A DNA stretch of 64,000 nt from Eubacteriales bacterium (lineage in GTDB: Bacteria; Bacillota; Clostridia; Oscillospirales; SIG627). The notes beneath the pieces were generated by a model. It was not told the origin of the DNA, did not search any database, and saw nothing but the letters and a program-made list of their open reading frames with translations. A program made the position numbers and the translations under genes. This document shows, piece by piece, positions 1-64,000 of the stretch. The stretch spans positions 960 through 64,959 of the forward strand of contig JAZNRO010000124.1 of the NCBI GenBank assembly GCA_045590715.1, written 5' to 3'. The number at the start of each line of letters is the position of its first letter. Positions within the stretch are counted from its first letter, which is position 1.

Positions 1-2
1 AT

Positions 3-452
3 CACGGTAAGATCATCGCTTTCGAGCCTAATCCCAAAACCTTTTTAAAACTTGTAAACAACACGAAAGATATTGAAAATCTTGAAAACCTGCCTTATGC
101 GGCCTGGCACAAAGCAGAAACTCTTACTTTTAACGGAAAAAGCGGCAGAAGTGCCGCGGTTTCGGAAAGTGGCAAAATACAAGTAGAAGCAAGGGCGCTT
201 GGTGAAATTTGTGAGAAGTGCGACTTTATTAAATTTGACGTGGAAGGGGCGGAAAAAGAGGCCATTTTGGGGGCAAAGAATTTAATTCTAAAAGAAAAGC
301 CCTCTCTTTGCATCAGTGCTTATCACCGAAGCGAAGATATTTTTTCTCTTGCCATAGAGGTAAAAGAAATCATGCCGGAATACAAGGTTTATTTAAGGCA
401 CAGCCCATACATTCCCGCCTGGGACACCCAATTTTACTTTATTGGCAGATAA
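3..452 (+). CDS. FkbM-family methyltransferase, 5' end outside window
   Basis: Frame 3 is open from the window edge. The C-terminal half carries the FkbM-like motif CDFIKFDVEGAEKEAILGA. The listed ORF 240..452 is only its tail. Confidence 0.7.
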   Translation, partial: HGKIIAFEPNPKTFLKLVNNTKDIENLENLPYAAWHKAETLTFNGKSGRSAAVSESGKIQVEARALGEICEKCDFIKFDVEGAEKEAILGAKNLILKEKPSLCISAYHRSEDIFSLAIEVKEIMPEYKVYLRHSPYIPAWDTQFYFIGR

Positions 453-485
453 AAGGATTTGCACCTTTTGGTGCAAATCCTTTTT

Positions 486-1067
486 TTATAAGGTGACCTC
501 GTCAATATTTTTGGTAAAGGAAGAAATGTAATGAGAAAGGAAAAAGTCCACTTCGGGCATTTTCATTTCCTCTAAGGATGCTTTGTTATAGGTAGCGGCA
601 GAAGAAAACTCTCTGTTTCCTCTCTCCAGTTCCTGCAGACACTTAATATAAGCGCAAAGCTTATCCGCACCTTTGACGATCTTTTTCTCTTCAGGGGTAA
701 GGGTAAGAAGAGACTTGTATTCTTCTGCGGTATCCATATCCAGGAGAGAAAGCATTTTTTCCTGGCTGATGCGCTCAATTTCTTTATAAGATTCTTTGAT
801 GCCGTCGTTATAGTACTTGATGGGAGTAGGAAGATCCCCCGTCAGCACCTCATTCATATCGTGAAAAAGGGCGGCGGCAAGGATACGGTTGGGATCAAGA
901 TCCTTTCCGAAATGGCGGTTGCCGATGAGGGCAAGGGCGTGAGAGATCACGGCGCACTCCAAGGAATGCTCGCTTAAATTCTCCTGTCTGGTATTATACA
1001 TCAGCCCCCAACGGGCAATATTTTTCATTTGAAATAAAAGGGCGTAAAAATCACCGTTATTTTTCAT
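486..1067 (-). CDS. yfbR: HD-domain 5'-deoxynucleotidase, YfbR family
   Basis: 193 aa. RWGLMYNTRQENLSEHSLECAVISHALA and FHDMNEVLTGDLPTPIKY closely match E. coli YfbR motifs as I recall them. Confidence 0.8.
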   Translation of the reverse strand: MKNNGDFYALLFQMKNIARWGLMYNTRQENLSEHSLECAVISHALALIGNRHFGKDLDPNRILAAALFHDMNEVLTGDLPTPIKYYNDGIKESYKEIERISQEKMLSLLDMDTAEEYKSLLTLTPEEKKIVKGADKLCAYIKCLQELERGNREFSSAATYNKASLEEMKMPEVDFFLSHYISSFTKNIDEVTL

Positions 1068-1068
1068 A

Positions 1069-1992
1069 TTACAATTCCTTTTCTTCTTTGATCTTTTCTG
1101 CGATCTTTGTTAGTTTCTGAAACCTGTGATTCAGGCCGGATTTGGTAATCTCTTCCTCCGAAAAGCGACACAGTTCCACAAGGCTTACTTCCGGCATGGA
1201 AAGACGAAGCTTTGCGGCCTTCTGAAGGGGCTCGGAAAGGGTCTCCAAAACGCCCTCCTCTTCCAAAAAGCGGATAGCAGAAATCACGCTTTGGGAACCG
1301 TTAATGGCTCTTTTCATATTGGCGTTATCAAAATTCTGTCTGCGGTTGAGATTGGCGCGGATCTCTTTATCAATTCTCAGATCCATCAGATTCAAAGAAA
1401 ATTTCTGTGCGCCCATCAGGGAAAGCAGATCTTCTATCATGGTGCTTTCCTTTAAGTACAAAATGATTTTGTCCCCTTCTTTTCCCTCTTTCAAAGAGAC
1501 ACCAAAGCCTAAAAGAACTTCGCAAAGTTCCTTTGCGGCTCTTTCATTCTGGGGACGGAAGGCGGCGTGATAACCTTTTTGGGGGTCTAAAATGGTGCCG
1601 CAGGAAAGGTAAGCGGCACGAACGTACAAAATGCGACAACGGTCGCAGGAAGAATGAAACGTCTTTTCCGTTTCTTTTAAAACTCGCTCTTTTGCCTCCA
1701 ACGGAAGGGATAAAATAGCACCCAGACGGTTACCCCGATCTCTTTTCAACACCTTCGCTTCCATATCAAAGGTGCGGATCAAAAGAAAGGCAATCAGTTC
1801 CAAAAAAGCTTCCCGATCGGAAGAAAGAACGGTTTTTCCCTCTTCTTCCTTGGCTAAAAACAAAAAGACACTGCGAAGAAAAGAGTGTGCGCAACACTCT
1901 TTCCATTTCACTCTTTCTTTTTCACCGAATCCCAGTTCTTCAAAGCTTTTCTCACAGAGAAAGGACTTCACCGAGGATGAGAAGCGTTCCAT
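1069..1992 (-). CDS. whiA: DNA-binding sporulation/cell-division regulator WhiA
   Basis: 307 aa with a LAGLIDADG-like middle and a C-terminal HTH (SLVELCRFSEEEITKSGLNHRFQKL), next to hprK/murB as is usual in Firmicutes. Confidence 0.88.
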   Translation of the reverse strand: MERFSSSVKSFLCEKSFEELGFGEKERVKWKECCAHSFLRSVFLFLAKEEEGKTVLSSDREAFLELIAFLLIRTFDMEAKVLKRDRGNRLGAILSLPLEAKERVLKETEKTFHSSCDRCRILYVRAAYLSCGTILDPQKGYHAAFRPQNERAAKELCEVLLGFGVSLKEGKEGDKIILYLKESTMIEDLLSLMGAQKFSLNLMDLRIDKEIRANLNRRQNFDNANMKRAINGSQSVISAIRFLEEEGVLETLSEPLQKAAKLRLSMPEVSLVELCRFSEEEITKSGLNHRFQKLTKIAEKIKEEKEL

Positions 1993-2007
1993 ATCAAAAC
2001 TCCAGAT

Positions 2008-2934
2008 TTATTCGATTACCCGAACCTCGCACTGAATACAAAGTCCGTTTTTTTCAAAAATGGTTTTCTTTACAAGATCAATTAAAGCGAAAATATCACT
2101 GCTTTTGGCGTTATCGTAATTGATTACAAATCCCGCGTGCTTTTCACTGACCATAGCACCGCCCACTCTCTTTCCCTTTAGGCCCGCTTCGTCGATCATC
2201 TGAGCGGTAAAATGCCCTTCGCAGCGCTTAAAGGTACTGCCGGCACTGGGGAAATTAAGCGGTTGTTTTTCCCTTCTTCTTTCCATAAAGTCATCCATTT
2301 TACTTCGGATCTCTTTCGGATCTCCGGCTATCAGATCAAAGGTAGCGGAAAGAATGATGCCGCCGTTTTTCTGGAAGATGCTTGTTCTGTAACCCATTTC
2401 CAGTTTTTCCAGTGGCAAATCTTCTACCTTTCCTTCTTCCGTAAGATAGGTAACAAAAGAAAGCACGTCAGCACATTCTCCGCCGTAGGCACCGGCATTC
2501 ATAAATACCGCTCCGCCTACCGTACCGGGAATACCGTAAAAGGTTTCCATACCGGAAAGGCCGTTTTTCTGGGCAAAAAGGGAAAGAGCGGTAAAGGATG
2601 CACCGCAGTCTGCCGTAATCCGATTTCCTTCCGCTTTTGTTTCGGAAAGACGGGTCAGGGACAAAATAAGACCGTCATAGCCTTCGTCCTTTGCGATCAC
2701 GTTAGAACCAAAGCCCAATACAAAAAAGGGGATCCGGTTTTCCTTCAGCAAGGGATAGAAAGACACCAGAAATTCTTTTGTATTCGGATAGAGTACCGGA
2801 GCGGGACCGCCGGTACGGAAAGTGGTAAGGGCAGAAAGGGGCTGACTTTCCGCAAAGGTATAATCACCGGAGGAAAACTTGCCCTCTGCCTCTCCCCTTT
2901 TGAGAAGCGCGCGTACGTTCTCTACTACATTCAT
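2008..2934 (-). CDS. murB: UDP-N-acetylenolpyruvoylglucosamine reductase
   Basis: FAD-binding MurB motifs (TFRTGGPA, GFGSNV, PGTVGGAVFMNAGAYG). ATG at 2934 preferred because GGAGA lies 5 nt upstream; the track ORF starts at a TTG at 2946. Confidence 0.9.
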   Translation of the reverse strand: MNVVENVRALLKRGEAEGKFSSGDYTFAESQPLSALTTFRTGGPAPVLYPNTKEFLVSFYPLLKENRIPFFVLGFGSNVIAKDEGYDGLILSLTRLSETKAEGNRITADCGASFTALSLFAQKNGLSGMETFYGIPGTVGGAVFMNAGAYGGECADVLSFVTYLTEEGKVEDLPLEKLEMGYRTSIFQKNGGIILSATFDLIAGDPKEIRSKMDDFMERRREKQPLNFPSAGSTFKRCEGHFTAQMIDEAGLKGKRVGGAMVSEKHAGFVINYDNAKSSDIFALIDLVKKTIFEKNGLCIQCEVRVIE

Positions 2935-2936
2935 AC

Positions 2937-3890
2937 TTATCTCCAAAGAAGCGCGGCACCTACGATGCCGGCATCATTTCCCAGTTCTGCTTTTTTCAGT
3001 ACCGTTTTTACTTTGCAGTTTCTGGAATACTGTTCTCTCTCTAAAATTTCTCTCACGGGAGCAAGAAGTGCTTCTCCCTCTCCGGACACACCACCGCCTA
3101 CGCAGAGTACATCCGGCTGAAAAATATTGACTACGTTGGTAAGACCTATTGCCAGATAACGGATAAAGCGGTCAACGACCCGTTTTCCTCCCTCATCGCC
3201 TTGACGCTGGGCCTGGAAAGCAGTTCTTGCACCGGCATTTTCTATTTTTCCGTCGCAAAGAGTCCACATCAGACTCTCTTTGCTATTTTCCATTTCTTCC
3301 CTTGTCATACGAATAAGAGCCGTAGCGGAACTATACGCTTCGAAGCAGCCTTTTCTACCACAGGAGCAAGGCACCCCGTCTGCTTCGATCACCATATGGC
3401 CCATTTCAGCCGTAGCGGGATTACATCCGGATAAAGGCTTGCCCTTGAGGATCACACCGCAGCCTACGCCGGTACCAAGGGTAATGCAGATACAGCTATT
3501 CATTCCTTTTCCGGCGCCTACCTCTGCTTCGCCTTTTGCGGCACAGGTGGCGTCGTTTTCAAGACCGACGCGAGAAAGACCGGTACGGGCCTTCAAATCC
3601 TCAGCAATGGGAAAATCCACAAAAGCGGGAAGATTACAGGAATACTCTATCACGCCCTTTTCGGTATCGCAAATGCCGGGAGCGGCAATGCCGCAAAAGC
3701 CCACTTCTTCTTTCGAAATACCGGAAGCTGAAATAAGGCCCAAAACAAGACTTGCCATATCTGCCATAATAGCAGAAGCCTCTCGCTGAGCGCCGGTTTT
3801 GCATTTCTGCTTTAACAAGATATTGCCGTTTTCGTCTACCAGACCTGCGGCAATATTGGTTCCGCCTAAATCAATGCCGATCGAATACAT
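2937..3890 (-). CDS. glcK: ROK-family glucokinase
   Basis: N-terminal IGIDLGGTNIAAG ATPase motif and the ROK Cys cluster (CSCGRKGCFE). Confidence 0.82.
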   Translation of the reverse strand: MYSIGIDLGGTNIAAGLVDENGNILLKQKCKTGAQREASAIMADMASLVLGLISASGISKEEVGFCGIAAPGICDTEKGVIEYSCNLPAFVDFPIAEDLKARTGLSRVGLENDATCAAKGEAEVGAGKGMNSCICITLGTGVGCGVILKGKPLSGCNPATAEMGHMVIEADGVPCSCGRKGCFEAYSSATALIRMTREEMENSKESLMWTLCDGKIENAGARTAFQAQRQGDEGGKRVVDRFIRYLAIGLTNVVNIFQPDVLCVGGGVSGEGEALLAPVREILEREQYSRNCKVKTVLKKAELGNDAGIVGAALLWR

Positions 3891-3891
3891 T

Positions 3892-4827
3892 TTATTCTCC
3901 TTTCAGGCTCTTTGTGATTCTTTCTTCCAATTCCTGGGCAGTATTAAAGCCCATTAGTCTTTGGCGCATATTCATCGTAGCGATCTCGATAATGAGCGCA
4001 AGGTTTCGGCCGGGACGGACGGGAATGGTAACGGAAGGAATGCGGATACCCATCAGTTCCGTGTATTCCATATCCATACCAAGGCGTTCGTAGAATTTTC
4101 CCTGTTCCCAAGGCTCGAGATTGATAATAAGCTCAATTTTTTCCGTATCTTTTACCGCGCCCATACCGAAGAGTCTGCGCACGTCTACCACGCCGATACC
4201 ACGAAGCTCCACGTAATAACGGATGGTTTCGGGAGCGGAGCCTACCAGGGTAATATCGGAGACCTTTTTGATCTCCACCGCATCGTCCGCGATCAGACGG
4301 TGTCCTCTTTTTACAAGGTCAATGGCGGTTTCACTTTTACCTACTCCGCTATCGCCCAGCAGCAGAACGCCTTCGCCGTATACTTCTACCAAAACGCCGT
4401 GACGGGTGATTCTTTCCGCCAGGGCAACGTTCAAAGCGGAGATCAGGGCTGACATAAAGTAAGAAGTATCTTTATGGGTGGAGAGGATCGGTACGCCGTA
4501 GGTCTTGGCATACTCTAAGGTAATGGGAAGAACCTGTCTTCCGTGACACACCACCACACAGCAGGGCTTCTGGGAAATCAGCGACCAAATGGCTTCGTTT
4601 CTTTGTTCTACGGACAAAGACTCCAGGTAGTCGTATTCCGTTTTACCCAAAATCTGAATTCTGTCCGGGTCAAAACATTCGTGAAAACCCGCAAGAAAGA
4701 GGCCGGGACGGTTGATCTCCTTATGATAGATCTTTCTATCCCGATGTTCTTCTTCCAGATAAACGGTTTTCAGCTTCAGTTTGTCAATAATCTCGCTAAG
4801 CTTAATAAAATACTTCTGTTCAGACAT
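3892..4827 (-). CDS. hprK: HPr kinase/phosphorylase
   Basis: 311 aa. Walker A LLLGDSGVGKSETAIDL and the HprK signature ADD..E are present. Confidence 0.92.
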   Translation of the reverse strand: MSEQKYFIKLSEIIDKLKLKTVYLEEEHRDRKIYHKEINRPGLFLAGFHECFDPDRIQILGKTEYDYLESLSVEQRNEAIWSLISQKPCCVVVCHGRQVLPITLEYAKTYGVPILSTHKDTSYFMSALISALNVALAERITRHGVLVEVYGEGVLLLGDSGVGKSETAIDLVKRGHRLIADDAVEIKKVSDITLVGSAPETIRYYVELRGIGVVDVRRLFGMGAVKDTEKIELIINLEPWEQGKFYERLGMDMEYTELMGIRIPSVTIPVRPGRNLALIIEIATMNMRQRLMGFNTAQELEERITKSLKGE

Positions 4828-4945
4828 ACCGGATCTCCTTTATCTATATATCTTATAAAATTTTATCACAAAAGAAAAACAAATTCAAGGCTTAGCATAA
4901 ATTCTAAAAAGAAAAAGCAAACTATAAGAAAAAAGGAGTTCAGTG

Positions 4946-5116
4946 ATGAAAAAAATTAAAATCAATCCCAAAGACAGAAAACCCCGTCCGGTATTTGAAA
5001 CGGGGCCCAGCGATATGATCCGCTTCCCTCCCAGCAAAACCGATCCGGAAGGCTGGTACACCGGTCTTCCCCTGGATTTCAAGGATCGCCCCACGCAGGA
5101 CGCAGATGATCTGTAA
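4946..5116 (+). CDS. Small hypothetical protein, 56 aa (not in ORF track)
   Basis: ATG preceded by AAGGAG 7 nt upstream and followed by a terminator hairpin. Translation: MKKIKINPKDRKPRPVFETGPSDMIRFPPSKTDPEGWYTGLPLDFKDRPTQDADDL. Confidence 0.5.
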   Translation: MKKIKINPKDRKPRPVFETGPSDMIRFPPSKTDPEGWYTGLPLDFKDRPTQDADDL

Positions 5117-5119
5117 AAT

Positions 5120-5157
5120 AAGCGGCGCACAAATTTTGCGCCGCAATTTGTTTTCTT
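5120..5157 (+). terminator. Intrinsic terminator after the 56-aa ORF
   Basis: GCGGCGC / GCGCCGC stem (5122-5144) followed by a T-rich tract. Confidence 0.6.
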
Positions 5158-5206
5158 ATAGCTTTGTAAAAAAAATACTTGATTTTTTTAAAAAAGGAGT
5201 GATATA

Positions 5207-5788
5207 ATGGAAAAAAGTTCCATAGTATTGAAGGAGGAAACCCCCGTGAAAGAAAACAAATACGCCGGTACTCAGACCGAAAAGAACCTGGAAGCCGCTT
5301 TTGCCGGTGAAAGCCAGGCAAGAAACAAGTATACCTACTTTGCATCCGTTGCCAAAAAAGAAGGCTACGAGCAGATCTCCGCTTTGTTTCTGAAAACTGC
5401 AGACAATGAAAAAGAACATGCAAAAATGTGGCTGAAGGAACTGAATGGCATCGGCAGCACCGATGAAAATCTGAAGGCCGCTGCAGAAGGCGAAAACTAC
5501 GAGTGGACCGATATGTACGAAGGCTTTGCCAAGACCGCGGAAGAAGAAGGCTTTACCGATCTTGCCGCAAAATTCCGTCTGGTTGCCGCCGTTGAAAAGC
5601 ATCACGAAGAGCGCTATCGCAAACTTCTTGAAAACGTAGAAACCGCCGCTGTATTCGAAAAGAGCGAAGTAAAAGTATGGGAATGCCGCAACTGCGGACA
5701 CATTATGGTAGGTACCAAAGCCCCCGAAATTTGTCCCACCTGCGCTCATCCCAAGGCATTTTTCGAAATTCATCTGGAAAATTATTAA
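5207..5788 (+). CDS. rbr: Rubrerythrin
   Basis: Ferritin-like diiron N-domain ([14 protein letters not shown]) plus a C-terminal rubredoxin CxxC...CxxC (CRNCG...CPTCAHP). AAGGAG RBS. Confidence 0.92.
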
Positions 5789-5804
5789 TTCCCCTTGTCA
5801 ATTG

Positions 5805-5833
5805 TTGACAAAATTCACATTTTCCGATACAAT
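5805..5833 (+). promoter_or_regulatory. Sigma-A-like promoter upstream of mgtC
   Basis: TTGACA (5805-5810), 17 nt spacer, TACAAT (5828-5833). Confidence 0.5.
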
Positions 5834-5850
5834 AGAAGTATAAGAGTAAA

Positions 5851-5892
5851 AGATGCAAGAGAAGTTTGCTCCTTGCATCTTTTCCTTTTCCT
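5851..5892 (+). terminator. Terminator-like hairpin (rbr terminator and/or mgtC leader attenuator)
   Basis: AGATGCAAGAG / CTCCTTGCATCT stem followed by TTTCCTTTTCC. It lies downstream of the promoter-like element above. Confidence 0.5.
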
Positions 5893-5930
5893 AAAAACTT
5901 TCATTTCAAAACATACATAAGGAGATTTTT

Positions 5931-6608
5931 ATGCCTTTTTGCATTTTTTCCAACGAGCTAAACAGCCTTATGGGCATTTTAGAAGTTGCTTTCCGCTGTC
6001 TGGTAGCCGTTTTGGTAGGTCTTTTCATCGGTATGGAGCGTGCCCGTCACGGCCGTGCCGCCGGTATGCGTACCCACGTTTTGGTATGTCTTGGCTCTGC
6101 TATTACCGCTATGACCGGTATTTACGTCAACGAGATCACCGGCGGCGGTGACGTTCTCCGTCTGGCTGCCCAGGTAATCAGCGGCGTAGGTTTCCTTGGT
6201 GCCGGTATGATCATCCTGAAAAACGATAATATGATCATGGGTCTTACCACTGCCGCAGGCGTATGGGCTACCTCAACTTTGGGTATTGCCGTAGGCTACG
6301 GTTTTTACAGCGGTGCTCTCATCGGCGCATTCCTGTTTTTGGTTGCCTTGATGCTCTTTGCAAAATTTGAGAGAAGAAAGAAAAACACCCTGGTGATCTA
6401 CGTTGAGATCAGTGATATGGAAAAATTCAATACCTTTATGGAGCAAGTAAAAGCCGCTTGTCCCTGCGAACCCGTATTCCGTGTTTACGCGCCTATTACA
6501 AATTGCACGGGACACATTGGAATTGACGTAGTAATGGATCGAAGAAAAGCACTTTCTTACACCGATTTTCTGGAATTTGACGGCGTAGTATTTGCTTACG
6601 AGGCGTAA
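5931..6608 (+). CDS. mgtC: MgtC/SapB-family membrane protein
   Basis: 225 aa. MgtC motif GLFIGMERARHGRAAGMRTHVLVCLGSA, several TM helices, soluble C-terminal domain. AAGGAG RBS. Confidence 0.85.
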   Translation: MPFCIFSNELNSLMGILEVAFRCLVAVLVGLFIGMERARHGRAAGMRTHVLVCLGSAITAMTGIYVNEITGGGDVLRLAAQVISGVGFLGAGMIILKNDNMIMGLTTAAGVWATSTLGIAVGYGFYSGALIGAFLFLVALMLFAKFERRKKNTLVIYVEISDMEKFNTFMEQVKAACPCEPVFRVYAPITNCTGHIGIDVVMDRRKALSYTDFLEFDGVVFAYEA

Positions 6609-6610
6609 AA

Positions 6611-7405
6611 GTGGAACAAATCAAAAAGATAAAGCTTTTTCTATTTGATATGGACGGTACCCTATATTTAGGTGACCGTCTTTTCCCTTTTACAAAGGAA
6701 CTTTTAAATTTTATCCGAAAAAGCGGGAGAGATTATCTCTTTACCACCAACAATTCTTCCAAAAGCACCGGGGACTACGTAAAAAAGCTTCAGAAACTGG
6801 GAATTCCTTGCACCGAAGATGACTTCTTTACCTCTTCCCACGCCACCATTGATTATTTAAATGAAAACCATAAGGGAAAGACCCTATACGTTTGCGGTAC
6901 GGCTTCTTTCAAAGAGCAACTTTCGTCTGCCGGCTTTTCTCTTACGGAAAAGAGAGAAGAAACAGAATGCATCGTAATGGGATTTGATACGGAGCTAAAT
7001 TTCAAGAAGCTTTCCGACGTAAGTAGGATGCTTTGCGAAAATCCTTCTCTTCCCTATATTGCCACAAATCCGGATCTTGTATGTCCCACGGAATTCGGCA
7101 GTGTTCCGGACTGCGGCAGTGTTTGTGAAATGATCTTCAACGCCACCGGCAAAAGACCCGTGGTCATCGGAAAGCCCGACAAAAGAATGATGCTCCTTGC
7201 GGCTCAAAAAAAGGGCGCGCCGAAAGAGGAATGCGCCGTTGTGGGCGACCACATCTACACCGATATTAAAAGCGGCCTGAACGCCGGTATTTTCTCCATT
7301 CTCGTTATGAGCGGAGAAACCACAAAGGAGGTCTTATCCGCATCCAAGGAAAAGCCGGATCTTATTATAAATGATGCCGGCGAACTTATGGGCTTACTGC
7401 AATAA
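6611..7405 (+). CDS. HAD-IIA family hydrolase (NagD-like sugar phosphatase)
   Basis: GTG start with GAGG upstream. HAD motif I FLFDMDGTLY, TTNNSSKS, and C-terminal GDHIYTDI. Confidence 0.8.
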   Translation: MEQIKKIKLFLFDMDGTLYLGDRLFPFTKELLNFIRKSGRDYLFTTNNSSKSTGDYVKKLQKLGIPCTEDDFFTSSHATIDYLNENHKGKTLYVCGTASFKEQLSSAGFSLTEKREETECIVMGFDTELNFKKLSDVSRMLCENPSLPYIATNPDLVCPTEFGSVPDCGSVCEMIFNATGKRPVVIGKPDKRMMLLAAQKKGAPKEECAVVGDHIYTDIKSGLNAGIFSILVMSGETTKEVLSASKEKPDLIINDAGELMGLLQ

Positions 7406-7433
7406 AAAAACCACCCCTTTGGGTGGTTTTCTT
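7404..7433. terminator. Bidirectional intrinsic terminator
   Basis: A-run, CCACCC-CTTT-GGGTGG hairpin, T-run, between convergent genes. Confidence 0.7.
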
Positions 7434-7440
7434 CCATAGG

Positions 7441-8232
7441 TTATTTATGAATTTTCATTTTCTTCCGGTACTGAAGCGGGGTCATTTCCATCACCTCGCG
7501 AAATACCCGGTTAAAGGTACGGACGGAGGAGAAACCGGAATTTAAGGCAACGTCTGTAATACTGTCGTTTTTCTCCAATAGTTCGCAGGCGCGGTTGACA
7601 CGGAGAAAAGAAAGAAAATCATGAAAACTGATCTCCATTCTCTTGCGGAACAAATGGGAGATATAATACTTATTTAAGAACAATTCCCGGGATAAAATTT
7701 CCAGGGTGATTTCTTCCGTGAAATGCTGGGCGCAATAGGTCAGGATCTTTTGCATACTGTCATAATCCAGCGGATCTTCCTCATACTCAAACAAGGGAAG
7801 GATGCGGGATAAAAAAGAAAGAAAATTCCCCATTGCGTGAAGCTTTAAATAAGGATCGCCACTTCTCTTTTTCGTATAAATATCAAAAAGATCTTCTTCC
7901 GGATCACCGGAAAGTTTTGCTGACTCAATCACCGGCAAAGAGGGGATCCTACCGGAAAGAAGCTTATTCAGCTGAGGTGTCAGAGCCGCAGAAAAGATCA
8001 TAACGTAGGCCTTGACCGGCCCTTCTGTCAAATAAGAATGGATCTGATTGGGGAAGGCTAAAAACAGATCTCCCGCTTTCATTTCATATTTTTTTCGGTC
8101 GCACTGAGCCTCTACCTTTCCTTCACACACATATACCATTTCCAAATGGTTATGAATGTGAGGAACGGATCCGAGAGAACGGACCTGGCCGATATAATAG
8201 GGGTATGTTTTATGCTCTACAAAATAACTCAT
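7441..8232 (-). CDS. AraC-family transcriptional regulator (cupin + HTH)
   Basis: N-terminal cupin-like sensor and a C-terminal AraC HTH (ITDVALNSGFSSVRTFNRVFRE). Divergent from the downstream operon. Confidence 0.85.
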   Translation of the reverse strand: MSYFVEHKTYPYYIGQVRSLGSVPHIHNHLEMVYVCEGKVEAQCDRKKYEMKAGDLFLAFPNQIHSYLTEGPVKAYVMIFSAALTPQLNKLLSGRIPSLPVIESAKLSGDPEEDLFDIYTKKRSGDPYLKLHAMGNFLSFLSRILPLFEYEEDPLDYDSMQKILTYCAQHFTEEITLEILSRELFLNKYYISHLFRKRMEISFHDFLSFLRVNRACELLEKNDSITDVALNSGFSSVRTFNRVFREVMEMTPLQYRKKMKIHK

Positions 8233-8345
8233 ACTTCTCCTATGCGCAAAAATTGACTATTTTTTTCATCCTTGTGACGAGCATTATACAAGATATTTGT
8301 TAAAATGTAAATAGAAAATAAAAATATCTTGGAGGGTATTTTAAA

Positions 8346-9440
8346 ATGGATGAGAAAAAAACTGTAAACGAAACCTTGAAAACTGTTCCCGTAGCCGTTG
8401 TAGGATACGGCGGAATGGGAAAATGGCACACCGAACGTTTGGACGAGTGTGAAGGCCTGGAATGTGCCGGTATCGTAGACATCCGCGAAAGCAGATGCAA
8501 GCTGGCAGAAGAAAACGGCCGCAGAGTTTACAAGGACCTGGATGAACTCTTAAAGGACGACAGCGTAAAGCTGGTTACCGTTGCTACTCCCAACCACCTG
8601 CACAAAGAACTGTGTATCAAACTGATGGAAAACGGTAAAAACGTTATTTGCGAAAAGCCCGTTGCCATGAACTGCGAGGAACTGGACGAAATGATAGAAA
8701 CCGCAAAGCGCTGCGGCGTATACTTTACCGTTCACCAGAACCGCCGTTGGGACAAAGACTTTTTGATCGTAAAGAAATTCTGGGATGAAAACACCCTGGG
8801 CAGAATCTTCCGCATCGAATCCCGTACCCACGGTAGCCGCGGTATTCCCGGTGACTGGCGCAATAAGAAAGAATTCGGCGGCGGTATGCTCATGGACTGG
8901 GGCGTTCACCTTTTGGACCAGATCCTGATCATGCTTCCGGAACATAAGATCGTATCCGTTTACGCACAGATGACCAACGTAACAAACGAAGACTGTGACG
9001 ACGGCTTCACCGCGCAGATCACCTTTGAAAACGATCTTCTGATAGAAGTACAGGTAAGCACCAGCAACTTCATTGCTCTCCCCCGCTGGTACGTGCTGGG
9101 TGAAAACGGCTCTGCCGTTATTGAAAACTTTAAGCGTGACGGTAAGATCGTAATGGTTTCCGACTGGGAAAACCGCGATGCAGTTCCCGTAAATACGGCA
9201 GCCGGCCTTACCAAGACCATGGCTCCCAGAACCGCTGATACCATTCAGGAATATCCCCTTCCCACCGTTCAGAGCGATATTCACGACTATTACTACAATA
9301 TGGCAAACGTTGTTCGCGGAACCGAAACTCCCATCGTAAAACCCGAAGAAGTAAAACGTGTATTCCGCTTAATGGAAGCCATTATCAAGTCCCACGAAAC
9401 CGGTCAGGTCATTTACGACTTTGACACCCCCGTAAAATAA
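8346..9440 (+). CDS. Gfo/Idh/MocA-family NAD(P)-dependent oxidoreductase
   Basis: Rossmann N-terminus VAVVGYGGMGKWH and the EKP motif (ICEKPVAMN) typical of the family. Confidence 0.88.
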   Translation: MDEKKTVNETLKTVPVAVVGYGGMGKWHTERLDECEGLECAGIVDIRESRCKLAEENGRRVYKDLDELLKDDSVKLVTVATPNHLHKELCIKLMENGKNVICEKPVAMNCEELDEMIETAKRCGVYFTVHQNRRWDKDFLIVKKFWDENTLGRIFRIESRTHGSRGIPGDWRNKKEFGGGMLMDWGVHLLDQILIMLPEHKIVSVYAQMTNVTNEDCDDGFTAQITFENDLLIEVQVSTSNFIALPRWYVLGENGSAVIENFKRDGKIVMVSDWENRDAVPVNTAAGLTKTMAPRTADTIQEYPLPTVQSDIHDYYYNMANVVRGTETPIVKPEEVKRVFRLMEAIIKSHETGQVIYDFDTPVK

Positions 9441-10255
9441 TGAAAGTCGGACTGCAACTTTACAGCATCAGAGAAGCGCTTGCAAGCAATGTGCCGGGAA
9501 CGCTGAAGGCTGTAAAAGAAATGGGCTACGATTACGTAGAACTGGCAGGCGGCCGATACGGCCTTACCGGAAAAGAAATGAAAAAAGAAATAGAAAACGC
9601 AGGTCTTACCTGCGTTTCTATTCATTCTTCCCCCTCTCTTTATCTTCAGGATCGGGAAGACGTTCTTTCCTATATGAAAGATATGGGCGTATCTTACACG
9701 GTCATTCCCTGCCCTCCGGCACAACTGAAATCCTATACGGAAAACTGGGACGAGACCCTTCGTGTTTATGAAGAAATGGGCCATTTTTTCAAAGAAAACG
9801 GTCTTCAGCTTCTCTATCATAACCACGATTACGATTTCAAAGAGATCGACGGCAAGGTTATTATTGATACCCTGCTGGACAAACTAAAAGAAGTGGTTAT
9901 GCCCCAGCCGGATCTGGCCTGGGTCAGCTACGCCGGTACCAGACCTTCCGATTTTCTTTCTCGCCACAAGGGCCGTGTTCCCGTGGTACACATCAAAGAC
10001 TATATCTGCGAAAATCTTCCCAAAAAGCCCATTTGGCAGCTTTTGGCAGAAGGCCATCCGAGGCCCGAAAAGAAAAGTCTTGCGGGCTTTGACTACGCTC
10101 CCATCGGTCAGGGAGTTGAAATTTGGGATGAGGCACTGAAAGCCTGCAAAGAAGCAGGGGCAGAGTATCTTATCGTAGAACAGGATTCTTCTCCCGATCC
10201 CATGAGAACAGCGGCAGAAAGCCGTGCTTTTTTAAAAAATACCTTCAATCTCTAA
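9440..10255 (+). CDS. Sugar phosphate isomerase/epimerase (xylose-isomerase-like TIM barrel)
   Basis: 271 aa. MKVGLQLYSIRE start is typical of AP-endonuclease-2/TIM-barrel family members. 1-nt TAATG overlap with the upstream gene. Confidence 0.78.
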   Translation: MKVGLQLYSIREALASNVPGTLKAVKEMGYDYVELAGGRYGLTGKEMKKEIENAGLTCVSIHSSPSLYLQDREDVLSYMKDMGVSYTVIPCPPAQLKSYTENWDETLRVYEEMGHFFKENGLQLLYHNHDYDFKEIDGKVIIDTLLDKLKEVVMPQPDLAWVSYAGTRPSDFLSRHKGRVPVVHIKDYICENLPKKPIWQLLAEGHPRPEKKSLAGFDYAPIGQGVEIWDEALKACKEAGAEYLIVEQDSSPDPMRTAAESRAFLKNTFNL

Positions 10256-10271
10256 TTCAAAGGAGAAACAA

Positions 10272-11594
10272 ATGAGAGTAAAAATTCTTTGCCTAATTTT
10301 AGCGTTGTGCTTTTGTTTTCTTACCGGCTGTCAGTCCGGATTAATAACTCCAACTGATACTGCGGAAGAAACCAAAACCGAAGAAAAAAAGCCGGAGAAA
10401 GTGTATCCCAACGTAGGAAATCCCCTATCCTGGGAAAAGATTCGTGAAATCCCCATTGCAAACGACAGTATGACCGGGGAAGAACTGCGCAAGATCTGTG
10501 TAGACTATATGCGCCTCCAGCTTACCTTTGAATGGACGCCGGCGAAGACCCTCAGTTACTACTTTGAAACCAGAGGATATTCCATGGACTTTCCGGAAGG
10601 AAGAGTTTACGGCGGACTTCCCTATAAGACCTTTGACGGCAACGGAAACATTTATATCGTCATGGACTACTACGATCCGGAGACCGGTGTTCTAGATCCG
10701 GGCACCATTGCCGGAAAGAACTTTTTCTCTATTATCGGTAATGACTGTGCCAGCGGTCCTTTCTGGGCCTGGAGCAGAGTCATCAATTCCATTACCAATT
10801 TTAATGATTTTGAAAATCAGAACGGCTTTACCAACATCGGTCTTACCCCTCAGAACAACCTGATTCCCGTAGGTGGATATAAGAGCATTACCCAGGGCAC
10901 CTGGGACGACGGGAATGGCACCAAAGCCGTTTTAGAGCAAAACGGAACGGAAAAAATGTACGAATGCTACGCCCAGCTTCTGGAGGCTGACGGTCTGATC
11001 CGTTTATATCCCAAATATGAAGGGGCAGTACAAAGCCACAACCATCTGATGATGGTATCGGGAAAACCTAAAGTTGTGAGAAACGCCGACGGCACCATCA
11101 ACGGCGACCGCAGTTTCGTTACCATTATGGACCAGGAATCCTATATGTCCGAACAGCTGACGGAAAACGGTATTGTTCATTATGAAGGCGGTATTGACCT
11201 GGTATACACCTTCTCCAAACTTTATGAAGACTATTTCGCTCCATTCACCTTCAAGGAATTTTTAAAGACCGATCCGGTGGAAAAAGCAGAGGCCAGCATT
11301 AAAGTAGACGGAGATATGTACGACTACGAAACCCTGAAGACCGGTACGCTCAGTGCAAACTACGGTATTTCCCACGTAAGAATTACCTTCTTCGACAAAG
11401 AAGGTAATAAGGAATACAGTTATCGCCCCATCCCCAAAGATTGCGATACCCGGAATTTCAAGCTGAAAGATCTTCTTCTCCCCGCCTCCAAATGGCACGC
11501 TACGGAAGAAAACACCTGCGTCATCACTGCCTTCCTGGGCACGGGCGAAGAAATTGAAGTTCTGCGAGGCACTGTTTATCAAAAAAATTCATAA
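10272..11594 (+). CDS. Lipoprotein of unknown family, paralog 1 (putative Cys/His hydrolase)
   Basis: Signal peptide with lipobox LTGC. AAGGAG RBS. Motifs IIGNDCASGPFWAWSRV and EADGLI...SHNHLMM. The family is not one I recognise. Confidence 0.7.
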   Translation: MRVKILCLILALCFCFLTGCQSGLITPTDTAEETKTEEKKPEKVYPNVGNPLSWEKIREIPIANDSMTGEELRKICVDYMRLQLTFEWTPAKTLSYYFETRGYSMDFPEGRVYGGLPYKTFDGNGNIYIVMDYYDPETGVLDPGTIAGKNFFSIIGNDCASGPFWAWSRVINSITNFNDFENQNGFTNIGLTPQNNLIPVGGYKSITQGTWDDGNGTKAVLEQNGTEKMYECYAQLLEADGLIRLYPKYEGAVQSHNHLMMVSGKPKVVRNADGTINGDRSFVTIMDQESYMSEQLTENGIVHYEGGIDLVYTFSKLYEDYFAPFTFKEFLKTDPVEKAEASIKVDGDMYDYETLKTGTLSANYGISHVRITFFDKEGNKEYSYRPIPKDCDTRNFKLKDLLLPASKWHATEENTCVITAFLGTGEEIEVLRGTVYQKNS

Positions 11595-11625
11595 GTAAAC
11601 CGAAGTAATATAAAGGAGTATCTAT

Positions 11626-12939
11626 TTGAAAGTAAGGCTGTTTTGTTTCACCCTGGCTCTTCTTACTTGTTTTCTTTCCGCCTGCCAATCTTCGCTGGCA
11701 AGCCGCGATACCTGGGAAGGCCCGAAAACAACAGAGGAACAAAAAGAGGAAAAACCATACGAATATCCCAAGGTAGCAAATTCCCTATCCTGGGAAAAGA
11801 TTCGTGCCATTCCTCTGGCAAATAACAATATGACTGAAGCAGAGCTGAGAAAGATCTGCACGGACTTTATGCGCCTTCAGCTGACTTTCGAGTGGACGCC
11901 CGCAAAATCCATCGTCTATCTTCTTGGCGACAAGAACATGGAGTTCCCCGCAGGGAAAGTCTACGGCGGACTTCCCTATATGACCTTTAATGCAAACGGA
12001 AATCTTTATATCGTAATGGACTATTACGATCCCGAAACCGGTATTCTGGATCCCGGTGACGTGCCGGTAAACAATTTTGGCAGTATTATCGGAAACGACT
12101 GCGCTGTTTCTCCCTTCTGGGCCTGGAGCAGAGTTATCAATTCTCCCACCAACTTTAAAGATTTTGAAAATCAGTACGGATTTACAAACCTTGGCTTAAC
12201 GCCCCAAAACAACTTGATTCCCGTAGGAGGATATGAAAGCATATCCGAAGGTACCTGGGATGACGGAGACGGGACGAGAGGGGTATGTGAACGCAACGGA
12301 AGACAAAAAATCTACGAATGTTATGCAAAGCTTCAGGAGGCAGACGGGTTTATTCACTTCTACCCCGATACCCCCACCTGGAACAACAATCACCTGATGA
12401 TGTGCTCCTCAAAGGCAACCGTCGTACGTAATGAGGACGGCACCATCGACGGAGCAAAAAGCTTCGTTACCATTCTGGATCAAAGATCCAAAAAGACTGC
12501 TACCAAAACCGAAAACGGTACGGTTCTTTACGAAGGCGGTGTTGACGCTGTCTTCACCTTTGACCAGCTCTACAAGGAATACTATATTCCCTTTACCTTT
12601 AAAGAATTTTTAGGAACGGACCCGGTTGATAAGGGTGAAGCAAAGATCGTAGCAGACGGTGATATAAGTGATTTTGAAACACTGAAAAAAGGTAAGATTT
12701 CATCCAATTACGGTATTTCCCACGTTCGTATCAAGTTTTTAGATAAAGACGGAAATGAAAAATACGCAAAACGGTCCATTCCCAAGTTTTGTGATACCAG
12801 AAATTATGAACTGAAAAATCTTCTGCTTCCCGGTGCGAAATTCCATGCCAAGGAAGGAAACACCTGTGTGATCACAGCCTTTATCGGAACGGGAGAAGAA
12901 ATTGAAGTTTTCCGCGGTCCGCTGGTAGCCAAAAAGTAA
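11626..12939 (+). CDS. Lipoprotein of unknown family, paralog 2
   Basis: TTG start with AAGGAG 8 nt upstream. Lipobox LSAC. Collinear with paralog 1, roughly two-thirds identical by eye. Confidence 0.7.
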   Translation: MKVRLFCFTLALLTCFLSACQSSLASRDTWEGPKTTEEQKEEKPYEYPKVANSLSWEKIRAIPLANNNMTEAELRKICTDFMRLQLTFEWTPAKSIVYLLGDKNMEFPAGKVYGGLPYMTFNANGNLYIVMDYYDPETGILDPGDVPVNNFGSIIGNDCAVSPFWAWSRVINSPTNFKDFENQYGFTNLGLTPQNNLIPVGGYESISEGTWDDGDGTRGVCERNGRQKIYECYAKLQEADGFIHFYPDTPTWNNNHLMMCSSKATVVRNEDGTIDGAKSFVTILDQRSKKTATKTENGTVLYEGGVDAVFTFDQLYKEYYIPFTFKEFLGTDPVDKGEAKIVADGDISDFETLKKGKISSNYGISHVRIKFLDKDGNEKYAKRSIPKFCDTRNYELKNLLLPGAKFHAKEGNTCVITAFIGTGEEIEVFRGPLVAKK

Positions 12940-12949
12940 AAAAAGAAAA

Positions 12950-12983
12950 AGAAAAACACCCTTTCGGGTGTTTTCTTTTTTTA
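12950..12983. terminator. Bidirectional intrinsic terminator
   Basis: AACACCC-TTTC-GGGTGTT hairpin flanked by A- and T-runs, between the convergent lipoprotein gene and glyQS. Confidence 0.7.
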
Positions 12984-12986
12984 TTC

Positions 12987-14378
12987 TTAAAATTTGATCT
13001 TTTCTGCGATATAAGAGGAAACTTCCGTTAAAGGCAGACGGATCTGCTCCATGGAATCTCTATCACGAACGGTAACGCAGCCGTCGTGTTCCGTATCAAA
13101 GTCGTAGGTGATACAGAAAGGCGTACCGATCTCGTCCTGACGGCGGTAGCGCTTACCAATAGAGCCTGCTTCATCAAATTCCACGTTGAATTCAGAAGAC
13201 AGGGTCTGGTAAAGCTCGCGGGCCTTATCGGAAAGTTTCTTGGAAAGAGGCAGTACAGCCGCTTTCACAGGAGCCAGGGCGGGATGGAAATGCATTACCA
13301 CACGGGTATCGTTCTCTCCTACCTCTTCTTCATCATACGCCTGGCAAAGGAAGGCAAGGGTGATACGGTCTGCGCCCAGAGAGGGTTCGATTACGTAAGG
13401 AACGTACTTTTCGCCGGTTTCCGGATCGAAATATTCCATAGGCTCACCGGAATGGTTAGCATGCTGGGTAAGGTCGTAATCGGTTCTGTCTGCAATACCC
13501 CAAAGTTCGCCCCAACCGAAGGGGAACATAAATTCAAAGTCGGTGGTTGCCTTGGAGTAGAAGCAAAGTTCGTCCTGGTCGTGATCCCGCAGACGGAGAT
13601 TTTCTTTCTCGATACCAAGGTCATAAAGGAATTTTTCGCAGTATGCTCTCCAATAAGAGAACCACTCAAGGTCGGTACCGGGCTTACAGAAGAACTCCAG
13701 TTCCATCTGTTCAAATTCGCGGATACGGAAAATGAAGTTACCGGGGGTGATCTCGTTACGGAAAGATTTACCGATCTGTCCTACGCCGAAAGGAATCTTT
13801 TTACGGCTGGTACGCTGGATATTCTTAAAGTTTACAAAGATACCCTGGGCCGTTTCGGGACGAAGATGAAGCTCGGAAGAAGAGTCTTCGGTAACGCCCT
13901 GGAAGGTTTTGAACATCAGATTAAACTTACGGATATCGGTAAAATCACCGGAGCCGCAGGAAGGACACGCAATGTGCTTTTCACGGATGAAATCGGAAAG
14001 CTGCTGGTTGTCCCATCCGCCGGGATTGATATCAAGACCGTTTTCCGCGATATAATCCTCAACCAGTTTATCGGCTCTGTGACGGGTCTTACAAACCTTG
14101 CAGTCCATCAGGGGATCGGAAAATCCGCCTACGTGACCGGAAGCCACCCATACCTGGGGGTTCATCAGAATAGCACTGTCAAGACCTACGTTATAAGGGC
14201 TTTCCTGGACGAATTTCTTCCACCAGGCGCGCTTAATATTATTTTTCAGTTCTACACCCAAAGGGCCGTAGTCCCAAGAGTTGGCAAGACCGCCGTAGAT
14301 CTCGCTGCCGGGATATACAAAGCCTCTGCCTTTACAGAGAGCTACGATCTTATCCATGGTTTTTTCTGTATTCTTCAT
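12987..14378 (-). CDS. glyQS: Glycine--tRNA ligase (single-chain class II)
   Basis: [25 protein letters not shown] and other GlyRS motifs. ATG at 14378 preferred (AAGGAG upstream); the track ORF extends to 14399. Confidence 0.93.
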
Positions 14379-14422
14379 TCTTTTTTCTCCTTCATCCATC
14401 GGGGGAATCTTAAAACATTAAT

Positions 14423-14450
14423 ATTATACCGATTATCCAAAAAAAGTCAA
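14423..14450 (-). promoter_or_regulatory. Sigma-A-like promoter for glyQS
   Basis: Minus strand TTGACT, 16 nt spacer, TATAAT, in the 53-74-nt gap after the ABC gene stop. Confidence 0.5.
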
Positions 14451-14452
14451 AT

Positions 14453-16681
14453 CTACTTTTTCTTTTTCTCTACCCGGGACATTTCTCTCTGGGCAATAAC
14501 AAGGGACTGATAAATACCCTCTTTTGCCACCAGTTCTTCGTGAGACCCTACCTGGGCTACGGTTTTCTCATCCAGTACCAATATCTTTGTGGCGTTACGA
14601 AGAGTGGAAAGTCTGTGAGCGATAGCAATGGTAGTTCTGTCTTTACAAAGATAAGCCAGGGAATCCTGGATCATTTTTTCCGTTTCGGTATCAAGAGCGC
14701 TGGTTGCTTCATCCAAAATGAGGATCTTGGGATCGTGCAAAATGGCGCGGGCAATGGCAATTCTCTGCCGTTCACCGCCGGATAAGGTATAGCCCTTCTC
14801 CCCTACCAGAGTATCGTATCCATCCGGCAGTTTCATAATGAAACTGTGGGCGTTGGCAAGGCGGGCGGCGCGGATCACCTCGTCAAAGGTGGCATCCGGC
14901 TTTGCATAAGCCAGATTATCGTAAATGGTACCGGAAAAGAGAAAGGTTTCCTGGAGCACCACACCGATCTGGGAACGAAGACTGTGCTGGGAAATATCCC
15001 GCACGTCCACGCCGTCGATGAGAATACGGCCTCTTTGCACGTCATAAAGACGCATAATGAGGTTAATTAAGGTACTCTTACCTACACCGCTTCGTCCCAC
15101 GATACCCAGCATTTCGCCGGGACCTACGGAGACGGAAACGTTTTCCAGCACGTTTTCATTTTCATCGTAGCCAAACCAGATATTCTCTACGTCGATCTGA
15201 CCTTTTACGGTAATGTCTTTGGCGTCTTTGCGGTCAGCCACGTCGGGATCTTCTTCCAGCACCTCAAATACTTTATTCACTGCCGTCATCGCCTGCTGGA
15301 TCCTACGGGGATACATAGCCATAGAACGAAGAGGAGTATAAATGAGACTGACGAAGGAAGAAAACATAGTAAGCTGACCGATGGTCATATTTTCTTTTAA
15401 AATTTCATTTCCCGCATAATAGAGCAGAATAAAATTGCCGATCTGAATGAGATACTCTGCATAAGGAACAAGCTTGGCCCAGGCTGTTTCATTGCGCACT
15501 GCAATGTTCCTTTGGGCGCTGATGGCTTTGTCATACTTTGCGATCTCATTTTTCTCCGTGCCGAATACCTTTACCACTCTCACGCCCTGGAATACGTCGT
15601 GGAGAACGGAATTAGCGTTGGCATTTTCCACCCAATGACGGCGGTAAAGACGATGATTGCGGTGCCATACAAAGCGGAAAAGCAAAATCACAAAAGGCGC
15701 GGGGATCAAAATCATCAAAGCCATTTTCCAGGAATAGGAGAAGAGCATCACCGCAACGAAAACGATAATGAAGACCTGCTCAATGAGATTGGGCAAAAAT
15801 CCCGTAAGAAAGTTTGAAATAACAGTGGTATCCGAAGATACGCGGTTGATCAGATCGCCGGCAGTATGACGGGAGATACCCGCAACGGACAAAGACTGGA
15901 TCTTGGCATACAGTTCTTTACGCAAAAGCACCACCGTATGGATGCTGACACGGGATAAAATAATATTGCGCAAAATGGTGGAAAGGCTCATGAGAAGACG
16001 GAGAGCCGCCATAGAAAGAACAATGATGATAGCGGGGGTAAAATTGGAAAGCACCGATGCAGGATCACCGGTATTTAAATAATTGTCTACAAAATCACCC
16101 TGCAGCATAGGAAGCCAAAGGTTGGTCAGAGAATGCAAGGTGAAAAGAAGCATGGAGAAAAGGATCAGTCCCATCTGCCCTTTCACAAGGCGATACATTT
16201 TCCCTGCCGCGCTCTTTTTTTCTCCGCAATGGGGACAGCGGGCGCTTCCCTTCAATAGCGGCCTACGGCACTTGGGGCAAACCGATTCCCGAGGCACGAA
16301 CTGCACCTCTTCCGGTTTTAATACGCCGTCGGATACTTCTTTTAAAATACGAGTAAGCTGGGAAAGGTTATCCTTTCCGGAACCGAACAGACGGCAAAAT
16401 TCCTGCCACTGTCCGTCATAAAGAATCATGCAAGCGGCTCCGCCGAAAAAGGGTTCGTAACGGGCATCGGAAATTTTATCAAAAGGATAGCATTTTCTCT
16501 CGCCGCTTTCCAGTGCTACGGTATAAAGGCCTTTTCGGCCAAAGAGGACAAGGGTATCTTTTCCCTTCCCCTTTGAATCTAAATTGGCAAGGAAGGAAAA
16601 GAGTACCTTCTCCGACAGATCCTTGGTAGCAGAAGCGATTTCTTCCCGGATCTTTTCATCAAAAAGTACAGACTGTTCCAA
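14453..16681 (-). CDS. ABC exporter half-transporter (TMD-NBD) with N-terminal zinc-ribbon extension
   Basis: 742 aa. About 170-aa pre-TM extension ending in CPKCRRPLLKGSARCPHC. Six-TM region. Walker A GRSGVGKST, signature LSGGERQR, Walker B ILILDEATS. Confidence 0.88.
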   Translation of the reverse strand: MEQSVLFDEKIREEIASATKDLSEKVLFSFLANLDSKGKGKDTLVLFGRKGLYTVALESGERKCYPFDKISDARYEPFFGGAACMILYDGQWQEFCRLFGSGKDNLSQLTRILKEVSDGVLKPEEVQFVPRESVCPKCRRPLLKGSARCPHCGEKKSAAGKMYRLVKGQMGLILFSMLLFTLHSLTNLWLPMLQGDFVDNYLNTGDPASVLSNFTPAIIIVLSMAALRLLMSLSTILRNIILSRVSIHTVVLLRKELYAKIQSLSVAGISRHTAGDLINRVSSDTTVISNFLTGFLPNLIEQVFIIVFVAVMLFSYSWKMALMILIPAPFVILLFRFVWHRNHRLYRRHWVENANANSVLHDVFQGVRVVKVFGTEKNEIAKYDKAISAQRNIAVRNETAWAKLVPYAEYLIQIGNFILLYYAGNEILKENMTIGQLTMFSSFVSLIYTPLRSMAMYPRRIQQAMTAVNKVFEVLEEDPDVADRKDAKDITVKGQIDVENIWFGYDENENVLENVSVSVGPGEMLGIVGRSGVGKSTLINLIMRLYDVQRGRILIDGVDVRDISQHSLRSQIGVVLQETFLFSGTIYDNLAYAKPDATFDEVIRAARLANAHSFIMKLPDGYDTLVGEKGYTLSGGERQRIAIARAILHDPKILILDEATSALDTETEKMIQDSLAYLCKDRTTIAIAHRLSTLRNATKILVLDEKTVAQVGSHEELVAKEGIYQSLVIAQREMSRVEKKKK

Positions 16682-16699
16682 TTTTTTCTCCTTTTTGCT

Positions 16700-17212
16700 T
16701 TATAAGTAAAGTTCAATTTTGGAATGGCTCTTTTTGTCCATTCTCTCAATGCTCTCGATCTCATACCGACAGCCGTCTACGTCCACTACATAGGCTCTGT
16801 CTTCGCCCAGGCGGAGAATACTTCTGTGAGGATCTTTTACCGTGAATTTCCGAAGGCCGTAATCGGTTTCGCAATCCCAGAAAGAAGAGCCGAATTTCTC
16901 TTCCAGCTTCACGATCTTTAAGATCTTGGGTGCAAAATATTTCTTTTTCAGTTCTTCCTGAATGAGATTTTTCGTATCCTCATCAAAATCGGAAAGAGCG
17001 CGGATCATTCCCACTTCTTCCTTTGCTTCATTCTGGACACAGATGTATTCCGTTTCCGTTTTAAAGGGAAAGGCCAGGGAAAGGAAGGCTCTGCCCTCAA
17101 AATCTTTTTCCCGGATCCGTACCATCAAAAGGCCGGTGGGAGAAAGAAAGAAATTGCTGTTTTCCCCGTTTAGCAAAAGGGTATCTGTCAGTTTATCCAG
17201 TCCTTCTATCAT
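16700..17212 (-). CDS. Soluble 170-aa protein, DUF1854-like (assignment from memory)
   Basis: No signal peptide or TM. Sandwiched between the two ABC genes with 8- and 18-nt gaps. Motifs LSLAFPF, KKYFAPKILKI and DVDGCRYEI resemble DUF1854 as I recall it. Confidence 0.55.
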   Translation of the reverse strand: MIEGLDKLTDTLLLNGENSNFFLSPTGLLMVRIREKDFEGRAFLSLAFPFKTETEYICVQNEAKEEVGMIRALSDFDEDTKNLIQEELKKKYFAPKILKIVKLEEKFGSSFWDCETDYGLRKFTVKDPHRSILRLGEDRAYVVDVDGCRYEIESIERMDKKSHSKIELYL

Positions 17213-17220
17213 GGTAACTC

Positions 17221-19512
17221 CTATTCTTCAATTCCGATGGTTTTCAGTGCTTCCATCTGGAGTTTATAAAGCTTATGATATACCCCTTCTTTTTCCAGAA
17301 GGGTCTTATGGGTTCCCTCTTCTACCACCTTGCCGTCCTCTACTACAATGAGAGAATCCGCATCACGAAGAGTAGATAAGCGATGGGCAATAATGAGGGT
17401 AGTACGATTCTCAGTGATCACCTGCAAGGCATCCTGGATCTTCCGCTCGGTTTTGGTATCCATAGCCGCGGTAGCCTCGTCCAAAATGAGAATAGCCGGG
17501 TCCTTTAAAATGGCTCTGGCAATAGAAATTCTCTGCTTTTCACCGCCGGAGAGCATTTTTTTATCTACACCCACCTGGGTTTCATAGCCGTCGGGAAATG
17601 ACATAATAAAGTCGTGACAGCCTGCCGCTTTGGAAGCCGCCAGAACTTCTTCCGCGCCGGCTTCGGGGGAAGCGTAACGAATATTATCCAGGATCGTTCC
17701 TCTAAAAAGATAGGTTTCCTGGGATACGATGGCCACGTGGTCCCGAAGGGTCTTGAAAGATAAATCTTTGATATCCACGCCGTCAATGGTAATTTTACCG
17801 GACTGGGCGTCGTAAAGGCGGGTGAGAAGATTAGCAAGGGTGCTTTTGCCTGCGCCCGTATGACCTACGATGCCCAGGGTCTTGCCGGCAGGAACGGTAA
17901 AGCTTACGTCCTGGATGGTCTTTTTACCGGGGGCGTAGGAGAAATTTACGTGGTCAAAGATAACCTCGCCCTTTACCTTTTCCAGGGTAATAGCATCTTC
18001 TTTTTCCTTTACTTCCGGCTCCGTATCCATAATCTGGAAGAGTCTTTGGAGAGCGTTCATACCGTTGGCAAGATTGCTTAAAAAGTTAGCAAAAAAGCCA
18101 AGGGGTGTATAGAGCATGGAAAGATAGGAGATGAAAAGGCTTAAAACACCGAAGCTGATACCGGTACCTGGATGAATGGCACCGCGAAGAACCAGGTATC
18201 CGCCAAAGCCCCAAACCAGGTATACACCAAGGCGCATACTAAGATTTAACAGGGGGAAAATGGTACTGTTTCTCACGTTTACCCGGAAATTGGTGCGGGA
18301 AAGAGCGGTGCTATTGCGATGAAAACGGGCCACCTCCGCCTCTTCCCGGGAAAAGGCCTTTACAATGCGCATACCGCTCAAAACGTCGGAAAGGACGCCG
18401 TTGAAACGGGAGCGGTGGGTATGCATCTCCGCGTGCAAACGGCGGAACATCCGCAAGGTAAGATAATAGCCAACGAAAACGAAAGGAATGGGTATGAGAA
18501 TAAGAAGGGTAAGGGGAACGTTGATGGTAAACATCACCGCCATGATCCCCACCATCTGAATCACGTTGGTAAGGAAATAAGGCACACCGTCGCAGAAGAA
18601 CCAGTAAAGAGTTTCTGCATCGGAATTGATCTGAGTGATAAGTCTTCCCGTGTGGCGGGAGGTGAAGAAGGAGAAAGACAATCTCTCAAAAGAGGAAAAG
18701 ATGGTCTTTTTCAGATCGTATGAAACAAAGGCGGAAACGTGGGCGCCTACGATTCCGTTGATAGTGCCTACCACTGCCTGGAGAAGACCTGCCAGGGCAA
18801 CGGAAAGGACCAATATCATAATTTTTCCGTAAAGGGGGGAGCCGGGGGTCAAAACCTCGTCATACAAAACTTTGTTATTTAACAGCGGTACGACCACACT
18901 GATAGCGCCGGATAAAATTACCGTTAAAAACACCAAAAGGATCTGCTTTTTATAGCGGTAAAAAAAGGGCAAAAGCTTCTTTACCAGACTTTTTTTACTA
19001 AGGCACCGCTTACAAAGTTTTTTCTCCGGATCGTCGTAAGGACGGGAGCAATGAGGGCAGTAAGCTTTTTCCCTCTCTTCCCTTTGGCGAAGAGAACCGT
19101 TTTCTTTATAATACTCTACCTGAGAAGTAAAATCGTAAAGAACGCCTCTTTTCGCACAAGTGGTATAAAAAAGAGTCTCTTCTCTTCCGTCTTTCCTCAG
19201 AAGCACCACGCGGATAACGGAGATCTGCTCCTCACACTTAATCTTTTCAATTTCTTCCAGAGGAACAAATACGTAATCAAGCTCGGTAAAGACGGGCTGG
19301 CTTTTCCGGGCAGAAAAGAAAGAAGCACCTTTCTTCTCCGCAAGGCCGAAAAGGCAAAAGAGCGATGCGATGCCTTCCGCTGTCAAGACGGTATAGGCGT
19401 CACAATAAAGCTCTTCTCTTGCCATATCGGTCTTTATGAGAAGGAGTGCTTCATCCGTATTGATTCCCTTTTTCAGGAAAGCATTTTTTACTTCTTCCGG
19501 CAGATTGATCAT
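17221..19512 (-). CDS. ABC exporter half-transporter (TMD-NBD) with N-terminal zinc-ribbon extension
   Basis: 763 aa. About 190-aa extension ending in CPHCSRPYDDPEKKLCKRC. Walker A GHTGAGKST, signature LSGGEKQR, Walker B ILILDEATA. Confidence 0.88.
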   Translation of the reverse strand: MINLPEEVKNAFLKKGINTDEALLLIKTDMAREELYCDAYTVLTAEGIASLFCLFGLAEKKGASFFSARKSQPVFTELDYVFVPLEEIEKIKCEEQISVIRVVLLRKDGREETLFYTTCAKRGVLYDFTSQVEYYKENGSLRQREEREKAYCPHCSRPYDDPEKKLCKRCLSKKSLVKKLLPFFYRYKKQILLVFLTVILSGAISVVVPLLNNKVLYDEVLTPGSPLYGKIMILVLSVALAGLLQAVVGTINGIVGAHVSAFVSYDLKKTIFSSFERLSFSFFTSRHTGRLITQINSDAETLYWFFCDGVPYFLTNVIQMVGIMAVMFTINVPLTLLILIPIPFVFVGYYLTLRMFRRLHAEMHTHRSRFNGVLSDVLSGMRIVKAFSREEAEVARFHRNSTALSRTNFRVNVRNSTIFPLLNLSMRLGVYLVWGFGGYLVLRGAIHPGTGISFGVLSLFISYLSMLYTPLGFFANFLSNLANGMNALQRLFQIMDTEPEVKEKEDAITLEKVKGEVIFDHVNFSYAPGKKTIQDVSFTVPAGKTLGIVGHTGAGKSTLANLLTRLYDAQSGKITIDGVDIKDLSFKTLRDHVAIVSQETYLFRGTILDNIRYASPEAGAEEVLAASKAAGCHDFIMSFPDGYETQVGVDKKMLSGGEKQRISIARAILKDPAILILDEATAAMDTKTERKIQDALQVITENRTTLIIAHRLSTLRDADSLIVVEDGKVVEEGTHKTLLEKEGVYHKLYKLQMEALKTIGIEE

Positions 19513-19542
19513 TTTATTTTTTCCTCATTTTTTCCTTCCTCT

Positions 19543-19571
19543 ATTGTAACTTTTCCTTTGTTTTTTGTCAA
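19543..19571 (-). promoter_or_regulatory. Sigma-A-like promoter of the ABC operon
   Basis: Minus strand TTGACA, 17 nt spacer, TACAAT, about 30 nt upstream of the first ABC start. Confidence 0.55.
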
Positions 19572-19744
19572 TGAAAGGGTATGAAAAACCTTTGCTTTTT
19601 TAGAAAAAAACGGCCTCTTTTACAGCAAATGGAAGAGAAGTGAAATCTCTTGTCAAAAAAAGGAGAAAATGGCAAAAGCTTTTGGTTGCAAAACTTTTTC
19701 TTTTGCTTATACTGAAATAGATAACGAAAAGTGAGGCGAATGAT

Positions 19745-20239
19745 TTGAAACTATACCGTGAAGGGAAAAATGAGATCCGGATCCATTTAACCAGCGAAGA
19801 TCTGGAAAATTTTGAGATTACTTTAGATGATTTTGATTACGACAGCAAAAACGGCAAACGAGTCATTTGGGAACTCTTTGATAAGGCCCGGGAAGAAACG
19901 GGCTTTGACGCTAAGGGCGAAAAAGTATACATACAGCTTTATCCGAAAGCAAAAGGCGGCTGCGAACTTTTCGTAACAAAAATAGAGCCGGAGGAAGAGA
20001 TGGAGTGCTTTTCCTTTGCCGGTTTTGATCCCTTTTATGAGGCTCTTTCTTTTTTGGAGACTCCCACGGAGGATATGACCCTTTACCGCTTGAAAAACAG
20101 TAGCTTTTATTACGTCACCCTGCCCTGTTACAAGGTGCCGCCGGCCTTTTATGAATTCGGAGAAAAGATCTCCTGCCCTTCTCCGCTCTACTTAAAAGCC
20201 AGATGCAAAAAAATTGAAAATATGCCCCGATCTCACTAA
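19745..20239 (+). CDS. mecA: MecA-like adaptor protein (short form)
   Basis: TTG start with GAGG upstream. N-terminal pattern (IRIHLTSEDLENFEITLDDF, VIWELFDKAREETGF, YIQLYP..GGCELFVTKIE) parallels the B. subtilis MecA N-domain. Confidence 0.55.
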   Translation: MKLYREGKNEIRIHLTSEDLENFEITLDDFDYDSKNGKRVIWELFDKAREETGFDAKGEKVYIQLYPKAKGGCELFVTKIEPEEEMECFSFAGFDPFYEALSFLETPTEDMTLYRLKNSSFYYVTLPCYKVPPAFYEFGEKISCPSPLYLKARCKKIENMPRSH

Positions 20240-20259
20240 AAAAATATTTCTAAAAATTG

Positions 20260-20295
20260 TGATTGCCTAAAAAAATAGGCAATCATATTTTTTTA
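20260..20295 (+). terminator. Intrinsic terminator after the mecA-like gene
   Basis: TGATTGCCTA / TAGGCAATCA stem followed by a T-run. Confidence 0.65.
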
Positions 20296-20334
20296 ATTTT
20301 TATCAACAATAATGGTGTAAAGGAGGATTTTTAA

Positions 20335-21066
20335 ATGAAAAAAACAATATCCGTTTTATTGTCGATCATATTACTTTCGATCCCTTCCTTTGCAAACGCA
20401 AACAAAGAACAAAACTGGTATTTTTCTTCCAAAAACCGAAATGAACGGCCGGGTCTTCCAAGCCTTGATCAAAAGCTTGGTATCGGTATCGGAAAAGATG
20501 AAAAGGTTTTATACCTGACCTTTGATGCGGGCTATGAAAACGGCAACGTAGAAAAGATCGTTGATATCCTGAAGGAGAACGAAGTCAGCGGCGCTTTTTT
20601 TGTGTTAAAGCATTTTGTGGAGGATAATCCCGCTCTGTGCGAGAAAATCTGCGCCGGCGGTAATCTTATTTGCAATCACACCTTCAGCCACAGAAATATT
20701 GCAACGCTTTCAGAAGAAGAAATTAAAGAAGAGCTTTCTCAAATGGAAACGCTCTATGAAAACGTGACCGGGCGAAAAATGTCCCGGTTTTTCCGTCCCC
20801 CGGAAGGCGCTTATACGGAAGATGCACTGAAGACCGTTTCTGAAATGGGATACAAGACGATCTTCTGGAGTCTTGCCTGGGCAGACTGGGATAATAACGA
20901 CCAAAAAAGCCCGGAATACGCCATGTCAAAGCTTCTGCCACGGGTTCATCCCGGCGCGGTGATCCTTCTTCACCCAACTTCAAAAACCAACGCAATGATC
21001 CTGGGTGACTTTATCCAAAAAATGAAGGACGAGGGCTACCGTTTCGGCTCACTGGAGGAATTATGA
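20335..21066 (+). CDS. Polysaccharide deacetylase, PdaA-like (delta-lactam biosynthesis type)
   Basis: Signal peptide. NodB motifs LTFDAGYENG and HTFSH. GGAGG RBS. Confidence 0.78.
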   Translation: MKKTISVLLSIILLSIPSFANANKEQNWYFSSKNRNERPGLPSLDQKLGIGIGKDEKVLYLTFDAGYENGNVEKIVDILKENEVSGAFFVLKHFVEDNPALCEKICAGGNLICNHTFSHRNIATLSEEEIKEELSQMETLYENVTGRKMSRFFRPPEGAYTEDALKTVSEMGYKTIFWSLAWADWDNNDQKSPEYAMSKLLPRVHPGAVILLHPTSKTNAMILGDFIQKMKDEGYRFGSLEEL

Positions 21067-21758
21067 AAAGCAAAACCTTTGTAAAAAGCATTGTTTCTCT
21101 TATTTTGGCGCTGATGCTCACCCCTTTTATGGGAACTTCAGCCTCCGCACAGCTTTATCGCAAAAGTCATGCGGATAAAAAGCAGATCGCACTGACCTTT
21201 GACGACGGTCCCAGCAGACAAAATACCGAGGCCATTTTATCCATTCTCAAAGAATACAAAATCCGAGCAACCTTCTTTGTCATCGGAGAAAATGCAGCCA
21301 AAGATCCGGATAGGATCAAAATGATCTACGACGCGGGACACGAGATCGGCAATCACACCTATACCCACGCTTATATCTCTAAAATTCCAGAAGAAACCTT
21401 AAAAAAAGAAATTCAGAAAACGGAAGATCTTTTATTTGAGATCACTGGCGAAAAGCCCATCGTATTCCGCCCGCCCGGCGGCTATTATAACGATGCCTCT
21501 CTTCAGGTTTTGGAGGATATGGGGTATAAAACCATTCTTTGGTCCCTTGACACCAAGGACTGGAGTATGCCGAAATCAGATAAGATCGCTTCCAAAATCG
21601 AGGAAAATGCCACAAGCGGAGATATTATTCTCTTCCATGACCTGGAGGATCCCAGGCTTCCCACACCGGAAACCTTAAAGCGGATCATTCCAAAACTTTT
21701 GGAAGAAGGATATGAATTTATCACTGTATCGGAAATGATCGAAAATGAGGCAGATTAA
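21063..21758 (+). CDS. Polysaccharide/peptidoglycan deacetylase (NodB family)
   Basis: Signal peptide. NodB motifs LTFDDGP, HEIGNHTYTH and RPPGG. 4-nt overlap with the upstream gene. Confidence 0.85.
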   Translation: MKSKTFVKSIVSLILALMLTPFMGTSASAQLYRKSHADKKQIALTFDDGPSRQNTEAILSILKEYKIRATFFVIGENAAKDPDRIKMIYDAGHEIGNHTYTHAYISKIPEETLKKEIQKTEDLLFEITGEKPIVFRPPGGYYNDASLQVLEDMGYKTILWSLDTKDWSMPKSDKIASKIEENATSGDIILFHDLEDPRLPTPETLKRIIPKLLEEGYEFITVSEMIENEAD

Positions 21759-21776
21759 TCTGCCTCATTTCTTTAT
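21744..21776 (+). terminator. Intrinsic terminator (the stop codon sits in the loop)
   Basis: AATGAGGCAGAT-TAA-TCTGCCTCATT followed by TTCTTT. Confidence 0.6.
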
Positions 21777-21850
21777 GAAAACAATTGACGAAATCCCCTC
21801 TTTTCGGTATAATAATTTATATATATCGATTTGCAACAAAGGATGAATTT

Positions 21851-24022
21851 ATGGATTTCGAAAGACTTGCCATTGAAGAGATTGAGATCAGACAATTTAA
21901 AAAGATCCGCGATTTAAAAATCGAGCCGGGAAAGAGATGTAACCTCTTTTTGGGCTCTTCTCGCAGTGGCAAAACCAGTCTTTGTGAATTCATTCAGTTT
22001 GCCCTTTACGGCGCAGACTCCGTTTCTATGGCCCGTGGCGGCGTGGAAGATGCGGAAGGTAGTCTTACCCTTTCCGCAGACGGAAAGCTCTTTGTGGTGA
22101 AAAGAAGCGTCATCAGCGGGAAAGAATCCTTTTCCTTTTACGAAAAAGATTCCGAAGCCCCCGTTGAAACCCAGCTTACCCCCGGCGAGTACTTAACGGG
22201 CCTTGACCTTGACAGTTTTGACCTTATAAGCTATCACCGTCAGGCAAAATACGAAACGCCCATTTCCAGACCCAAATTTTCCGTTTTGAATCAGATCGCC
22301 TCTTCCTCGGAGGACACCCGTGATATCTACCGTGACCTTCTGATCTGTGGGGAAAAAAGAAGGGCTTTTTGCAACGAAGAGAAAAACGGCAGACTGGACG
22401 TTTTGATGCAGAAAGAAGAAGAACTTCAGGGTGAACTTGCCCGCTATCCGGAAATTCTTTCCGAAATTGAAGATCACCAGCTCCAGATCGGTCAGATCCG
22501 CGAGAAAATTGATGAAAACGACAGAAAATGCGTTCTTTTAAAGGCCCAGATCGCAGAATTTTCCGATGAGCTGAAACTGATCCAGAACAAGAAAAACGCG
22601 GAAGAACTGCATCGCAAAATCCTGGCCGGCGAAAAGAAACTTCGGATTTTAGCTTTTGATCTGAAAAATAAGATCGGAAAACTGACAAAGCACGAACTAA
22701 ATCAAATGAAGCAGGACTACAACAAATTAAGTCTTGCCGCCATCAAATTAAACGAAGCCCACATGGCCCTAACTTCCGCTAAAGATAACCTTGCTTATCA
22801 CGAGACCCTCTTTCAAGGCAGCAGCAGTCTGGACCATCTGACCGAGGTAAAAGAAACCTTAAAAAAGAAGAAGCTCGGTCGTCTTCTCATTTGCATTTTA
22901 GGAATCGTTCTGATCTCCTCCAGTGCCGTTTTAAGTCTTCTTTTAAGACAGGGCGGCTTTGATATGATCACCTATCTTGCCACCGGCGCATCGGTGCTTT
23001 TATGCGGTGTTGCATCTCTTTGCCTTTCCACCCTCTTTACCGGAAAGATCAAATATATTTTAGAAAAGCAGAACCTTCAGAGTGTTCAGGAATTTGACGA
23101 ACTGTATGAAAAAGTGGTGGCCCATAATAAGACCACCCAGGTTTATCGGGACGAACTGGAAAACTGCCGTGATAAAGTAGAAAAAAGAACCGAGGAAAAA
23201 GCCCAGGTCCATCAGCGCATTTCCGACAGGATCAAGGCTCTTGGCTACAAAGAGGAAGACGGTGAGATTCTTGCCATTTGCGACGATATCATTGAAGCCA
23301 ACGATATTTTCTACGATCTGGAAGTAGAGATCGATCTGGATAAGGCAGAGTATAAGAGAATGCTTTCCGAAGACGTAGAAGACGAAAACGCCAGTATCAG
23401 CGAAGAGTTTTTAAATCTTCAAAACAAATTAAATTTCCTTGTGGCGCAAAACGACGCCCTGTATAAAAAGAAAGCCACCCTTACCGGACTCATTCAGGAA
23501 GCAGAGGAAAAGACCTTGAGAACCCCCGAAATGATCCGGGAAGAGCTGGAAAAGAATAATACGGAACTGGTAAAAGTCAAATTTGAATTTGAAAGCGCCG
23601 ATCTTAATTCCACCCTGGCAAAGGCGAAAAAAGATAAATTCGAAAGTGATCTGAAGAAGGTACTGACAAAGAAGATCAATCAGAGAATGAAATTCCTTTT
23701 GGGCGAAGGGGAATCCTTCCTCTTTGACGAGGATTTTGAACTTTGCTTCTGCGATCAGAGCTCCGTTCTTCCCCTCATTGCCGCCGGCGGCGGTGTCATT
23801 TCCGAAATCGGTCTTTTGTCCTTCCGCCTGGCACTGGCAGAACTGATGAAGAAAACCGGTCTTCCTATGATCTTTGATGACTCTATGAGTGGACTGGGTC
23901 AGGAGGACTGCCGTGAATTTTACCGTTCTCTTCAGGAAACCTGCAGTCAGTTCTTCGTGGCAACCTCTATGACAGAGCATACCACTCTCTGCCAGGAAGA
24001 CGCTAAGGTTATTAAACTCTAA
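21851..24022 (+). CDS. SMC/SbcC-like AAA ATPase with central membrane hairpin (YhaN-like)
   Basis: Start at MDFERLAIEE. Walker A GSSRSGKTS, long coiled coils, two central TM helices (LLICILGIVLISSSAVLSLLL; LATGASVLLCGVASLCLSTLF), C-terminal Walker B MIFDDS. Confidence 0.6.
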   Translation: MDFERLAIEEIEIRQFKKIRDLKIEPGKRCNLFLGSSRSGKTSLCEFIQFALYGADSVSMARGGVEDAEGSLTLSADGKLFVVKRSVISGKESFSFYEKDSEAPVETQLTPGEYLTGLDLDSFDLISYHRQAKYETPISRPKFSVLNQIASSSEDTRDIYRDLLICGEKRRAFCNEEKNGRLDVLMQKEEELQGELARYPEILSEIEDHQLQIGQIREKIDENDRKCVLLKAQIAEFSDELKLIQNKKNAEELHRKILAGEKKLRILAFDLKNKIGKLTKHELNQMKQDYNKLSLAAIKLNEAHMALTSAKDNLAYHETLFQGSSSLDHLTEVKETLKKKKLGRLLICILGIVLISSSAVLSLLLRQGGFDMITYLATGASVLLCGVASLCLSTLFTGKIKYILEKQNLQSVQEFDELYEKVVAHNKTTQVYRDELENCRDKVEKRTEEKAQVHQRISDRIKALGYKEEDGEILAICDDIIEANDIFYDLEVEIDLDKAEYKRMLSEDVEDENASISEEFLNLQNKLNFLVAQNDALYKKKATLTGLIQEAEEKTLRTPEMIREELEKNNTELVKVKFEFESADLNSTLAKAKKDKFESDLKKVLTKKINQRMKFLLGEGESFLFDEDFELCFCDQSSVLPLIAAGGGVISEIGLLSFRLALAELMKKTGLPMIFDDSMSGLGQEDCREFYRSLQETCSQFFVATSMTEHTTLCQEDAKVIKL

Positions 24023-26037
24023 TGGAATTCACGTTAAAAACGCCCGTATCCTTCCTGAAGGGCGTAGGAAAAAAACGATATGACGCGCTGAAAAAAAGCG
24101 GGATCGAGACCCTTTCTGACCTTGCCTTTCTCTTTCCCTCTTCCTACCGCAGCGGAAAAGTATTTCAAGTAGCCCCCGAACGCGTGGGGCTCTTTTCCTA
24201 TTTTCATTTAACCGTAGATACTGCCCCTTTTATCGCAAATATCAAAGGACGGGGGCCGGTGCTTCGTTACGTAGCGTCTGACGAAGAAGGAAACAGAGTG
24301 CAAGTACTGCATTTTCATCAGCCGTACTTAAAAAACAAGATCCTGAAAGGCGAGAGTCTGTATTTTGGCGGAATCCTCCAGGAGCGAAAAGGAGTCTACT
24401 ATCTTTTCTCCCCTTCTATGGATAAAAAAATGCCGGATCAGACCGCGCTACTGCCCATCTATCCCAAAACCGCCGGACTTTCCTCCGGTCAGATCAAGGA
24501 ACTGATCTCCCAGTTTTTGATCTCCCTTTTACCCCAGATCAAAGAGACCCTACCGGAAAAGGTGCTTCGGTTTATGGACCTTTGTCCCCTTTCCCGAGCC
24601 ATTTATTATCTTCACAACCCCATTGACGAAGAAAAAGTAGAAGAAGCAAAGAAGCGACTTGCTTTTGAAGAACTTTTCCGCTTCAGTGTAAAATCTACTC
24701 TCTTCTCCCGGGAAAATGAGAAGATCACCGTTTCTCCCTATGAAAATTCGGATCTTACTCCCTTTCTTTCCCAGCTCCCCTTCTCAATGACAGGGGCGCA
24801 AAAAAGAGTGGTGGAAGAGATACGAAGCGACCTTTGCGGAGATGTTCCCGTAAACCCTATGGATCGACTTCTGCAGGGCGACGTTGGCAGCGGAAAAACA
24901 GCCGTTGCCGCCGCCGCAGCATACCTTGCCGCCATCAACTCAAAAAGCACCCTGGTCATGGCGCCCACGGAAATTTTAGCCGCCCAGCATTACAGAGCGT
25001 TTTCCGCCTTTCTCAGCCCCTTTCCCTACAAGGTATATCTGATTACCGGTTCCACCGGCAAAAAGGAAAGAGAGCGAATTTATGGCGAAATAGAGGGGGG
25101 TGCGCCCTATATTCTCATTGGCACCCACGCTCTCATTGAAGAAAAGACGAGAATTTCCGGTGTTGGCCTTGCCATTACCGATGAACAGCACCGATTTGGC
25201 GTGCGCCACCGCACCAGACTCAGTGCAAAAGGCGGCGCAGTTCATTCTCTTGTCATGAGCGCAACCCCTATCCCCAGAAGCCTTGCTATGTTTCTCCACG
25301 CGAGAAGCCGCATTTCCGTTATTGACGAGCTTCCCCCCGGTAGAAAGGAGATCTCCACCTTCTACATCGGCGAAGACAAAATAGAAAGACTTATGCGCTT
25401 TTTAGACGAAAAGATAAAGGAAGGCGGTCAGGCCTATATCGTATGCCCCTTGATCGAGGATAGTGAAGACGTAAATCCTCTCATCTCCGCCACAGAAGAA
25501 CTGGAAGAGATCCGAAAGGCCCTGCCCCATATTGAAAGCGCCCTTCTCCACGGCAAAATGAAGCCGGAGGAAAAGCGTCTAGTTATGGAAGATTTTAAAC
25601 AGGGTAAAACAAAAATCCTGGTTTCTACTACCGTTATTGAGGTAGGCGTAGACGTACCGAAGGCTACGGTAATGGTAGTACGCTGTGCAGAACGGTTTGG
25701 TCTGTCCCAGCTTCACCAATTGCGCGGTAGAGTAGGCCGAGGCAGTGACCAGTCTTATTGCATCCTGGTTTCTTCCCACTCCGGCAAAAGCGCCAGAGAA
25801 CGACTGAAAAAAATGTGCGACTGCCACGACGGCTTTGAACTTGCCCGTTTCGACCTGGAAACCAGAGGTCCGGGTGAATTTTTCGGTACCCGGCAATCCG
25901 GTTTCGGCTCTTCTTCTCTCATCGGTTCCTTCAGTATGGAAATGATCCAAAAGGCGGGAGAAGCCGCGAGAATGTTTTTAGAAGAAGCAAGTCCGGAGGA
26001 GATCGCCGTTTATCAAGAAAATTTCAGACTCAATTAA
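24022..26037 (+). CDS. recG: ATP-dependent DNA helicase RecG
   Basis: 671 aa. Wedge domain plus SF2 helicase motifs (GDVGSGKT, DEQHRFG, QLHQLRGRVGRG). 1-nt overlap with the upstream ATPase gene. Confidence 0.93.
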   Translation: MEFTLKTPVSFLKGVGKKRYDALKKSGIETLSDLAFLFPSSYRSGKVFQVAPERVGLFSYFHLTVDTAPFIANIKGRGPVLRYVASDEEGNRVQVLHFHQPYLKNKILKGESLYFGGILQERKGVYYLFSPSMDKKMPDQTALLPIYPKTAGLSSGQIKELISQFLISLLPQIKETLPEKVLRFMDLCPLSRAIYYLHNPIDEEKVEEAKKRLAFEELFRFSVKSTLFSRENEKITVSPYENSDLTPFLSQLPFSMTGAQKRVVEEIRSDLCGDVPVNPMDRLLQGDVGSGKTAVAAAAAYLAAINSKSTLVMAPTEILAAQHYRAFSAFLSPFPYKVYLITGSTGKKERERIYGEIEGGAPYILIGTHALIEEKTRISGVGLAITDEQHRFGVRHRTRLSAKGGAVHSLVMSATPIPRSLAMFLHARSRISVIDELPPGRKEISTFYIGEDKIERLMRFLDEKIKEGGQAYIVCPLIEDSEDVNPLISATEELEEIRKALPHIESALLHGKMKPEEKRLVMEDFKQGKTKILVSTTVIEVGVDVPKATVMVVRCAERFGLSQLHQLRGRVGRGSDQSYCILVSSHSGKSARERLKKMCDCHDGFELARFDLETRGPGEFFGTRQSGFGSSSLIGSFSMEMIQKAGEAARMFLEEASPEEIAVYQENFRLN

Positions 26038-26070
26038 AAAAAGCAGGAAGAAACCTTCCTGCTTTTTCTT
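26036..26070 (+). terminator. recG intrinsic terminator
   Basis: AGCAGGAAG-AAAC-CTTCCTGCT followed by TTTTT. Confidence 0.7.
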
Positions 26071-26108
26071 ATTTAAAGAAAAGAATATTCGTATATGGCT
26101 CTGTAAAA

Positions 26109-26231
26109 ATGAAATCAGCTGACGCTGATGAAATCTTCGATTTTGCCTCAGATGAAATTAAGTCCACCCATCTTCCGTCAAGGCGGATTTCATCCAACAG
26201 AGTTGGATTTCATCGTCGGAGACGATTTCAC
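26109..26231. repeat. Nested inverted-repeat element (3 x GATGAAAT then 3 x ATTTCATC)
   Basis: Forward copies at 26109, 26127 and 26151. Reverse copies at 26186, 26206 and 26224. They pair outermost to outermost. Confidence 0.6.
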
Positions 26232-26255
26232 CCACCCGCAAGGGTGGATTTAGTT

Positions 26256-26289
26256 GAAAAACCGACAAGTCGAAACTTGTCGGTTTTTC
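26256..26289. terminator. Bidirectional terminator abutting the tRNA 3' end
   Basis: AAAA-ACCGACAAGT-CGAA-ACTTGTCGGT-TTTTT. Confidence 0.75.
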
Positions 26290-26366
26290 TGGCAGGGATG
26301 GCGAGATTCGAACTCACGAATGCAGGAGACAAAGTCCTGTGCCTTAACCGGCTTGGCGACATCCCT
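26290..26366 (-). tRNA. tRNA-Gln(UUG)-like, with U at position 37
   Basis: Manual cloverleaf: acceptor AGGGATG/CATCCCT, anticodon arm CAGGA-CTTTGTC-TCCTG, T arm GTGAG-TTCGAAT-CTCGC, encoded CCA. 77 nt. Confidence 0.75.
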
Positions 26367-26378
26367 AAAAGCCTTATT

Positions 26379-26407
26379 ATTATATAGGATAAGCCCCGTT
26401 TTGTCAA
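26379..26407 (-). promoter_or_regulatory. Sigma-A-like promoter of the tRNA gene
   Basis: Minus strand TTGACA, 17 nt spacer, TATAAT. The -10 box ends 12 nt before the mature tRNA 5' end. Confidence 0.6.
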
Positions 26408-26449
26408 CCGATTCAAAGAATTTCCCCTCATATAACAATATGAATTATC

Positions 26450-26478
26450 TTGACAAATTTTGCCCTTTATGATATAGT
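26450..26478 (+). promoter_or_regulatory. Sigma-A-like promoter of the riboswitch-mntP unit
   Basis: TTGACA (26450-26455), 17 nt spacer, TATAGT (26473-26478). Confidence 0.6.
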
Positions 26479-26482
26479 AAAA

Positions 26483-26607
26483 CCTACTTGAGGGAGTAGC
26501 AGGCGGCAAAGCCGTAACAAGTCAACACACTGGTATTTTTACCTGGCTTGGTTTTAAATTGCAAGACTCATGTATAGGATAGCTATACATGGAGTCTTGA
26601 TTTTTTT
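26483..26607 (+). promoter_or_regulatory. yybP-ykoY (Mn2+) riboswitch with terminator expression platform
   Basis: Conserved GAGGGAGUAGC, CCUGGCUUGGUU and GCAAGAC segments. The last overlaps the 5' arm of terminator CAAGACTCATGTATA/TATACATGGAGTCTTG plus T7. mntP lies downstream. Confidence 0.8.
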
Positions 26608-26629
26608 GCCCTCAAAAATAAGGAGAATT

Positions 26630-27217
26630 ATGAAAAATCTGATCTTTTTAAATCTCTGTACCGGCACCGGCCTTGCCATGGATGCCTTTTCCGTATCTCT
26701 GGCAGACGGCCTGAGCGAACCCCAAATGAAAACAAGAAAGGCCGTAAAGATCGCACTGATCTTTGCGCTTTTTCAGGGTATTATGCCACTTACCGGCTGG
26801 TTCTGTGTCCATAACCTACTTGAATACTTTAACGCCTTCCGACCCTTTATTCCCTGGATCGCACTGATTCTTTTATGCTACATCGGCTCAAAGATGCTTT
26901 GGGAAGGCCTTCATCCTTGTAAAGAAGGGGACGAGGTGTGCCTTATAAAAAAGAAGATCGGCCTTTCTACCCTCTTGGTACAAGGTGTGGCAACCTCCAT
27001 TGACGCGCTTTCCGTTGGCTTTACCATTTCCGAATATAACCTGGTTGAGGCGCTGATCGCCGCAGGAATTATTGCCCTTACTACCTTCGCAATCTGCTTT
27101 CTGGGCGTTCTGATCGGCAACAAATTCGGCACCAAGCTTTCCGGAAAAGCCTCGATCTTGGGCGGTGTGATCCTGATCTTCATTGGTCTTGAAATTTTTA
27201 TTACTTCCCTCTTTTAA
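26630..27217 (+). CDS. mntP: Manganese efflux pump MntP
   Basis: ATG at 26630 with AAGGAG upstream. MntP/DUF204 repeats (AMDAFSVSLADG; SIDALSVGF) and about six TM helices. Confidence 0.88.
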   Translation: MKNLIFLNLCTGTGLAMDAFSVSLADGLSEPQMKTRKAVKIALIFALFQGIMPLTGWFCVHNLLEYFNAFRPFIPWIALILLCYIGSKMLWEGLHPCKEGDEVCLIKKKIGLSTLLVQGVATSIDALSVGFTISEYNLVEALIAAGIIALTTFAICFLGVLIGNKFGTKLSGKASILGGVILIFIGLEIFITSLF

Positions 27218-27220
27218 ATT

Positions 27221-27251
27221 AAAAAACTCCTCATAAGAGGAGTTTTTCTTT
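27221..27251. terminator. Bidirectional intrinsic terminator
   Basis: AAAAA-ACTCCTC-ATAA-GAGGAGT-TTTTT between convergent genes. Confidence 0.7.
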
Positions 27252-27869
27252 TTAATATCCTAAGTTTTCATCAATTAAAATGATCTCATACACAGCGCCG
27301 GCAGGCTTCTCCCAAAAAACAGAGAGATTTCTGCAAATACGCTCCGGACTATTACAGTTATAACAGCGATCGGCATTTTTCGCACAAGGCGTCTTTCGAT
27401 TAAGCCTTTGGGCATTCTTGGGGCCAGCGATATTGCGGGCGCGGTGAATGGCATCCTCCAAAGTCGGTGCCACCTTATTTTTTCCGATGATAAGATAAAT
27501 TTCGCCGGGGCCATAGGAAATGGCCGCTACCCGGTTGCCGGTATGGTCAATATTGACAATTTCTCCTTCTTCGGAAATGCCGTTGACGGAACTTACGTAT
27601 ACGTCTGATCTGGCGGCCGCGCTTCTTACTTCCATAACAGTCATTCCTTCCGGCATTTTATCGTGCCAGAGAACTTTGTTTTGGGTGGACAAGATCTCAT
27701 ATAAATTCATTTGGCCTAAAGTGACAGAACCGCCAAAGCCTACTGTTTTATTTTTAATTTTACACTTTAAATATTCAGATGCACTTTCTTTATTCTCAAA
27801 AACAGAAACGTGATATCCTTTTTGCTCTAAACTCACCACAAGTTTGGAAAAATCAAATTTTTCAGCCAT
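27252..27869 (-). CDS. LUD-domain (LutC/YkgG-like) protein with Cys-rich C-terminus
   Basis: Start at MAEKFDF (GAGGG 8 nt upstream). GFGGSVTL motif. C-terminal CAKNADRCYNCNSPERIC. Confidence 0.6.
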   Translation of the reverse strand: MAEKFDFSKLVVSLEQKGYHVSVFENKESASEYLKCKIKNKTVGFGGSVTLGQMNLYEILSTQNKVLWHDKMPEGMTVMEVRSAAARSDVYVSSVNGISEEGEIVNIDHTGNRVAAISYGPGEIYLIIGKNKVAPTLEDAIHRARNIAGPKNAQRLNRKTPCAKNADRCYNCNSPERICRNLSVFWEKPAGAVYEIILIDENLGY

Positions 27870-27932
27870 CTTTTTATCCCTCAATGTTATTTTCATTTAT
27901 TGTATCATAAAGCAAAAAAAAGTCAATGAAAA

Positions 27933-27964
27933 GAAAAACCCCAAACCAAATGGTTTCGGGTTTT
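27933..27964 (-). terminator. rplM-rpsI operon terminator
   Basis: CCCGAAACC/GGTTTGGGG hairpin followed by a U-run on the minus strand. Confidence 0.6.
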
Positions 27965-27984
27965 GAATTCTCTGAAATAATAAC

Positions 27985-28392
27985 TTATCTCTTGGAGAAC
28001 TGGGAAGCACGACGAGCTGCTTTGAGACCGTACTTCTTTCTTTCCTTCATTCTGGGGTCACGAGTGAGGAATCCAGCCTTCTTCAGAGCGGGACGGAAGC
28101 TTTCAGCATCTGCCTGCAGAAGAGCTCTGGAAATACCGTGACGGATCGCACCAGCCTGGCCGGAAACACCGCCGCCTACAACGTTGCAAACAATGTCGAA
28201 CTTGCCCATATTACCGGTAAGTTCCAGGGGCTGACGAACGATGAGTTTCAGGGTATCAAGGCCGAAGTAATCATCAATATCTCTCTTATTGATGGTGATG
28301 GCGCCGGTACCGGGATAAATACGAACACGGGCGATAGATTTCTTTCTTCTGCCGGTGCCGTAGAAATAAGGTTTCGCACTAGTGTAATTCAT
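27985..28392 (-). CDS. rpsI: 30S ribosomal protein S9
   Basis: 135 aa. [12 protein letters not shown] and the C-terminal [18 protein letters not shown]. Confidence 0.95.
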
Positions 28393-28414
28393 TATCTTCT
28401 TCCTTTCTCAATCT

Positions 28415-28843
28415 TTAGAACTCAAGGCTAACAGGCTGCTGAGCAGCGTGCTGATGAGCTTCACCTGCATATACTTTCAAGCGGGTAAGGCTCTTTCTGC
28501 CGATGGTGTTCTTGGGAAGCATACCCTTCACTGCAAGGAAGATTGCTTTCTCGGGGTTCTTGGTCATCAGTTCTTTGTAACCGATTTCCTTCAGACCGCC
28601 GATGTAACCGGTGTGATATCTGTATTTTTTCTGTTCCAACTTGTTGCCGGTGAGAATAGCCTTATCAGCATTGATTACAATTACGTACTCACCACAGTCA
28701 ACGTGGGGGGTGAACTCAGGACGGTTCTTACCGCGGAGAATGGTAGCAGCAGCGGCTGCAACCTTTCCGAGAGGTTTGCCCTGGGCGTCGAGAACGTACC
28801 ATTTGCGTTCAATGGTTTCGGCTTTTGCCATAAAAGTGGACAT
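28415..28843 (-). CDS. rplM: 50S ribosomal protein L13
   Basis: 142 aa. [37 protein letters not shown]. Confidence 0.95.
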
Positions 28844-28877
28844 TGCATTTCCTCCGAATTTCTTAATTTACTTGCCT

Positions 28878-28906
28878 ATTATATAAGAGGAAAAATGCTT
28901 TGTCAA
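28878..28906 (-). promoter_or_regulatory. Sigma-A-like promoter of rplM-rpsI
   Basis: Minus strand TTGACA, 17 nt spacer, TATAAT. Confidence 0.6.
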
Positions 28907-29077
28907 TAGCTTTTTTGCAAAAAAATATTTTTTTATATTGTTATCTCTTTTTTTCTCCCGTTTTCTCTTAAAAGCTCGTTTTTTCTAAATTTAAGACTAA
29001 TTATTTTTAACAATTTAAAGACGGTATTTTTCATAGGTTTGCGGGAGACCTATGACGTAGAAATAAGAACATATAAC

Positions 29078-29171
29078 ATTTTGTAGGGGCGAAATGTGTT
29101 CGCCCGTCAAGGTTTGTGCAGATTTTGCGGACGAACACAGTTCGCCCCTACGGATTGATTGTTTTGCAGGC
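29078..29171. repeat. REP doublet, composite copy A (forward unit 29083-29105, reverse unit 29129-29151)
   Basis: GTAGGGGCGAAATGTGTTCGCCC ... GGACGAACACAGTTCGCCCCTAC plus a conserved tail. About 90% identical to 32736-32829. Confidence 0.8.
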
Positions 29172-29182
29172 TGTCGGAGATG

Positions 29183-29225
29183 AAAAAACAAAAAAATAGC
29201 TTGCTCCGAAGAGCAAGCTATTTTG
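29183..29225 (-). terminator. Terminator of the large-protein/59-aa-ORF unit
   Basis: Minus strand ATAGCTTGCTC-TTCG-GAGCAAGCTAT followed by TTTTTTTGTTTTTT. Confidence 0.75.
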
Positions 29226-29236
29226 TTTTGGTTTAA

Positions 29237-29416
29237 TTACCAGAGGGAAACGCCGCCGCTGATAACAGAGGAATCGGTAGTACCGGTGGTACCGGAACCG
29301 AGAACTGCATCAGCATTGCCGATCATTCCTGCATTGATTACAACGGAACCAGCAAGAACGTCTTCCTGCATGAAAGCGATCATTTCCAGAGCGGGTGCTT
29401 CATAAACTTTTTTCAT
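29237..29416 (-). CDS. 59-aa peptide ORF (not in ORF track)
   Basis: GGGAGGTG lies 7 nt upstream of the ATG, and the ATG is 15 nt after the upstream stop. Translation: MKKVYEAPALEMIAFMQEDVLAGSVVINAGMIGNADAVLGSGTTGTTDSSVISGGVSLW. Confidence 0.6.
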   Translation of the reverse strand: MKKVYEAPALEMIAFMQEDVLAGSVVINAGMIGNADAVLGSGTTGTTDSSVISGGVSLW

Positions 29417-29431
29417 TATTCTGCACCTCCC

Positions 29432-32401
29432 TTATGCGTTTGCTGCAACAGCAGCTGCCTGGATGTAGAAGAGGAATGCTTCAGCAGCTTCATCGGTTTC
29501 AGCAGCCATCTGTGCAAGAGTTGCAACGGAGCCGCGGAATTCGAAGTAAGCACCGCCTTCGTAGCCGTCCTTAACCTTCAGAGCGAAGTTTTCTTCCATA
29601 TTCTGAGCAGCGAAGTACAGGTCGATAGTGATAGTCTGAGCATCGGTATCTACAACAGCCTTATCAGCCCAATCCATAGCGTTGAAGGTAACCATCAGAT
29701 CGGTGGGCATAGTAGAGAGAGTCAGAGTGAATCTAACGCCGGTAACGTTGGTCATGATGAAGTCAGCCTTCAGACCGGTAACGTCTGCCTGCTTTTCACC
29801 CTTTTCCAGGGAGAAGTCATATTCTTTAGCTTCAGCTTCGTAAGCGGAGGTGAAGCCTTCTTCATTTGCACCGCAAAGGTTTACAAGAGCCTGAGCCCAG
29901 GTCTGCCATGCACCGTCCAGCTGTTCTGCACCGAGAGCAGCGATGGTAGCAACAGACAGTTCAACGTCGGAAGCGAGAGAGCCGCCGAAGGTGAACGCGG
30001 TGTTGAAGTTGGGATAACCAACTGCGTAGGTAACTACGGAGTAGTAGGTTTCGTCGTAATCAGCGAGACCTTCTTCAGGATCTACAACAGAAGTACCGTT
30101 CATAAGGATGTCGTAGGTAAAGCCATCGATAGCATTAACTTCTTCTTTCAAGAACAGGAAGCGAATACCAAGAGCGGTATTGTTGTCGTCCATGATAACA
30201 GTAGCAGAAGCAGGAGCTACGGTGGTAGGAGCGGGAACGTAACCGTCGGTTACGTAGATGTCGCCGTTTTCTTCAACAACCTTACCAACGTTGGTCTCAT
30301 CGGTACCAGCCTGAGTGGTGGTAACAGTGAGGTTGCCAGCTGCGCCTACGAAGAGGATGCTGTAGGTGTCGGTATCAGCCCAAGAACCGGTGTTACGAAC
30401 AACAACGGAACCGGTAGCATTATTTACGGTGATCTTAGCCTGATAGAAGTCAATACGACCGCCGTTCATAGAGAAGCTGTCGATTTCGAGACCATCAGTG
30501 TTGGAACCGAACTTAACGATATCGGTAGCTTTGGTGCTCACAACTTCAAAGGTAGAAGAAGCAACAGTGGTATCAGCCTGCTTCTTGGTGATCATTTTTT
30601 CGAAATAACCGTCAGAAACGATGGTCTTAACGTCGCCTGCTACAGCGCCGGTCTTATTTGCATTTTCTGCATAGAAGAGACCTTTGAACTGAGGATAGTT
30701 TGCGCCGGCAAGAGCATTTTCAGAGGTGCCTTCTTCATAGTCTGCTGCCTGACCGGTAATACCACAAATATTGTTGGTAATATTGATAGCCTCAGTGCTC
30801 TTGTTCTGTACGCCACCGTGGAAGGTGGACATCAGGATACCTGCAGTGATATTGTTTACGATATCAGCGTAGGTGTAGTAGCGAGATCCGAAGAACGCGC
30901 CGTTAATGGTACCGCCATTGATGTTGTTGGTAGCGGGTTTTGCATCTTCGCCGCTTACAGAACGGTTCTCCCATACGGAAGCACCGGAGTAATTATTGAT
31001 GCTAGCGTTGCCTTCCAAAGTGAAGGTGTAGTTACCAGTTACGTAACCGTTAAGGCTAGAAGCTCTGGTAGCCATAACATCACCGGTAACAACTGCGTCA
31101 CCGCCAACGGTGATAGAGAAGTCGCCGATGAGGAATGCATCGCAGAAGCCCTGAACGGTGCCGATTACGTGACCGCCGAGAACGTTGATCTCGCAATCGC
31201 CATAGAAGAATTCAGCGGTAGTGCCGCCGCCATTGTTATCTGCATAGATGTTAGCAACGTTACCGGAGTAAACGGTAACTTCTGCCTGACCAACGGGCTT
31301 ACCGAGAACCTGGAACATATTGATGCTATTAAAATCAGCAGTATCGGAATTTTCATTACCGTTATCGATGATGATCTTGGCATCAACTTCAAAAGGTCTA
31401 ACGGTAGCCTGTCTGTTTGCAGCCTCGGTCAGATAGTCAGCATTACCGTAAACGATTACGTCTTCGATTTCATTTGCGGGATCGCCGCCTCTCTGCATCA
31501 AGCCCTGGAAGGCTGCGATGTTTTCAGCGGTGAGATCAGAACCGGAAGCAGTAATGTCATCAGACTTACCGTAAGTACCGGAAGGAGTTGCAGCAACGCC
31601 GGCACAGGTAATAAAGGTGTTTGCAGTAGTTACGCTGGTGCCTTTACCGAAGATGAAACCGGTGTCAACAAAGCCGTCGCCGTCTTTGTCGTTAGCGGTG
31701 ATCTTTTCGGGCTGAGCTACGTTGCTAGCCTGCCAGTTGTAGAAAGTATCTCCGCCATAAGCGTCAGCATTGAAATAAAGTTTCTTGCCTTCTGCGGGAG
31801 TGGGAAGATTTACGTCATGGAAGGTAACCAGACCGGAACCTGCCTGGATGTAAGCGTCTTCACCAGAAGTAACGGAGAAGGTCACATTGGTGAAGAAGTA
31901 ATCATTTGCAAATTCTAAACGATCGGTCTTGTTGATCTTGAGGGTAGAAGCTTTGTCCGCTTCAATACCTTCAATGACGATGGGGAGTTTGGTGTTGTCT
32001 TCTCTGAAGATAGTCATCGCACCGAAAGCGGTTTTGCCACTCTTACCGGTGTTTTTACCGTCTGAAAAGGCAGTCAGAGAGTCCTTGAATTTTACAACGA
32101 GGACAGATCCTGCTTCGTAGGCCTGGGTTCTAACAGCTGCATCAGTCAATACAGCGTAAAGATTCCAAGCGCTCTTCAGAACGGTGTCTTCTGAAGTCAA
32201 GCCTGCTTCATCAGCGGTAGCACCGCCGCCCAAAGCATAGTAGATTTTGGTCGCACCTTCTCTGGGGTCGGAGTAAGAATACTCGTACTCAGCGGGTGCT
32301 TCAGTTTCTTCTGCTGCAACGCCGGTAGCCAAGGCACCTGCTACACAGGAGAACAGCATCAAAACTGCGAGAAATACAGAAAGAAGTTTTGTAATTCTCA
32401 T
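29432..32401 (-). CDS. Large secreted protein (989 aa), beta-helix-like, unknown family
   Basis: ATG at 32401 with AAAGGAGG upstream. Sec signal MRITKLLSVFLAVLMLFSCVAGALA. G/T/A/N/V-rich. No anchor motif recognised. The track ORF adds 52 implausible N-terminal residues. Confidence 0.8.
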   Translation of the reverse strand: MRITKLLSVFLAVLMLFSCVAGALATGVAAEETEAPAEYEYSYSDPREGATKIYYALGGGATADEAGLTSEDTVLKSAWNLYAVLTDAAVRTQAYEAGSVLVVKFKDSLTAFSDGKNTGKSGKTAFGAMTIFREDNTKLPIVIEGIEADKASTLKINKTDRLEFANDYFFTNVTFSVTSGEDAYIQAGSGLVTFHDVNLPTPAEGKKLYFNADAYGGDTFYNWQASNVAQPEKITANDKDGDGFVDTGFIFGKGTSVTTANTFITCAGVAATPSGTYGKSDDITASGSDLTAENIAAFQGLMQRGGDPANEIEDVIVYGNADYLTEAANRQATVRPFEVDAKIIIDNGNENSDTADFNSINMFQVLGKPVGQAEVTVYSGNVANIYADNNGGGTTAEFFYGDCEINVLGGHVIGTVQGFCDAFLIGDFSITVGGDAVVTGDVMATRASSLNGYVTGNYTFTLEGNASINNYSGASVWENRSVSGEDAKPATNNINGGTINGAFFGSRYYTYADIVNNITAGILMSTFHGGVQNKSTEAINITNNICGITGQAADYEEGTSENALAGANYPQFKGLFYAENANKTGAVAGDVKTIVSDGYFEKMITKKQADTTVASSTFEVVSTKATDIVKFGSNTDGLEIDSFSMNGGRIDFYQAKITVNNATGSVVVRNTGSWADTDTYSILFVGAAGNLTVTTTQAGTDETNVGKVVEENGDIYVTDGYVPAPTTVAPASATVIMDDNNTALGIRFLFLKEEVNAIDGFTYDILMNGTSVVDPEEGLADYDETYYSVVTYAVGYPNFNTAFTFGGSLASDVELSVATIAALGAEQLDGAWQTWAQALVNLCGANEEGFTSAYEAEAKEYDFSLEKGEKQADVTGLKADFIMTNVTGVRFTLTLSTMPTDLMVTFNAMDWADKAVVDTDAQTITIDLYFAAQNMEENFALKVKDGYEGGAYFEFRGSVATLAQMAAETDEAAEAFLFYIQAAAVAANA

Positions 32402-32501
32402 TTTGGGTTTTCCTCCTTTTAAATTTCTACCCTTTGGGTAGATTAATATTGTTACGTAAGTGGTAGGCTGCAAAAGGAAACAATACCACCTATGCAAAGA
32501 T

Positions 32502-32530
32502 ATTCTATCAAAGAATAATCTTTTCGTCAA
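32502..32530 (-). promoter_or_regulatory. Sigma-A-like promoter of the large secreted protein gene
   Basis: Minus strand TTGACG, 17 nt spacer, TAGAAT. The 5' UTR is about 95 nt and contains two hairpins. Confidence 0.55.
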
Positions 32531-32735
32531 CCTTTTCTCATTATTTAATTTTAACAAAAATAAAGTTCACAATTTGTTCAGCTTTGCTTTTCGTCCCAAG
32601 ATCTAGCAAAAAGGTTTAAATTCCGGCATTTTTTGCTATATGTGGAAATTCCTTCCTTTTATTATATATAGAGAAAATATGAGTTTTGCATTGAATTTGC
32701 GGGCCGTCGGGGATGTGCACACAAGCACACATAGT

Positions 32736-32925
32736 ATTTTGTAGGGGCAAACTGTGTTCGCCCGCCAGGGTTTGTACAGATTTCACGGGCGAACACAGTT
32801 CGCCCCTACGGATTGATTGTTTTACAGGCGAACACAGTTTGTCCGTACGGGTTGTTTGCGTTGCGGGCGAACACAGTTCGCCCCTACAATAGTTTGTTTT
32901 ATGGGTGCACAAAGTTTGTCCGTAC
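32736..32925. repeat. REP array (composite copy B 32736-32829 plus three further units)
   Basis: Units at 32741-32763 (forward), 32787-32809, 32826-32848, 32865-32887 and 32904-32925 (reverse or degenerate). A second palindrome, GTCCGTACGGG, is interleaved. Confidence 0.8.
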
Positions 32926-32969
32926 GGGTATGTGTGAGCAAAATAAAAAAAGACCCCGAGAGGTCTTTT

Positions 32970-33494
32970 TTATTCAACGTATAATTCATCTTCCCGCCAT
33001 TTTATCGGATTGGAATAGATATAATTGCAAATTTTCACATATTCTTCCTCGGAACGGATAACGCGATCATAGAACGAACGTTGAAATACAGATTGGCCTA
33101 TGCTTTTTGTTATTTTCCCTTTGAATTGCTTCACCATCTGCGATACCGTAGGGGCGAACTGTGTTCGCCTGTCATCTATCTTTTCGATTCGCAATACTAA
33201 ATGAATATGATTGGGCATAATCACATAATAATCAATCTTGACATTTTCGTAAACAGTGTTCCATCGCTCTAATTCAGTTTCAACGCAAATGCCAATAGAA
33301 GACAACGGTAAATTTTGCGGGCGAACACAGTTCGCCCCTACATGCACATAATCATATTTTCCAATTTCAAAACCGTTTTTCCACAAAATCGGGCTTTTGG
33401 CTTCGGTACAAATGGTGATGAAATATCTGCCCTCAGAAGAATAATCGTGCTTATCCCAACGAATTTGCTTTCTTATTTTTAAATCTTTATTCAT
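32970..33494 (-). CDS. REP-associated tyrosine transposase (RAYT / IS200-like Y1 HUH protein)
   Basis: 174 aa from MNKDLKIRK. HUH-like MPNHIHLVL and Tyr motif YIYSNPIKW. The ATG overlaps the prmA TGA (ATGA). A REP array lies about 45 bp beyond its stop. Confidence 0.78.
   Translation of the reverse strand: MNKDLKIRKQIRWDKHDYSSEGRYFITICTEAKSPILWKNGFEIGKYDYVHVGANCVRPQNLPLSSIGICVETELERWNTVYENVKIDYYVIMPNHIHLVLRIEKIDDRRTQFAPTVSQMVKQFKGKITKSIGQSVFQRSFYDRVIRSEEEYVKICNYIYSNPIKWREDELYVE
33148..33169. repeat. REP unit inside the RAYT CDS
   Basis: GTAGGGGCGAACTGTGTTCGCC. Read on the minus strand it encodes RRTQFAPT. Confidence 0.75.
33319..33341. repeat. REP unit inside the RAYT CDS (opposite orientation)
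   Basis: GGGCGAACACAGTTCGCCCCTAC. Read on the minus strand it encodes VGANCVRP. Confidence 0.75.
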
Positions 33495-34441
33495 TTCTTT
33501 AAAGTAAGGCAGACCCAGCCGCCGCTGCGGTGAGTATCGGAGAGGAGAAAACCGTTCTTTAATAAAATAGAACGGATCTCCTCTTCCCTTTCTTCCAAAA
33601 TACCGGAAGCAAGAAGGGTGCCGCCCTCTTTCAGAGCCTTGAAAAGATAGGGTGCCATTTCGCCGATGATACCGGCTACGATATTGGCGCAAATGAGATC
33701 AAAGTCCTTGCCCATTTCCTCCCGTTTATCAGAATCGGAAATGATATCGCCACAGATAAAGGCTTTTTCCTCTATCACAATACCGTTTTTCTCAAAATTT
33801 TCCCGGGCGGTGCGTACGGCGGCTTCATCAATATCCACCGAGATACACTCTCCTGCGCCCAGTTTCATAGCGCCGATACCGAGAATACCGGAGCCACAGC
33901 CCATATCCAAAACGCGATCGCCTTTTTTCAGGGAGCGCTCCACTCCCTCCAGGCAAAGGCGGGTAGTATCGTGAGTACCGCTACCGAAAGCGGCGGCAGG
34001 GTCAATATCAATGACGGCTCTATCCCCTACCTCTTTGGCGCTGACCTCTTCCCAGCAAGGCTTGATGAAAAGGCGCTCTCCTACGGGGAAGGGATAAAAG
34101 TACTGTTTCCAGCGGGTATCCCAATCACTATTTTCTACCAGAATGATCTCACCGCTGACATCAGAATAACCCAGGTTTTCGCAAACGCCCAAAAGGAAGG
34201 ATAAGATCTCCTCCGCGCGGGGTCGATCGGAAACGTCAAAATAAAATTTAATTTCCGGCGGGAGATCCTGCTTTTCAAAGAGATCATCCTCAATATAATC
34301 GCAGAACATTTCCCCGGCGGATTCTAACAGATCGGAATGATCCAGGATTTCAAAAGTGTCATACCCCCCTGCAACAAGAAAGGTCGATACAAGATCGACC
34401 TTTTCTTTGGGGAGCTTGATTTTCAGCTCTAAATAATCCAT
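33491..34441 (-). CDS. prmA: Ribosomal protein L11 methyltransferase
   Basis: 316 aa. FGSGTHDTTRLCLE and the SAM motif VLDMGCGSGILGI. Confidence 0.92.
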   Translation of the reverse strand: MDYLELKIKLPKEKVDLVSTFLVAGGYDTFEILDHSDLLESAGEMFCDYIEDDLFEKQDLPPEIKFYFDVSDRPRAEEILSFLLGVCENLGYSDVSGEIILVENSDWDTRWKQYFYPFPVGERLFIKPCWEEVSAKEVGDRAVIDIDPAAAFGSGTHDTTRLCLEGVERSLKKGDRVLDMGCGSGILGIGAMKLGAGECISVDIDEAAVRTARENFEKNGIVIEEKAFICGDIISDSDKREEMGKDFDLICANIVAGIIGEMAPYLFKALKEGGTLLASGILEEREEEIRSILLKNGFLLSDTHRSGGWVCLTLKK

Positions 34442-34851
34442 CAGAATACGAACTTCTCCAGTTCTGCGGGGAGATCGGACTGATCAATGGAAGAAGTGCA
34501 TACGCAGGAAACTTCATACTTTTTGCAGAGAGCTTCCAGCTTCTGGGTGAAGGCGGTCCAAGCTGCTTTATCATCGCCGCAGATACGAAGGGCGGAGTCG
34601 ATGAAAAGATCCTTCACGTCATAATTGGTAGCGAGAATGCCGGAAACCAAGCCGTAGAGCTCGGCGGCTCCGCTTACGTCATAAGCCTCGGTATCAACCA
34701 GGCGAACTTTGTGATTTACGTCAAAAATAAGTTTATTGGACTTTTCTACGCAAACAACATTACCGGGAGAAGTTTCTACCGCTTTGTTTGCCAGCTCGAT
34801 CAGCTGCTTTGTCTTGCCGCTGCCCTTTAAACCGATGATCAATTTTAACAT
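34441..34851 (-). CDS. Small stand-alone P-loop NTPase (136 aa), unknown family
   Basis: Walker A GLKGSGKT at residues 7-14. Possible Walker B LFIDSA. 1-nt overlap with the prmA start. Confidence 0.6.
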   Translation of the reverse strand: MLKLIIGLKGSGKTKQLIELANKAVETSPGNVVCVEKSNKLIFDVNHKVRLVDTEAYDVSGAAELYGLVSGILATNYDVKDLFIDSALRICGDDKAAWTAFTQKLEALCKKYEVSCVCTSSIDQSDLPAELEKFVF

Positions 34852-35056
34852 AATAAAACCATTCCTTTCCAGTTCCCCGTAAGGGGCCTGTTTCTTTTCA
34901 ATATGTTACCATATTTTGAACAAATTTGCAATAGGATTTTTCGCTTTTTTCAAAAAAAAGTTCATTTCGTGAAAATATCACAAGGTCAAAGGGCTTTTTT
35001 ATCTATTTTCTCCTAAATTCTCAGCTTTTTATCCCAAAGAAGAAAGCTTCAAAATC

Positions 35057-35085
35057 TTGACAGCAATAAAAATGGATGTTACAAT
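35057..35085 (+). promoter_or_regulatory. Sigma-A-like promoter of the Crp/Fnr gene
   Basis: TTGACA, 17 nt spacer, TACAAT. It occupies what the ORF track treats as the 5' end of the ORF. Confidence 0.55.
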
Positions 35086-35128
35086 AGAAACAACAAAAGT
35101 GTATCAAATGGGACAGTTTGGAGGGCCA

Positions 35129-35788
35129 ATGGAAGAGAGATATCTGGAAGTTTTATATTCCTGTCCCCTTTTTCGCGGGACTACTGCACTTGAGATGGCC
35201 TCGGCACTGAAGCGATGCGGAGCAGTAACGGTAAATTTTTCTGCCAAAGAAGAAATTTCCTGTATGGAAGAGGGGCTGGGGCGCCTGGGTATTCTTATTT
35301 CCGGTGAGATCAAGGTATGTTCCCCGGGAGAAAAAGAGACGGTGCTCAATCATCTTGGGCCCGGTGATATTTTCGGTGTTTCCGCCTTTTTCGGCAGCGG
35401 GGGCGCTGAAACCAGGATATTGACGCAAAAAGAATGTGTTATTTTATTTATTCGGGAAGACCGGGCAGAGCCGTTATGGGAAAACCGGGTAATGAGGAAA
35501 AATCTGATTTCCTTTCTGACCGACCGCATTTGTTTTTTGAGTCGGAAGATCGCCGCTTTTACCGAGGGCAGTGCCAAGAGCACCTTATGCCGACATCTTT
35601 TGCAAAAGGCCGACGAATGCGGGTGCTGTAAAATAGAAAATTCTTATTCGGCACTGGCGAAGGAGCTGAACCTGGGAAGAGCCAGTTTGTATCGGTCACT
35701 GGACGAGCTGACCTTAGAAGGTCTTATCAAAAAAGAAAAAAAAGAGATCCTGCTACTGAATAAGGATGCTCTTAATATGTATTTATAA
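35129..35788 (+). CDS. Crp/Fnr-family transcriptional regulator
   Basis: Start at MEERYLEVL (GGAGG upstream). cNMP-binding-like beta-barrel (PLFRG..., GDIFGV) and a C-terminal HTH (ALAKELNLGRASLYRSLDEL). Confidence 0.8.
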   Translation: MEERYLEVLYSCPLFRGTTALEMASALKRCGAVTVNFSAKEEISCMEEGLGRLGILISGEIKVCSPGEKETVLNHLGPGDIFGVSAFFGSGGAETRILTQKECVILFIREDRAEPLWENRVMRKNLISFLTDRICFLSRKIAAFTEGSAKSTLCRHLLQKADECGCCKIENSYSALAKELNLGRASLYRSLDELTLEGLIKKEKKEILLLNKDALNMYL

Positions 35789-35806
35789 AAAAGGACGGTA
35801 ATAAAA

Positions 35807-36823
35807 ATGAAAAAACTATTTGCTTTGCTTTTAGCCCTTTCCCTTCTTATTTCCCTTGCTTCCTGCGGGAAGGCAGAGAACAAAAATACCACCGGTGAAG
35901 TTACGGAAACGGTGGAAACGGCGGATGACGCTACCATTCGTCTTCTTGCTATGACCGGACCTACGGGTATGGGTCTTGCAAAACTCCTGCACGACAACAA
36001 AGAGGACGGGGAAAACGCCCGATACGAAGCACAGCTTGTTTCTTCTCCGGACCAGGTAGTAGGCCCTATTGCCAACGGAACTTGCGATATTGCGGCGGTG
36101 CCCATTAACCTTGCTTCTACTCTTTATCAGAGGACGGGCGGCGGTGTTACCATTCTTTGCGCCAACACCTTGGGCGTTCTTTACATGGTGCAGGACGGCA
36201 TTTGGATCACACATATGAAAGATCTTGTAGGCAAGACCATTTACGCACCCAATCCCGGCTCTACGCCGGAATACGTTCTGCGGTACGTACTGAAAGAAAA
36301 CGGAATCGATCCGGACAAGGACGTAACCTTAGAATTTCTCACCGGCGGCGATGAGGTAGCGGCAAAGCTTGCTTCTACGCCCGGTGCGGTTGGTATGCTC
36401 CCTGAACCCAAGCTTTCCGCTTTTTTGTCCCAGAATCCTTCATTCAACGTATGTTTTAATATGACCGAGGAATGGGACAAGGTAAGCGGCGAAGGAAACA
36501 CGCTCATCCAGGGCGTATTCGTGGCAAGAAAGGATTTCGTAAAGGAGCATCCTGCTTTAGTGGAGAAATTCCTTACTGATTACAAGGAAAGCCAGAAGGC
36601 GGTAAACGAAGATAAAGATAAGGGCGCAGAGTGGATCGTAGAAGCGGGAATCATCCCCAAAGCGCCTCTTGCCAAAAAGGCCATCCCCGGCTGTAACATC
36701 ACTTATCTTGACGGAAAAGAAATGAAAAATGGCGTTCAAAAGTGCTTGAAGGTCCTTTTCGACTATAATCCGAAGAGCGTAGGCGGCGCTTTACCCGCTG
36801 ATGATATTTACTATGAAAAATAA
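35807..36823 (+). CDS. ABC transporter substrate-binding lipoprotein (NMT1/THI5- or sulfonate/nitrate-type)
   Basis: Lipobox LASCG. Periplasmic-binding-fold features. Followed by a NitT/TauT-type permease and an ATPase. Confidence 0.72.
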   Translation: MKKLFALLLALSLLISLASCGKAENKNTTGEVTETVETADDATIRLLAMTGPTGMGLAKLLHDNKEDGENARYEAQLVSSPDQVVGPIANGTCDIAAVPINLASTLYQRTGGGVTILCANTLGVLYMVQDGIWITHMKDLVGKTIYAPNPGSTPEYVLRYVLKENGIDPDKDVTLEFLTGGDEVAAKLASTPGAVGMLPEPKLSAFLSQNPSFNVCFNMTEEWDKVSGEGNTLIQGVFVARKDFVKEHPALVEKFLTDYKESQKAVNEDKDKGAEWIVEAGIIPKAPLAKKAIPGCNITYLDGKEMKNGVQKCLKVLFDYNPKSVGGALPADDIYYEK

Positions 36824-37568
36824 GTTTTTCAAAAGAAGCGTCGGCACTCTTTTTGCCCTTCTTTTCTGGGTTCTTTTATGGCAGATCCTGGCCAAAAAAG
36901 CAAATCTGCACTTGATCCTTCCTACCCCGGGAGCGGTTTTCAAAAGACTTGCGGAGCTTGTTTCTACCCCGGTGTTTTACAAGCTTTTGGGCACCTCTTT
37001 TCTCCGGGTAATGTGGGGATTTTCCCTGGGGCTGATCCTAGGCTTTACCCTGGGATTTTGCGCCAGTATCCTCTCTCCCATCAAGGTTCTTTTAGAGCCG
37101 ATCATGAGTGTACTGCGGGCTACGCCCGTTGCATCCTTTATTCTGGTAGTCCTCTTCTGGACGGAAACGGGACGGGTGCCGGGTTTTATCAGTTTGATGA
37201 TGGTGCTGCCTATCGTATTTCAGAGCACTCTTACAGGATTTCAGCGCACAGATCCATCCTTTGAAGAGCTGAAAACTGCCTTTCGTATTCCCCCGATCCG
37301 CGGATTTTTTAAAATTGATCTGCCCCAGGTCCTTCCCTTCGTTTTCAGCGGCGCGAAGACCTCTTTAGGTCTTTCCTGGAAGGCGGGAATTGCGGCAGAG
37401 GTGCTGGCCCTTCCCAAGGTTTCCGTAGGCTATATGATCTATAACGCCAAGATGTATCTGGAAACGGTAGATCTTTACGCCTGGACGCTGGCAATTATCA
37501 TTTTCAGTATCGCACTGGAAAAGATGCTTTCTCTGATCTTCTCCGGCAGGAGGTGGGAAGATGCTTAA
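36801..37568 (+). CDS. ABC transporter permease (NitT/TauT family)
   Basis: Multi-TM protein with an EAA-like loop. The start may instead be ATG 36813 (MKNKFFKRS). Confidence 0.8.
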   Translation: MIFTMKNKFFKRSVGTLFALLFWVLLWQILAKKANLHLILPTPGAVFKRLAELVSTPVFYKLLGTSFLRVMWGFSLGLILGFTLGFCASILSPIKVLLEPIMSVLRATPVASFILVVLFWTETGRVPGFISLMMVLPIVFQSTLTGFQRTDPSFEELKTAFRIPPIRGFFKIDLPQVLPFVFSGAKTSLGLSWKAGIAAEVLALPKVSVGYMIYNAKMYLETVDLYAWTLAIIIFSIALEKMLSLIFSGRRWEDA

Positions 37569-38115
37569 AATACAAAACTTAAATAAGGCTTTTGAAAAGC
37601 CGATCCTTAATGATTTTTCCTACGATTTTGCCTCTCCCGGGCTCTACGTTCTAAGGGGAGCATCGGGTAGCGGAAAGTCCACGCTTCTTCGGATCATCGG
37701 TGGTCTTTTAAAGCCTGATAACGGCCAGATCCTATGGGAGAAAGAGCCTATAATCTCCTATGTTTTCCAAGATGCAAGACTTCTCCCGGAACTGAATTTA
37801 CTTGACAATATTCTTCTGGTAAAAAAGGAAAAGGATAAGAAAAAAGCCCTTTCGATCCTTCACAAACTAGGGCTTTCGGGGGACGAGAAAAAGCATCCCT
37901 CTGCCCTATCCGGCGGTATGAAACTGCGGGGTGCACTGGCAAGAAGTCTTTATTACGGCGGCGACGTTTACCTTTGGGACGAGCCTACCAAGGAACTGGA
38001 CGGTGAAAACCGCAAGATCGTCATTGATATCATAAAAGAACTTGCAAAAGAACATCTTGTGATCGTTTCTACCCACGATGAGGACATTCCATACGACAAG
38101 GAAATAAAGCTATAA
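37561..38115 (+). CDS. ABC transporter ATP-binding protein (minimal, 184 aa)
   Basis: Walker A GASGSGKST, signature LSGGMKLR, Walker B VYLWDEPT, H-loop STHD. AGGAGG RBS. Confidence 0.85.
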   Translation: MLKIQNLNKAFEKPILNDFSYDFASPGLYVLRGASGSGKSTLLRIIGGLLKPDNGQILWEKEPIISYVFQDARLLPELNLLDNILLVKKEKDKKKALSILHKLGLSGDEKKHPSALSGGMKLRGALARSLYYGGDVYLWDEPTKELDGENRKIVIDIIKELAKEHLVIVSTHDEDIPYDKEIKL

Positions 38116-38142
38116 AAAAGCACCCAAACGGGTGCTTTTTTT
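38114..38142. terminator. Bidirectional intrinsic terminator
   Basis: AGCACCC-AAAC-GGGTGCT flanked by A- and T-runs. Confidence 0.7.
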
Positions 38143-39649
38143 ATTTTCTAAACAGTTTCTTTATGGCTTTTTTAATGAGATATCGATAAGAAAGATTGAA
38201 CTGTTCCCGAACGATAACAAGGGTGATGGCCACGGCGGAAATGATAAAGATCACAAGGACCAAAGCCCAGGGAAATCCGGGGCCCTCGTCTTCGTGGGTG
38301 GTTCCGGGAGCGAGCGAAATATCGGACTCCAGGACGAAAATAGCGGTGATCTTCACGTCTTTGCCGGGAACGAGGATATCTGTTTTTGCCTTTTGGGGAT
38401 CTACAACGACACCGGGCTCGGAGCACTGCCAATAGGAAAATTCGTACCCTTCAAAGGCGGCAGCAGAGGCACTGATCTTCTGCCCCATTTCATACTTGCC
38501 TTCTTCCCCTTCTACTTTGCCGCCGGCAGAAGCAGTCAGAGTCAATTGATATTTGCCTTTGACGAAGACGGCTTTTACGGTACAGTCTTCATCGGGCATG
38601 GTAAAATCGGTATTGGCTTCTTTTTCATTTTCAAATTTGCCTTTTTCACTGGAGCATTCCCAATGAGAAAAGACGTAGCCTTCATCGGCTTTGGCGGAGA
38701 TCTCAAAAATACTTTCTACGCCCACTACCCGATCGCCTTTGGGGGTGGTAATACCGCCGGTGGTAGATTCCATGGTCAAAACACGGACTGCGGAAGAAAA
38801 GTTTGCGGTAACGGTAAAGTCAGAAGCGGGACAGGTGAGGGTGGTATCGGTCTTATCAAAATCTGATAAAATCGCACCGCCGATACCGGACCAATAAACG
38901 AAAACGTAATCCGGGGCGGCCACGGCGGAAAGAAGGATCTCTTCGCCGTATTTACACTCGTATTTACCGGCGGGATTTTTCTCCTTACCGCTGACTTCCA
39001 CTTCCCCTTCGCCCTTTACCTCCAGGGTAAAGTAATAGGTAATAAAGTCAAATTCAATGGAGAGTTCCACGTCTCTTTCCGGCATAATAAATTCAATGGC
39101 ACTGCTTTCCTGCCAATTACCGGAAAGGCCTACGTTTTTCAGGGCTTTGTTATTATCCACCCAGCGGACGAAACGGAAACCGTCGTGGGCGGTGGCATCA
39201 ATTTTTACCTTTTCGCCGGGGGCAAAATCCTTATGGCCGAAGTTGCCCATTCCGTATTCGTTTGATTCAATACGAACGGTATATTTTGCCTTGTATTCCC
39301 GGAACATTGCCCGGACAGTAAAGTCCTCGCCGGGATTTAAGAACTGAATCTCATTTTTATACTGATCGGTTTCGGAGACACCGTAGCCTTGGGGAATATC
39401 CCAATAGTCAAAAGCAAAATTCGTATTGGCGGTGGCGATCAGCTTCACCGTAGCATCTGCGGGAATGAAATACTTTCCGTCAAGACCTACCTGCGCGGGG
39501 GCATCGTTAATGAAGACCTGAACCGAGCCGGCATTGGAGTAGTTTTGCGCCAGGGTCATATTACACTGGGGCGCGGCAAAAACGGAAAGGGAAAGAAAGG
39601 CGCACAAAACAAGGGCGCATAAGCTTAAAATAAAAAGGGCGCGTTTCAA
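38141..39649 (-). CDS. Surface protein with InlB-B/Listeria-Bacteroides-type repeats and a C-terminal TM anchor
   Basis: Signal peptide. Five modules each containing an aromatic-x-W motif (FDYW, FVRW, FVYW, FSHW, FSYW). C-terminal helix PWALVLVIFIISAVAITLVIV. A second TTG (39649) has better RBS spacing than 39655. Confidence 0.7.
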   Translation of the reverse strand: MKRALFILSLCALVLCAFLSLSVFAAPQCNMTLAQNYSNAGSVQVFINDAPAQVGLDGKYFIPADATVKLIATANTNFAFDYWDIPQGYGVSETDQYKNEIQFLNPGEDFTVRAMFREYKAKYTVRIESNEYGMGNFGHKDFAPGEKVKIDATAHDGFRFVRWVDNNKALKNVGLSGNWQESSAIEFIMPERDVELSIEFDFITYYFTLEVKGEGEVEVSGKEKNPAGKYECKYGEEILLSAVAAPDYVFVYWSGIGGAILSDFDKTDTTLTCPASDFTVTANFSSAVRVLTMESTTGGITTPKGDRVVGVESIFEISAKADEGYVFSHWECSSEKGKFENEKEANTDFTMPDEDCTVKAVFVKGKYQLTLTASAGGKVEGEEGKYEMGQKISASAAAFEGYEFSYWQCSEPGVVVDPQKAKTDILVPGKDVKITAIFVLESDISLAPGTTHEDEGPGFPWALVLVIFIISAVAITLVIVREQFNLSYRYLIKKAIKKLFRK

Positions 39650-39723
39650 AAGCAAAACCTCCTTTCAAAAAGTATAAAGCCGTGCTTTTTCCCACAAAAT
39701 AAAGGGAAAAGGCAGGTGTAAAA

Positions 39724-41136
39724 ATGGCAAATTCCATTCAAGTTCAAATTGAAAAGGCACTCAATATAGACTTTGTTTTCGATATCAAGCGTCGACCGGT
39801 ACTTCTCTGGGGGAAAGAGGGCGTACTTACTTATATTATCGGATACACCGATTCCTACCTGACCGAGCGGATCCTGGCAAGGCTCATGGAGATCCCGGAA
39901 GAGGTGGGAAAAGACATTCGTGATATGGATGAACTTTATCAAAAATGCGTTCCCTTCGGATCCTGCGAAGTCACCAAAGACCCTGCTTTTGCGGCAGAAG
40001 AGATCCTGCGGGGCAGTGCCAGTCTGACCCTATCCGGAATGGATGATATTTTGCTGCTGGATCTTCGCTTTTTCCCGGTCCGAGGAATTGAGGAGCCGGA
40101 AAAAGACCGAACTTTACGAGGCCCTCATATCGGCACAAACGAAAGCCTTTTATCAAATCTTGTCCAGATCCGAAGACTCATTCGTTCTCCCGGACTGAAA
40201 ACAGAGCGTTTTGTTTTGGGGAAGGAAATTAAAAACGAAGTGGCACTTCTATCCCTAGAAGGAAAAGCAGATGAAAAGTTAGTGGAAAAAGTGCGGGAAA
40301 AGCTGGAAAACTGCAGGGTCAAAAACCTTTCAATGACCCAGGAATCCTTATCCGGTATATTATTTCCGCGAAAGGGCCTTGGGATTCTGAATCCCTTTCC
40401 CAGGGCACGATTTACGGAACGGCCGGACGTGATCGCCGCTTCTTTAATGGAAGGCAAGATCGCAATTATCTGCGACAATACTCCTTCGGTATTGCTACTA
40501 CCCCAGAGCCTATTTGACTTTTTTGAAGAAACGGACGACTACTACTACCCACCGCTGACGGCAAGTTATCTTCGCATCGTACGGGCGCTGGTATTTATCG
40601 GATCTATTCTCATTATCCCGCTTTGGCTGTATCTTGTAAAGCTGGAAAACGTTTTGCCCACGAATCTGGAATTTCTAAAAGCAAAAGATCCTTTTACAGT
40701 GCCGCTTTTTCTTCAGTTTCTCATTATCGAATTTGCCATTGACGGATTGAAAATGGCGTCGCTGAATACCCCCACTACCCTATCCGGTTCCTTTTCGGTG
40801 ATCGGAGGTCTTTTGCTGGGAGAATTTGCCGTAAAAAGCGGTTGGTTTGTTCCGCAGACCATTTTATACTCAGCCTTTACCGGCATCGCAAATTTTATCC
40901 CCACCAGTATCGAACTGGCATATAGCTTTAAATTTATGCGAATTTCCCTTATTCTTTTGGTAGAATTTTTCGGGCTTTGGGGTCTGGTCTCCGGGATCCT
41001 TTTCTGGATCCTTATTCTTTCCTTTACCAAAGGAAACCTTGGAAAAAGTTATCTCTATCCTTTTATCCCCTTTGACAGAAGAGGAATCCAAAAGATCCTA
41101 TTTCGCACCCGATGGGGACGGGAAAGAGAAAAATAG
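39724..41136 (+). CDS. GerA-family spore germination protein (A-subunit / SpoVAF-like)
   Basis: 470 aa. ERPDVIAASLMEGKIAIICDNTPSVLLLP and a C-terminal multi-TM region, typical of GerAA-type proteins. Confidence 0.85.
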   Translation: MANSIQVQIEKALNIDFVFDIKRRPVLLWGKEGVLTYIIGYTDSYLTERILARLMEIPEEVGKDIRDMDELYQKCVPFGSCEVTKDPAFAAEEILRGSASLTLSGMDDILLLDLRFFPVRGIEEPEKDRTLRGPHIGTNESLLSNLVQIRRLIRSPGLKTERFVLGKEIKNEVALLSLEGKADEKLVEKVREKLENCRVKNLSMTQESLSGILFPRKGLGILNPFPRARFTERPDVIAASLMEGKIAIICDNTPSVLLLPQSLFDFFEETDDYYYPPLTASYLRIVRALVFIGSILIIPLWLYLVKLENVLPTNLEFLKAKDPFTVPLFLQFLIIEFAIDGLKMASLNTPTTLSGSFSVIGGLLLGEFAVKSGWFVPQTILYSAFTGIANFIPTSIELAYSFKFMRISLILLVEFFGLWGLVSGILFWILILSFTKGNLGKSYLYPFIPFDRRGIQKILFRTRWGREREK

Positions 41137-41139
41137 AGA

Positions 41140-41183
41140 AAAATTTTGCCGAAAACCTACGCTTTCGGCAAAATTCTTTTTTA
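41140..41183. terminator. Bidirectional intrinsic terminator
   Basis: TTTTGCCGAAA / TTTCGGCAAAA stem followed by a T-run, between convergent genes. Confidence 0.65.
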
Positions 41184-41199
41184 TGTATTCAGTGTTTAT

Positions 41200-43227
41200 T
41201 TACTCTGCGTCAGCAGTTTCTTCGGCAGGAGCTTCCTCGGAAACCAGATACTGGCTGTTTTCAGCTACGATCTGTTCTTCCTCGGTCATTTCTTCCTCTT
41301 CCAGAAGGCTTCTCATAGAAAGGCTAACTCTGTTGGTATCGTAGTTGATATCAACGATCTCAACCTGAACCTCATCGCCTACTTTCAATACGTCAGCAGG
41401 GTTTGCGATCTTCTTATTTGCGATCTGGGAAATGTGGATCAGACCGTCGATACCGGGGATCAGTTCAGCGAAAGCACCGAAGGTGGTAAGGCTTACGATC
41501 TTAACGGTAGCAACGTCGCCTGCCTGGTACTTATCCTTCAGGATGTTCCAGGGGTTGGTATCCTCGGTCTTGTAGCCAAGGCTGATCTTGCGGGTTTCGG
41601 GGTTGATCTCTTTTACAAATACGGTGATCTCATCGCCAACGCTTACCACTTCGGAAGGATTCTTGATCTTCTTCCAGGAGAGCTCGGTGATGTGAACCAT
41701 ACCGTCTACGCCGCCCAGGTCAACGAAAGCGCCGTAAGAGGTGAGAGATTTTACTTTACCGGTATAAACTTTATCAACTGCAACTTCTGCCCAGAAAGCT
41801 TCTTCCAGGGCCTTTCTCTCTTCGCGGAGAACTTCGCGGATGGAAGCAACGGCTCTCTTTCTTGCAGGGTCGGTTTCAATGATCTTGAATGCAACTTCCT
41901 GACCCAACATGGTGTCAAGATTGGTTCCCTTGGGAGAACCGGTGAGGGATGCGGGTACAAAGTAGTTCTGGGTTTCATCGGAAACCAGGATGCCGCCGCG
42001 GATCACGCTGGTAACCTTACCGGAAAGGGTAGCACCTGCTTCGTAAGCTTCCTGGATCTTGCTCCAGCCGGCTCTTGCGTCTACTCTCTTCTTGGATACC
42101 TGAACGGTTCCTTCAGCATCGTTAAATTTCTGAACCAGAACAGTGATCTCATCGCCTACGTGGAAGTTTGCAGCAAGATCGGACTCGCCGTCTACTACTT
42201 CCGCAGAGGAAAGGATACCGGTGTGCTTAATTCCAAGGTCAACGTGTACTTCATTGGTGAACACGCTGGTTACGATACCTGTTACTTCTTCTCCTGTTCT
42301 GATGGTTTTGAATGATTGGTTGAGCATTTCTTCAAAGCTCATTTCGTCGTTTCTGATTTCCGACATGGTTTGTATTACCTCCTTGATCACACTGTCCGGA
42401 GTGGAAGCTCCCGCCGACACACCGACAGTCATATCTTTCTTAATTTTTTCCACAGGAATCTCCTGTGCATTTCTGATGTGAACGGTATCGCAAATCGTTT
42501 CGCTAACCGAGACCAGCTTTTTGGTATTGCTGCTATTTTTTCCTCCTACGATGACCACAAGATCGCTTTGCTTTGCGATGGATAAAATATCCTTCTGCCG
42601 ATCGCCGGTAACACTGCAAATGGTATCGTAAAAGCTTATTTTCTCAAATTTATCTTTGGCAAAAGAGAGGCACTCTTCCCACTGGGCCACGCTATGGGTG
42701 GTTTGGGAAAGGAAAATGTGCTCTGCCTCTTTCGGCGCAGTTTTTTCGTATTCAATAAGTTCCCCGGCATTTTGTACTACTACAACGGGAAATCTTTTCG
42801 CAAGGCTTCCGATTCCCAATACCTCGGGATGGTCCGGATCGCCCAGGAGAACGAAAACGATATTTTTCCCAAGGGAAATCGCCTTCTTTTCTTCTTCCAG
42901 AACAATATGGTGGATCTTCTTGACGAAAGGACAGGTGGCATCCACGTAAGGAATTCCCTTCTCCTCCAGCTTTTCGACCACCCATTGAGGAACGCCGTGG
43001 GTACGGACGAAGACCAGAGAATCCGCGGGAGAAATGCTGTCAAGATCCTCTACGGAAATATTGGAAACGCCCCTTTTTTCAAGGGATTCGTTAAAATCCT
43101 CGTTATGGATAATATGACCCAGGGTAAAGATCTTCTTTTCACCCTTTAAGATCTCTTCTTCCAAGAGAGAAACAGCCCTTTTTACACCGAAGCAGAAACC
43201 GGCGTGTTTCGAAAGAATAATTTTCAT
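41200..43227 (-). CDS. ispH: Bifunctional IspH (HMBPP reductase) / ribosomal protein S1 fusion
   Basis: N-terminal LytB/IspH (GFCFGVKRAV...) followed by four S1 domains. This fusion is known from Clostridia. Confidence 0.92.
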   Translation of the reverse strand: MKIILSKHAGFCFGVKRAVSLLEEEILKGEKKIFTLGHIIHNEDFNESLEKRGVSNISVEDLDSISPADSLVFVRTHGVPQWVVEKLEEKGIPYVDATCPFVKKIHHIVLEEEKKAISLGKNIVFVLLGDPDHPEVLGIGSLAKRFPVVVVQNAGELIEYEKTAPKEAEHIFLSQTTHSVAQWEECLSFAKDKFEKISFYDTICSVTGDRQKDILSIAKQSDLVVIVGGKNSSNTKKLVSVSETICDTVHIRNAQEIPVEKIKKDMTVGVSAGASTPDSVIKEVIQTMSEIRNDEMSFEEMLNQSFKTIRTGEEVTGIVTSVFTNEVHVDLGIKHTGILSSAEVVDGESDLAANFHVGDEITVLVQKFNDAEGTVQVSKKRVDARAGWSKIQEAYEAGATLSGKVTSVIRGGILVSDETQNYFVPASLTGSPKGTNLDTMLGQEVAFKIIETDPARKRAVASIREVLREERKALEEAFWAEVAVDKVYTGKVKSLTSYGAFVDLGGVDGMVHITELSWKKIKNPSEVVSVGDEITVFVKEINPETRKISLGYKTEDTNPWNILKDKYQAGDVATVKIVSLTTFGAFAELIPGIDGLIHISQIANKKIANPADVLKVGDEVQVEIVDINYDTNRVSLSMRSLLEEEEMTEEEQIVAENSQYLVSEEAPAEETADAE

Positions 43228-43838
43228 TTTTTCACAAAGCTTCTGGCCCGAGCTTCCAGATCGTAGATTCTTTCAAAAAGACGCTCTGTTACAAACATAG
43301 CCTGATCCTTTTTGCCCATATCTTCGGGGAAGGAGAACTCCTCAACCTCGCCGAAAACGATATAGGTTTTACGAAAAGGACGGACTTTGAAATTTTTCGC
43401 ATAGATTCCTACGGGAAGGATCTTGGCTCCGGAAAGCGTTGCCATCATACCGGCACCGCCTTTGAAATCCTCTTTCTTTAAGGGGTAGCGGAGTCTGGTA
43501 CCCTGGGGAAACACGGAAAAGACTTTTCCGGCCTTCAGTTCTCTGACAGCCAGGCGAAGTTTCGCCGCGTCACCGCCGTTACGGGAAAGCGGGATCACGT
43601 CACAGCCCTTCACAAGAGGTCCGATAATAGGACGGGAAAACAGCTCTTCTTTTGCCATAAAGGTAAGCGGTCTGGGAAGGGTAATGGCAAGGAACAGGGG
43701 ATCAAAAAAAGAAATATGATTGGGACAAACGATCAGGCCCTCCTCCGGCAAGGTTTCCGGAAGATTTACTGTGCGAATGGGAAAAACAAAACGGATCAGC
43801 GGCCCCAAAGTCCGCACCAAACGGTCGTATAAGGTCAT
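43224..43838 (-). CDS. plsC: 1-acyl-sn-glycerol-3-phosphate acyltransferase
   Basis: Acyltransferase motif PNHISFFD and FPQGTR. ATG at 43838 preferred (GAGGGGG upstream) over the TTG at 43862. Confidence 0.85.
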   Translation of the reverse strand: MTLYDRLVRTLGPLIRFVFPIRTVNLPETLPEEGLIVCPNHISFFDPLFLAITLPRPLTFMAKEELFSRPIIGPLVKGCDVIPLSRNGGDAAKLRLAVRELKAGKVFSVFPQGTRLRYPLKKEDFKGGAGMMATLSGAKILPVGIYAKNFKVRPFRKTYIVFGEVEEFSFPEDMGKKDQAMFVTERLFERIYDLEARARSFVKK

Positions 43839-44038
43839 ATGGTCCCCCTCAAAATATATCAATAATAATGATACAGTAAAAAGTGGAAAAAGTCAAGGAA
43901 TTCTCAAAACTTTTTCGTTCAATATCCATCATTTTTTTGCCTTTTTTTATCATTTTTTCGTTTGTTTGAAAATTCAGAGAAAAAGAAAAAAGAGAGAAGT
44001 TTGTTCTTCTCTCTCTTTTTCTGAATAATTCTTTTTTC

Positions 44039-45439
44039 TTATGCAGTGACTTCTTCCCCGATTTTCTTTTCTTCGGCAAGACTTGAAAGGTAAAGTTTCT
44101 CTTCTTTCTTTCGGTAATAAAAATAGCAAATGAGCTGGGCTGTTGAAGAAAAGACCCAGGAGATGGGATAGCACAAAAGCAAAAACCAGTATGTTCTGAC
44201 AAAGGGGAAAACTCCCAAAACCCAGATAAATCTTGGGATCGAGATGCAGGCTGCATTGAGAATAAGAGGCGCCATGGATTTTCCCATTCCCCGCATACAG
44301 CCAATGGACATTTCCGAAACTACGTGGATCACGTATCCGCCGCCCATAATATAAAGTCTTGCGGCTCCCAGTTTTACAACGCCGGGATCCTTTGTGAATA
44401 GATGCATAAAGAAACTGGGATTTGTGAATACAAATACATCAATAAGTGCAAGGGTGCCGGCCGCCAGCAAAATGCTTCGGGCGAGAAGCTTATCAATTCT
44501 TTTAAAGTTCTTGGCGCCGTAATTTTGACCGGCAAAGCTGACGCAGGCAGAATAGAAGGAGGACTGGATCTGATACAAAATAGCGTCCACGTTGGCGGCA
44601 GCGGAATTGGCCGCAAGCGTTGTGGAACCGAGAGAATTCAGCGCGGAAGAGATGATAATATTGGTCAGATTAAAGACGATTCCGTTCAGTCCGCAAGGAA
44701 TACCCACCTTGATGATACGTACTGCTTCATCCTTATTCAGTTTCAAAGAAGAAAAAGAAAGGTGATAATCCCCGCCGGGATGGAACAAAAGAATGAGGAC
44801 CGCGGCCGCAGAAAAGTAATAAGAAATGGCCGTCGCAAGGGCAACGCCTACTGCGTCCAGATGAAAGGCAATTACGAAAAAGAAATTTAAAATTACATTC
44901 AGCAAACCGGAGCCGAAAAGAATGTACATCGGCCTTTTGGTATCACCGTGGGCACGCATGATAGCGGCGCCGAAAAGATAGATCAGGTTAGCGGGTTTTC
45001 CCAGGAAGATCGTCTGCACGTATTTTGTTGCCTGGTCAATAACGTCCGAGGGGGAACCCATCCACTCAAGCAAGGTTCTGGCTGAAAAAAAGCCCAGAAT
45101 CGAGATCAGAACGCCGCCGACAGCGCCCAGGGCAAGACCGGTATGCATAGCATTGCGAAGAAAATCTCTATTTCTGGCACCGTAGTGGTTGGCGCAAACC
45201 ACATTTAGACCCACGGAAAGGCCGATGAACAGGTTCAAAAACAGGGTAATGACCGAGCCGGTAGAACCTACTGCCGCCAGTGCCAAGGTGGGATTTTGAG
45301 CAAAATTTCCTACTACCACAACGTCAGCGGCGTGATAGAGCTGCTGAAGAAGATTTGTCAGCATAATAGGAAAGGCAAAGACCAAAAGTTTCTTCATTAC
45401 CGACCCTTCGGTCAGGTCGATGGAGTGCTTATTAGCCAC
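44039..45439 (-). CDS. MATE-family efflux transporter
   Basis: 466 aa with 12 predicted TM helices. N-terminal LTEGSVMKKLLVFAFPIMLTNLLQQLY is typical of MATE. GTG start with AAGAGGTG upstream. Confidence 0.9.
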   Translation of the reverse strand: MANKHSIDLTEGSVMKKLLVFAFPIMLTNLLQQLYHAADVVVVGNFAQNPTLALAAVGSTGSVITLFLNLFIGLSVGLNVVCANHYGARNRDFLRNAMHTGLALGAVGGVLISILGFFSARTLLEWMGSPSDVIDQATKYVQTIFLGKPANLIYLFGAAIMRAHGDTKRPMYILFGSGLLNVILNFFFVIAFHLDAVGVALATAISYYFSAAAVLILLFHPGGDYHLSFSSLKLNKDEAVRIIKVGIPCGLNGIVFNLTNIIISSALNSLGSTTLAANSAAANVDAILYQIQSSFYSACVSFAGQNYGAKNFKRIDKLLARSILLAAGTLALIDVFVFTNPSFFMHLFTKDPGVVKLGAARLYIMGGGYVIHVVSEMSIGCMRGMGKSMAPLILNAACISIPRFIWVLGVFPFVRTYWFLLLCYPISWVFSSTAQLICYFYYRKKEEKLYLSSLAEEKKIGEEVTA

Positions 45440-45599
45440 GAAAACACCTCTTAATTTTCAAAAGATAATATCTACATAGAATTGTAACACGATGGAGAAA
45501 AAAAGCAAGAGAAAAAAGACTTTTTCTGCCATTTTTCAAACTTTTTAAAAAAGCGAGAGAAAATCCTTGAAAAATCAAGCAAATCCCTCTCCCCTGCCC

Positions 45600-45628
45600 T
45601 TGACTTTAAAGCATTTTTTTGGTATATT
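45600..45628 (+). promoter_or_regulatory. Sigma-A-like promoter of the yicC-remA-gmk-rpoZ cluster
   Basis: TTGACT, 17 nt spacer, TATATT. Confidence 0.5.
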
Positions 45629-45684
45629 ATATTGATAATATATTTTTATATTAAACTCGCGCGCGTAAGAAAGGAAATTTACCC

Positions 45685-46563
45685 ATGCTGAAAAGTATGA
45701 CCGGTTACGGAAGATATTCCGACAGTATCGACGGATTTGAAGTAACATTTGAGATCCGCTCTGTAAACAACCGTTATTTAGACACGAACATCCGTCTTCC
45801 CAGAGTATACGGATACCTGGAAGAAAAAATCAAAAAAGCCATTCAGAAGAGAGCCGCCCGCGGAAAGATCGACGCGTTTCTCACCGTTGAACGCCCCGCC
45901 GGCGACGTGACGGAAATTGCCCTGGACGAAGGTCTTTGCGCACAGTACGTAGCCGCCCTTCGTAAGATCTCCGAAAAATATGACTTAAAAGGCGAGATCA
46001 CCGCTTCCTCCGTTGCCCGCTTCTCCGACATTTTCACAAAAAAAGTGAAGGAAGACGATGCAGATGCCGTTTGGGCCGCCGTTGAACCGGTGGTGGAAAA
46101 AGCCTTGGATTCCTTTATTTCTATGAGGGAAAAAGAAGGAGAAAACCTTTTCTCCGACGTGGACGCAAGGCTTAACCGGATGGAAGAGATCCTGGGAGAG
46201 ATCAAAAAGCATTCCGCTTCCGCTCTTACCCTTTACCGGGAAAAACTGGAAGCCAGACTGAAAGAATACTTGCAGGACACCACCATTGACGAAGCAAGAC
46301 TTCTGACAGAGGTTGGCATTATTGCTGACAAGATCGATACCGGTGAAGAAATTACAAGACTGCAAAGTCACATCGGCCAATTCCGGAAACTGATCCGGCA
46401 AGATACTCCCTCCGGACGGAATATGGACTTTCTGACCCAGGAATTAAACCGCGAGGTAAACACCATCGGTTCCAAATGCGCCCAGATCGAGATCACCCAG
46501 CTTGTGATCGAAGCCAAAAATGAAATCGAACGGATCCGCGAGCAGATCCAGAACATTGAGTAA
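45685..46563 (+). CDS. yicC: YicC/YloC-family stress-induced protein
   Basis: MLKSMTGYGR start, and the C-terminal YicC domain DFLTQELNREVNTIGSK. Confidence 0.88.
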   Translation: MLKSMTGYGRYSDSIDGFEVTFEIRSVNNRYLDTNIRLPRVYGYLEEKIKKAIQKRAARGKIDAFLTVERPAGDVTEIALDEGLCAQYVAALRKISEKYDLKGEITASSVARFSDIFTKKVKEDDADAVWAAVEPVVEKALDSFISMREKEGENLFSDVDARLNRMEEILGEIKKHSASALTLYREKLEARLKEYLQDTTIDEARLLTEVGIIADKIDTGEEITRLQSHIGQFRKLIRQDTPSGRNMDFLTQELNREVNTIGSKCAQIEITQLVIEAKNEIERIREQIQNIE

Positions 46564-46568
46564 GAAAA

Positions 46569-46808
46569 ATGATGACTGAAATCGGATTTGGAAATTACGT
46601 AGCATCCGGCCGCGTGGTTTGCGTGGCAAGTCCCGACTCTGCCCCTATCAAGCGACTGGTACAGGATGCAAAAAACGCAGGCATCGCAGTAGACGTGACC
46701 TGCGGCAAGAAGACCCAGTCTGTGCTTTTAACAGACAGCGGCCATATCATATTATGCGTATTGACCCCGGAAGAGGTGCAGGAGCGCCTGGGTCAGAGCA
46801 AGAAATAA
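46569..46808 (+). CDS. remA: RemA/DUF370 extracellular-matrix regulator
   Basis: 79 aa. IGFGNYVASGRVVCVASPDSAPIKRLVQDA matches B. subtilis RemA (YlzA). Confidence 0.85.
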   Translation: MMTEIGFGNYVASGRVVCVASPDSAPIKRLVQDAKNAGIAVDVTCGKKTQSVLLTDSGHIILCVLTPEEVQERLGQSKK

Positions 46809-46816
46809 GAGGCACT

Positions 46817-47434
46817 ATGGAACCCAAAGTACTGATCGTTACCGGCTTTGCCGGCTCGGGAAAAGGAACGGTTTTCAAACTGGCAAACAAAATGTACCCC
46901 CGTTTGAAATTAAGCGTTTCTATGACCACCCGAAAACCCAGACCCGGCGAAATCGACGGTGTGCACTACTACTTCGTGACCCGGGAAGAATTTTTGCAGA
47001 CCATTTCGGAAAACGGATTTTTCGAGCACACCGAATACTGCGGCAATTTTTACGGAACCCCCAAAAAACAGCTGTTTCAGATGGTAGAGGAAGGCTTTGT
47101 GCCGGTTCTCGAAATTGAAACGGAAGGGGGGCTGAACGCCATGCGGGAGCTTGACTCCTACGCATCCATCTTCCTTTCTCCCCCGGACTATAAGACCCTG
47201 GAAGAAAGACTGCGCGGCAGAGGAACGGAAACGGAAGAATCCGTTCAGAAAAGACTTAATACCGCAAAAGAAGAGTTAAGCGTGATCCCCCGTTACCAGA
47301 CTCTTCTAGTAAACTACGACGGCAAGGCAGAGGACTGCGCCAGAGCTATGGTTGATATTGCCAAAGGGGTAAAAAGTGAAAGCCCCGCCATCATTTGTGA
47401 CAAAGAAGCGTTCATTGAAAACTTCTTAAAATAA
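46817..47434 (+). CDS. gmk: Guanylate kinase
   Basis: Start at MEPKVLIV. P-loop GFAGSGKGT, and TTRKPRPGEIDGVHYYFV. The track ORF start at 46619 overlaps remA and is rejected. Confidence 0.9.
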   Translation: MEPKVLIVTGFAGSGKGTVFKLANKMYPRLKLSVSMTTRKPRPGEIDGVHYYFVTREEFLQTISENGFFEHTEYCGNFYGTPKKQLFQMVEEGFVPVLEIETEGGLNAMRELDSYASIFLSPPDYKTLEERLRGRGTETEESVQKRLNTAKEELSVIPRYQTLLVNYDGKAEDCARAMVDIAKGVKSESPAIICDKEAFIENFLK

Positions 47435-47472
47435 AAAAACATAAAAAACTTTTTTTTCAGGAGGAAAAAAAC

Positions 47473-47718
47473 ATGATTTATCCGTCTATTGCAGAACTTT
47501 CCGATGAAGGTGTAAACCGCTACACCCTTTCCATCGCCACCGCAAAATGCGCCAGAAGAATCACCGAAGAACAGCTGGCAAAAACCGGTGACGTGGCCGG
47601 CAGAGAAGAAAAATTCGCTTCCTTCTCTTCCAAGAAGACCGCTACCGGCGAAAAGCCCGTAAAGGAAGCCATCAACAGACTTTATTCCAGAAGCTTTAAG
47701 ATCATCGTAAAAGACTAA
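47473..47718 (+). CDS. rpoZ: DNA-directed RNA polymerase subunit omega
   Basis: 81 aa. MIYPSIAELSDEGVNRYTLSIATAKCARRI. Conserved position after gmk. Confidence 0.85.
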   Translation: MIYPSIAELSDEGVNRYTLSIATAKCARRITEEQLAKTGDVAGREEKFASFSSKKTATGEKPVKEAINRLYSRSFKIIVKD

Positions 47719-47737
47719 AAAACTGCGGAGGAACAAA

Positions 47738-49987
47738 ATGGGAAAGACCGTAATTGCCAAGGTTCGGCTTTTATCCACAGCCAAGGCAACGGACAAAGAA
47801 TTTGACTATCTTTGCCCTGGGCATTTTCCCGTTTTCCGTGGCGCAGTGGTAAAAATTCCTTTTGGCAAGGGCAATCGGGAGACCTTCGGCATCGTTACCG
47901 GAGTGGTTGAAGAAGAGCCCGGCCAGACTCTTAAGAGCATCCTTGCGGTTCTGCCGGAAGAGATCAGCCTGGGCGAGGAACTTTTATCCCTTTGTCAGCA
48001 CCTGAAAGAGCAGATCTTCTGCACCTTCGGAGATGCGGCAAAAGCCATGATCCCCTCCCCCGTTTATCAGAATAAGGCAAAGAAAGTGCGTCTTTTATCC
48101 CTTGGGGATAACGTGGATGCAGAAACCTGCCTTTCCTCTTTTCGCGGAAAGAATAAAGAAAAATATACTTCTCTTTTACAGTACCTGGCATTGAGCGATG
48201 TGGTACCGGAGAAGCAGTGTAAAGAGCTTTTTTCCCTGGACAGCGGTGCCATCTCTTTTTTGGAAAAGAAGGGGCTTATTCGCTTTTCGGAGGAAGAATC
48301 TTTTCGGGATCCCTTTGCCTCTTTGTCAAAAGAGGGCACGAAGGGTGAGATCCCCTCTCTTTCTCCCGCCCAAGAAGAAGCTTTTATCACCTTGCGGGAT
48401 CTTTCCGACAAGGAAAAGGCCTGCGGCGCTTTGCTTCACGGGATTACCGGAAGCGGAAAGACCCAGGTCATGCTTTCTCTATGCGATCACGTGCTGAAAA
48501 AGGGAAAAGCCGTCATCTTCCTGGTGCCGGAAATTGCCCTGACGGGACAAAGCGCCAGAGTATTATCCCAGCGCTACGGGGAAAAAGTGGCCATTATTCA
48601 CTCCGCCCTCTCCGAAGGAGAACGGCGGGACAGTTTCGTGGCTATCAGCCGCGGGGAAAAGAACGTGATCTTAGGCACCAGAAGTGCCATCTTTGCCCCG
48701 GTAAAGAATCTTGGTCTTGTGGTCATTGATGAAGAGCAGGACCAGAGCTACAAGTCTGATACGGGACTGAAATACCACGCCCGTGACGTAGCAAGATTCC
48801 GCTGCGCGAAAAACAACGCCCTCTTGCTTCTCGCTTCCGCCACCCCGGATATTGAATCCTATTACAAAGCTGAAACCGGCGCTTATGCCTTGGTAAAACT
48901 GGAAGAGCGTTTCGGCACGGCTCATCTGCCCAAGGTAGAGATCATAGATCTCCGTCCGGAAAAGCGAAAAGATCCCGGCATTATGATGGGAGAAAAAATG
49001 CGCTGTGAGATCGCCGAAAACTTAAAAAAAGGCGAACAGACCATTCTTTTGATGAACAGACGGGGCTACCGCAGATTCGTATCCTGCCTGGACTGCGGAG
49101 AGGTGATCCGCTGTCCCAACTGCAGTGTATCTATGACCCTGCATAACGGCAAGCAGCAAAAACTTTCCTGCCACTACTGTGGCTATGCCATTCCCCTGCC
49201 GGAGACTTGCCCGGAATGTTCCTCTAAAAGGCTCACTTCCCACGGATTTGGCATTCAGCAGCTGGAAGAAGAGATCCACTCCGTATTTCCCCAGGCCAGA
49301 GTACTGCGCCTGGATTCCGACTCTCTTTCCGGCAAAAACGATCACGATCAGATCCTTTCTGCCTTCCGGGAGAAGAAAGCGGACATTCTCATCGGCACCC
49401 AGATGGTGGCCAAGGGACACAACTTCCCGGACGTGACCCTGGTGGGAATCGTAATGGCCGACAGTGCTTTGTATTTAAGCGACTACCGTGCCCCGGAGCA
49501 CACCTTCTCTCTTCTGACCCAGGTCATTGGCAGAGCGGGTCGTGCGGAAAAGGAAGGCCGGGCTTTGATCCAGACCCTAAATCCCAGGCACAACGTATTT
49601 TCTCTGGCGTCCCAGCAAGACTTTGTAGAATTTTACAAAGGAGAGATCGCCTTGAGAAAAGCTTTCGTCTTCCCTCCCTTCTGTCAGATCGCCGTCTTTA
49701 CCCTGGCCGGTGAAAACGAAGGGGAACTCTTGCGATGCGCCGATGCTTTTTCCAAAAAAATGGAAAAGGCGCTGTTAGGAGAATATTCTGACGTAAAATT
49801 TGTGGTCTACGGACCTTTTGACGCGCCCATTTACCGGGTGAAAAACATTTACCGCAAACGCTTTATCATTAAGTTTAAAAATAACCCCCGCTCCCGCGCC
49901 CTTTTAGACCATCTTCTCACGGAAGAATCAAAAGATGCGAAAAGAAGCACCAAAACCACTTTGGATATCGGGCCGGGACTGGTATAA
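47738..49987 (+). CDS. priA: Primosomal protein N' (PriA helicase)
   Basis: 749 aa. Walker A GITGSGKT, DEEQD, and a Cys-rich zinc region (CLDCG...CPNCS...CHYCG...CPEC). Confidence 0.92.
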   Translation: MGKTVIAKVRLLSTAKATDKEFDYLCPGHFPVFRGAVVKIPFGKGNRETFGIVTGVVEEEPGQTLKSILAVLPEEISLGEELLSLCQHLKEQIFCTFGDAAKAMIPSPVYQNKAKKVRLLSLGDNVDAETCLSSFRGKNKEKYTSLLQYLALSDVVPEKQCKELFSLDSGAISFLEKKGLIRFSEEESFRDPFASLSKEGTKGEIPSLSPAQEEAFITLRDLSDKEKACGALLHGITGSGKTQVMLSLCDHVLKKGKAVIFLVPEIALTGQSARVLSQRYGEKVAIIHSALSEGERRDSFVAISRGEKNVILGTRSAIFAPVKNLGLVVIDEEQDQSYKSDTGLKYHARDVARFRCAKNNALLLLASATPDIESYYKAETGAYALVKLEERFGTAHLPKVEIIDLRPEKRKDPGIMMGEKMRCEIAENLKKGEQTILLMNRRGYRRFVSCLDCGEVIRCPNCSVSMTLHNGKQQKLSCHYCGYAIPLPETCPECSSKRLTSHGFGIQQLEEEIHSVFPQARVLRLDSDSLSGKNDHDQILSAFREKKADILIGTQMVAKGHNFPDVTLVGIVMADSALYLSDYRAPEHTFSLLTQVIGRAGRAEKEGRALIQTLNPRHNVFSLASQQDFVEFYKGEIALRKAFVFPPFCQIAVFTLAGENEGELLRCADAFSKKMEKALLGEYSDVKFVVYGPFDAPIYRVKNIYRKRFIIKFKNNPRSRALLDHLLTEESKDAKRSTKTTLDIGPGLV

Positions 49988-49996
49988 GGAGAAAAA

Positions 49997-50467
49997 ATGG
50001 CAGTTCTCAATATTGTAAAAGACACCGACGAGATCCTTCGCAAAAAGTCCAAGGAAATCGACAAAATAGACGCTAAACTCCTCACCCTCATTGAAGACAT
50101 GAAAGAAACCATGGAAAAAGCAGGGGGAGTAGGTCTTGCCGCCGTACAGATCGGCAAGCTGAGAAAGGTGATCGTCATTGACACCGGAGAAGATCAGTTG
50201 ACCCTTTTAAACCCCGTTATGAAGAAGATGAGCGGAAGCCAGGAAGATCTGGAAGGCTGTCTTTCCTGCCCCGGCAGATGGGGTATCGTACGCCGTCCTA
50301 TGAAGGTAGAGGTAGAAAACCTCCGTCTTGACGGCAAGAAGGAGATCATTCGTGCAGAAGGTTTTCTGGCAAAGGCTATTTGCCACGAAATGGACCATCT
50401 GGAAGGCAAGCTGTTTTACGACAACGCTATCCGTATGCTGACCCAGGAGGAACTGGAAGCTTTATGA
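49997..50467 (+). CDS. def: Peptide deformylase
   Basis: Motifs GVGLAAVQIG, EGCLSCPG and HEMDHLEG. Confidence 0.93.
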   Translation: MAVLNIVKDTDEILRKKSKEIDKIDAKLLTLIEDMKETMEKAGGVGLAAVQIGKLRKVIVIDTGEDQLTLLNPVMKKMSGSQEDLEGCLSCPGRWGIVRRPMKVEVENLRLDGKKEIIRAEGFLAKAICHEMDHLEGKLFYDNAIRMLTQEELEAL

Positions 50468-51405
50468 GAAAGCTGATCTTTATGGGAACCGGCCCCTTTG
50501 CCATGGCGGCGCTTATGGGCCTTTACGAAAATCTCACTAAAGGAGATTCCTTGATCGTTTACACCAAGGAATCCAAAAAATCCGGCAGAGGTATGAAGGT
50601 GACGGACGGGTGCGTGGCGCTTTTTGCCAAGGAGAAAGATCTTCCCCTTTATCAGCCCGTATCCTTCAAGGAAGAAGAGGCCGTGGAAACCTTTATTTCC
50701 CACAAGGCTGACCTTGCCATCGTAGCTTCTTACGGACTGCTTTTGCCCTCTGTGATTTTAAATGCGCCCAAATACGGATGCATCAATATTCACGCTTCCC
50801 TTCTTCCCAAATATCGGGGCGCCGCACCCATCAACCGCGCCATTTTGGACGGTGAAAAATACACCGGCGTTACCATTATGCAGATGAACGAGGGACTGGA
50901 TACCGGTGATATGCTTCTAAAACGGGAAACCGAGATTTTAGAAAATGAAAACGTAGGTGACCTTTTCGACCGCCTTGCGGTTATGGGAAAAGATATGATG
51001 CTGGAAATCTTACCCCAGGTTTACGCGGGAAATCTTACCCCCGAAAAGCAGGACGAAAATCTTTCCACCTACGCCAGAAAGATCACGAAAGAAGATCAGG
51101 TGCTTTCCTTTCATGAGGACAGTGCTTTCATTCTTCGGAAGATCCGGGGACTTTCCCCCAGACCCGGTGCTTTCTGCAAAATGGAAAAAGACAATAAAAT
51201 TTTAAAGATCTACGCCGCTGAAAAGAAAGAAGGCAATTTTGCCGGAAAATGCGGTGAAGTGATCGCTGTAAAGCCGGAAGTTCTGGTAAAGACAAGTGAC
51301 GGGGCCATCAGCCTTATCACCGTTCAGCCGGAAGGAAAGGCCGCTATGCCTGCCCGGGATGCGGTCAACGGCAGACGAATTGAACTGGGAGATATTCTTC
51401 TATGA
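50464..51405 (+). CDS. fmt: Methionyl-tRNA formyltransferase
   Basis: Start at MRKLIFMGT (ATGA overlap with def). NIHASLLPKYRGAAPI motif. Confidence 0.92.
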   Translation: MRKLIFMGTGPFAMAALMGLYENLTKGDSLIVYTKESKKSGRGMKVTDGCVALFAKEKDLPLYQPVSFKEEEAVETFISHKADLAIVASYGLLLPSVILNAPKYGCINIHASLLPKYRGAAPINRAILDGEKYTGVTIMQMNEGLDTGDMLLKRETEILENENVGDLFDRLAVMGKDMMLEILPQVYAGNLTPEKQDENLSTYARKITKEDQVLSFHEDSAFILRKIRGLSPRPGAFCKMEKDNKILKIYAAEKKEGNFAGKCGEVIAVKPEVLVKTSDGAISLITVQPEGKAAMPARDAVNGRRIELGDILL

Positions 51406-52691
51406 AAAATCCCCGAAGCCTAGCCCTTTCTTCCCTTGTGAAAAGCACGGAAAAAGGAAAATATACCAATCTGGAACTGGATGCCACCCTGGACAAAGAA
51501 AGCCTTTCTCCGGAAGACCGTGCCCTTTATACCAGGCTGTATTTAGGCGTAATTGAGAAGAAGATCACCTTAGATTATCTCTTATCCCGCATTTCTACCA
51601 TACCTTTAAACACCCTGGAGACAAGAGTGCTCTGTCTACTGGAGCTGGGCGCTTATCAGATTCTGTACCTTGACGGAATTCCCGATCACGCGGCAGTAAA
51701 CGAAAGCGTAATGCTTGCAAAAAGGGAAAACCCCGGATGCGTCTCTTTTGTCAATGCGGTGCTTCGGAAACTAGCGGGCGAAAAAGAGGAGATCTTATCC
51801 TATTTAAACCTTTCCGGAAAGAAGGGACTGTCCCTTCGCTACGGCTATCCCAGATGGCTTATTACCCTTTGGCAAGAGGCCTACGGCAAAGAAAAATGCC
51901 TGGAGATTTTAGAGGCGCAGAACACCCCTGCCCGCCTTACCATTCGCGTAAATACCACCAAGATCTCCCTTTCGGAATACAAGAAAAAACTGGAAGAGGA
52001 AAAGATCCCCTTCCACGAAAATAAACTCTGCAAAAATAGTCTTACCATCGAAAAAAATCTATCCCCTACTGCTCTTTTTGGATTTTCCGAAGGTCTTTTC
52101 TTCGTGCAGGATGCGGCGGCAGGCCATGCGGTAGATAAGCTGGACGTAAAACCATTTGATCGGGTACTGGATCTATGTGCCTCTCCCGGCGGAAAAAGTT
52201 TTGCGGCGGGGATTCAAATGGAAAACAAGGGCGAGGTCCTTTCCCTGGAACTTTACGAATCCAGAGTCCCTCTCATCAAGGAAGGGGCGCGACGCCTGGG
52301 ACTTAGCTGCATCAAGGCACAGCAAAACGATTCTTCCAAAAAAAGAGAAGAATGGAAGGACTCCTTTGATAAAGTTATTTGCGACGTTCCCTGCTCCGGC
52401 TACGGAACCATTGCCAAAAAGCCGGAAATTCGGCACAAAGACCCGGAGGAAGCAAAAGGTCTGCCGGAAATTCAGCTTGCCATTTTAGAGGCCGGCGCAT
52501 ACGCCCTAAAGCCGGGCGGAAAGCTGGTATATTCCACCTGCACCTTGAATCCGGAAGAAAATGAAAACGTAACTTCTGCCTTTTTGTCCCGCCACCCGGA
52601 ATTTCGGAGAGTGGGAGAATACGAGACCATCTTCCCCAAAGGCGGAGAGCACGACGGCTTTTTCTGTGATCTTATGGAGAAATCAGTATGA
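51402..52691 (+). CDS. rsmB: 16S rRNA (cytosine967-C5)-methyltransferase
   Basis: NusB-like N-domain plus methyltransferase motifs (DLCASPGGKS, DVPCSG, YSTCT). Confidence 0.9.
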   Translation: MKNPRSLALSSLVKSTEKGKYTNLELDATLDKESLSPEDRALYTRLYLGVIEKKITLDYLLSRISTIPLNTLETRVLCLLELGAYQILYLDGIPDHAAVNESVMLAKRENPGCVSFVNAVLRKLAGEKEEILSYLNLSGKKGLSLRYGYPRWLITLWQEAYGKEKCLEILEAQNTPARLTIRVNTTKISLSEYKKKLEEEKIPFHENKLCKNSLTIEKNLSPTALFGFSEGLFFVQDAAAGHAVDKLDVKPFDRVLDLCASPGGKSFAAGIQMENKGEVLSLELYESRVPLIKEGARRLGLSCIKAQQNDSSKKREEWKDSFDKVICDVPCSGYGTIAKKPEIRHKDPEEAKGLPEIQLAILEAGAYALKPGGKLVYSTCTLNPEENENVTSAFLSRHPEFRRVGEYETIFPKGGEHDGFFCDLMEKSV

Positions 52692-53746
52692 ATGAAAAAA
52701 TAGACTTGCGCTCTCTTCTTCCCGAGGAACTGAAAGAAATTCTGAAGGAAAACGGTCTGGAGCCTTACCGAGCCGGCCAGATTTTGGCCTGGCTGGAAAA
52801 AGGCGCAGGCAGTTTCCAGGAAATGACCAACCTTTCCAAGATCGCAAGAGAGAAACTTCATAGTATTTTTGATATTTCCAATATGATGGAATGTGAAACT
52901 CTGGTTTCCAAGATCGACGGCACTACAAAATACCTCTTCACCCTGCCGGACGGAGAGTATATTGAGAGCGTTCTGCTTCACTACAAGCACGGTTACAGCG
53001 TATGCCTTTCTACCCAGGTAGGATGTAAAATGGGGTGCAGTTTCTGCGCTTCCACAAAAGCCGGTTTCTGCCGGAACCTATCTGCCGGTGAAATTTTACT
53101 GCAAATGGTAGAGATCACCCGGGATAAAAGAAAACTGGATCCGGATTTTCGCATCGGCCACGTAGTACTGATGGGCATCGGAGAGCCTCTTGACAATTAC
53201 GATGAAGTGATCCGCTTTTTAAAGCTTTGTAATGCAAAGGAGCTTTTCAACATTGGCTACCGCAACATTTCCCTTTCCACCTGCGGCCTGATCCCCAAGA
53301 TCAAAAAGCTGATGTTTGAGGACCTTCCCATTACCCTATCCATTTCCCTGCACGCTTCCAATTCCCCGCTTCGGTCAGAGCTCATGCCGGTAAATAAGAC
53401 CTATCCTTTGGAAGATTTGATCCCGGTATGCAAAGAATACACCAAGAAGACGGGCAGAAGAATTTCTTTTGAATATGCTGTCATTGCCGGGCAAAACGAT
53501 ACCCCCCGCCACGCCAAGGAACTGATTTTTCTTTTATCCGGCTGGCTCAATCACTTAAATTTAATCCCCATCAATCCCACCAAAGAAACAAATTTTCAGC
53601 GTAGTGATCGCAAAAGCCTGGAAAATTTCCAAGGAATACTAGAAAAAGGCGGGATCTGTGCCACCATCCGTCGTACCATGGGCGCAGATATTGAAGCCGC
53701 TTGCGGTCAGCTTCGCAGAGAGAAACAGATCCGCACAAAGGAGTAA
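52688..53746 (+). CDS. rlmN: 23S rRNA (adenine2503-C2)-methyltransferase, radical SAM
   Basis: CxxxCxxC radical SAM motif (GCKMGCSFCAS) and a C-terminal GADIEAACGQL. Confidence 0.93.
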   Translation: MNEKIDLRSLLPEELKEILKENGLEPYRAGQILAWLEKGAGSFQEMTNLSKIAREKLHSIFDISNMMECETLVSKIDGTTKYLFTLPDGEYIESVLLHYKHGYSVCLSTQVGCKMGCSFCASTKAGFCRNLSAGEILLQMVEITRDKRKLDPDFRIGHVVLMGIGEPLDNYDEVIRFLKLCNAKELFNIGYRNISLSTCGLIPKIKKLMFEDLPITLSISLHASNSPLRSELMPVNKTYPLEDLIPVCKEYTKKTGRRISFEYAVIAGQNDTPRHAKELIFLLSGWLNHLNLIPINPTKETNFQRSDRKSLENFQGILEKGGICATIRRTMGADIEAACGQLRREKQIRTKE

Positions 53747-53749
53747 AGA

Positions 53750-54529
53750 ATGCACTATTTCGGTTCCACAGACCAAGGCATCAGAAGAAGCAGTAACCAA
53801 GACGCTTTTCTTCTGAAAATTGCCGGGAATATTCTCATCGCCACCGTATGTGACGGTATGGGCGGTGCGGCAGGCGGTAACGTAGCCAGTACCCTTGCGG
53901 TAGAAACCTATACGAAAAAACTGGCAAAGTACGTTTCCTCCGCATTGAGCTTTGTATTCCTGGGCGATATTCCGGAATTTGGGGAGAAGTGTGAAAACTT
54001 CCCCGATATTCCCCTTGGTGATTTCATTTCCAAGTCCATTGACGTAGCCAATGCGGAAGTTTACTCGGAAGCCGAGCGAACACCCAGCCTTTCCGGAATG
54101 GGCACTACCCTCACCTCTTGTGTCATTACACCCAAAAGCGTGGTAACGGTCAACATCGGTGACAGCCGCATATATTACGCCAATAATGGCAAGATCAAAA
54201 AGCTGACCAAAGACCACTCCCTGGTACAGAATCTCATTGACCAAGGCAAGATCACCGAGGCAGAGGCCCAGACTCACCCCAACCGCAACATTATTTTAAA
54301 GGCTTTGGGGGTAGACGAAAAGATCGAGGCCGATATCAATGAATATCCCTATACGGAAGGCTTTCTTCTCCTTTGCAGTGACGGACTCTCCGGCTACTAC
54401 GACGAAGACTTCTTCCTCCAGACTCTGGAAAGCAGCCGAAACTGTAAAGAGAAAGCAAACGTACTGATCGAATATGCCAATCACTGCGGCGGCGCCGATA
54501 ACATTACCGCAGTGGTGATCAAACTGTAA
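53750..54529 (+). CDS. stp: PP2C-family Ser/Thr phosphatase (Stp/PrpC)
   Basis: RSSNQDAF, VCDGMGG and NGGADNITAVV motifs. Upstream of prkC as is usual. Confidence 0.88.
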   Translation: MHYFGSTDQGIRRSSNQDAFLLKIAGNILIATVCDGMGGAAGGNVASTLAVETYTKKLAKYVSSALSFVFLGDIPEFGEKCENFPDIPLGDFISKSIDVANAEVYSEAERTPSLSGMGTTLTSCVITPKSVVTVNIGDSRIYYANNGKIKKLTKDHSLVQNLIDQGKITEAEAQTHPNRNIILKALGVDEKIEADINEYPYTEGFLLLCSDGLSGYYDEDFFLQTLESSRNCKEKANVLIEYANHCGGADNITAVVIKL

Positions 54530-54543
54530 GAAAGGAGAATAGA

Positions 54544-56286
54544 ATGAGTTCTGCTGAAAACAAATACAACCATCTTGTAGGCCAGGTCATTGACGACCGC
54601 TATGAAGTGCTGAAAGTAAAAGGCATCGGCGGTATGGCAGTGGTACTGAAAGCGAGAGACCTTGTAAAAGGCCGTATTGTAGCCATTAAAATGCTCAATG
54701 AAAAGCACAGCAACGACAATAGCTCCGTTCGTCGATTCGTAAACGAATCCCGCGCCATTGCCATGCTGTCAAGCCCTCATATCGTAGATATCTACGACGT
54801 AGCCTTCACGGGAAAGAGCAAGTATATCGTAATGGAATACATTGACGGTATTACCCTTCGGGAATATATGCGCAGAAACGCACCTTTGGGCGTTGAAAAA
54901 TCCCTTGATTTTACCATGCAGATCCTTTCTGCTCTCCAGCACGCTCACGAAAAAGGCGTTATCCATCGTGATATCAAGCCTCAGAATATTATGGTGCAGG
55001 CAGACGGAAAACTGAAGGTAACGGACTTTGGTATTGCCCAGATCAGCGATTTTGATAAGTCCTCCGCCGGCGTTGCCATGGGAACGGTATATTATATCTC
55101 CCCCGAGCAGGCAAGCGGAAAGGCCACTACTTATTCTTCCGATATCTACTCCGTAGGCGTCATGCTTTATGAAATGACCACGGGCCGCCTTCCTTTTGAA
55201 GGAGATACGCCCCTTTCCATTGCCATGATGCAGGTAAATTCCACTGCCGTACGTCCCAGAAAGATCGATCCCAAGATCCCCCAGGGTCTGGAGCAGATCA
55301 TCTGCCGTGCTATGAATAAGAAGCCGGAAGATCGATTCCGCAGTGCCAAGTCCATGCTCCGCGCTTGCGAAATCATTCGCCGGGATAAGACCGTAGTATT
55401 TGAAGAAAGCATTCAGAAAAAGCAAGGCTCTTCCCAGGCCAAAAAGCCCGATGGCAAACGGAAACTGGAAAAGCCTTCCGCTCACACTCTCTTCCCCATT
55501 ATTCTGGGTGTGACCAGTGCCTTTCTCCTGGTACTTTTGATTGCAGGTATTATCCTCATTTCTTCTCTTATCCGTATGACCAGCGAAGACAACTCTCTTG
55601 TTGTTCCTATTCCGAATCTGGTAAGCCAGGCTCTCACCGAGGAGCTGAAGGCCCAGCTTCAGGATCAGAATATTATGGTAGAAGTGGAAGAGGTCCATAA
55701 CGACATTTACGCCGCCGGGCAGATTGCTACCCAGGATCCCCAGGCAGGTCAGACAAGAAAAATTGCATCCAAGAAGGATTTCGTAACCGTAAAGCTTCAG
55801 GTTTCCGTAGGAAAGAGCAGTTTCGCCTTGGGTGATTTCGCTAACCAGGAATACCGCAAGGTCCAGATCCAGCTGGAAGATATGGGTCTGAAGGTTTCCG
55901 TGGAAGAAAAGAACGATGCCAGTGTCATTGCAGGCTTCATCATTACCACCTCTCCCGAAAAAGGCGCTACGGTCAATAGCGGCGATACCGTGACCCTCTA
56001 CGTTTCTAAAGGTATGGAAACCTCTTACGCCAAGATGATCGACGTGAGAGGAATGGAAGCCGGCGAAGCCAAGAGAAAGCTTTTTGCTTCTGACTTTTTG
56101 GTAGGCACCGTCACCAGTGAATATTCCGACACCGTTCCGGAAGGCGCGGTAATCCGCCAGAGCATCGCCCCCGGTGCCGATGCGGCCCAAAAGTACGATC
56201 AGGTTTCTCTGGTCATCAGCCTTGGCCCGCAAAATCCCCCGGCTAATACGGAAACACCGGAAGAAACAACCCAGGCGGCCGGCTAA
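54544..56286 (+). CDS. prkC: Ser/Thr protein kinase with PASTA domains (PrkC-type)
   Basis: Hanks kinase motifs (GIGGMAVV, HRDIKPQN, DFGIA), a single TM helix, and three PASTA-like repeats. Confidence 0.9.
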   Translation: MSSAENKYNHLVGQVIDDRYEVLKVKGIGGMAVVLKARDLVKGRIVAIKMLNEKHSNDNSSVRRFVNESRAIAMLSSPHIVDIYDVAFTGKSKYIVMEYIDGITLREYMRRNAPLGVEKSLDFTMQILSALQHAHEKGVIHRDIKPQNIMVQADGKLKVTDFGIAQISDFDKSSAGVAMGTVYYISPEQASGKATTYSSDIYSVGVMLYEMTTGRLPFEGDTPLSIAMMQVNSTAVRPRKIDPKIPQGLEQIICRAMNKKPEDRFRSAKSMLRACEIIRRDKTVVFEESIQKKQGSSQAKKPDGKRKLEKPSAHTLFPIILGVTSAFLLVLLIAGIILISSLIRMTSEDNSLVVPIPNLVSQALTEELKAQLQDQNIMVEVEEVHNDIYAAGQIATQDPQAGQTRKIASKKDFVTVKLQVSVGKSSFALGDFANQEYRKVQIQLEDMGLKVSVEEKNDASVIAGFIITTSPEKGATVNSGDTVTLYVSKGMETSYAKMIDVRGMEAGEAKRKLFASDFLVGTVTSEYSDTVPEGAVIRQSIAPGADAAQKYDQVSLVISLGPQNPPANTETPEETTQAAG

Positions 56287-56289
56287 ACC

Positions 56290-57246
56290 ATGAAAGAACA
56301 AGGCCGAATTTTAAGTGTCAGCGGTGGTCTTTATACCGTCCGCACGGAAAACGATACCCTCCGCTGTTCTGCCAGAGGCGCTTTCCGTCGGGAAGGCGTA
56401 AGCCCCGTGGCAGGAGATCTGGTTCTCATTGACCGAGAAGAAAAACGAAACGAGCATCAGGTGGAAAAAGGCGCGGAAGGCGTTATTTGCGAAATTTTAC
56501 CCCGGAAAAACGTTCTGATCCGCCCACCGCTTTCCAATCTGGATACCATTTTTCTGGTAGTAGCCGTAAAAGATCCCGACCCCGTATTCTTATCCATTGA
56601 TAAGTTTTTATCCATTGCAACCTATAACAATATCAAAACCGTTCTGGTATTCACAAAGAAGGAACTGGACCTGGAAAAAGCGGAAGAGCTTTGCCGAATC
56701 TATAAACAGGCAGGGTTTGACGCTTTTGCCGTATCCAAGTTTTCCGAAGAAGAGTGCCGGGAGATCTTATACCCTTGTATCAGCGGAAATATCTGCGCTC
56801 TGGCCGGTGCCAGCGGAGTAGGCAAAAGCACTCTCATCAACACGCTCTTCCCCGGCCTTGACCTGGGAACCGGAGAGATCAGTGAAAAGACCCAGCGAGG
56901 CAAACATACGACCCGCCAAAGCACCCTTTACGATATTTCCTCTTTATTGGAAGAAAAAAAGGAAGTATACGTGGCAGACACCCCCGGCTTTTCCCTTTTG
57001 GATTTTGACAAATTTTTCTTTATGAAAAAGGAAGATCTGCCCTTTACCTTCCCGGAATTTGAGCCATATTTCGGCCAGTGCAAGTACACAAAATGCAGTC
57101 ATCAGACCGAAGACGGCTGTAAGATCCTGGAAAAAATGGAAGAAGGTGTTATCGCCAAAAGCCGGCACGAAAGCTACCGTGCTCTCCTTGTAGAACTGGG
57201 AAAGACCAAAGACTGGGAACTGTCTAAAAAGAAAACGAAACGATAA
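56290..57246 (+). CDS. rsgA: Ribosome small-subunit-dependent GTPase A
   Basis: OB fold, circularly permuted GTPase (VFTKKELD, GASGVGKSTLIN), and zinc-knuckle residues (CKYTKCSHQTEDGC). Confidence 0.9.
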   Translation: MKEQGRILSVSGGLYTVRTENDTLRCSARGAFRREGVSPVAGDLVLIDREEKRNEHQVEKGAEGVICEILPRKNVLIRPPLSNLDTIFLVVAVKDPDPVFLSIDKFLSIATYNNIKTVLVFTKKELDLEKAEELCRIYKQAGFDAFAVSKFSEEECREILYPCISGNICALAGASGVGKSTLINTLFPGLDLGTGEISEKTQRGKHTTRQSTLYDISSLLEEKKEVYVADTPGFSLLDFDKFFFMKKEDLPFTFPEFEPYFGQCKYTKCSHQTEDGCKILEKMEEGVIAKSRHESYRALLVELGKTKDWELSKKKTKR

Positions 57247-57278
57247 AAAAAGAAAGCCAAAAGGCTTTCTTTTTTTAT
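57245..57278. terminator. Intrinsic terminator after rsgA
   Basis: AAAAAAAGAAAGCC-AAAA-GGCTTTCTTTTTTT. Confidence 0.7.
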
Positions 57279-57281
57279 TTA

Positions 57282-57536
57282 TTATTTTATAAAAAGTTCT
57301 TCCATTTTAATATCTAAAATGTTTGCTATGGCAAGGATCTCCTTATCTGTAACAGTTCTGATCTGGCCTTCCAGCTTAGAATAACTGGTAGGGTTAATAT
57401 CGCACCCTAGGGTCTGCATCTTTGCAATAAAATCCTTTTGCTTGATCCCCTTTTCTTTCCGAAGAGTTTCCACTCTTTTGCCAATCAAATTAACATTTCC
57501 GTATTCTTTTTTTCTGGTTTTCATTTTATCGTCCAT
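57282..57536 (-). CDS. XRE-family helix-turn-helix transcriptional regulator (84 aa)
   Basis: HTH_3-like: IGKRVETLRKEKGIKQKDFIAKM...YSKLEG. Confidence 0.75.
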   Translation of the reverse strand: MDDKMKTRKKEYGNVNLIGKRVETLRKEKGIKQKDFIAKMQTLGCDINPTSYSKLEGQIRTVTDKEILAIANILDIKMEELFIK

Positions 57537-57543
57537 TCACTTG

Positions 57544-57575
57544 CAAAAAAGAGAGCCTTTTGGCTTTCTTTTTTA
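57544..57575 (-). terminator. rarA terminator
   Basis: Minus strand GAAAGCC-AAAA-GGCTCTC followed by a U-run. Same palindrome as at 57245-57278. Confidence 0.65.
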
Positions 57576-58817
57576 TTTATCTTTAATTTTTTCCCAATAG
57601 GCTTTGGCAGCCGCTTCTGCTTTATTATCTCCAAACTGATAGTAGATCCGATTCTTTAAATCGTCCGGCAGGTACTGCTGCTGGATCCAGTGATTGGGAT
57701 AATCGTGGGGATAAACGTAAGGCTGTTTCCGATCGCCTACGCCAAAATAATGGTTATTTTTTAAACAGGAAGGCATATCTCTTCCCATTCCCTTTTCAAT
57801 ATCCTGCATAGCCGCCGCATAAGCAGAGTAAGCAGAATTGGACTTAGGCGCAGTAGCAAGTAAAAGCGCCGCGTGTACCAAGGGAATTCTGGCTTCCGGC
57901 ATTCCAAGCATCAATGCAGAATCCACGCAGGATTTCACAATACTTGCCGCCTGGGAATAGGCAAGGCCGATATCTTCCGATGCGATGACCAAAAGTCTTC
58001 GGCAAGCGCCCTGGAGATCACCGGATTCCAGTAGTTTTGCCAGGTAAAATACCGTAGCGTTTTCATCACTTCCGCGAATGGATTTCTGAAGGGCAGATAA
58101 AAGCTCGTACTTATCGTCTCCGCTTCTATCGTAAGCCATCAGATTTCGCTGGGCGCAGGAGGTAGCTTCCTCAAGGCCAAGCTCATTTTCCGAAACGTAG
58201 TAGCACAGCTCCAGGAAATTGAGTGATGCGCGCACGTCTCCGCCGCTGGAGGTGGCAATATAGTTTCTGGCTTCCGGGGTAATGGTCTTTTCAAGACCGT
58301 TTTCCCGATTTAATACAGCAAGTCCCCGATCCAGATTCTCTTCAATTTCTTGGGGAGATAAAGGCTTAAATTCAAAGACAGCGCAACGGGAAAGAATGGC
58401 CTTATACACGTAGAAATAAGGGTTTTCCGTAGTAGAGGCAATGAGGGTGACCCTACCGTCCTCTATATACTCTAAAAGAGTCTGCTGCTGCTTTTTATTT
58501 AAGTACTGGATCTCATCCAGATATAGAAGGATTCCATTCATTCCGGCAAGGCCTTCCGTTTCTGCAAGGACTTCTTTGATATCCTTGCCTACTGCGGTAG
58601 TGGCATTGAGCTGACGGAACGGGAGATTTGCTTTATTTGCAATAATTCTGGCAACGGTGGTCTTTCCGACACCGGAAGGGCCGTAAAAGATCATATTACT
58701 GATCTTCCCTGCCTCTAAAAGCCGCTTTAACGGGCCTTTTTCACCTAAAATGTGCTTCTGTCCGCAAACTTCACCTAGATCTGTGGGACGAAGCCTTTGG
58801 GCAAGTGGGATATTCAT
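57573..58817 (-). CDS. rarA: Replication-associated recombination protein A (AAA+)
   Basis: 414 aa. LRPTDLGEVCGQKH, Walker A GPSGVGKTT, and the MgsA C-terminal domain. Confidence 0.92.
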   Translation of the reverse strand: MNIPLAQRLRPTDLGEVCGQKHILGEKGPLKRLLEAGKISNMIFYGPSGVGKTTVARIIANKANLPFRQLNATTAVGKDIKEVLAETEGLAGMNGILLYLDEIQYLNKKQQQTLLEYIEDGRVTLIASTTENPYFYVYKAILSRCAVFEFKPLSPQEIEENLDRGLAVLNRENGLEKTITPEARNYIATSSGGDVRASLNFLELCYYVSENELGLEEATSCAQRNLMAYDRSGDDKYELLSALQKSIRGSDENATVFYLAKLLESGDLQGACRRLLVIASEDIGLAYSQAASIVKSCVDSALMLGMPEARIPLVHAALLLATAPKSNSAYSAYAAAMQDIEKGMGRDMPSCLKNNHYFGVGDRKQPYVYPHDYPNHWIQQQYLPDDLKNRIYYQFGDNKAEAAAKAYWEKIKDK

Positions 58818-59893
58818 CTTGCAAAGTAGCCCAGACGGTAAAGAAGTTCTGCCACTTCTACTGCACCGCCTGCGGCGCCGCGAATGGTATTATGAGAAAG
58901 TCCCACGAATTTATAATCGTAAATGGGATCTTCACGAAGTCTGCCGGCACAGATGCCCATACCGTTTTCGGTCATACGGTCAAGGCCGGTCTGGGGACGG
59001 TTTTCTTCTTCAAAATAAGTGATAAACTGCTCCGGTGCGCTGGGAAGCTGAAGTTCCTGGGGCAGAGCCTTATAAGAATGCCACTTTTCCAGGATCTGCT
59101 CACGGGTAGGCTTATTCTTGAAACGAATAAAGGTAGCCGCCATATGTCCGTCCTCACAAGGAACGCGCAGACACTGGGCAGAAATTTTAAGAGAATCAAT
59201 GCTTTCAATACCGCCATCTGCTACCTTGCCCCAGATCTTTAAGGGCTCTTTTTCGCTCTTTTCTTCTTCCCCGCCGATAAAGGGGATCACGTTATCCAGC
59301 ATTTCGGGCCAGTCCTGGAAATTCTTGCCGGCGCCGGAAATGGCCTGGTAAGTGGTTACGAGTACTTCGGTAGGCTCAAACTCCATCAAAGGATGAATGA
59401 GGGGAACGTAGCTCTGAATAGAGCAATTAGGCTTTACCGCGATAAAACCGCGCTTTGTTCCAAGACGCTTTTTCTGCTGTTCGATGACCTTTGTATGATC
59501 TGCATTGATCTCGGGAATGATCATAGGAACGTCAGGCGTCATACGGTTTGCGCTGTTATTGGAAACTACGGGAATTTCAGCTCTAGCAAGTGCTTCTTCA
59601 TAGGCCAGAAGCTCTAATTTGGGCATATTCACCGCGCAGAAAACCATATCCACGCTCTTTGCAATAAGATCAATATCCGCGGCGTCATAAACGGGCATAG
59701 AGGCGATCTTTTCAGACAGAGGAGTTTTCATCTTCCAACGGCCTTTTACACTTTCCCCGTAATTTACGCCGGCGCTACGGGCGCTGGCAAACAGTCCTGC
59801 AATTTCAAAGTAAGGGTGGTTCTCCAGCAAGGTGATAAACCGCTGGCCTACCATTCCGGTAGCACCGATGATGCCAACTTTGATCTGATTCAC
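58814..59893 (-). CDS. asd: Aspartate-semialdehyde dehydrogenase
   Basis: GTG start (GAGGAAA upstream). IGATGMVGQRF, active-site NCSIQ, and GAAGGAV near the C-terminus. Confidence 0.92.
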   Translation of the reverse strand: MNQIKVGIIGATGMVGQRFITLLENHPYFEIAGLFASARSAGVNYGESVKGRWKMKTPLSEKIASMPVYDAADIDLIAKSVDMVFCAVNMPKLELLAYEEALARAEIPVVSNNSANRMTPDVPMIIPEINADHTKVIEQQKKRLGTKRGFIAVKPNCSIQSYVPLIHPLMEFEPTEVLVTTYQAISGAGKNFQDWPEMLDNVIPFIGGEEEKSEKEPLKIWGKVADGGIESIDSLKISAQCLRVPCEDGHMAATFIRFKNKPTREQILEKWHSYKALPQELQLPSAPEQFITYFEEENRPQTGLDRMTENGMGICAGRLREDPIYDYKFVGLSHNTIRGAAGGAVEVAELLYRLGYFAR

Positions 59894-59930
59894 AACATTT
59901 TCCTCGCAATCAAAATAGTCTAATAATTAC

Positions 59931-59967
59931 AAAAGCCAATTCCGCCACAAGCGTGGTCGGAATTGGC
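59931..59967 (-). terminator. Putative rpsU terminator / asd leader hairpin
   Basis: Minus strand GCCAATTCCG...CGGAATTGGC followed by TTTTGT (short U-tract). Confidence 0.5.
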
Positions 59968-60028
59968 ATTACTTCCTGCCGGTCAGGCAAGGAACGATCC
60001 GAAGATCGTTTTGCGCTATCCCGCAAAC

Positions 60029-60205
60029 TTATTTGTACTTGCGCTTTCTTGCAGCTTCAGACTTCTTTTTACGCTTTACGCTGGGCTTTTCATAGCACTC
60101 GCGCTTACGAAGTTCGCTTAATACACCACTTCTGGCGCACTGGCGCTTAAATCTGCGAATAGCACTGTCGAGCGATTCGTTTTCTTTAACTCTAACTTCT
60201 GCCAT
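60029..60205 (-). CDS. rpsU: 30S ribosomal protein S21 (58 aa, not in ORF track)
   Basis: Manual translation: [68 protein letters not shown] upstream. Confidence 0.9.
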
Positions 60206-60268
60206 CTTTTTCCCTCCCTTTGCACTTAGCGAAGAGATAAAACAAACCAGTCTTCACGACTAAAAACT

Positions 60269-60297
60269 ATTATAATCCATCTTTTCCATGATGTCAA
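60269..60297 (-). promoter_or_regulatory. Sigma-A-like promoter of rpsU
   Basis: Minus strand TTGACA, 17 nt spacer, TATAAT. Confidence 0.55.
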
Positions 60298-60317
60298 TAA
60301 GTTTTTTCCTTTTTTAT

Positions 60318-60350
60318 GGAAAAAACCCGCCGAAACTTTTCGGCGGGTTT
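60318..60350 (-). terminator. leuS terminator
   Basis: Minus strand CCCGCCGA / TCGGCGGG stem followed by a U-run. Confidence 0.7.
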
Positions 60351-60354
60351 TGGT

Positions 60355-62757
60355 TTATTTCGCAACGATGTTGACAAGCTTGCCGGGAACGTAGATCTCT
60401 TTGATGATGGTCTTACCTTCCAGCATCTGTGCAATGGTGCTTTCCTTTTTTGCGCCGGAGATAACGTCACTGGCGGCCATATCCACGGGAATCTGCATTT
60501 TTGCTCTTACTTTACCGCAGATCTGGATGGCGATCTCAACGGACTTATCCACGCACTTTGCCTCATCATATTTCGGCCAAGCGGTTTCGTTGAGCATTCC
60601 TTCAAAGCCCAGGGTCACCCACATTTCTTCGGTCATATGAGGTGCGAAGGGATTGAGAAGAATAATAAGAGTGCGAAGTTCTTCACGGGTTACCTTGCCG
60701 GTTGCGGCTACGTCGTTTAAGAGAGCCATCATAGCGGCAATAGCGGTATTCATTTTCAGTCCTTCGATATCTTCGGTTACCTTGCGGATGGTCTTATGGA
60801 ACGCGCTTTCCAGTTCGGGACGGATCTCTCCGTCTACAGCTACGTCCATCAGCGCCCAAACTCTGTCAAGGAATCTCTTGCAACCCTTGATGGAAGCGGA
60901 GTTCCAGGGAGCAGCCTTTTCAAAGTCACCGATAAACATTTCATAAAGACGCATGGTGTCTGCGCCGTATTCGTTTACGATATCATCGGGGTTTACCACG
61001 TTACCGCGGGACTTACTCATCTTCTCGCCGTTTTCACCCAGGATCATACCGTGGCTGGTACGCTTTGCATAGGGTTCGGGACAGGTAACGGCGTCAATAT
61101 CGTAAAGGAATTTGTGCCAGAAACGGCTATAAAGAAGATGCAGGGTCGTATGTTCCATACCGCCGTTGTACCAGTCAACGGGGAGCCAATATTCCATGGC
61201 CTTGCGGGATGCGATGGCATCATTGTTATTCGGATCAATGTAGCGCAGGAAGTACCAGCTGGAGCCGGCCCACTGAGGCATAGTATCGGTTTCACGGGTA
61301 GCGGGTGCGCCGCAGACGGGACAGGTGGTCTGAACCCAGTCGGTCATTTTCGCCAAGGGAGATTCGCCGGTTTCGGTGGGTTCGTAAGAATCTACTTCAG
61401 GAAGTACCAGGGGAAGCTGATCTTCCGGCAGGGGTACGGCACCGCACTTGGGACAATGTACGATCGGAATGGGCTCGCCCCAATATCTCTGACGGGAGAA
61501 TACCCAGTCACGAAGCTTATAATTGACCTTTGCTTCGCCAAGACCCTTTTCCGTAAGGAACTTTGTGATCTCAACCTTTGCTTCTTCCACGGAAAGACCG
61601 TCAAGGAAACCGGAATTGGTCATAATACCGGTAGCGCAGTCAACGAAGGCTTCTTTCTCAATATCGCCGCCCTTTACTACTTCAATAATGGGAAGGCCGA
61701 AGACTTTGGCAAAATCGTAGTCTCTCTCGTCGTGAGCGGGAACTGCCATAATAGCACCGGTTCCGTAGGAAGCCAGTACGTAATCGGAAATAAAAATGGG
61801 GATTTCTTTGCCGTTTACGGGGTTGATGGCGGTAACGCCGGCAAGTTTTACGCCGGTCTTTTCTTTTACCACTTCGGTTCTTTCAAAATCGCTCTTTCTG
61901 GAAGCGGCTTCCTGATAAGCGCGGATTTCATCCATATTGGTAAGCTTGTCCTGCCACTTTTCAATCAGGGCGTGTTCGGGAGCCATAACCATATAGGTCG
62001 CACCGAAGAGGGTATCGGGACGGGTGGTATAAACCTGGAGCACGTCGCCGGCAGTGGTATCGAATTTCACCTGGGCGCCCTGGGATCTGCCGATCCAGTT
62101 TCTCTGCTGGGTCTTAACTCTTTCGATAAAGTTTACGTCGTCAAGACCGTTCAAGAGCTTTTCTGCGTAATCGGTGATCTTCAGCATCCACTGGCTCTTT
62201 ACCTTGCGGACAACTTCACTGTTGCAACGCTCACAAACGCCGCCGGCCGCTTCTTCGTTGGCCAGAACGCATTTACAGGAGGGGCACCAGTTTACTGCCA
62301 TCTCCTTCTTGTAAGCAAGACCTTCCTTATAAAGTTGGAGGAAGATCCACTGGGTCCACTTATAGTAATCGGGGCTGGTGGTATTCACTTCCTTGGTCCA
62401 GTCGAAGGAAAAGCCGAGAGATTTCAACTGCTCTTTAAAGTGAGCCACGTTCTGCTCGGTAACGATAGAAGGATGAATATGATTTTTGATCGCAAAGTTT
62501 TCGGTAGGAAGACCGAAAGCGTCCCAACCCATAGGGTAAAGAACGTTGTAGCCCTCCAGTCTCTTCTTTCTGGATACGATATCAAGGGCGGTGTAGGAAC
62601 GGGGGTGTCCTACGTGAAGACCCTGTCCGGAGGGGTAAGGAAATTCTACCAAGGCGTAAAACTTGGGCTTTGAGTAATCCGTACCGGCAACGAAGGTTCC
62701 TTTTTCGTCCCAGATATCCTGCCATTTTTTCTCTGTTTGTTTAAAATTGTATTCCAT
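60355..62757 (-). CDS. leuS: Leucine--tRNA ligase
   Basis: 800 aa. HVGH (HIGH-type) motif, CP1 editing domain, and KMSKS. Confidence 0.95.
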
Positions 62758-62781
62758 TTCTATTTCCTCAAAATGATAAAA

Positions 62782-63138
62782 TTAGTCTTCTTTGGCTTCA
62801 AATTCAATTCTTTCAGCGGCGGCCCAGAGTTTTTCCAGGTTAAAGAATCCGCGGCTTTCCGCATCAAAAATATGCACGATTACGTCAGTGAAATCAAGCA
62901 AGATCCATCCGCCGCCCTGATATCCTTCTACCCGGGATGTGGTAAGAGCGTCTTCCTCGCGAAGGCGGTACTCTACCTCATCGCAAAGCGCTTTCTGATG
63001 AGTAGAGGAGGTGGCGGTAGCGATTACGAAATAATCACTGATAATGGTTTCTTCCGAAACCTTCAGAATGCTGACTTCCCGGCCTTTTTTCTCGTCCAGG
63101 ATGCCGGCGATCTTTTTTGCTTTTTCAAGTGCTGTCAT
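62782..63138 (-). CDS. rsfS: Ribosome silencing factor RsfS
   Basis: Start at MTALEKAKK (118 aa). DYFVIATATS and GGGWILLDFTDVIVHIF motifs. The track ORF has a 65-aa false extension. Confidence 0.9.
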   Translation of the reverse strand: MTALEKAKKIAGILDEKKGREVSILKVSEETIISDYFVIATATSSTHQKALCDEVEYRLREEDALTTSRVEGYQGGGWILLDFTDVIVHIFDAESRGFFNLEKLWAAAERIEFEAKED

Positions 63139-64000
63139 AGCCCTTTCCTTTCCGTTTTTTCTTTCAGATCCTCCAGGGCAAAAGCCGTGAGAGGATGAAT
63201 GGGAAACTTCTTTTCCTTTAAATGAGAGATGGTCTGCTGTAAGACCTTTATAATGCAATGATCCAGAAAAGTTTCTCTCTCTTCTTTCTTTTCCGGTAAG
63301 TGGGAATAAAAATACTCCCGCATCGTAAGGCAAACTTTGTGGCGCCTTGTTTCTTCTATAAAGTCGGCAAAAAAGAGGATCTTTTCCTTCAGGGTCATCT
63401 CTTTCTTTCCCGTAGTATGATAGAAAATGGCGCTTTCATACTCCGGGGATGGGCCCATTTCTTCCCGAAAAAGGATGGCGGCGCTTCTGCCGTGCAGTAC
63501 CGCGGGGGAAGAAATCTCATCTTCCGAAACCTTCTCTCCCCTTTTTTCAAGGAACTTTTTTTGCTCCTCCGGGGTCCACTCTTTTGTCAGATCGTGATAA
63601 AGAGCGGCAAGAGAAAGATTCTTTTTTTCTTCTTCGGAAAGAGAGAAGATCTCGCCTAATAAAACACATTCCCGCATCACGGAAAAAGTGTGGGAAAGGC
63701 GGTCTTTTGAAAGGGTCTCTCTCGCTCTTTTTACTGCTTTTTTCCGTTCCGCACAAGACAAAGAGCCATATAGATCATTCTCTAAAATATCATCATTTAC
63801 CTTGGGGGATAACGCGACGGAAAAACCTTTTTCTCCGATCTCTTCGCGGATCCGGGTCGAAGATATTATATATGGTTTTTCCTCAAATATCAAGCACCGG
63901 GCACCAAAATCTTTTTCCAGGCTTTCCTTCTTCTTTAAAAGAACTTCTCTATCTTCAAAGCGATCCATCACACAAAGGGTACAAGACGCAAGAAGTTTTT
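63135..64000 (-). CDS. NadD C-terminus fused in frame to a YqeK HD-domain phosphohydrolase; 5' end outside window
   Basis: The frame stays open to the window edge. IISSTRIREEI...VNDDILENDLYG is the NadD tail. It is followed without a stop by YqeK motifs (LSHTFSVMRE, ALYHDLTKE). Confidence 0.75.
   Translation of the reverse strand, partial: KLLASCTLCVMDRFEDREVLLKKKESLEKDFGARCLIFEEKPYIISSTRIREEIGEKGFSVALSPKVNDDILENDLYGSLSCAERKKAVKRARETLSKDRLSHTFSVMRECVLLGEIFSLSEEEKKNLSLAALYHDLTKEWTPEEQKKFLEKRGEKVSEDEISSPAVLHGRSAAILFREEMGPSPEYESAIFYHTTGKKEMTLKEKILFFADFIEETRRHKVCLTMREYFYSHLPEKKEERETFLDHCIIKVLQQTISHLKEKKFPIHPLTAFALEDLKEKTERKGL

Follow-up and report, generated by a model that had tools for sequence, protein, structure and literature searches.

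Two closely similar direct repeats bracket a complete gene unit for a predicted secreted protein at this locus, with core genes on either side and a RAYT gene next to the right-hand repeat. Does this arrangement mark a mobile or switchable surface-protein cassette, as a first-pass annotation of the DNA had proposed, or did repeats and gene arrive separately? The window, the whole 64-kb stretch of DNA analysed here, is all that was seen of the source genome, as one contig, and we compared it with related loci and with gut metagenomes. Two REPINs around a gene beside a RAYT gene are what REP biology predicts, and the arrangement gives no grounds for inferring a surface-protein cassette that moves or switches. 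It is quite probable that the repeats belong to a REP/REPIN population that the single neighbouring RAYT serves, with the right-hand copy (B) as part of the RAYT-proximal cluster and the left-hand copy (A) as a later local copy, and that the cassette is an older, independent insertion predating both the RAYT and the REPs.

Core genes flank the unit, as had been supposed: rplM-rpsI on one side and, beyond the RAYT gene, prmA on the other. Between the repeats lies one minus-strand unit of promoter, two open reading frames and terminator, on which consensus scans and ORFs agree with the first-pass annotation:

28415-28843, minus strand: rplM, the left-flank core gene, with its own promoter at 28878-28906 (12/12 consensus match)
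29193-29224, minus strand: intrinsic terminator of the cassette, with a 14-bp stem and T runs on both strands, conserved in the closest relative
29237-29416, minus strand: 59-aa ORF (MKKVYEAP...GGVSLW), a conserved small partner of the large protein
29432-32401, minus strand: ORF of the 989-aa protein, with a signal-like N-terminus, beta-rich, of a rare family
32502-32530, minus strand: sigma-70-like cassette promoter, TTGACG-17-TAGAAT with an extended -10 TG (consensus scan)
33491-34441, minus strand: prmA, the right-flank core gene (PrmA, E = 1e-71)

The N-terminus of the 989-aa protein is hydrophobic, and neither an anchor nor a known domain was found in the protein. A structured 5' UTR had also been claimed, which holds in modest degree, folding being somewhat above that of shuffled sequences (z = -2.7). 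The large protein evolves very fast, with 53% amino acid identity against 93% nucleotide identity in the flanks. Downstream of each homologous large gene, in L001 (a contig of the closest relative) as in loci L017-L020, stands a homologous ORF of 48-59 aa. In L017-L020 the homologous modules occupy the interval from rpsI/Fer4 to mntP, or follow mntP; TTGACA promoters of their own precede those in L017 and L019, and neither flanking direct repeats nor REPs were found around the modules of L017-L020. The promoter-to-terminator unit is supported as an accessory module between core genes, a very rare and fast-evolving two-gene module that combines a predicted secreted protein of ~1000 aa with a conserved peptide of 50-60 aa.

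The repeats themselves were correctly recognised. A gapless, same-orientation alignment of 29078-29171 with 32736-32829 confirms two 94-bp direct copies with 9 mismatches (85/94 identical), and the proposed layout is present in both: a REP core on the plus strand, a 23-nt spacer, a REP core on the minus strand and then the tail GGATTGATTGTTTT(G/A)CAGGC. A repeat search extends the similarity to 134 nt (109/134 identical), although only 24 of the additional 40 nt match. The elements are:

29038-29171, plus strand: repeat copy A, a 134-nt unit with a well-conserved 94-nt core at 29078-29171
29083-29151, plus strand: REPIN A, a head-to-head REP dimer with cores at 29083-29105 (plus) and 29129-29151 (minus), GTAG heads outward
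32696-32829, plus strand: repeat copy B, a 134-nt unit with its core at 32736-32829
32741-32809: REPIN B, with a REP at 32741-32763 (plus), a 23-nt spacer and a REP at 32787-32809 (minus)
32826-32925, minus strand: three more reverse REP-like units, at 32826-32848 (4 mismatches), 32865-32887 (exact) and 32903-32925 (6 mismatches)

Each end of the 134-nt similarity lies inside a REP unit (TTTGCGGG... and ...CAGGC): copy A starts with TTTGCGGG, as reverse units usually do at their 5' end, and stops with CAGGC, the opening bases of another. The arms of REPINs A and B are 92-96% complementary, and a single long hairpin is the predicted fold of each doublet as single-stranded DNA (-26.7 and -27.2 kcal/mol, z about -7.8). 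The description of the repeats as two doublets fits copy A; copy B does not stand free, since it opens an array with the three further reverse units, the whole being a REP cluster with a period of 39 nt that lies immediately downstream of the RAYT gene.

The REP unit consists of GTAG followed by GGGCGAAC-TGT-GTTCGCCC, a 23-nt imperfect palindrome with an 8-bp stem whose hairpin (-8.1 kcal/mol, z = -6.3) places it among short, GTAG/GTGG-headed imperfect palindromes of 20-40 nt. GTAG-tagged REP "head-head dimers" have been described before (Di Nocera 2013, PMC3733652). With up to 3 mismatches allowed, the core GTAGGGGCGAACTGTGTTCGCCC occurs seven times in the window, where 0 would be expected from shuffled sequences, and all copies fall within 29083-33341; looser searches and nhmmer over the 64 kb gave no further REP copy beyond this 4.3-kb RAYT neighbourhood (29.0-33.4 kb). 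The REP core family is dispersed in gut metagenomes, unconnected to RAYT genes: the core turned up in at least 120 contigs and, of 189 cores, 184 lay outside RAYT genes; there were 26 forward/reverse doublets, with unrelated spacers and flanks. This scatter speaks against a link of the repeats or the RAYT to the arrival of the cassette. The specific tail of the doublet had no match in the JGI metagenomes.

The gene beside copy B carries two further REP cores:

32946-32971, minus strand: intrinsic terminator after the RAYT gene (consensus scan)
32970-33494, minus strand: RAYT gene, 174 aa, its ATG overlapping the prmA stop codon (ATGA)
33148-33170, plus strand: in-gene REP core inside the RAYT coding sequence, where the coding strand reads RRTQFAPT
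33319-33341, minus strand: in-gene REP core, translated as VGANCVRP in the RAYT reading frame

As a single sequence the protein scores under curated cutoffs (Pfam Y1_Tnp, 19.8 bits with a cutoff of 23; NCBIfam REP_Tyr_transpos, 62 bits with a cutoff of 80). Its homologues number 3206, some of them named RayT, and among solved structures the family profile matched solely E. coli TnpAREP (4ER8, E = 8.5e-11), the RAYT motifs aligning to residues 49-125. The HUH motif (PNHIH) and the catalytic tyrosine motif Y...Y-I-x-x-N-P (YxxxNP) are invariant across 21 aligned homologues. The REP cluster begins 20 nt past the RAYT terminator, so that REPs adjoin the gene on one side only, in addition to the two within it.

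Related genomes provide the test of whether repeats and cassette belong together. In seven related MAGs the prmA-rplM gap measures 204-281 nt and holds no REP, RAYT or cassette, a terminator being followed directly by the conserved rplM upstream element. The expected empty site with a single 94-bp copy was therefore not what these genomes contain. Further relatives have an esterase gene or other repeats in the gap, and it is therefore a variable insertion hotspot, in which the cassette and the RAYT are evidently both insertions. A search for the REP core in 267 kb from 22 related loci found none.

The closest relative is ENA sample ERZ27227494, of which we take contigs L001 and L021 to be one genome, both coming from that one sample; RplM and RpsI are 100% identical, PrmA 99% and the flanks 93% at the nucleotide level. 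Its large-protein gene, small ORF and terminator adjoin rplM, and it lacks copy A: the entire copy lies within a 167-nt block (29017-29183, plus strand) in place of which L001 has 10 nt (ATCTTGATAG), the boundaries resting on an alignment of window positions 28835-29245 (minus) to L001 1645-1900, where the flanks are otherwise about 93-100% identical. After the prmA stop there is a terminator hairpin and not a RAYT gene; in L022 (PrmA 83%), too, prmA is followed by a terminator. The L001/L021 contigs cover neither the N-terminal half of the large gene nor its upstream region, and a RAYT gene or copy B further from prmA may exist there. In L001 the cassette terminator abuts the conserved rplM upstream element, the junction seen in the seven gap-only MAGs, which argues that absence of the REPIN is the ancestral state. 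Copy A is thus polymorphic between two near-identical strains, as expected of a mobile REPIN, and its gain would be dated to the interval between them. Since the closest relative has the cassette without the left repeat, the repeats are unlikely to have brought it in. Of the proposal that the unit is an inserted cassette, the accessory insertion between core genes stands and insertion by way of the repeats or the RAYT does not: cassette and both repeats fail to co-occur in L001 and in L017-L020, and no empty gap retains a repeat.

The order of events that we infer begins with the module, carrying its own promoter and terminator, which would first have been inserted into the variable gap. The RAYT and REP elements would have arrived afterwards, copy B representing the RAYT-proximal end of such a REP cluster as is typical beside RAYT genes. 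Copy A, a REPIN with short pieces of neighbouring REP units, would then have been placed in the next intergenic gap, which lies 3.6 kb off and separates the terminator of the cassette from the promoter of rplM, plausibly by RAYT-mediated single-strand transposition or by REP-to-REP template switching or gene conversion. As a single transcription unit without a break makes up the cassette, the extragenic sites closest by are at its two ends, and the bracketing looks incidental, a by-product of geometry. Copies A and B differ (9/94, about 10%) by more than the neighbouring intergenic DNA does between L001 and the window (about 5%). Copy A may therefore not be an immediate descendant of today's copy B: a different genomic copy could be its source, or REP units could evolve fast.

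The same excess divergence would also allow a duplication older than the split of the two strains, the common ancestor having possessed the RAYT, the REP cluster and both doublets before the L001 lineage lost copy A, together with the RAYT, by deletion. REPIN excision is documented in Pseudomonas (PMC3337134). Such a history is nevertheless quite unlikely, as it needs two independent clean losses, one of the 167-nt block and one of the RAYT with the prmA terminator restored, while the REP-free related loci and the outgroup-like junction at the L001 terminator speak for original absence. A function for the bracket would follow if homologous recombination between A and B, RecA-dependent or slipped, removed the 3.66-kb unit and left one hybrid copy, giving subpopulations without the secreted protein. 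Loss by this route appears physically possible because the longest identical run between the direct repeats is 34 nt, roughly the shortest length at which RecA recombination is efficient in E. coli, and the rapid evolution of the protein would agree with selection acting on an exposed antigen. Yet the divergence of the copies and their short identical runs predict very low recombination rates, and such a deletion would be irreversible, hence no switch. No related contig carries a single-copy product, and in the closest relative the cassette persists although the left repeat is absent, so that the repeats are not a conserved feature of the locus; we regard this explanation, too, as unlikely.

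Very improbable is a composite unit in which the two REP doublets serve as ends and the adjacent RAYT inserted or moved everything between them. The position of the RAYT directly beside copy B, the ancestral gap devoid of both cassette and RAYT, and the differing positions of homologous modules in relatives would all suit it. L001 largely refutes it, with a cassette at the same site, no copy A and no RAYT directly after prmA, and the modules elsewhere are free of REPs and other flanking repeats. Moreover, Y1 HUH transposases use differing left and right ends rather than simple direct repeats, and RAYTs are not known to move cargo genes (IS200/IS605 and RAYT literature; also PMC3337134).

The locus can be compared with several known systems. 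It resembles a composite transposon, or an island flanked by IS or att sites, in having an accessory unit between similar direct repeats beside a transposase gene; unlike these, it has non-coding repeats that are not conserved together with the cassette: the closest relative has this cassette without one of them, homologous cassettes have none, and no target-site duplication is visible. Tandem arrangement of copy B with three units at 39-nt spacing, in two alternating unit variants, recalls the BIMEs and REP clusters of E. coli, whereas BIMEs are strictly alternating Y/Z pairs and the array here has one forward and four reverse units. With REPIN-RAYT systems, reportedly described by Bertels & Rainey in 2011, Nunvar in 2010 and Ton-Hoang in 2012, it shares a 23-nt imperfect palindrome with 5' GTAG, inverted REPs that form one long hairpin across a 20-100-nt spacer, a single nearby Y1 HUH RAYT gene with an adjoining REP cluster, an extragenic location and a family dispersed in many genomes and metagenomes. 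The differences are that described systems are mostly proteobacterial and the host here is an uncultured gut Clostridia/Oscillospiraceae-like MAG; that REPs lie on one side of the RAYT gene; that its start is fused to the stop of an upstream core gene; that its coding sequence contains two REP hairpins; and that the visible copy number is low (two doublets and a cluster in 64 kb). The locus thereby records a GTAG-REP/REPIN-RAYT system in a group that the REPIN literature barely covers.

The REP hairpins within the RAYT gene are a side finding of more interest than the bracket. The two cores form an inverted pair, 171 nt from start to start, around the HUH-coding core. They are identical at 24 of 24 nt between genes whose proteins share 49-65% identity, and the REP codons have a third-position identity of 0.86, where the remaining codons have 0.40-0.46. 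Across the RAYT family, changes in the stems compensate one another, and extragenic REPIN heterodimers mirror the in-gene pair. These observations suggest selection at the nucleic-acid level. An affinity with IS200/IS605 is apparent, the RAYT being an HUH/Y1 enzyme related to TnpA and the hairpins with their guide tetranucleotide bracketing a segment that includes the HUH-coding region. In those elements, by contrast, tnpA does not include the hairpins, and the element as a whole is present in many copies; here the hairpins are in the reading frame and translated, and the gene appears fixed, operon-embedded and single-copy.

The origin of REPINs is listed as unresolved (PMC3337134), and hairpins conserved in a RAYT coding sequence bear on it, suggesting testable models of autoregulation or templating. 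Tentatively, and with more doubt than confidence, we propose that this gut-Clostridia RAYT family (at least 3200 proteins) has its cognate REPs not just in extragenic DNA but also built into the reading frame as an inverted, GTAG-outward pair ~171 nt apart. Given that inverted pair and the signs of nucleic-acid-level selection, the gene itself may be a "REPIN with a long spacer", whose hairpins would act either as a master template, yielding extragenic REPINs by internal deletion, or as an autoregulatory site of RAYT binding or cleavage, and copies A and B might be their descendants. The RAYT is predicted to bind or cleave its cognate REP, and indirect evidence for this is that the REPs within the gene co-vary with the REP variants outside it.

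The two 94-bp repeats that bracket the cassette are copies of a REPIN, an inverted pair of GTAG-headed REP palindromes, beside the gene of a REP-associated tyrosine transposase (RAYT). The evidence speaks against these repeats having delivered or defined the accessory cassette, and a further REP pair inside the RAYT gene merits attention separately. As the first-pass annotation had stated, 29078-29171 (copy A) and 32736-32829 (copy B) match each other over their full length in direct orientation with 9 mismatches (85 of 94 positions identical), each comprising a plus-strand REP core GTAGGGGCGAA(A/C)TGTGTTCGCCC, a 23-nt spacer, the inverted core and the tail GGATTGATTGTTTT(G/A)CAGGC. The core is formed of a GTAG head, an 8-bp stem and a 3-nt loop, and each doublet folds into one long hairpin (z about -7.8 against shuffles). 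Similarity between the copies grows leftwards without gaps to 134 nt (29038-29171 and 32696-32829, 109 of 134 identical), with only 24 of the 40 added positions matching. We considered this left extension as a separate element and rejected it, as it starts with the TTTGCGGG usual for reverse REP units and resembles a decayed one. Both ends of the 134-nt similarity thus lie inside REP units, the right end closing with CAGGC, with which the next unit of the array at copy B begins. That array modifies the picture of a doublet pair: copy B is not a separate doublet and instead opens a REP cluster. Matches of the region's hairpins to Rfam were confined to sub-threshold miRNA-precursor and leader models, which we took as chance.

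The gene layout agrees with that first described, both for the open reading frames and for the flanking rplM-rpsI and RAYT/prmA genes, and consensus scans reproduced the cassette promoter (TTGACG-17-TAGAAT with TG) and terminator.

Features of the locus (window coordinates; strand where assigned)
27985-28392, rpsI
28415-28843, rplM
29224-29193, minus strand, cassette terminator
29237-29416, minus strand, 59-aa ORF
29432-32401, minus strand, 989-aa ORF
32530-32502, minus strand, cassette promoter
After copy B to 32925, three more reverse REP-like units with a 39-nt period, ending just past the RAYT terminator
32970-33494, minus strand, RAYT
33491-34441, prmA

An antisense open frame of 366 aa (30818-31918, plus strand) inside the 989-aa gene lacks support from homology and probably arises from that gene's codon composition. 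Further out, between recG and mntP, a tRNA gene is followed directly downstream by a Gut-1 RNA (Rfam RF01706, 73 bits; gathering score 50), the pair occupying 26182-26256 and 26293-26366 on the minus strand.

On its sequence, the ORF adjoining copy B is a RAYT. The protein retains the HUH motif and the Y...YIxxNP tyrosine helix, some of its 3206 homologues are called RayT by their sources, and its family profile matches one kind of solved structure only, E. coli TnpAREP (4ER8, E = 8.5e-11). As a single sequence it scores under the curated cutoffs of Pfam Y1_Tnp (19.8 against 23) and NCBIfam REP_Tyr_transpos (62 against 80). A GTAG palindrome in a head-to-head pair with a 20-100-nt spacer, beside a RAYT, is what the literature defines as a REPIN (PMC3337134) or 'HH dimer' of a GTAG REP family (PMC3733652). 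Copies A and B with their RAYT represent a REPIN/RAYT system from an uncultured lineage of gut Clostridia. REP clusters are known to repeat dimers along with bits of flanking DNA (PMC3733652), a reiteration that fits a 134-nt unit ending within REP units.

At three loci, the window (33491-33494) and the compared L144 (9758-9761) and L146 (5608-5611), the RAYT start codon either overlaps the stop codon of the host gene before it (ATGA) or lies directly against it. The three host genes are unrelated (prmA, a NUDIX gene and another gene), and the position of the start makes RAYT the last gene of host operons, probably translationally coupled.

Within the 64 kb, taken from the single contig of this genome that was covered, there are seven REP cores with no more than 3 mismatches (0 expected), and all seven lie inside 29083-33341; neither looser matching nor an nhmmer profile of the 134-nt unit found further copies elsewhere in the window. 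The core itself is widespread, being present in at least 120 metagenome contigs from termite, human and ruminant gut. Among the metagenome matches listed, 184 of 189 cores lie outside RAYT genes and 26 forward/reverse doublets have start-to-start distances of 34-82 nt, with spacers and flanks all unlike each other and unlike those of A and B. The tail specific to the A/B doublets, GTTCGCCCCTACGGATTGATTG, had no match in the metagenome scan.

A PrmA scan of species-representative genomes yielded 12 ruminant-gut Eubacteriales/Oscillospiraceae MAGs with PrmA 66-71% identical, of which 11 extend to rplM (RplM 94-99% identical) in the order p136-prmA-rplM-rpsI. Seven of them have a prmA-rplM gap of 204-281 nt holding only the prmA terminator followed directly by the conserved rplM upstream element and promoter. 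One carries 563 nt of unrelated palindromic 'GTGATATT' repeats, and three, together with a further compared locus (L017), carry an esterase gene.

Filled prmA-rplM gaps in compared loci
L004, 10945-11508
L006, 10945-12456
L008, 1775-3275
L009, 2467-3947
L017, 6464-7726

The seven short gaps and the variable fillings imply an originally empty site and mark the gap as a hotspot of insertion in this clade. The empty site with a single repeat copy that had been sought in related genomes did not appear, as none of the seven empty gaps holds a REP; nor was any REP core (up to 4 mismatches) found in 267 kb of 22 related loci.

The closest relative is represented by two contigs of one ENA sample (ERZ27227494). 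The first, L001, is a 4-kb contig retrieved by its RplM match and is close to the window in its flanks (93% nt; RplM 100%, RpsI 100%, MntP 96%, LUD 91%). It holds the C-terminal half of the large protein (53% aa, 69% nt), the small ORF (67%) and the same terminator, followed by rplM. From that terminator to the rplM upstream element there are 10 nt, against 167 nt in the window (29017-29183), the difference being the block that contains copy A. In the second contig, L021 (PrmA 99%), the prmA stop gives way to a terminator hairpin at the position taken in the window by the RAYT start; the same holds for L022 (PrmA 83%), the prmA contig of a further relative. L021 and L022 end 60-74 nt past prmA, so that the contigs of the closest relative stop short of the region upstream of the cassette, the side of copy B, and the final 74 nt of L021 align with the stretch preceding the cassette promoter in the window no better than shuffles do. 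Together, L001 and L021 show that in the closest relative the cassette occupies this site with no copy A, and that prmA is not directly followed by a RAYT.

We propose that both repeats are REPIN copies from the RAYT-served REP family, copy B forming part of the RAYT-proximal cluster and copy A being a later local copy set into the next extragenic gap. The cassette would be an older, independent insertion in a variable gap, in place before RAYT and REP came to the locus. As the cassette forms a single unbroken transcription unit, its two ends are the closest permissive sites, and the bracket would then be geometric. Copy A could have been made, we infer, by RAYT single-strand transposition, or by template switching or gene conversion between REPs. 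The divergence between A and B (about 10%) exceeds the intergenic divergence between the window and L001 strains (about 5%), so that the donor of copy A may have been another copy. The outgroup-like state of L001 and the absence of REP in all relatives would place the gain in the window lineage; the converse, that the L001 lineage secondarily lost copy A and RAYT, requires two clean deletions and is less parsimonious.

The first-pass annotation had offered two other roles for the repeats. Mobilisation or insertion of the cassette with the help of RAYT is contradicted both by the presence of the cassette in L001 without copy A and by homologous modules that are free of repeats. Loss of the cassette through recombination of one copy with the other would be physically feasible, given their longest identical run of 34 nt; such a deletion would be irreversible, and nothing among the retrieved sequences supports it. 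The earlier reading is supported in part: the cassette is an accessory occupant of a hotspot, the variable prmA-rplM gap, but the repeats neither delivered nor defined it.

The cassette is a two-gene module that recurs in relatives. A small ORF of 48-59 aa (consensus MKKvYe.P..l..F..DVL..S...GNxxL(F/W)) accompanies every large protein found, and the homologous modules of L017-L020 each combine a 943-1173-aa protein with a 48-51-aa ORF under their own promoter. These modules sit elsewhere, one between rpsI/Fer4 and mntP and another after mntP, and no flanking direct repeats or REPs were found at them.

Occurrences of the module
Window, 29237-32401, minus strand
L001 (closest relative), 3-1654
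L017, 10001-12996 and 13938-17626
L018-L020, one compared locus each

The large-protein family is extremely rare: a word-indexed set of 5.8 billion yielded 5 homologues, and a full HMM search of 1.84 billion yielded 143 cluster representatives. Its divergence far outpaces that of the flanks (53% aa against 93% nt identity between window and L001). The GC content of the cassette (47-50%) is like that of the flanks and so gives no compositional hint that it came recently from a foreign source; in the RAYT region the value drops to 38.5%. Pfam, NCBIfam and PHROGs recognise no domain in the 989-aa protein, whose N-terminus is hydrophobic and signal-like. AlphaFold gives the protein a mostly beta model of moderate quality (pLDDT 67.6, pTM 0.62), for which Foldseek found no PDB match at E <= 1e-3, the sole hint being a weak, low-TM resemblance to autotransporter beta-helix passengers. 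Its C-terminal ~250 residues (~690-989) also end P0188 (~1690-1946), a 1950-aa GH20/F5_F8_type_C/FIVAR multidomain protein, which suggests an undescribed module of extracellular proteins, possibly for anchoring. The shared C-terminus is in keeping with an extracellular role, and the earlier label of surface protein is presumptive.

The RAYT reading frame itself contains two of the REP cores.

In-gene REP cores
33319-33341, minus strand, first core, read as VGANCVRP
33148-33170, plus strand, second core, read as RRTQFAPT

They form an inverted pair, GTAG heads outward and 171 nt from start to start, around the HUH-coding core, and such pairs also occur in six compared loci (L143, L144, L146, L147, L037 and L073). 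Members of the RAYT family show almost no variation in either peptide motif. When compared with E. coli TnpAREP, RRTQFAPT aligns to a shorter, gapped stretch just past the HUH strand, and VGANCVRP falls, judging from the sequences, within additional residues that separate the first strand from the next helix. The first core is identical at 24 of 24 nt in five other genes whose proteins are only 49-65% identical to the window RAYT. In a comparison of seven genes, identity at third codon positions reaches 0.86 for the 16 REP codons, against 0.40 for the remaining codons and 0.46 for those encoding invariant amino acids. Moreover, the stem halves change together (GACC...GGTC in L147; GCGCGC...GCGCG in both copies of L144), and extragenic heterodimer REPINs in metagenomes show the same AAC/ACC pairing as the in-gene pair. 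Taken together, these features point to selection at the nucleic-acid level on REP hairpins within the transposase gene. In the portions of the REPIN/RAYT literature reached by keyword, including PMC3733652 and PMC3337134, RAYTs are described as flanked by REPs or REPINs, and in-gene REPs receive no mention.

One RAYT homologue, P0013, carries a 21-residue tandem duplication ending in the REP-encoded VGANCVRPQN (alignment A2, columns ~66-107), its end-point coinciding with the in-gene REP position.

Follow-up and report, generated by a model that had tools for sequence, protein, structure and literature searches.

A conserved small gene behind a giant secreted protein of uncultured Firmicutes and its possible reading as a leader-guided peptide

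A 59-codon open reading frame lies directly behind the gene for a giant secreted protein in the window, by which we mean the whole 64,000-nucleotide stretch of DNA analysed here. Conservation, purifying selection and synteny together establish that this small reading frame is a real gene and more than a chance occurrence. Its product is a leader-like small peptide found in a genetic setting that has not been described for such peptides. The reading that we prefer, with a probability of roughly 0.35, is that of a leader-guided, precursor-like peptide whose function is linked to that of the giant surface protein.

The small gene and its operon

The small gene occupies 29237..29416 on the minus strand with 59 codons and a TAA stop, and its product, MKKVYEAPALEMIAFMQEDVLAGSVVINAGMIGNADAVLGSGTTGTTDSSVISGGVSLW, is letter for letter the sequence quoted in the earlier note. 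Its ATG (29416-29414, minus strand) is preceded at a distance of 7 nt by the Shine-Dalgarno sequence GGGAGGTG (29424..29431, minus strand). The upstream partner gene, encoding the 989-aa secreted protein, is located at 29432..32401 of the minus strand and ends with a TAA at 29434-29432, so that the spacer between this TAA and the ATG of the small gene measures 15 nt; the ribosome binding site and the gap had both been described in this way. The start Met of the 989-aa gene corresponds to residue 53 of a listed 1041-aa ORF. An intrinsic terminator with a 14-bp stem, a 4-nt loop and a T-run ends the two-gene operon at 29193..29224 (minus strand). It begins 12 nt past the stop of the small gene, and it too is located where the earlier description had placed it.

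A candidate operon promoter, TTGACG-17-TAGAAT (with TG), is found upstream of the big gene at 32502..32530 of the minus strand and is proposed by consensus match only. The rplM gene downstream of the small gene has its own perfect -35/-10. Because a promoter-like site precedes the big gene, a terminator follows the small one and rplM has a promoter of its own, the two genes appear to form a self-contained unit. They would be carried on one transcript, running from a single promoter to a single terminator, with the small gene translated from its own ribosome binding site.

Homologues and selection

A protein identical to the 59-aa peptide is on record (P0001), as is a variant that differs by one residue (P0002). 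A single-sequence word-index search with the peptide returned the self-match only, and a phmmer search against 1.8 billion representatives gave one further homologue. The family was opened through synteny with the big protein, as homologues of the latter are each trailed by a small ORF with a matching beginning and end. A profile search then brought the number of distinct peptides to 12, and close variants were obtained by cluster look-ups. Altogether the family numbers about 20 distinct homologues, which form 10 clusters at 90% identity and belong to three subfamilies. Members of the first are 59-60 aa long and terminate in ISGGVSLW, those of the second are 48 aa long with the C-terminus EIGKIPLF, and those of the third are 50-51 aa long and terminate in EEFGxIxL[W/F]. 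The family is rare, accounting for about ten of 5.8 billion clusters at 90% identity, and its carriers, uncultured Firmicutes of a spore-forming, gut-type kind, are few and make up a narrow group. Searches of the peptide family against Pfam, NCBIfam, PHROGs and PDB sequences assigned it to no family, and tblastn against plasmids gave no match.

Scans of genome and metagenome DNA added just two items, an orphan 35-aa relative and the fragment L009, the latter probably chimeric. The 35-aa relative, from another Clostridia MAG (L004), stands alone, with no homologue of the big gene on 16 kb, which indicates that this type of peptide can exist without the giant gene.

The signals around the small gene recur with it. 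GGAGG is positioned 5-9 nt ahead of the ATG in all eight loci that were compared, and a hairpin followed by a T-run is located behind the stop in each of the seven related loci for which downstream sequence is available (locus L003 ends 4 nt after the stop). Nucleotide differences between homologues are concentrated at third codon positions, and dN/dS ranges from 0.14 to 0.49 (NG86, ten pairs). Of the sense frames, that of the small gene alone stays open throughout the nine loci tested. Homologues with conserved sequence and synteny had been set beforehand as a test of the gene, together with codon-level conservation better than that of the other frames, and the three subfamilies and the substitution pattern supply both.

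A spurious ORF, or a tail of the big gene reached by read-through or frameshifting, was weighed as an alternative. It draws on the fact that, in the window, the big gene and the ORF share a frame and are separated by the TAA and five codons. Elsewhere, however, the spacers are 11, 12, 13, 14, 14, 14, 17 and 18 nt and the frame relation varies between loci; since the spacer is not a constant multiple of three, read-through and frameshifting are ruled out as an origin. The ribosome binding site and ATG that each of the eight compared loci possesses, along with the dN/dS values, count against a spurious frame as well. So does the Rfam search at the small-gene locus, in which no family rose above threshold. 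The sub-threshold Rfam matches were hairpin look-alikes from REP palindromes and from the terminator. We regard this alternative as effectively refuted.

Pairing with the giant gene

The small gene starts 11-18 nt behind a homologue of the big gene in all 12 informative loci. Loci named for this adjacency are the window, L001 (with two pairs), L002, L003, L005-8, L011, L012, L013, L014, L015 and L016. Outside the pair, gene content differs from locus to locus. The pair is flanked by rplM/rpsI in the window and in L011, by MntP, a Fer4 protein or a prophage lysis module in other loci, and by a GH28 gene in loci of the third subfamily. Among the genomic neighbours of the homologues, a comparison that had been suggested, the giant secreted protein was the constant one, and no rSAM maturase or RRE gene was found at the related loci L001, L005, L004 and L014.

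The divergence of the peptide follows that of the big protein almost 1:1. Between subfamilies, the identities of big protein and peptide are 38/39, 27/30 and 34/33 %, and within subfamilies they are 58/69, 63/60 and 68/72 %. The L001 genome harbors two paralogous big/small pairs, each with its own peptide. No other evidence for a joint function of the peptide and its cognate big protein is as strong as this co-divergence and the cognate pairs of L001. The proposal that the peptide is a partner of the large protein is thereby strongly backed on its genetic side by strict adjacency and co-divergence, while the chaperone role suggested along with it is a guess.

The same observations are what one would expect of an unprocessed cognate partner, which is the nearest rival to the leader-guided reading and which we consider possible, if doubtful. 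Here the full-length peptide would bind its own giant protein through its two conserved ends, which might dock, for instance, by adding a beta-strand to the C-terminal beta-sandwich domains, with the linker tethering one end to the other. Its role would be that of an accessory subunit in assembly, folding, anchoring or inhibition. The presence of the pair in three paralogous lineages, the near-1:1 divergence and the retention of its own peptide by each L001 pair all favor such a partner. The stand-alone 35-aa relative speaks against it and agrees with the leader-guided reading. A second difficulty is one of compartments: the big protein carries a strong Sec-type signal peptide and the small one none, so that the two would be expected in different places.

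The giant secreted protein

The 989-aa protein begins with a signal peptide whose conservation among paralogues is unusually high. Its AlphaFold2 model is of modest confidence (mean pLDDT 61) and is predicted to comprise, in order, a long beta-helix, a beta-sandwich, a two-helix linker, a second beta-sandwich and two terminal helices. Foldseek gave weak matches of this model to autotransporter passengers, to pectate-lyase-like beta-helices (phage proteins) and to the NEAT-linker-NEAT arrangement of IsdH. In a sequence search of the PDB the big protein obtained just weak matches to the beta-helix repeats of phage gp5, and it was assigned to no family by Pfam even at an E-value of 5 or by NCBIfam at lax thresholds. 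No toxin, enzyme, protease or TasA-like domain was recognisable in it with Pfam and NCBIfam. Two further possibilities were tried with hhalign and rejected, namely an RRE domain inside the giant protein (probability 0.2%) and an origin of the peptide as a detached repeat of that protein (P 0.24).

The C-terminal ~260 residues of the big protein are conserved over the three subfamilies, with invariant columns reaching to 9 residues or fewer from the end. Across subfamilies the last 200 residues are about as similar as the whole protein, with identities of 37 vs 38, 28 vs 27 and 35 vs 34 %. A conserved rather than variable C-terminal region argues against a polymorphic toxin. This bears on the suggestion that the small gene encodes a cytoplasmic immunity or inhibitor peptide that would keep a harmful big protein in check, as in polymorphic toxin/immunity or staphopain/staphostatin systems. 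The position of the small gene, in the same operon as the gene of the giant secreted protein and directly behind it, would suit such a role, as would the cognate pairing in paralogues. However, the big protein lacks a toxin or enzyme domain, and its C-terminus is not swapped as it is in polymorphic toxins. The peptide, for its part, is short and predicted to be disordered, with ends that are conserved across subfamilies, and is thus unlike typical immunity proteins, which are folded and diverge quickly. We consider an immunity function highly improbable.

Small accessory genes are known from several operons with large secreted or surface proteins, among them tapA-sipW-tasA, CdiA/CdiI and staphopain/staphostatin. 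The tight operonic pairing and the cognate, co-diverging paralogous pairs are features that the present module shares with them. In contrast to the accessory proteins of these systems, the peptide is far smaller, is predicted to be disordered, lacks a signal peptide and carries an RRE-type motif.

Anatomy of the peptide

Alignment divides the peptide into three parts. Codons 1-25 (29342..29416, minus strand) encode a leader-like N-terminus, MKKxYxxPx[L/A]E..F..[DE][VI]L..S(G), in which the YxxPx[L/A] element is made up of Y5, P8 and L10. Codons 26-53 (29258..29341, minus strand) encode a variable linker rich in Gly, Ser, Thr, Asn and Asp, and codons 54-59 (29240..29257, minus strand) the C-terminal motif G-x-[IV]-x-L-[W/F], which is followed immediately by the stop. 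Conservation in the family is highest over the first ~25 residues, with M1, K2, Y5, P8, L21 and S24 invariant in the 12 sequences. At the other end, G54 and L58 are invariant, and every one of the 12 full-length members closes with W or F. The linker is 9-11 residues longer in the 59-60-aa subfamily than in the subfamilies of 48-51 aa. An earlier description of the peptide as bipartite, with a leader and a low-complexity core, agrees with the alignment as far as the conserved ~25 N-terminal residues and the variable middle are concerned, and it missed the last 6-8 residues, which are conserved. That both ends are conserved, and not the N-terminus alone, is a further point in favor of an unprocessed partner.

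The peptides are acidic, with net charges from -1.5 to -6.5, and the fraction of G+S+T+N+D beyond residue 24 is 0.38-0.64. AlphaFold2, run with the 12-sequence alignment, returned a pLDDT of 57 with at most a hint of a C-terminal hairpin; the linker (pLDDT 52-63) was modelled almost without secondary structure. The peptide is accordingly predicted to be intrinsically disordered when alone, as would be expected of a ligand that folds on binding, a property that again suits an unprocessed partner. Disorder and acidity are in keeping with the leader-guided reading as well. The highest 19-residue Kyte-Doolittle mean is 1.38 for the window peptide and 0.40-1.28 for its homologues. As these maxima are far below the 2.57 reached by the signal peptide of the big protein, the peptide is taken to have neither a TM helix nor a classical signal peptide. 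Sequence and hydropathy thus bear out the earlier statement that the 59-aa peptide has no Cys, no TM helix and no signal peptide.

The conserved C-terminus also raises the question of a signalling peptide, the last 6-8 residues of which (GGVSLW, GKIPLF, GNISLW) would be released as a hydrophobic pheromone co-expressed with the surface protein. C-terminally derived signals of this kind are known from Gram-positive bacteria in the PapR, SHP and XIP-type peptides. The small size of the peptide, the subfamily-specific C-termini and the conservation of a hydrophobic-aromatic end located exactly at the stop are in keeping with this idea. Against it, the peptide possesses neither a Sec signal nor a hydrophobic N-terminus, and the N-terminal 25 residues are better conserved than the presumed signal itself. 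No gene for an RRNPP, Rgg or histidine-kinase receptor adjoins any locus, and a Crp-family regulator nearby belongs to the conserved backbone rather than to the module. A pheromone precursor therefore appears very unlikely.

Likeness to leaders of RiPP precursors

The motif [Y/W]xxPx[L/V/I/A/F/Y] is bound by discrete RREs in the precursors of lasso peptides, PQQ and LPPs (PMC13381572, PMC10368454), and its Y and P are essential for RRE binding in these systems (PMC13381572, PMC10368454, PMC12710340). All 12 members of the family fit this motif, with Y5 and P8 invariant and L or A at position 10. The K-x-Y-E-x-P-x-L start had been compared with leaders of radical-SAM-modified peptides. That part of the comparison is not supported, as Cys is missing from the peptide and the window has a single rSAM gene, that of RlmN. 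The start does qualify as a leader motif of another kind, since it matches the documented RRE-bound motif of lasso, PQQ and LPP precursors (PMC13381572, PMC10368454). This specific likeness weighs against an unprocessed partner, for which the YxxP resemblance to RiPP leaders would have to be convergent.

The closest likeness is to the LPPs, linear polyphosphorylated peptides that were newly described from Bacillota (Nat Commun 2026, PMC13381572). LPP precursors are likewise short (35-200 aa), start with MKK.Y..P and have a conserved N-terminus with the RRE-binding YxxP; some of their cores are rich in Gly, Asp and Asn, like the linker of the peptide, and in some, such as MTKKPYAPPSVLSHQKVSFETKASGNDNGGGDGGGPGGNFWS, an aromatic residue lies close to the end (PMC13381572). 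The LPP precursor of Bacillus sp. es.036 opens with MKKVYEAP, identical to the window peptide over these 8 residues. Both families also have a conserved Ser, which follows the Tyr by 18 residues in LPPs and by 19 in the present family. With hhalign the peptide family was aligned to LPP leaders at P 1.7e-4 (probability 49.6%) over 17 columns with a 3-residue gap, a match that is driven largely by MKKxYxxP; the peptide against the giant protein, by comparison, gave P 0.24. When an LPP-leader HMM was applied to 1620 ORFs taken from all the DNA analysed, members of the family took ranks 1-12, at E-values of just 0.024-1.4. As judged from these alignments, the N-terminal resemblance to LPP leaders is real but short, and at most suggestive of homology.

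Differences from the LPPs are also evident. The full consensus YxxPxVLxHQxIxFETxxS does not apply to the family, which shares YxxPx[L/A] and the downstream F and S and lacks HQ and FET, and with them the LPP hallmarks L-x-H-Q and F-E-T. LPPs vary at the C-terminus, which this family conserves. In addition, the genes of LPP clusters (SipW-like peptidase, RRE, HprK-like kinase and NTP transferase) are absent nearby, and the giant-protein gene is the constant companion instead. A 57-aa ORF with 'FETxxS' beside hprK (4943-5116) was inspected as another candidate and set aside; it falls in the upstream region of rubrerythrin and is taken as chance.

PQQ leaders, too, belong to small peptides with an RRE-bound N-terminus, and they share [Y/W]xxP with the family (PMC13381572). 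Lasso precursors, which carry YxxPxL at -17 to -12, share with it Y-x-x-P-x-[L/A] near the N-terminus after Lys residues and a leader-like segment of ~20 residues. Other lasso features are missing, including the conserved Thr (rarely Ile/Val) at -2, Gly/Ala/Ser/Cys as core residue 1 with Asp/Glu at 7-9 in a constant register, and the B1/B2/C genes. Reading the sequences directly, we found no single register that would serve all members with an Asp/Glu ring acceptor at core positions 7-9; if the core is taken to start at S24, an acceptor is missing there from the window peptide, P0013 and P0017. Among the NCBIfam lasso models, lasso_cyano matched one of 13 members at an E-value of 0.098, and there were no other matches. 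A double-glycine leader (GG/GA/GS with hydrophobic residues at -4/-7/-12) fits poorly in its register. PqqA and MftA are scaffold-type precursors in which a conserved C-terminal aromatic residue is the substrate. The conserved aromatic end of the present family resembles theirs, whereas an rSAM/SPASM enzyme and an RRE are not adjacent here, and the use of W or F as last residue according to subfamily argues against a single cofactor product.

Absence of maturation genes from the locus

All ORFs of at least 120 aa, as well as gap ORFs, were scanned with Pfam and NCBIfam across the 64-kb window. These scans found no RRE, S24/S26 or SipW-like peptidase, nucleotidyltransferase, lasso cyclase or protease, rSAM maturase or C39 exporter in the window, and they confirm an earlier observation that no maturase, protease or exporter is adjacent to the small gene. 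The only Radical_SAM match is RlmN at 52688-53746. An LPP-type HprK-like kinase is absent from the window as well; the lone HPr kinase is of the full-length housekeeping type, with both HPrK domains, and is located in a whiA-murB neighbourhood. Of the MsbA-like exporters, which are also part of LPP clusters, the window has two ABC genes with DUF1854, and these lie 10-14 kb off and outside the module. The N-terminal extensions of these two ABC exporters gave zinc-ribbon matches and no Peptidase_C39, so a C39 exporter nearby was rejected. The window otherwise carries housekeeping genes, among them hprK, murB, whiA, recG, priA, def/fmt, rlmN, a PASTA kinase, gerA and ispH-rpsA.

The related loci present the same picture. 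No maturation genes were found at L001, L005 and L014 (Pfam) or at L004, and tblastn with examples of SpI and RRE gave no match in any related locus examined. The lack of such genes nearby is in line with an unprocessed partner. It counts against the leader-guided reading, as do the missing LPP and lasso residues, the shortness of the match to LPP leaders and the absence of a detectable RRE from the giant protein. Two observations favor the leader-guided reading: according to Supplementary Data 1 of PMC13381572, LPP precursors can lie apart from their cluster, and Clostridia contain SpI+RRE pairs without determined precursors.

Proposed mode of action

If the peptide is indeed a leader-guided precursor, its leader may bind, in the form of a beta-strand, to a PqqD-like recognition protein whose gene lies in another part of the genome. 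Cleavage would occur near L-A-x-S-G, and modification perhaps there too; the cut is placed at this site because L-A-x-S-G agrees with the -3/-1 rule for type I signal peptidases. The acidic peptide of 24-35 residues that is freed in this way would then be exported and act at the cell surface with the cognate giant protein, for which the aromatic C-terminus G-x-[IV]-x-L-[W/F]-COOH would be the point of contact. Processing and export of the peptide would resolve the mismatch of compartments that burdens a plain partner.

A more specific form of the leader-guided reading is a two-component surface system, in which an RRE-guided leader peptide has a giant secreted protein with beta-helix and Ig-like parts as its fixed partner and does not belong to a biosynthetic cluster. 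As an example, a SipW-like archaeal-type peptidase and an RRE encoded elsewhere might process both the peptide and the signal peptide of the giant protein. Once matured, the peptide might prime the giant protein, anchor it or decorate it, which would make the system a RiPP-style counterpart of matrix assembly by TapA, SipW and TasA. We put this specific arrangement forward as an improbable one.

Implications

The small gene falls under the 60-aa threshold of the ORF track, and it illustrates how length cut-offs in annotation hide genes of this kind. With two genes, one operon and three paralogous versions, the module is a clean test case whichever reading is correct. Were the plain-partner reading true, the giant secreted proteins, an unannotated family from uncultured Clostridia-like bacteria, would have a small obligatory subunit that had so far escaped notice. 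If the leader-guided reading is true, RRE-type leader peptides would extend beyond classical biosynthetic clusters and be slaved to a structural surface protein. The family would then provide candidate substrates for the orphan SpI+RRE pairs of Clostridia, and it would hint at a surface or matrix function for peptides of the LPP/paeninodin type.

Repetitive elements bordering the two-gene cassette

The operon formed by the 989-aa secreted giant protein gene and the 59-codon small gene downstream of it is bordered on either side by clusters of REP-like palindromic units (GTAGGGGCGAACTGTGTTCGCCCG), located at 29038-29171, 32696-32929 and 33146-33345 of the window. Within these clusters lies a 134-nt direct repeat, one copy on each side of the cassette, the two copies sharing 81% identity. 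Adjoining the clusters is a minus-strand ORF (32970-33692), of which residues 149-231, at the C-terminus, match REP-associated tyrosine transposase below threshold; the 5' part of this ORF runs into prmA and is probably spurious. In L011, the closest relative, the REP insertion separating the small gene from rplM is absent, and the two genes stand 237 nt apart, versus 394 nt in the window.

Genomic settings of related pairs and of partial relatives

In L014, a locus on a metagenomic contig, a prophage end (1-7000) encoding a tail-like protein of 2575 aa, a LysM-bearing amidase and a holin is located just upstream of the homologous pair. MntP is the downstream neighbor of the pair both in this locus and in L001, where a Fer4 gene lies on the upstream side of the MntP-flanked pair, with no prophage genes called. 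The L001 genome contains big-family genes or pairs at 10001-12996, 13938-17626 and 21405-22832, comprising two complete pairs of differing subfamilies and a third gene of the big family (1617 aa), which is homologous over its first ~290 residues and extends past the end of the available sequence.

Relatives of the small peptide were also found outside such pairs. An orphan of 35 aa (MKKAYEAPSLDITVFTSSDDILVGSDVIIDTGDLF; L004 6503-6610 and L010 5153-5260), with an RBS and terminator of its own, is flanked by a tsaA-like and a ThuA-like gene in a Clostridia MAG from the human gut, and no homologue of the giant protein was found on the 16.6 kb of contig examined. A 54-aa ORF (L009 56-220) shares its first 24 residues with the small-peptide family, and the rest is unrelated. 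The contig that carries it is 1.2 kb long and has low coverage; the ORF is probably either a chimera of assembly or a copy in decay.

Other small ORFs within the window

Opposite the small gene lies a 60-aa ORF (29223-29405, plus strand). The -1 frame antisense to the small gene is open in eight of nine homologous loci; this is the antisense-phase artefact that coding regions usually produce, and the ORF was rejected as a second gene. A 57-aa plus-strand ORF (4943-5116), with hprK on one side and a rubrerythrin gene on the other, contains P-V-F-E-T-G-P-S, a string resembling the FETxxS motif of linear polyphosphorylated peptide leaders. The ORF has neither the YxxP motif nor any family match, and the string was judged a chance occurrence.

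Exporters and the giant protein's signal peptide

On the minus strand at 14453-19512 of the window, a DUF1854 gene lies between two genes for MsbA-like ABC exporters of 742 and 763 aa. Both exporters carry an N-terminal extension of ~170-190 residues that gives only weak zinc-ribbon matches, neither contains a C39 peptidase, and no link between them and the small peptide is evident. The giant protein's signal peptide (32311-32401, minus strand) was compared with the homologous N-termini in L001, L002, L003 and L005, and is unusually conserved among paralogues that are only 27-38% identical, with M1, R2, K5, L6, S8, L11, A12, V20, L24, G27 and A30 invariant. Such conservation may mean that processing or export follows a dedicated route.

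Follow-up and report, generated by a model that had tools for sequence, protein, structure and literature searches.

Paired in-frame copies of a GTAG hairpin repeat inside the RAYT-like gene of a Clostridia-like genome

Introduction

The locus described here raises the question of why a RAYT-like gene should carry, within its own reading frame, two copies of the hairpin repeat that also lies in an array beside it. No better example than REP/RAYT systems is known of the very long joint persistence of a domesticated transposase and a family of repeats, and the question bears on how REP and RAYT stay matched and on what the RAYT does for the cell. The window analysed is a stretch of 64 kb, and homologous genes and repeat copies of other genomes were compared with it.

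Results and Discussion

Repeat unit and extragenic copies

The repeat is a 23-nt unit, GTAG-GGGCGAAC-TGT-GTTCGCCC, with a perfect 8-bp stem and a 3-nt loop. Seven copies with at most one mismatch were found in the 64-kb window, against 0.00 expected from 100 shuffles, together with two degenerate ones; five copies form an array downstream of the 174-aa ORF that encodes the RAYT-like protein, two lie inside this ORF and two at 29.1 kb. The extragenic copies are as follows:

32731..32929, no strand assigned: extragenic REP array, an inverted doublet (32741+/32787-) followed by direct repeats (32826-, 32865-, 32903-)
32741-32763, plus strand: extragenic unit, at most one mismatch
32787-32809, minus strand: extragenic unit, at most one mismatch
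32826-32848, minus strand: degenerate extragenic unit, array member
32865-32887, minus strand: extragenic unit, at most one mismatch
32903-32925, minus strand: degenerate extragenic unit, array member
29083..29151, no strand assigned: second REPIN-like inverted doublet, units 29083-29105 (plus) and 29129-29151 (minus)

The array and coding-sequence copies had been placed by an earlier note on this DNA, and their coordinates were verified; the two copies at 29083-29105 and 29129-29151 are additions to that list. The array has a periodicity of 39 nt with 3.8 copies (or 77 nt with 1.9), and both degenerate units belong to it. What had been described as a separate second palindrome, GTCCGTACGGG, is really the mutated 3' stem and tail of these two degenerate units. 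The doublets 29083/29129 and 32741/32787 each measure 46 nt from start to start, with homologous spacers and flanks, and they are repeated inverted REP pairs with a short spacer, which is the definition of a REPIN.

The doublet at 29.1 kb and the first unit inside the coding sequence have 33 nt in common, flank included. The CAAAAT flank of this coding-sequence unit and of the copy at 29151 was considered as part of the REP consensus and ruled out, as conservation stops at ...GCCCG[C/T] in 184 units from other genomes. The extragenic units are not decayed RAYT fragments either, since tblastn similarity outside the gene was confined to 8-11 unit-encoded residues. A known RNA family was likewise rejected for the repeats, the Rfam scan of 28.5-35 kb having returned only matches far below threshold, between the doublets and miRNA hairpin models from plants.

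In other genomes the unit occurs in at least 120 stretches, and 164 of the 166 listed matches lie outside RAYT homologues. Among the matches listed, long ORF-like stretches hold fewer units than their share of the sequence (43% of units versus 88% of bases), and the commonest arrangement is a +/- doublet with units 40-59 nt apart. In addition, blastn of the window against 120 loci of other genomes revealed no similarity except the units among the matches listed. The unit is a real dispersed repeat.

Identity of the RAYT-like gene

The gene and its motifs are located as follows:

32970..33494, minus strand: RAYT / TnpA_REP-like Y1 HUH gene of 174 aa (ORF call with profile, PDB and fold matches)
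33201..33209, minus strand: HUH motif codons H96-I97-H98, in MPNHIHLV, read from the sequence
33021..33023, minus strand: putative catalytic tyrosine Y158, in NYIYSNP, invariant in alignment A1

The predicted protein matched the NCBIfam profile REP_Tyr_transpos (NF047646) with an E-value of 5.6e-17 and 62 bits, where the cut-off is 80, and the Pfam profile Y1_Tnp with 19.5 bits, where the cut-off is 23. The REP_Tyr_transpos match is significant by E-value, but the scores fall below the curated cut-offs, the NCBIfam equivalog threshold and the Pfam gathering score respectively. Both profile matches are confined to the C-terminal half. Judged from its sequence, the ORF is a divergent branch of RAYT / TnpA_REP.

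Sequence comparison with the PDB identified 4er8 (E 1e-4), and the same structure, 4er8_A, was the top Foldseek match of the AF2 model (E 9e-6, TM 0.59/0.62, rmsd 2.4 A), while the IS200/IS605 TnpA structures all ranked below it (ranks 2-30, rmsd 7-15 A). The two HUH and tyrosine motifs noticed earlier, NHIHLV and YIYSNP, are both present: H96, H98 and Y158 are invariant in the alignment A1 of homologues, and the Y158 motif aligns with YIYINP of the E. coli TnpA_REP. Two further RAYT signatures were described by Nunvar 2010, a conserved N-terminal threonine and NP(L/V)(R/K)xG beside the tyrosine. In the homologue alignment T27 is invariant and T30 nearly so; at the second signature the sequence is NPIKWR in this protein, as compared to NP[LIV][KR]W in homologues, with NP, the hydrophobic and the basic residue in place and the glycine absent. 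These comparisons identify the predicted product as a Y1 HUH enzyme whose best match by sequence and modelled fold is E. coli TnpA_REP (4ER8). The gene is present once in the 64-kb window. As a side observation, it belongs to a large clade of 13,764 protein clusters (E<=1e-3), in which gut anaerobes are apparently abundant.

Genomic context

Three further features surround the gene:

33491..34441, minus strand: prmA, ribosomal protein L11 methyltransferase (Pfam PrmA, E 1e-71)
34441..34851, minus strand: 136-aa ORF with no Pfam match, first in an apparent three-gene unit (ORF call)
32946..32971, minus strand: intrinsic-terminator-like hairpin with T-run at the RAYT stop, in the gap of about 45 nt between array and stop

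A promoter-like site lies just upstream of the 136-aa ORF. The ATG of the RAYT gene overlaps the prmA TGA as ATGA (33491-33494, 4 nt) and the array lies about 45 nt from the ORF stop, both in agreement with what had been noted before. Extragenic REPs near the gene are found downstream only, and prmA occupies the upstream flank.

The earlier note had attached meaning to the coupling with prmA and seen in the locus a sign of domestication. Neither was upheld. In no other homologue locus does prmA adjoin the RAYT gene, and only one (L202) carries prmA at all, 8 kb away, so that a conserved prmA-RAYT operon was rejected and the linkage is specific to this genome. More generally, the RAYT gene is tightly packed behind a co-directional upstream gene at 17 of 45 loci, with a partner that varies. 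As for domestication, it is not shown by this locus; a domesticated transposase is the standard view of RAYTs generally. An IS200/IS605 insertion sequence was also rejected for the locus, which is neither bounded nor multi-copy: the start overlaps the prmA stop, a terminator lies at the end and one copy is present in the window. The homologues sit as single genes in different operons.

Intragenic units

Both intragenic units were confirmed as genuine copies of the extragenic repeat, lying in opposite orientation within the ORF as the earlier note had it:

33319..33341, minus strand: intragenic REP unit 1, exact unit match, GTAG orientation on the coding strand
33148..33170, plus strand: intragenic REP unit 2, one mismatch to the unit, GTAG orientation on the template strand

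Unit 1 encodes VGANCVRP (aa 52-59), which the AF2 model places in the loop that joins strand 1 to the first long helix, with pLDDT <50 at residues 50-57; unit 2 encodes RRTQFAPT (aa 109-116), modelled as the loop that leads from the HUH strand into the following helix. The two units are complementary at 22 of 22 positions and form inverted arms 150 nt apart with their GTAG ends outward. Folding of the mRNA predicted a long-range helix of at least 22 bp between units 1 and 2, enclosing the HUH-coding segment (MFE -75 kcal/mol, z -5.96), and a hairpin of -14 kcal/mol for each unit. A TnpA_REP-type enzyme together with cognate repeats in a Clostridia-like genome supports the view, already put forward, of a clostridial REP/RAYT pair.

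Conservation of the intragenic units

In total, 78 homologous CDSs were examined. The longest inverted repeat that matches exactly within the gene lies, for most of them, about 40 aa before and about 15 aa after MPNHxH, and in the CDSs examined it always begins with GTAGGG. Among the 42 non-redundant genes 35 different unit sequences were found, with a hairpin at each site in 41 genes. The internal units, first regarded as unusual for a RAYT and as possible insertions relative to orthologues, thus proved to be neither, as most homologues have them at the same two positions, in the same two loops, and in-frame REPs are already published for subclass 2.4.

One explanation of these segments is that VGANCVRP and GRTQFAPT are ordinary coding sequence, conserved for the protein's sake and like the repeat only by chance, or else that they stem from a recent insertion in this genome. 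In accordance with the former, the closest 33 homologues show almost no variation in these peptides, but in more distant ones the peptides change freely, and always as mutual reverse-complement translations. Genes of 30-60% identity have units at these very sites, which rules out the recent insertion. Synonymous sites, in turn, are frozen within the units: conserved residues had identical codons in 272 of 296 cases there (0.92) versus 659 of 1442 elsewhere (0.46). Stem changes are compensatory: 42 double-sided compensatory cells were counted where shuffles gave 11.5, and pairing is kept in 98% of cells. Where a gene has unlike stems in unit 1 and unit 2, 40 changed positions were compensated and the GTAG tail never differs. 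Because of this nucleotide-level constraint the internal units are not ordinary coding sequence; frozen synonymous sites, compensation, shared sites and peptide co-variation together refute this explanation in both its forms and leave it a negligible probability.

Further comparisons agree with long residence. Between two genes with 17% divergence the units stand out as islands of identity, and 24 nt of unit 1 are identical in seven genes of 48-64% amino acid identity (one near-identical pair excepted). Peptide pairs compatible with reverse-complement translation at 7 or more of 8 positions were found in 42 of 144 cluster representatives, versus about 2.4 expected, and 41 of these 42 matched pairs share one orientation. 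The stem sequence varies by lineage, and within a gene each copy matches its partner as well as the nearby extragenic repeats: unit 1 and the reverse complement of unit 2 differ by a median of 1 mismatch in 16 within a gene and 9 between genes, and a gene's own unit occurs in the locus flanks at 0.125 per kb, as compared to 0.00096 per kb for foreign units. The internal copies have resided in the gene for a long time, and they are constrained as DNA rather than as peptide.

A second explanation takes the units as an RNA element, in which mRNA structure, be it the local hairpins or the long-range helix of units 1 and 2, limits translation or triggers RNase III cleavage and the resemblance to REPs is secondary. 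The strong helix predicted here (22 or more bp, z -5.96) speaks for it, and transposases are commonly held low by mRNA structure, as has been suggested for REPs beside RAYT genes (PMC3733652). It leaves unexplained, however, the invariant GTAG tail on opposite strands and the match to the extragenic copies. Moreover, several genes (L191, L164, L139) have different stems at unit 1 and unit 2, each of which remains a hairpin, so that the long-range helix is not a general selected feature and was rejected as a conserved one. This explanation is accordingly considered improbable.

The units are also not universal. One or both are missing in six homologues that retain HUH and tyrosine (L160, L177, L183, L188, L197, L199), and thus they are not required for the fold; unit 1 is missing in L127, L128 and L150, and a few units are decayed (L159, L133, L135 unit 1). 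Several loci (L121, L122, L203) have a perfect internal pair and no extragenic copy within 10-12 kb. At other homologue loci, L145 for example, the gene has extragenic copies on both flanks. At L167, L193 and L202 the internal variants match particular extragenic variants. In the expanded homologues P0129, P0141, P0253, P0177 and P0196, additional units read in other frames are present at the N-terminus and in these two loops, and P0008 shows a tandem duplication.

A third explanation takes the units as neutral passengers, in-frame REPs lodged in two permissive surface loops and without function for the gene. They would persist because the unit is open in five of six frames, and recurrent gene conversion or re-insertion from extragenic REPs would keep them REP-like. 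Quentin et al. 2018 (PMC6006769) interpret such insertions in essentially this way. The explanation agrees with loops that are of low confidence or coil in the AF2 model, with the expanded and duplicated homologues and those without units, and with the matching of internal to particular extragenic variants, as conversion predicts. Against it stand the fixed position, frame and GTAG-outward orientation (41 of 42 matched pairs, and most genes examined), as well as the perfect internal pairs with no extragenic donor in 10-12 kb and the 24-nt identity of unit 1 in seven genes, although conversion from distant donors would be compatible with all of these. On balance, this third explanation is rather unlikely, though by some way the most serious of the three.

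Comparison with known systems

In-frame REP copies inside tnpA_REP genes are a hallmark of subclass 2.4, where they lie mostly between HuH and Y (Quentin et al. 2018, BMC Genomics 19:475, PMC6006769), a subclass identical to the Group 4 RAYTs of Bertels et al. 2017. Since in-frame REPs were thus already reported, the clostridial gene adds to a known kind. It resembles subclass 2.4 in the GTAG foot, in a stem bottom of three G-C pairs, in the stem GGGCGAAC/GTTCGCCC, which is listed for a 2.4 REPtron in Table S1 of PMC6006769, and in its in-frame REPs, the published HuH-Y position being the site of unit 2 here. The motifs fit partially: NH[IFV]H, WQ and YIxNNP in subclass 2.4 compare with NHIH, FQ (WQ in homologues) and YIYSNP in the window, while most homologues have NHLH, outside the published pattern, and the HuH-Y distance is 62 aa here versus a median of 88 aa. 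The host is Clostridia-like, and the likeness is drawn from these features and the published description.

In the structural model of Quentin et al. the insertion lies away from the DNA-binding surface, and the authors read it as probably neutral (PMC6006769). The main text of that paper mentions no second fixed REP site before HUH, no inverted GTAG-outward pairing, no synonymous-site freezing and no co-variation with local extragenic copies, and in a text search of Nunvar 2010, Bertels 2017, Di Nocera 2013, Ton-Hoang 2012, Messing 2012, Corneloup 2021 and Bertels & Rainey 2022 nothing was said of REPs within RAYT genes. Nor did the literature searched yield a fixed layout of paired units with GTAG outward and conservation at the nucleotide level.

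The E. coli REPtron rayT (yafM) / TnpA_REP (4ER8; PMC3333891, PMC3479197) likewise has HUH and tyrosine, and the DNA recognised by its product is a 5' GTAG plus hairpin. There, in contrast, two REPs flank the CDS and none lies inside, as checked as a control; the E. coli REP stem is bulged and longer, whereas the unit here pairs perfectly over 8 bp around a 3-nt loop, and identity to E. coli TnpA_REP is only about 17% over the Foldseek alignment. In canonical REPtrons the GTAG-outward inverted geometry surrounds the gene; here it is inside the gene. Short-spacer inverted doublets beside the RAYT, of which the window has a single copy, are shared with the REPIN-RAYT systems known from Pseudomonas and enterobacteria (Bertels and Rainey 2011, PMC3116915), but the number of repeats looks low here, with seven extragenic units in the 64 kb and none farther than 4.4 kb from the gene, and the spacer of the internal doublet is 150 nt of coding sequence.

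IS200/IS605 elements (TnpA of IS608 and ISDra2) share the Y1 HUH fold and have subterminal hairpins as recognition elements, which lie at the element ends and not, as here, inside the gene. A tyrosine enzyme whose nick site falls within its own gene is known from rolling-circle plasmids of the pT181 family (PMC5703833), where the corresponding peptide is dispensable; that case concerns the Rep_trans family and a single site at a plasmid replication origin, as opposed to a chromosomal repeat and an inverted pair. In-frame toleration of GTAG REPs in coding regions was described by Di Nocera et al. 2013 (PMC3733652), in sporadic cases and transposase-unrelated genes, whereas here the units sit in the gene for their cognate enzyme, at sites that are fixed throughout the clade.

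Proposed explanation and significance

The reading preferred here, at a probability of roughly 55%, is a chromosomal REP/RAYT module whose internal copies would be substrates of the enzyme, with expression damped as a side effect. The gene encodes a TnpA_REP-type Y1 HUH nuclease with intact HUH and tyrosine, and is the last gene of the apparent prmA transcription unit, ending at the terminator-like hairpin. Its cognate GTAG hairpin occurs as REPIN-like doublets, as a short array past the terminator, and as two inverted copies in the loops on either side of the HUH strand. From their sequence, the internal copies may be bona fide single-stranded DNA substrates of the encoded enzyme, and selection for recognition, exchange between copies, or the two together may keep them in step with the extragenic repeats. 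In the weakest step, suggested by the predicted folds, the unit hairpins and the 22-bp mRNA helix might damp expression and so keep the nuclease level low.

Several points weigh against this substrate reading. The conservation could come passively, by gene conversion, from a conserved extragenic REP family; the published structural model, as noted, puts the insertion off the DNA-binding surface (PMC6006769); and some homologues are without units, a few units have decayed and several perfect pairs have no extragenic copy in 10-12 kb.

A bolder and more tentative proposal, for which the odds are clearly below even, is that the internal REPs are a selected functional part, the REPtron 'ends' moved into the reading frame, and that the gene itself is a member of the repeat population that it services. 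If this were true, the internal copies could be a protected master copy, an autoregulatory cis site or a recombination junction, and the architecture would span thousands of protein clusters and explain the long-term match between RAYT specificity and REP.

The homologues also provide a natural experiment, in that the hairpin partner of a given enzyme variant can be read from a single gene, and synonymous recoding of the hairpins would be a simple genetic handle on the action of a RAYT at its own gene. For annotation, the internal units account for the odd low-complexity peptides VGANCVRP, GRTQFAPT, CRGELCSP, GEHSSPL and RANTVRPY that turn up in RAYT homologues and in spurious small ORFs.

Repeat units in and around the RAYT-like gene

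Analysis of the window revealed seven copies, at no more than one mismatch, of the 23-nt unit GTAGGGGCGAACTGTGTTCGCCC, in which a GTAG tail is followed by an 8-bp stem with a 3-nt loop, whereas none was expected from 100 shuffles. This confirmed the hairpin array and the two units inside an ORF described in the earlier note. A generic search of the window for GTAG plus a hairpin gave 12 sites against 1.9 in shuffles. The window contained a single RAYT-like gene and a single repeat family, and Rfam detected no known RNA family in the repeat region.

Features of the repeat region and of the adjacent genes
29083 / 29129, + / -, unit doublet (at most 1 mismatch)
32741 / 32787 / 32865, + / - / -, array units (at most 1 mismatch)
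32826, 32903, degenerate units, completing an array with a 39-nt period
32946-32971, -, terminator-like hairpin and T-run on the stop codon of the RAYT-like ORF
32970-33494, -, 174-aa RAYT-like ORF, its ATG overlapping the prmA TGA as ATGA
33148 / 33319, + / -, units 2 and 1, inside the 174-aa ORF (at most 1 mismatch)
33491-34441, -, prmA (Pfam PrmA, E 1e-71)
34441-34851, -, 136-aa ORF, no Pfam match, Walker-A-like motif GLKGSGKT

The second palindrome proposed previously was instead the mutated 3' half of the degenerate copies at 32826 and 32903. The doublets 29083/29129 and 32741/32787 were homologous across ~90 nt, spacer and flanks included, and are REPIN-like, being inverted and 46 nt apart from start to start.

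The doublet at 29083-29151 lies just downstream of a 1041-aa ORF for an Ala/Thr-rich secreted protein (29432-32557, minus strand), and thus REP clusters bracket this large gene on both sides. Extragenic copy 29151(-) and unit 1 of the CDS had 33 nt in common (29119-29151 and 33309-33341), including the 3' flank CCGCAAAAT, which codes for a conserved P-Q-N in the RAYT gene and lies outside the repeat consensus of other genomes; this hints that the extragenic copy may derive from the gene's internal unit, the odds of chance being roughly 0.003-0.01. The unit has no stop codon in five of six frames, being closed only in the frame reading TAG, and its translations (VGANCVRP, CRGELCSP, GRTQFAPT, RANTVRPY, and GEHSSPL) were found in real homologues as well as in short spurious ORFs located over the array (32616-32989).

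The encoded protein and its genomic context

The 174-aa protein carries the motifs MPNHIHLV (HUH) and NYIYSNP (Tyr). The profile search gave a significant E value with NCBIfam REP_Tyr_transpos (5.6e-17), but the scores for this profile (62 bits, cut-off 80) and for Pfam Y1_Tnp (19.5 bits, cut-off 23) were both below the cut-offs. Its sole PDB sequence match was E. coli TnpA_REP (4ER8), and the AlphaFold model (pLDDT 74) best matched 4er8_A (E 9e-6, rmsd 2.4 A), with the IS608 and ISDra2 transposases ranking behind. Together, these motif, profile, PDB, and fold matches identify a predicted divergent TnpA_REP/RAYT-type Y1 HUH enzyme, in accordance with the original REP/RAYT reading. The family comprised 13,764 representatives of 50%-identity clusters at E ≤ 1e-3 and 3,439 at E ≤ 1e-10. 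In the model, the unit 1 peptide (aa 52-59) falls within an excursion modelled at low confidence, after strand 1 and ahead of the first long helix, and the unit 2 peptide (aa 109-116) falls within the coil linking the HUH strand to the following helix.

On the minus strand, the 136-aa ORF, prmA, and the 174-aa ORF are closely packed, and the first two overlap by one base at 34441. Comparison of homologue loci revealed that the prmA linkage, previously taken as operonic coupling, is peculiar to the source genome and incidental. Upstream of homologues lay a NUDIX gene, overlapping as ATGA, an unannotated gene of 310 aa, or a UbiE-like methyltransferase, in the last case with queH following the homologue. 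A co-directional long ORF ended at most 40 nt before the RAYT start in 17 of 45 non-redundant loci, with varying partner genes, and thus the RAYT gene often has no space for its own promoter. For the homologous protein P0041, from a very common human-gut species and present in 796 data blocks, the gene (L203-L205, 10001-10474) has the UbiE-like methyltransferase and queH on either side, at distances of 23 and 2 nt; both internal units are perfect, and no extragenic copy occurs within 10 kb on either side.

Conservation of the internal units

In 33 homologues (48-64% identity), the site 1 peptide VGANCVRP was nearly invariant, and site 2 read GRTQFAPT, GRPQVAPT, or GRAK[HR]APT. In 78 more distant homologue genes drawn from metagenomes (30-57% identity), the peptides varied, always in step, the paired peptides being each other's reverse-complement translations.

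Site 1 / site 2 peptides in distant homologues
VGADIIRP / GRIISAPT
VGAATCRP / GRQVAAPT
VGAASCRP / GRQDAAPT
VGADAHIGP / PMWASAPT
VGEHSVRP / GCTECPPT

In most of these 78 genes, the arms of the longest exact inverted repeat were ~40 aa before and ~15 aa after MPNHxH; the repeat always started with GTAGGG, followed by a lineage-specific stem. The internal units are not insertions relative to orthologues. Unit-less distant homologues had correspondingly shorter loops, so that at a deep level the units behave as old insertions into, or losses from, the loops. Among the proteins of 144 cluster representatives, 42 were reverse-complement-compatible between the two sites at 7 or more of 8 residues (8 of 8 in 27), as compared to ~2.4 expected when halves were paired between different proteins, and the GTAG-outward orientation was the same in 41 of these 42 pairs.

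The sole swapped pair, in P0213, has GRPMAAPT before HUH and VGAASGRP after it. Six longer homologues (P0129, P0141, P0177, P0196, P0253, and P0256; 200-260 aa) carry several extra REP-derived units in different frames, located in N-terminal extensions and in the two loops already described, so that intragenic REP arrays run in frame within them. P0008 contains a perfect 21-aa tandem duplication (SIDPQVFDWHSVGANCVRPQN) with unit 1 inside, a pattern that fits slippage or REP-mediated duplication at the hairpin. At loci L159, L133, and L135, one unit was decayed (stem broken or GTAG lost), and in L159 the C-terminus was altered as well; these genes may be heading for inactivation.

Among 42 non-redundant genes, 35 different unit sequences were found, and GTAG plus a hairpin fold (≤ -8 kcal/mol) was present in 41 of 42 at site 1 and 41 of 42 at site 2. 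Within genes, unit 1 differed from reverse-complemented unit 2 at a median of 1/16 positions, as compared to 9/16 between genes, with three or fewer mismatches in 81 and 5% of pairs, respectively. Stem differences between the two units of a gene were compensated at 40 positions, still pairable at 10, and pairing-breaking at 25, the last mostly in genes whose units have wholly different stems; the GTAG tail never differed. When 26 distinct units were aligned without gaps, 98% of cells were paired (34-52% in slid registers), a percentage inflated by pre-selection for at least 7/8 pairs. The double-change count is not so inflated: both-sided changes occurred in 42 cells, as compared to 11.5 ± 2.8 in shuffles, and 0 of 500 shuffles reached 42. 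Unit 1 was identical across 24 nt in seven genes with only ~50-60% amino acid identity, in which identical codons at conserved residues reached 272/296 (0.92) in units vs 659/1442 (0.46) elsewhere. In a gene pair 17% divergent in DNA, the units were islands of identity.

In homologue-locus flanks, the gene's own unit occurred at 0.125 per kb (43 matches, 17/63 loci) and foreign units at 0.00096 per kb; particular internal variants matched particular neighbouring copies in L145, L164, L167, L193, and L202. The alternative that the internal units are ordinary coding sequence unrelated to REPs was contradicted by the codon identity, the stem compensation, and the in-step change of the two peptides.

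A unit1:unit2 helix was predicted in a 221-nt RNA segment (MFE -75 kcal/mol, z -5.96); since the two units carry different stems in several genes, it was rejected as a general conserved feature. Among near-identical alleles of one human-gut species, L122 was identical to L203/L204/L205/L121 from ~-78 to +142 of the gene, and ~10% divergence set in precisely where unit 1 ends on its 3' side (position 143). In this single case, a recombination breakpoint at the hairpin is suggested.

Relation to published RAYT genes

REPs inside RAYT (tnpA_REP) genes, regarded as unusual in the earlier note, were already reported for this family branch by Quentin et al. 2018 (PMC6006769), who interpreted the insertion as a variable extension at the periphery that affects activity little. 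No mention was found in Nunvar 2010, Bertels 2017, Di Nocera 2013, Ton-Hoang 2012, Messing 2012, Corneloup 2021, or Bertels & Rainey 2022, and the CDS of the control E. coli rayT contains no REP, its two inverted REPs lying outside. The subclass concerned, 2.4, corresponds to Bertels' Group 4 and has REPs with a GTAG foot and a stem bottom of three G-C pairs, and Table S1 includes the stem GGGCGAAC/GTTCGCCC (PMC6006769). The window system fits this published description, with two reservations. The motifs match only partially (NHIH, FQ/WQ, and YIYSNP in the window or homologues), and the HuH-Y distance of 62 aa in the window protein is below the subclass median of 88.

To the published main text (PMC6006769), these results add a second fixed REP site, upstream of the HUH motif; the pairing of the two sites, inverted and with GTAG outward, which corresponds to the geometry of a REPtron transferred into the gene; compensatory evolution of stems together with frozen synonymous sites; co-variation of internal units with neighbouring extragenic copies; and the clade size. 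Together, these features argue for long-standing membership of the internal copies in the REP population and against sporadic insertion. There is roughly an even chance that they are functional, as cis sites for the enzyme or as an expression brake; that they are neutral passengers kept alike by passive homogenisation is possible, though less probable.

Extragenic units in other genomes

The unit proved to be a repeat elsewhere, dispersed in many genomes (at least 120 stretches); among the matches listed from other genomes, 164 of 166 were outside any RAYT homologue. Most unit-bearing genomes among these matches were Clostridia MAGs (Oscillospiraceae, Acutalibacteraceae, and Ruminococcus), with others from Zoogloeaceae, Helicobacteraceae, Coriobacteriales, and cyanobacteria. 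Likewise among the matches listed, 43% of units lay in long ORF-like stretches, which make up 88% of bases, and the commonest layout was a +/- doublet 40-59 nt apart.

The exact 22-mer of stem and tail was found in unrelated phyla, namely in L010 (Zoogloeaceae MAG; dense, with 7 copies in 8 kb), L012 and L004 (Helicobacteraceae MAG), L049 (Coriobacteriales), and L026 and L080 (cyanobacteria), which implies, as judged from these matches, that either the system has spread horizontally or this particular hairpin is strongly constrained. Some of these genomes come from termite guts.
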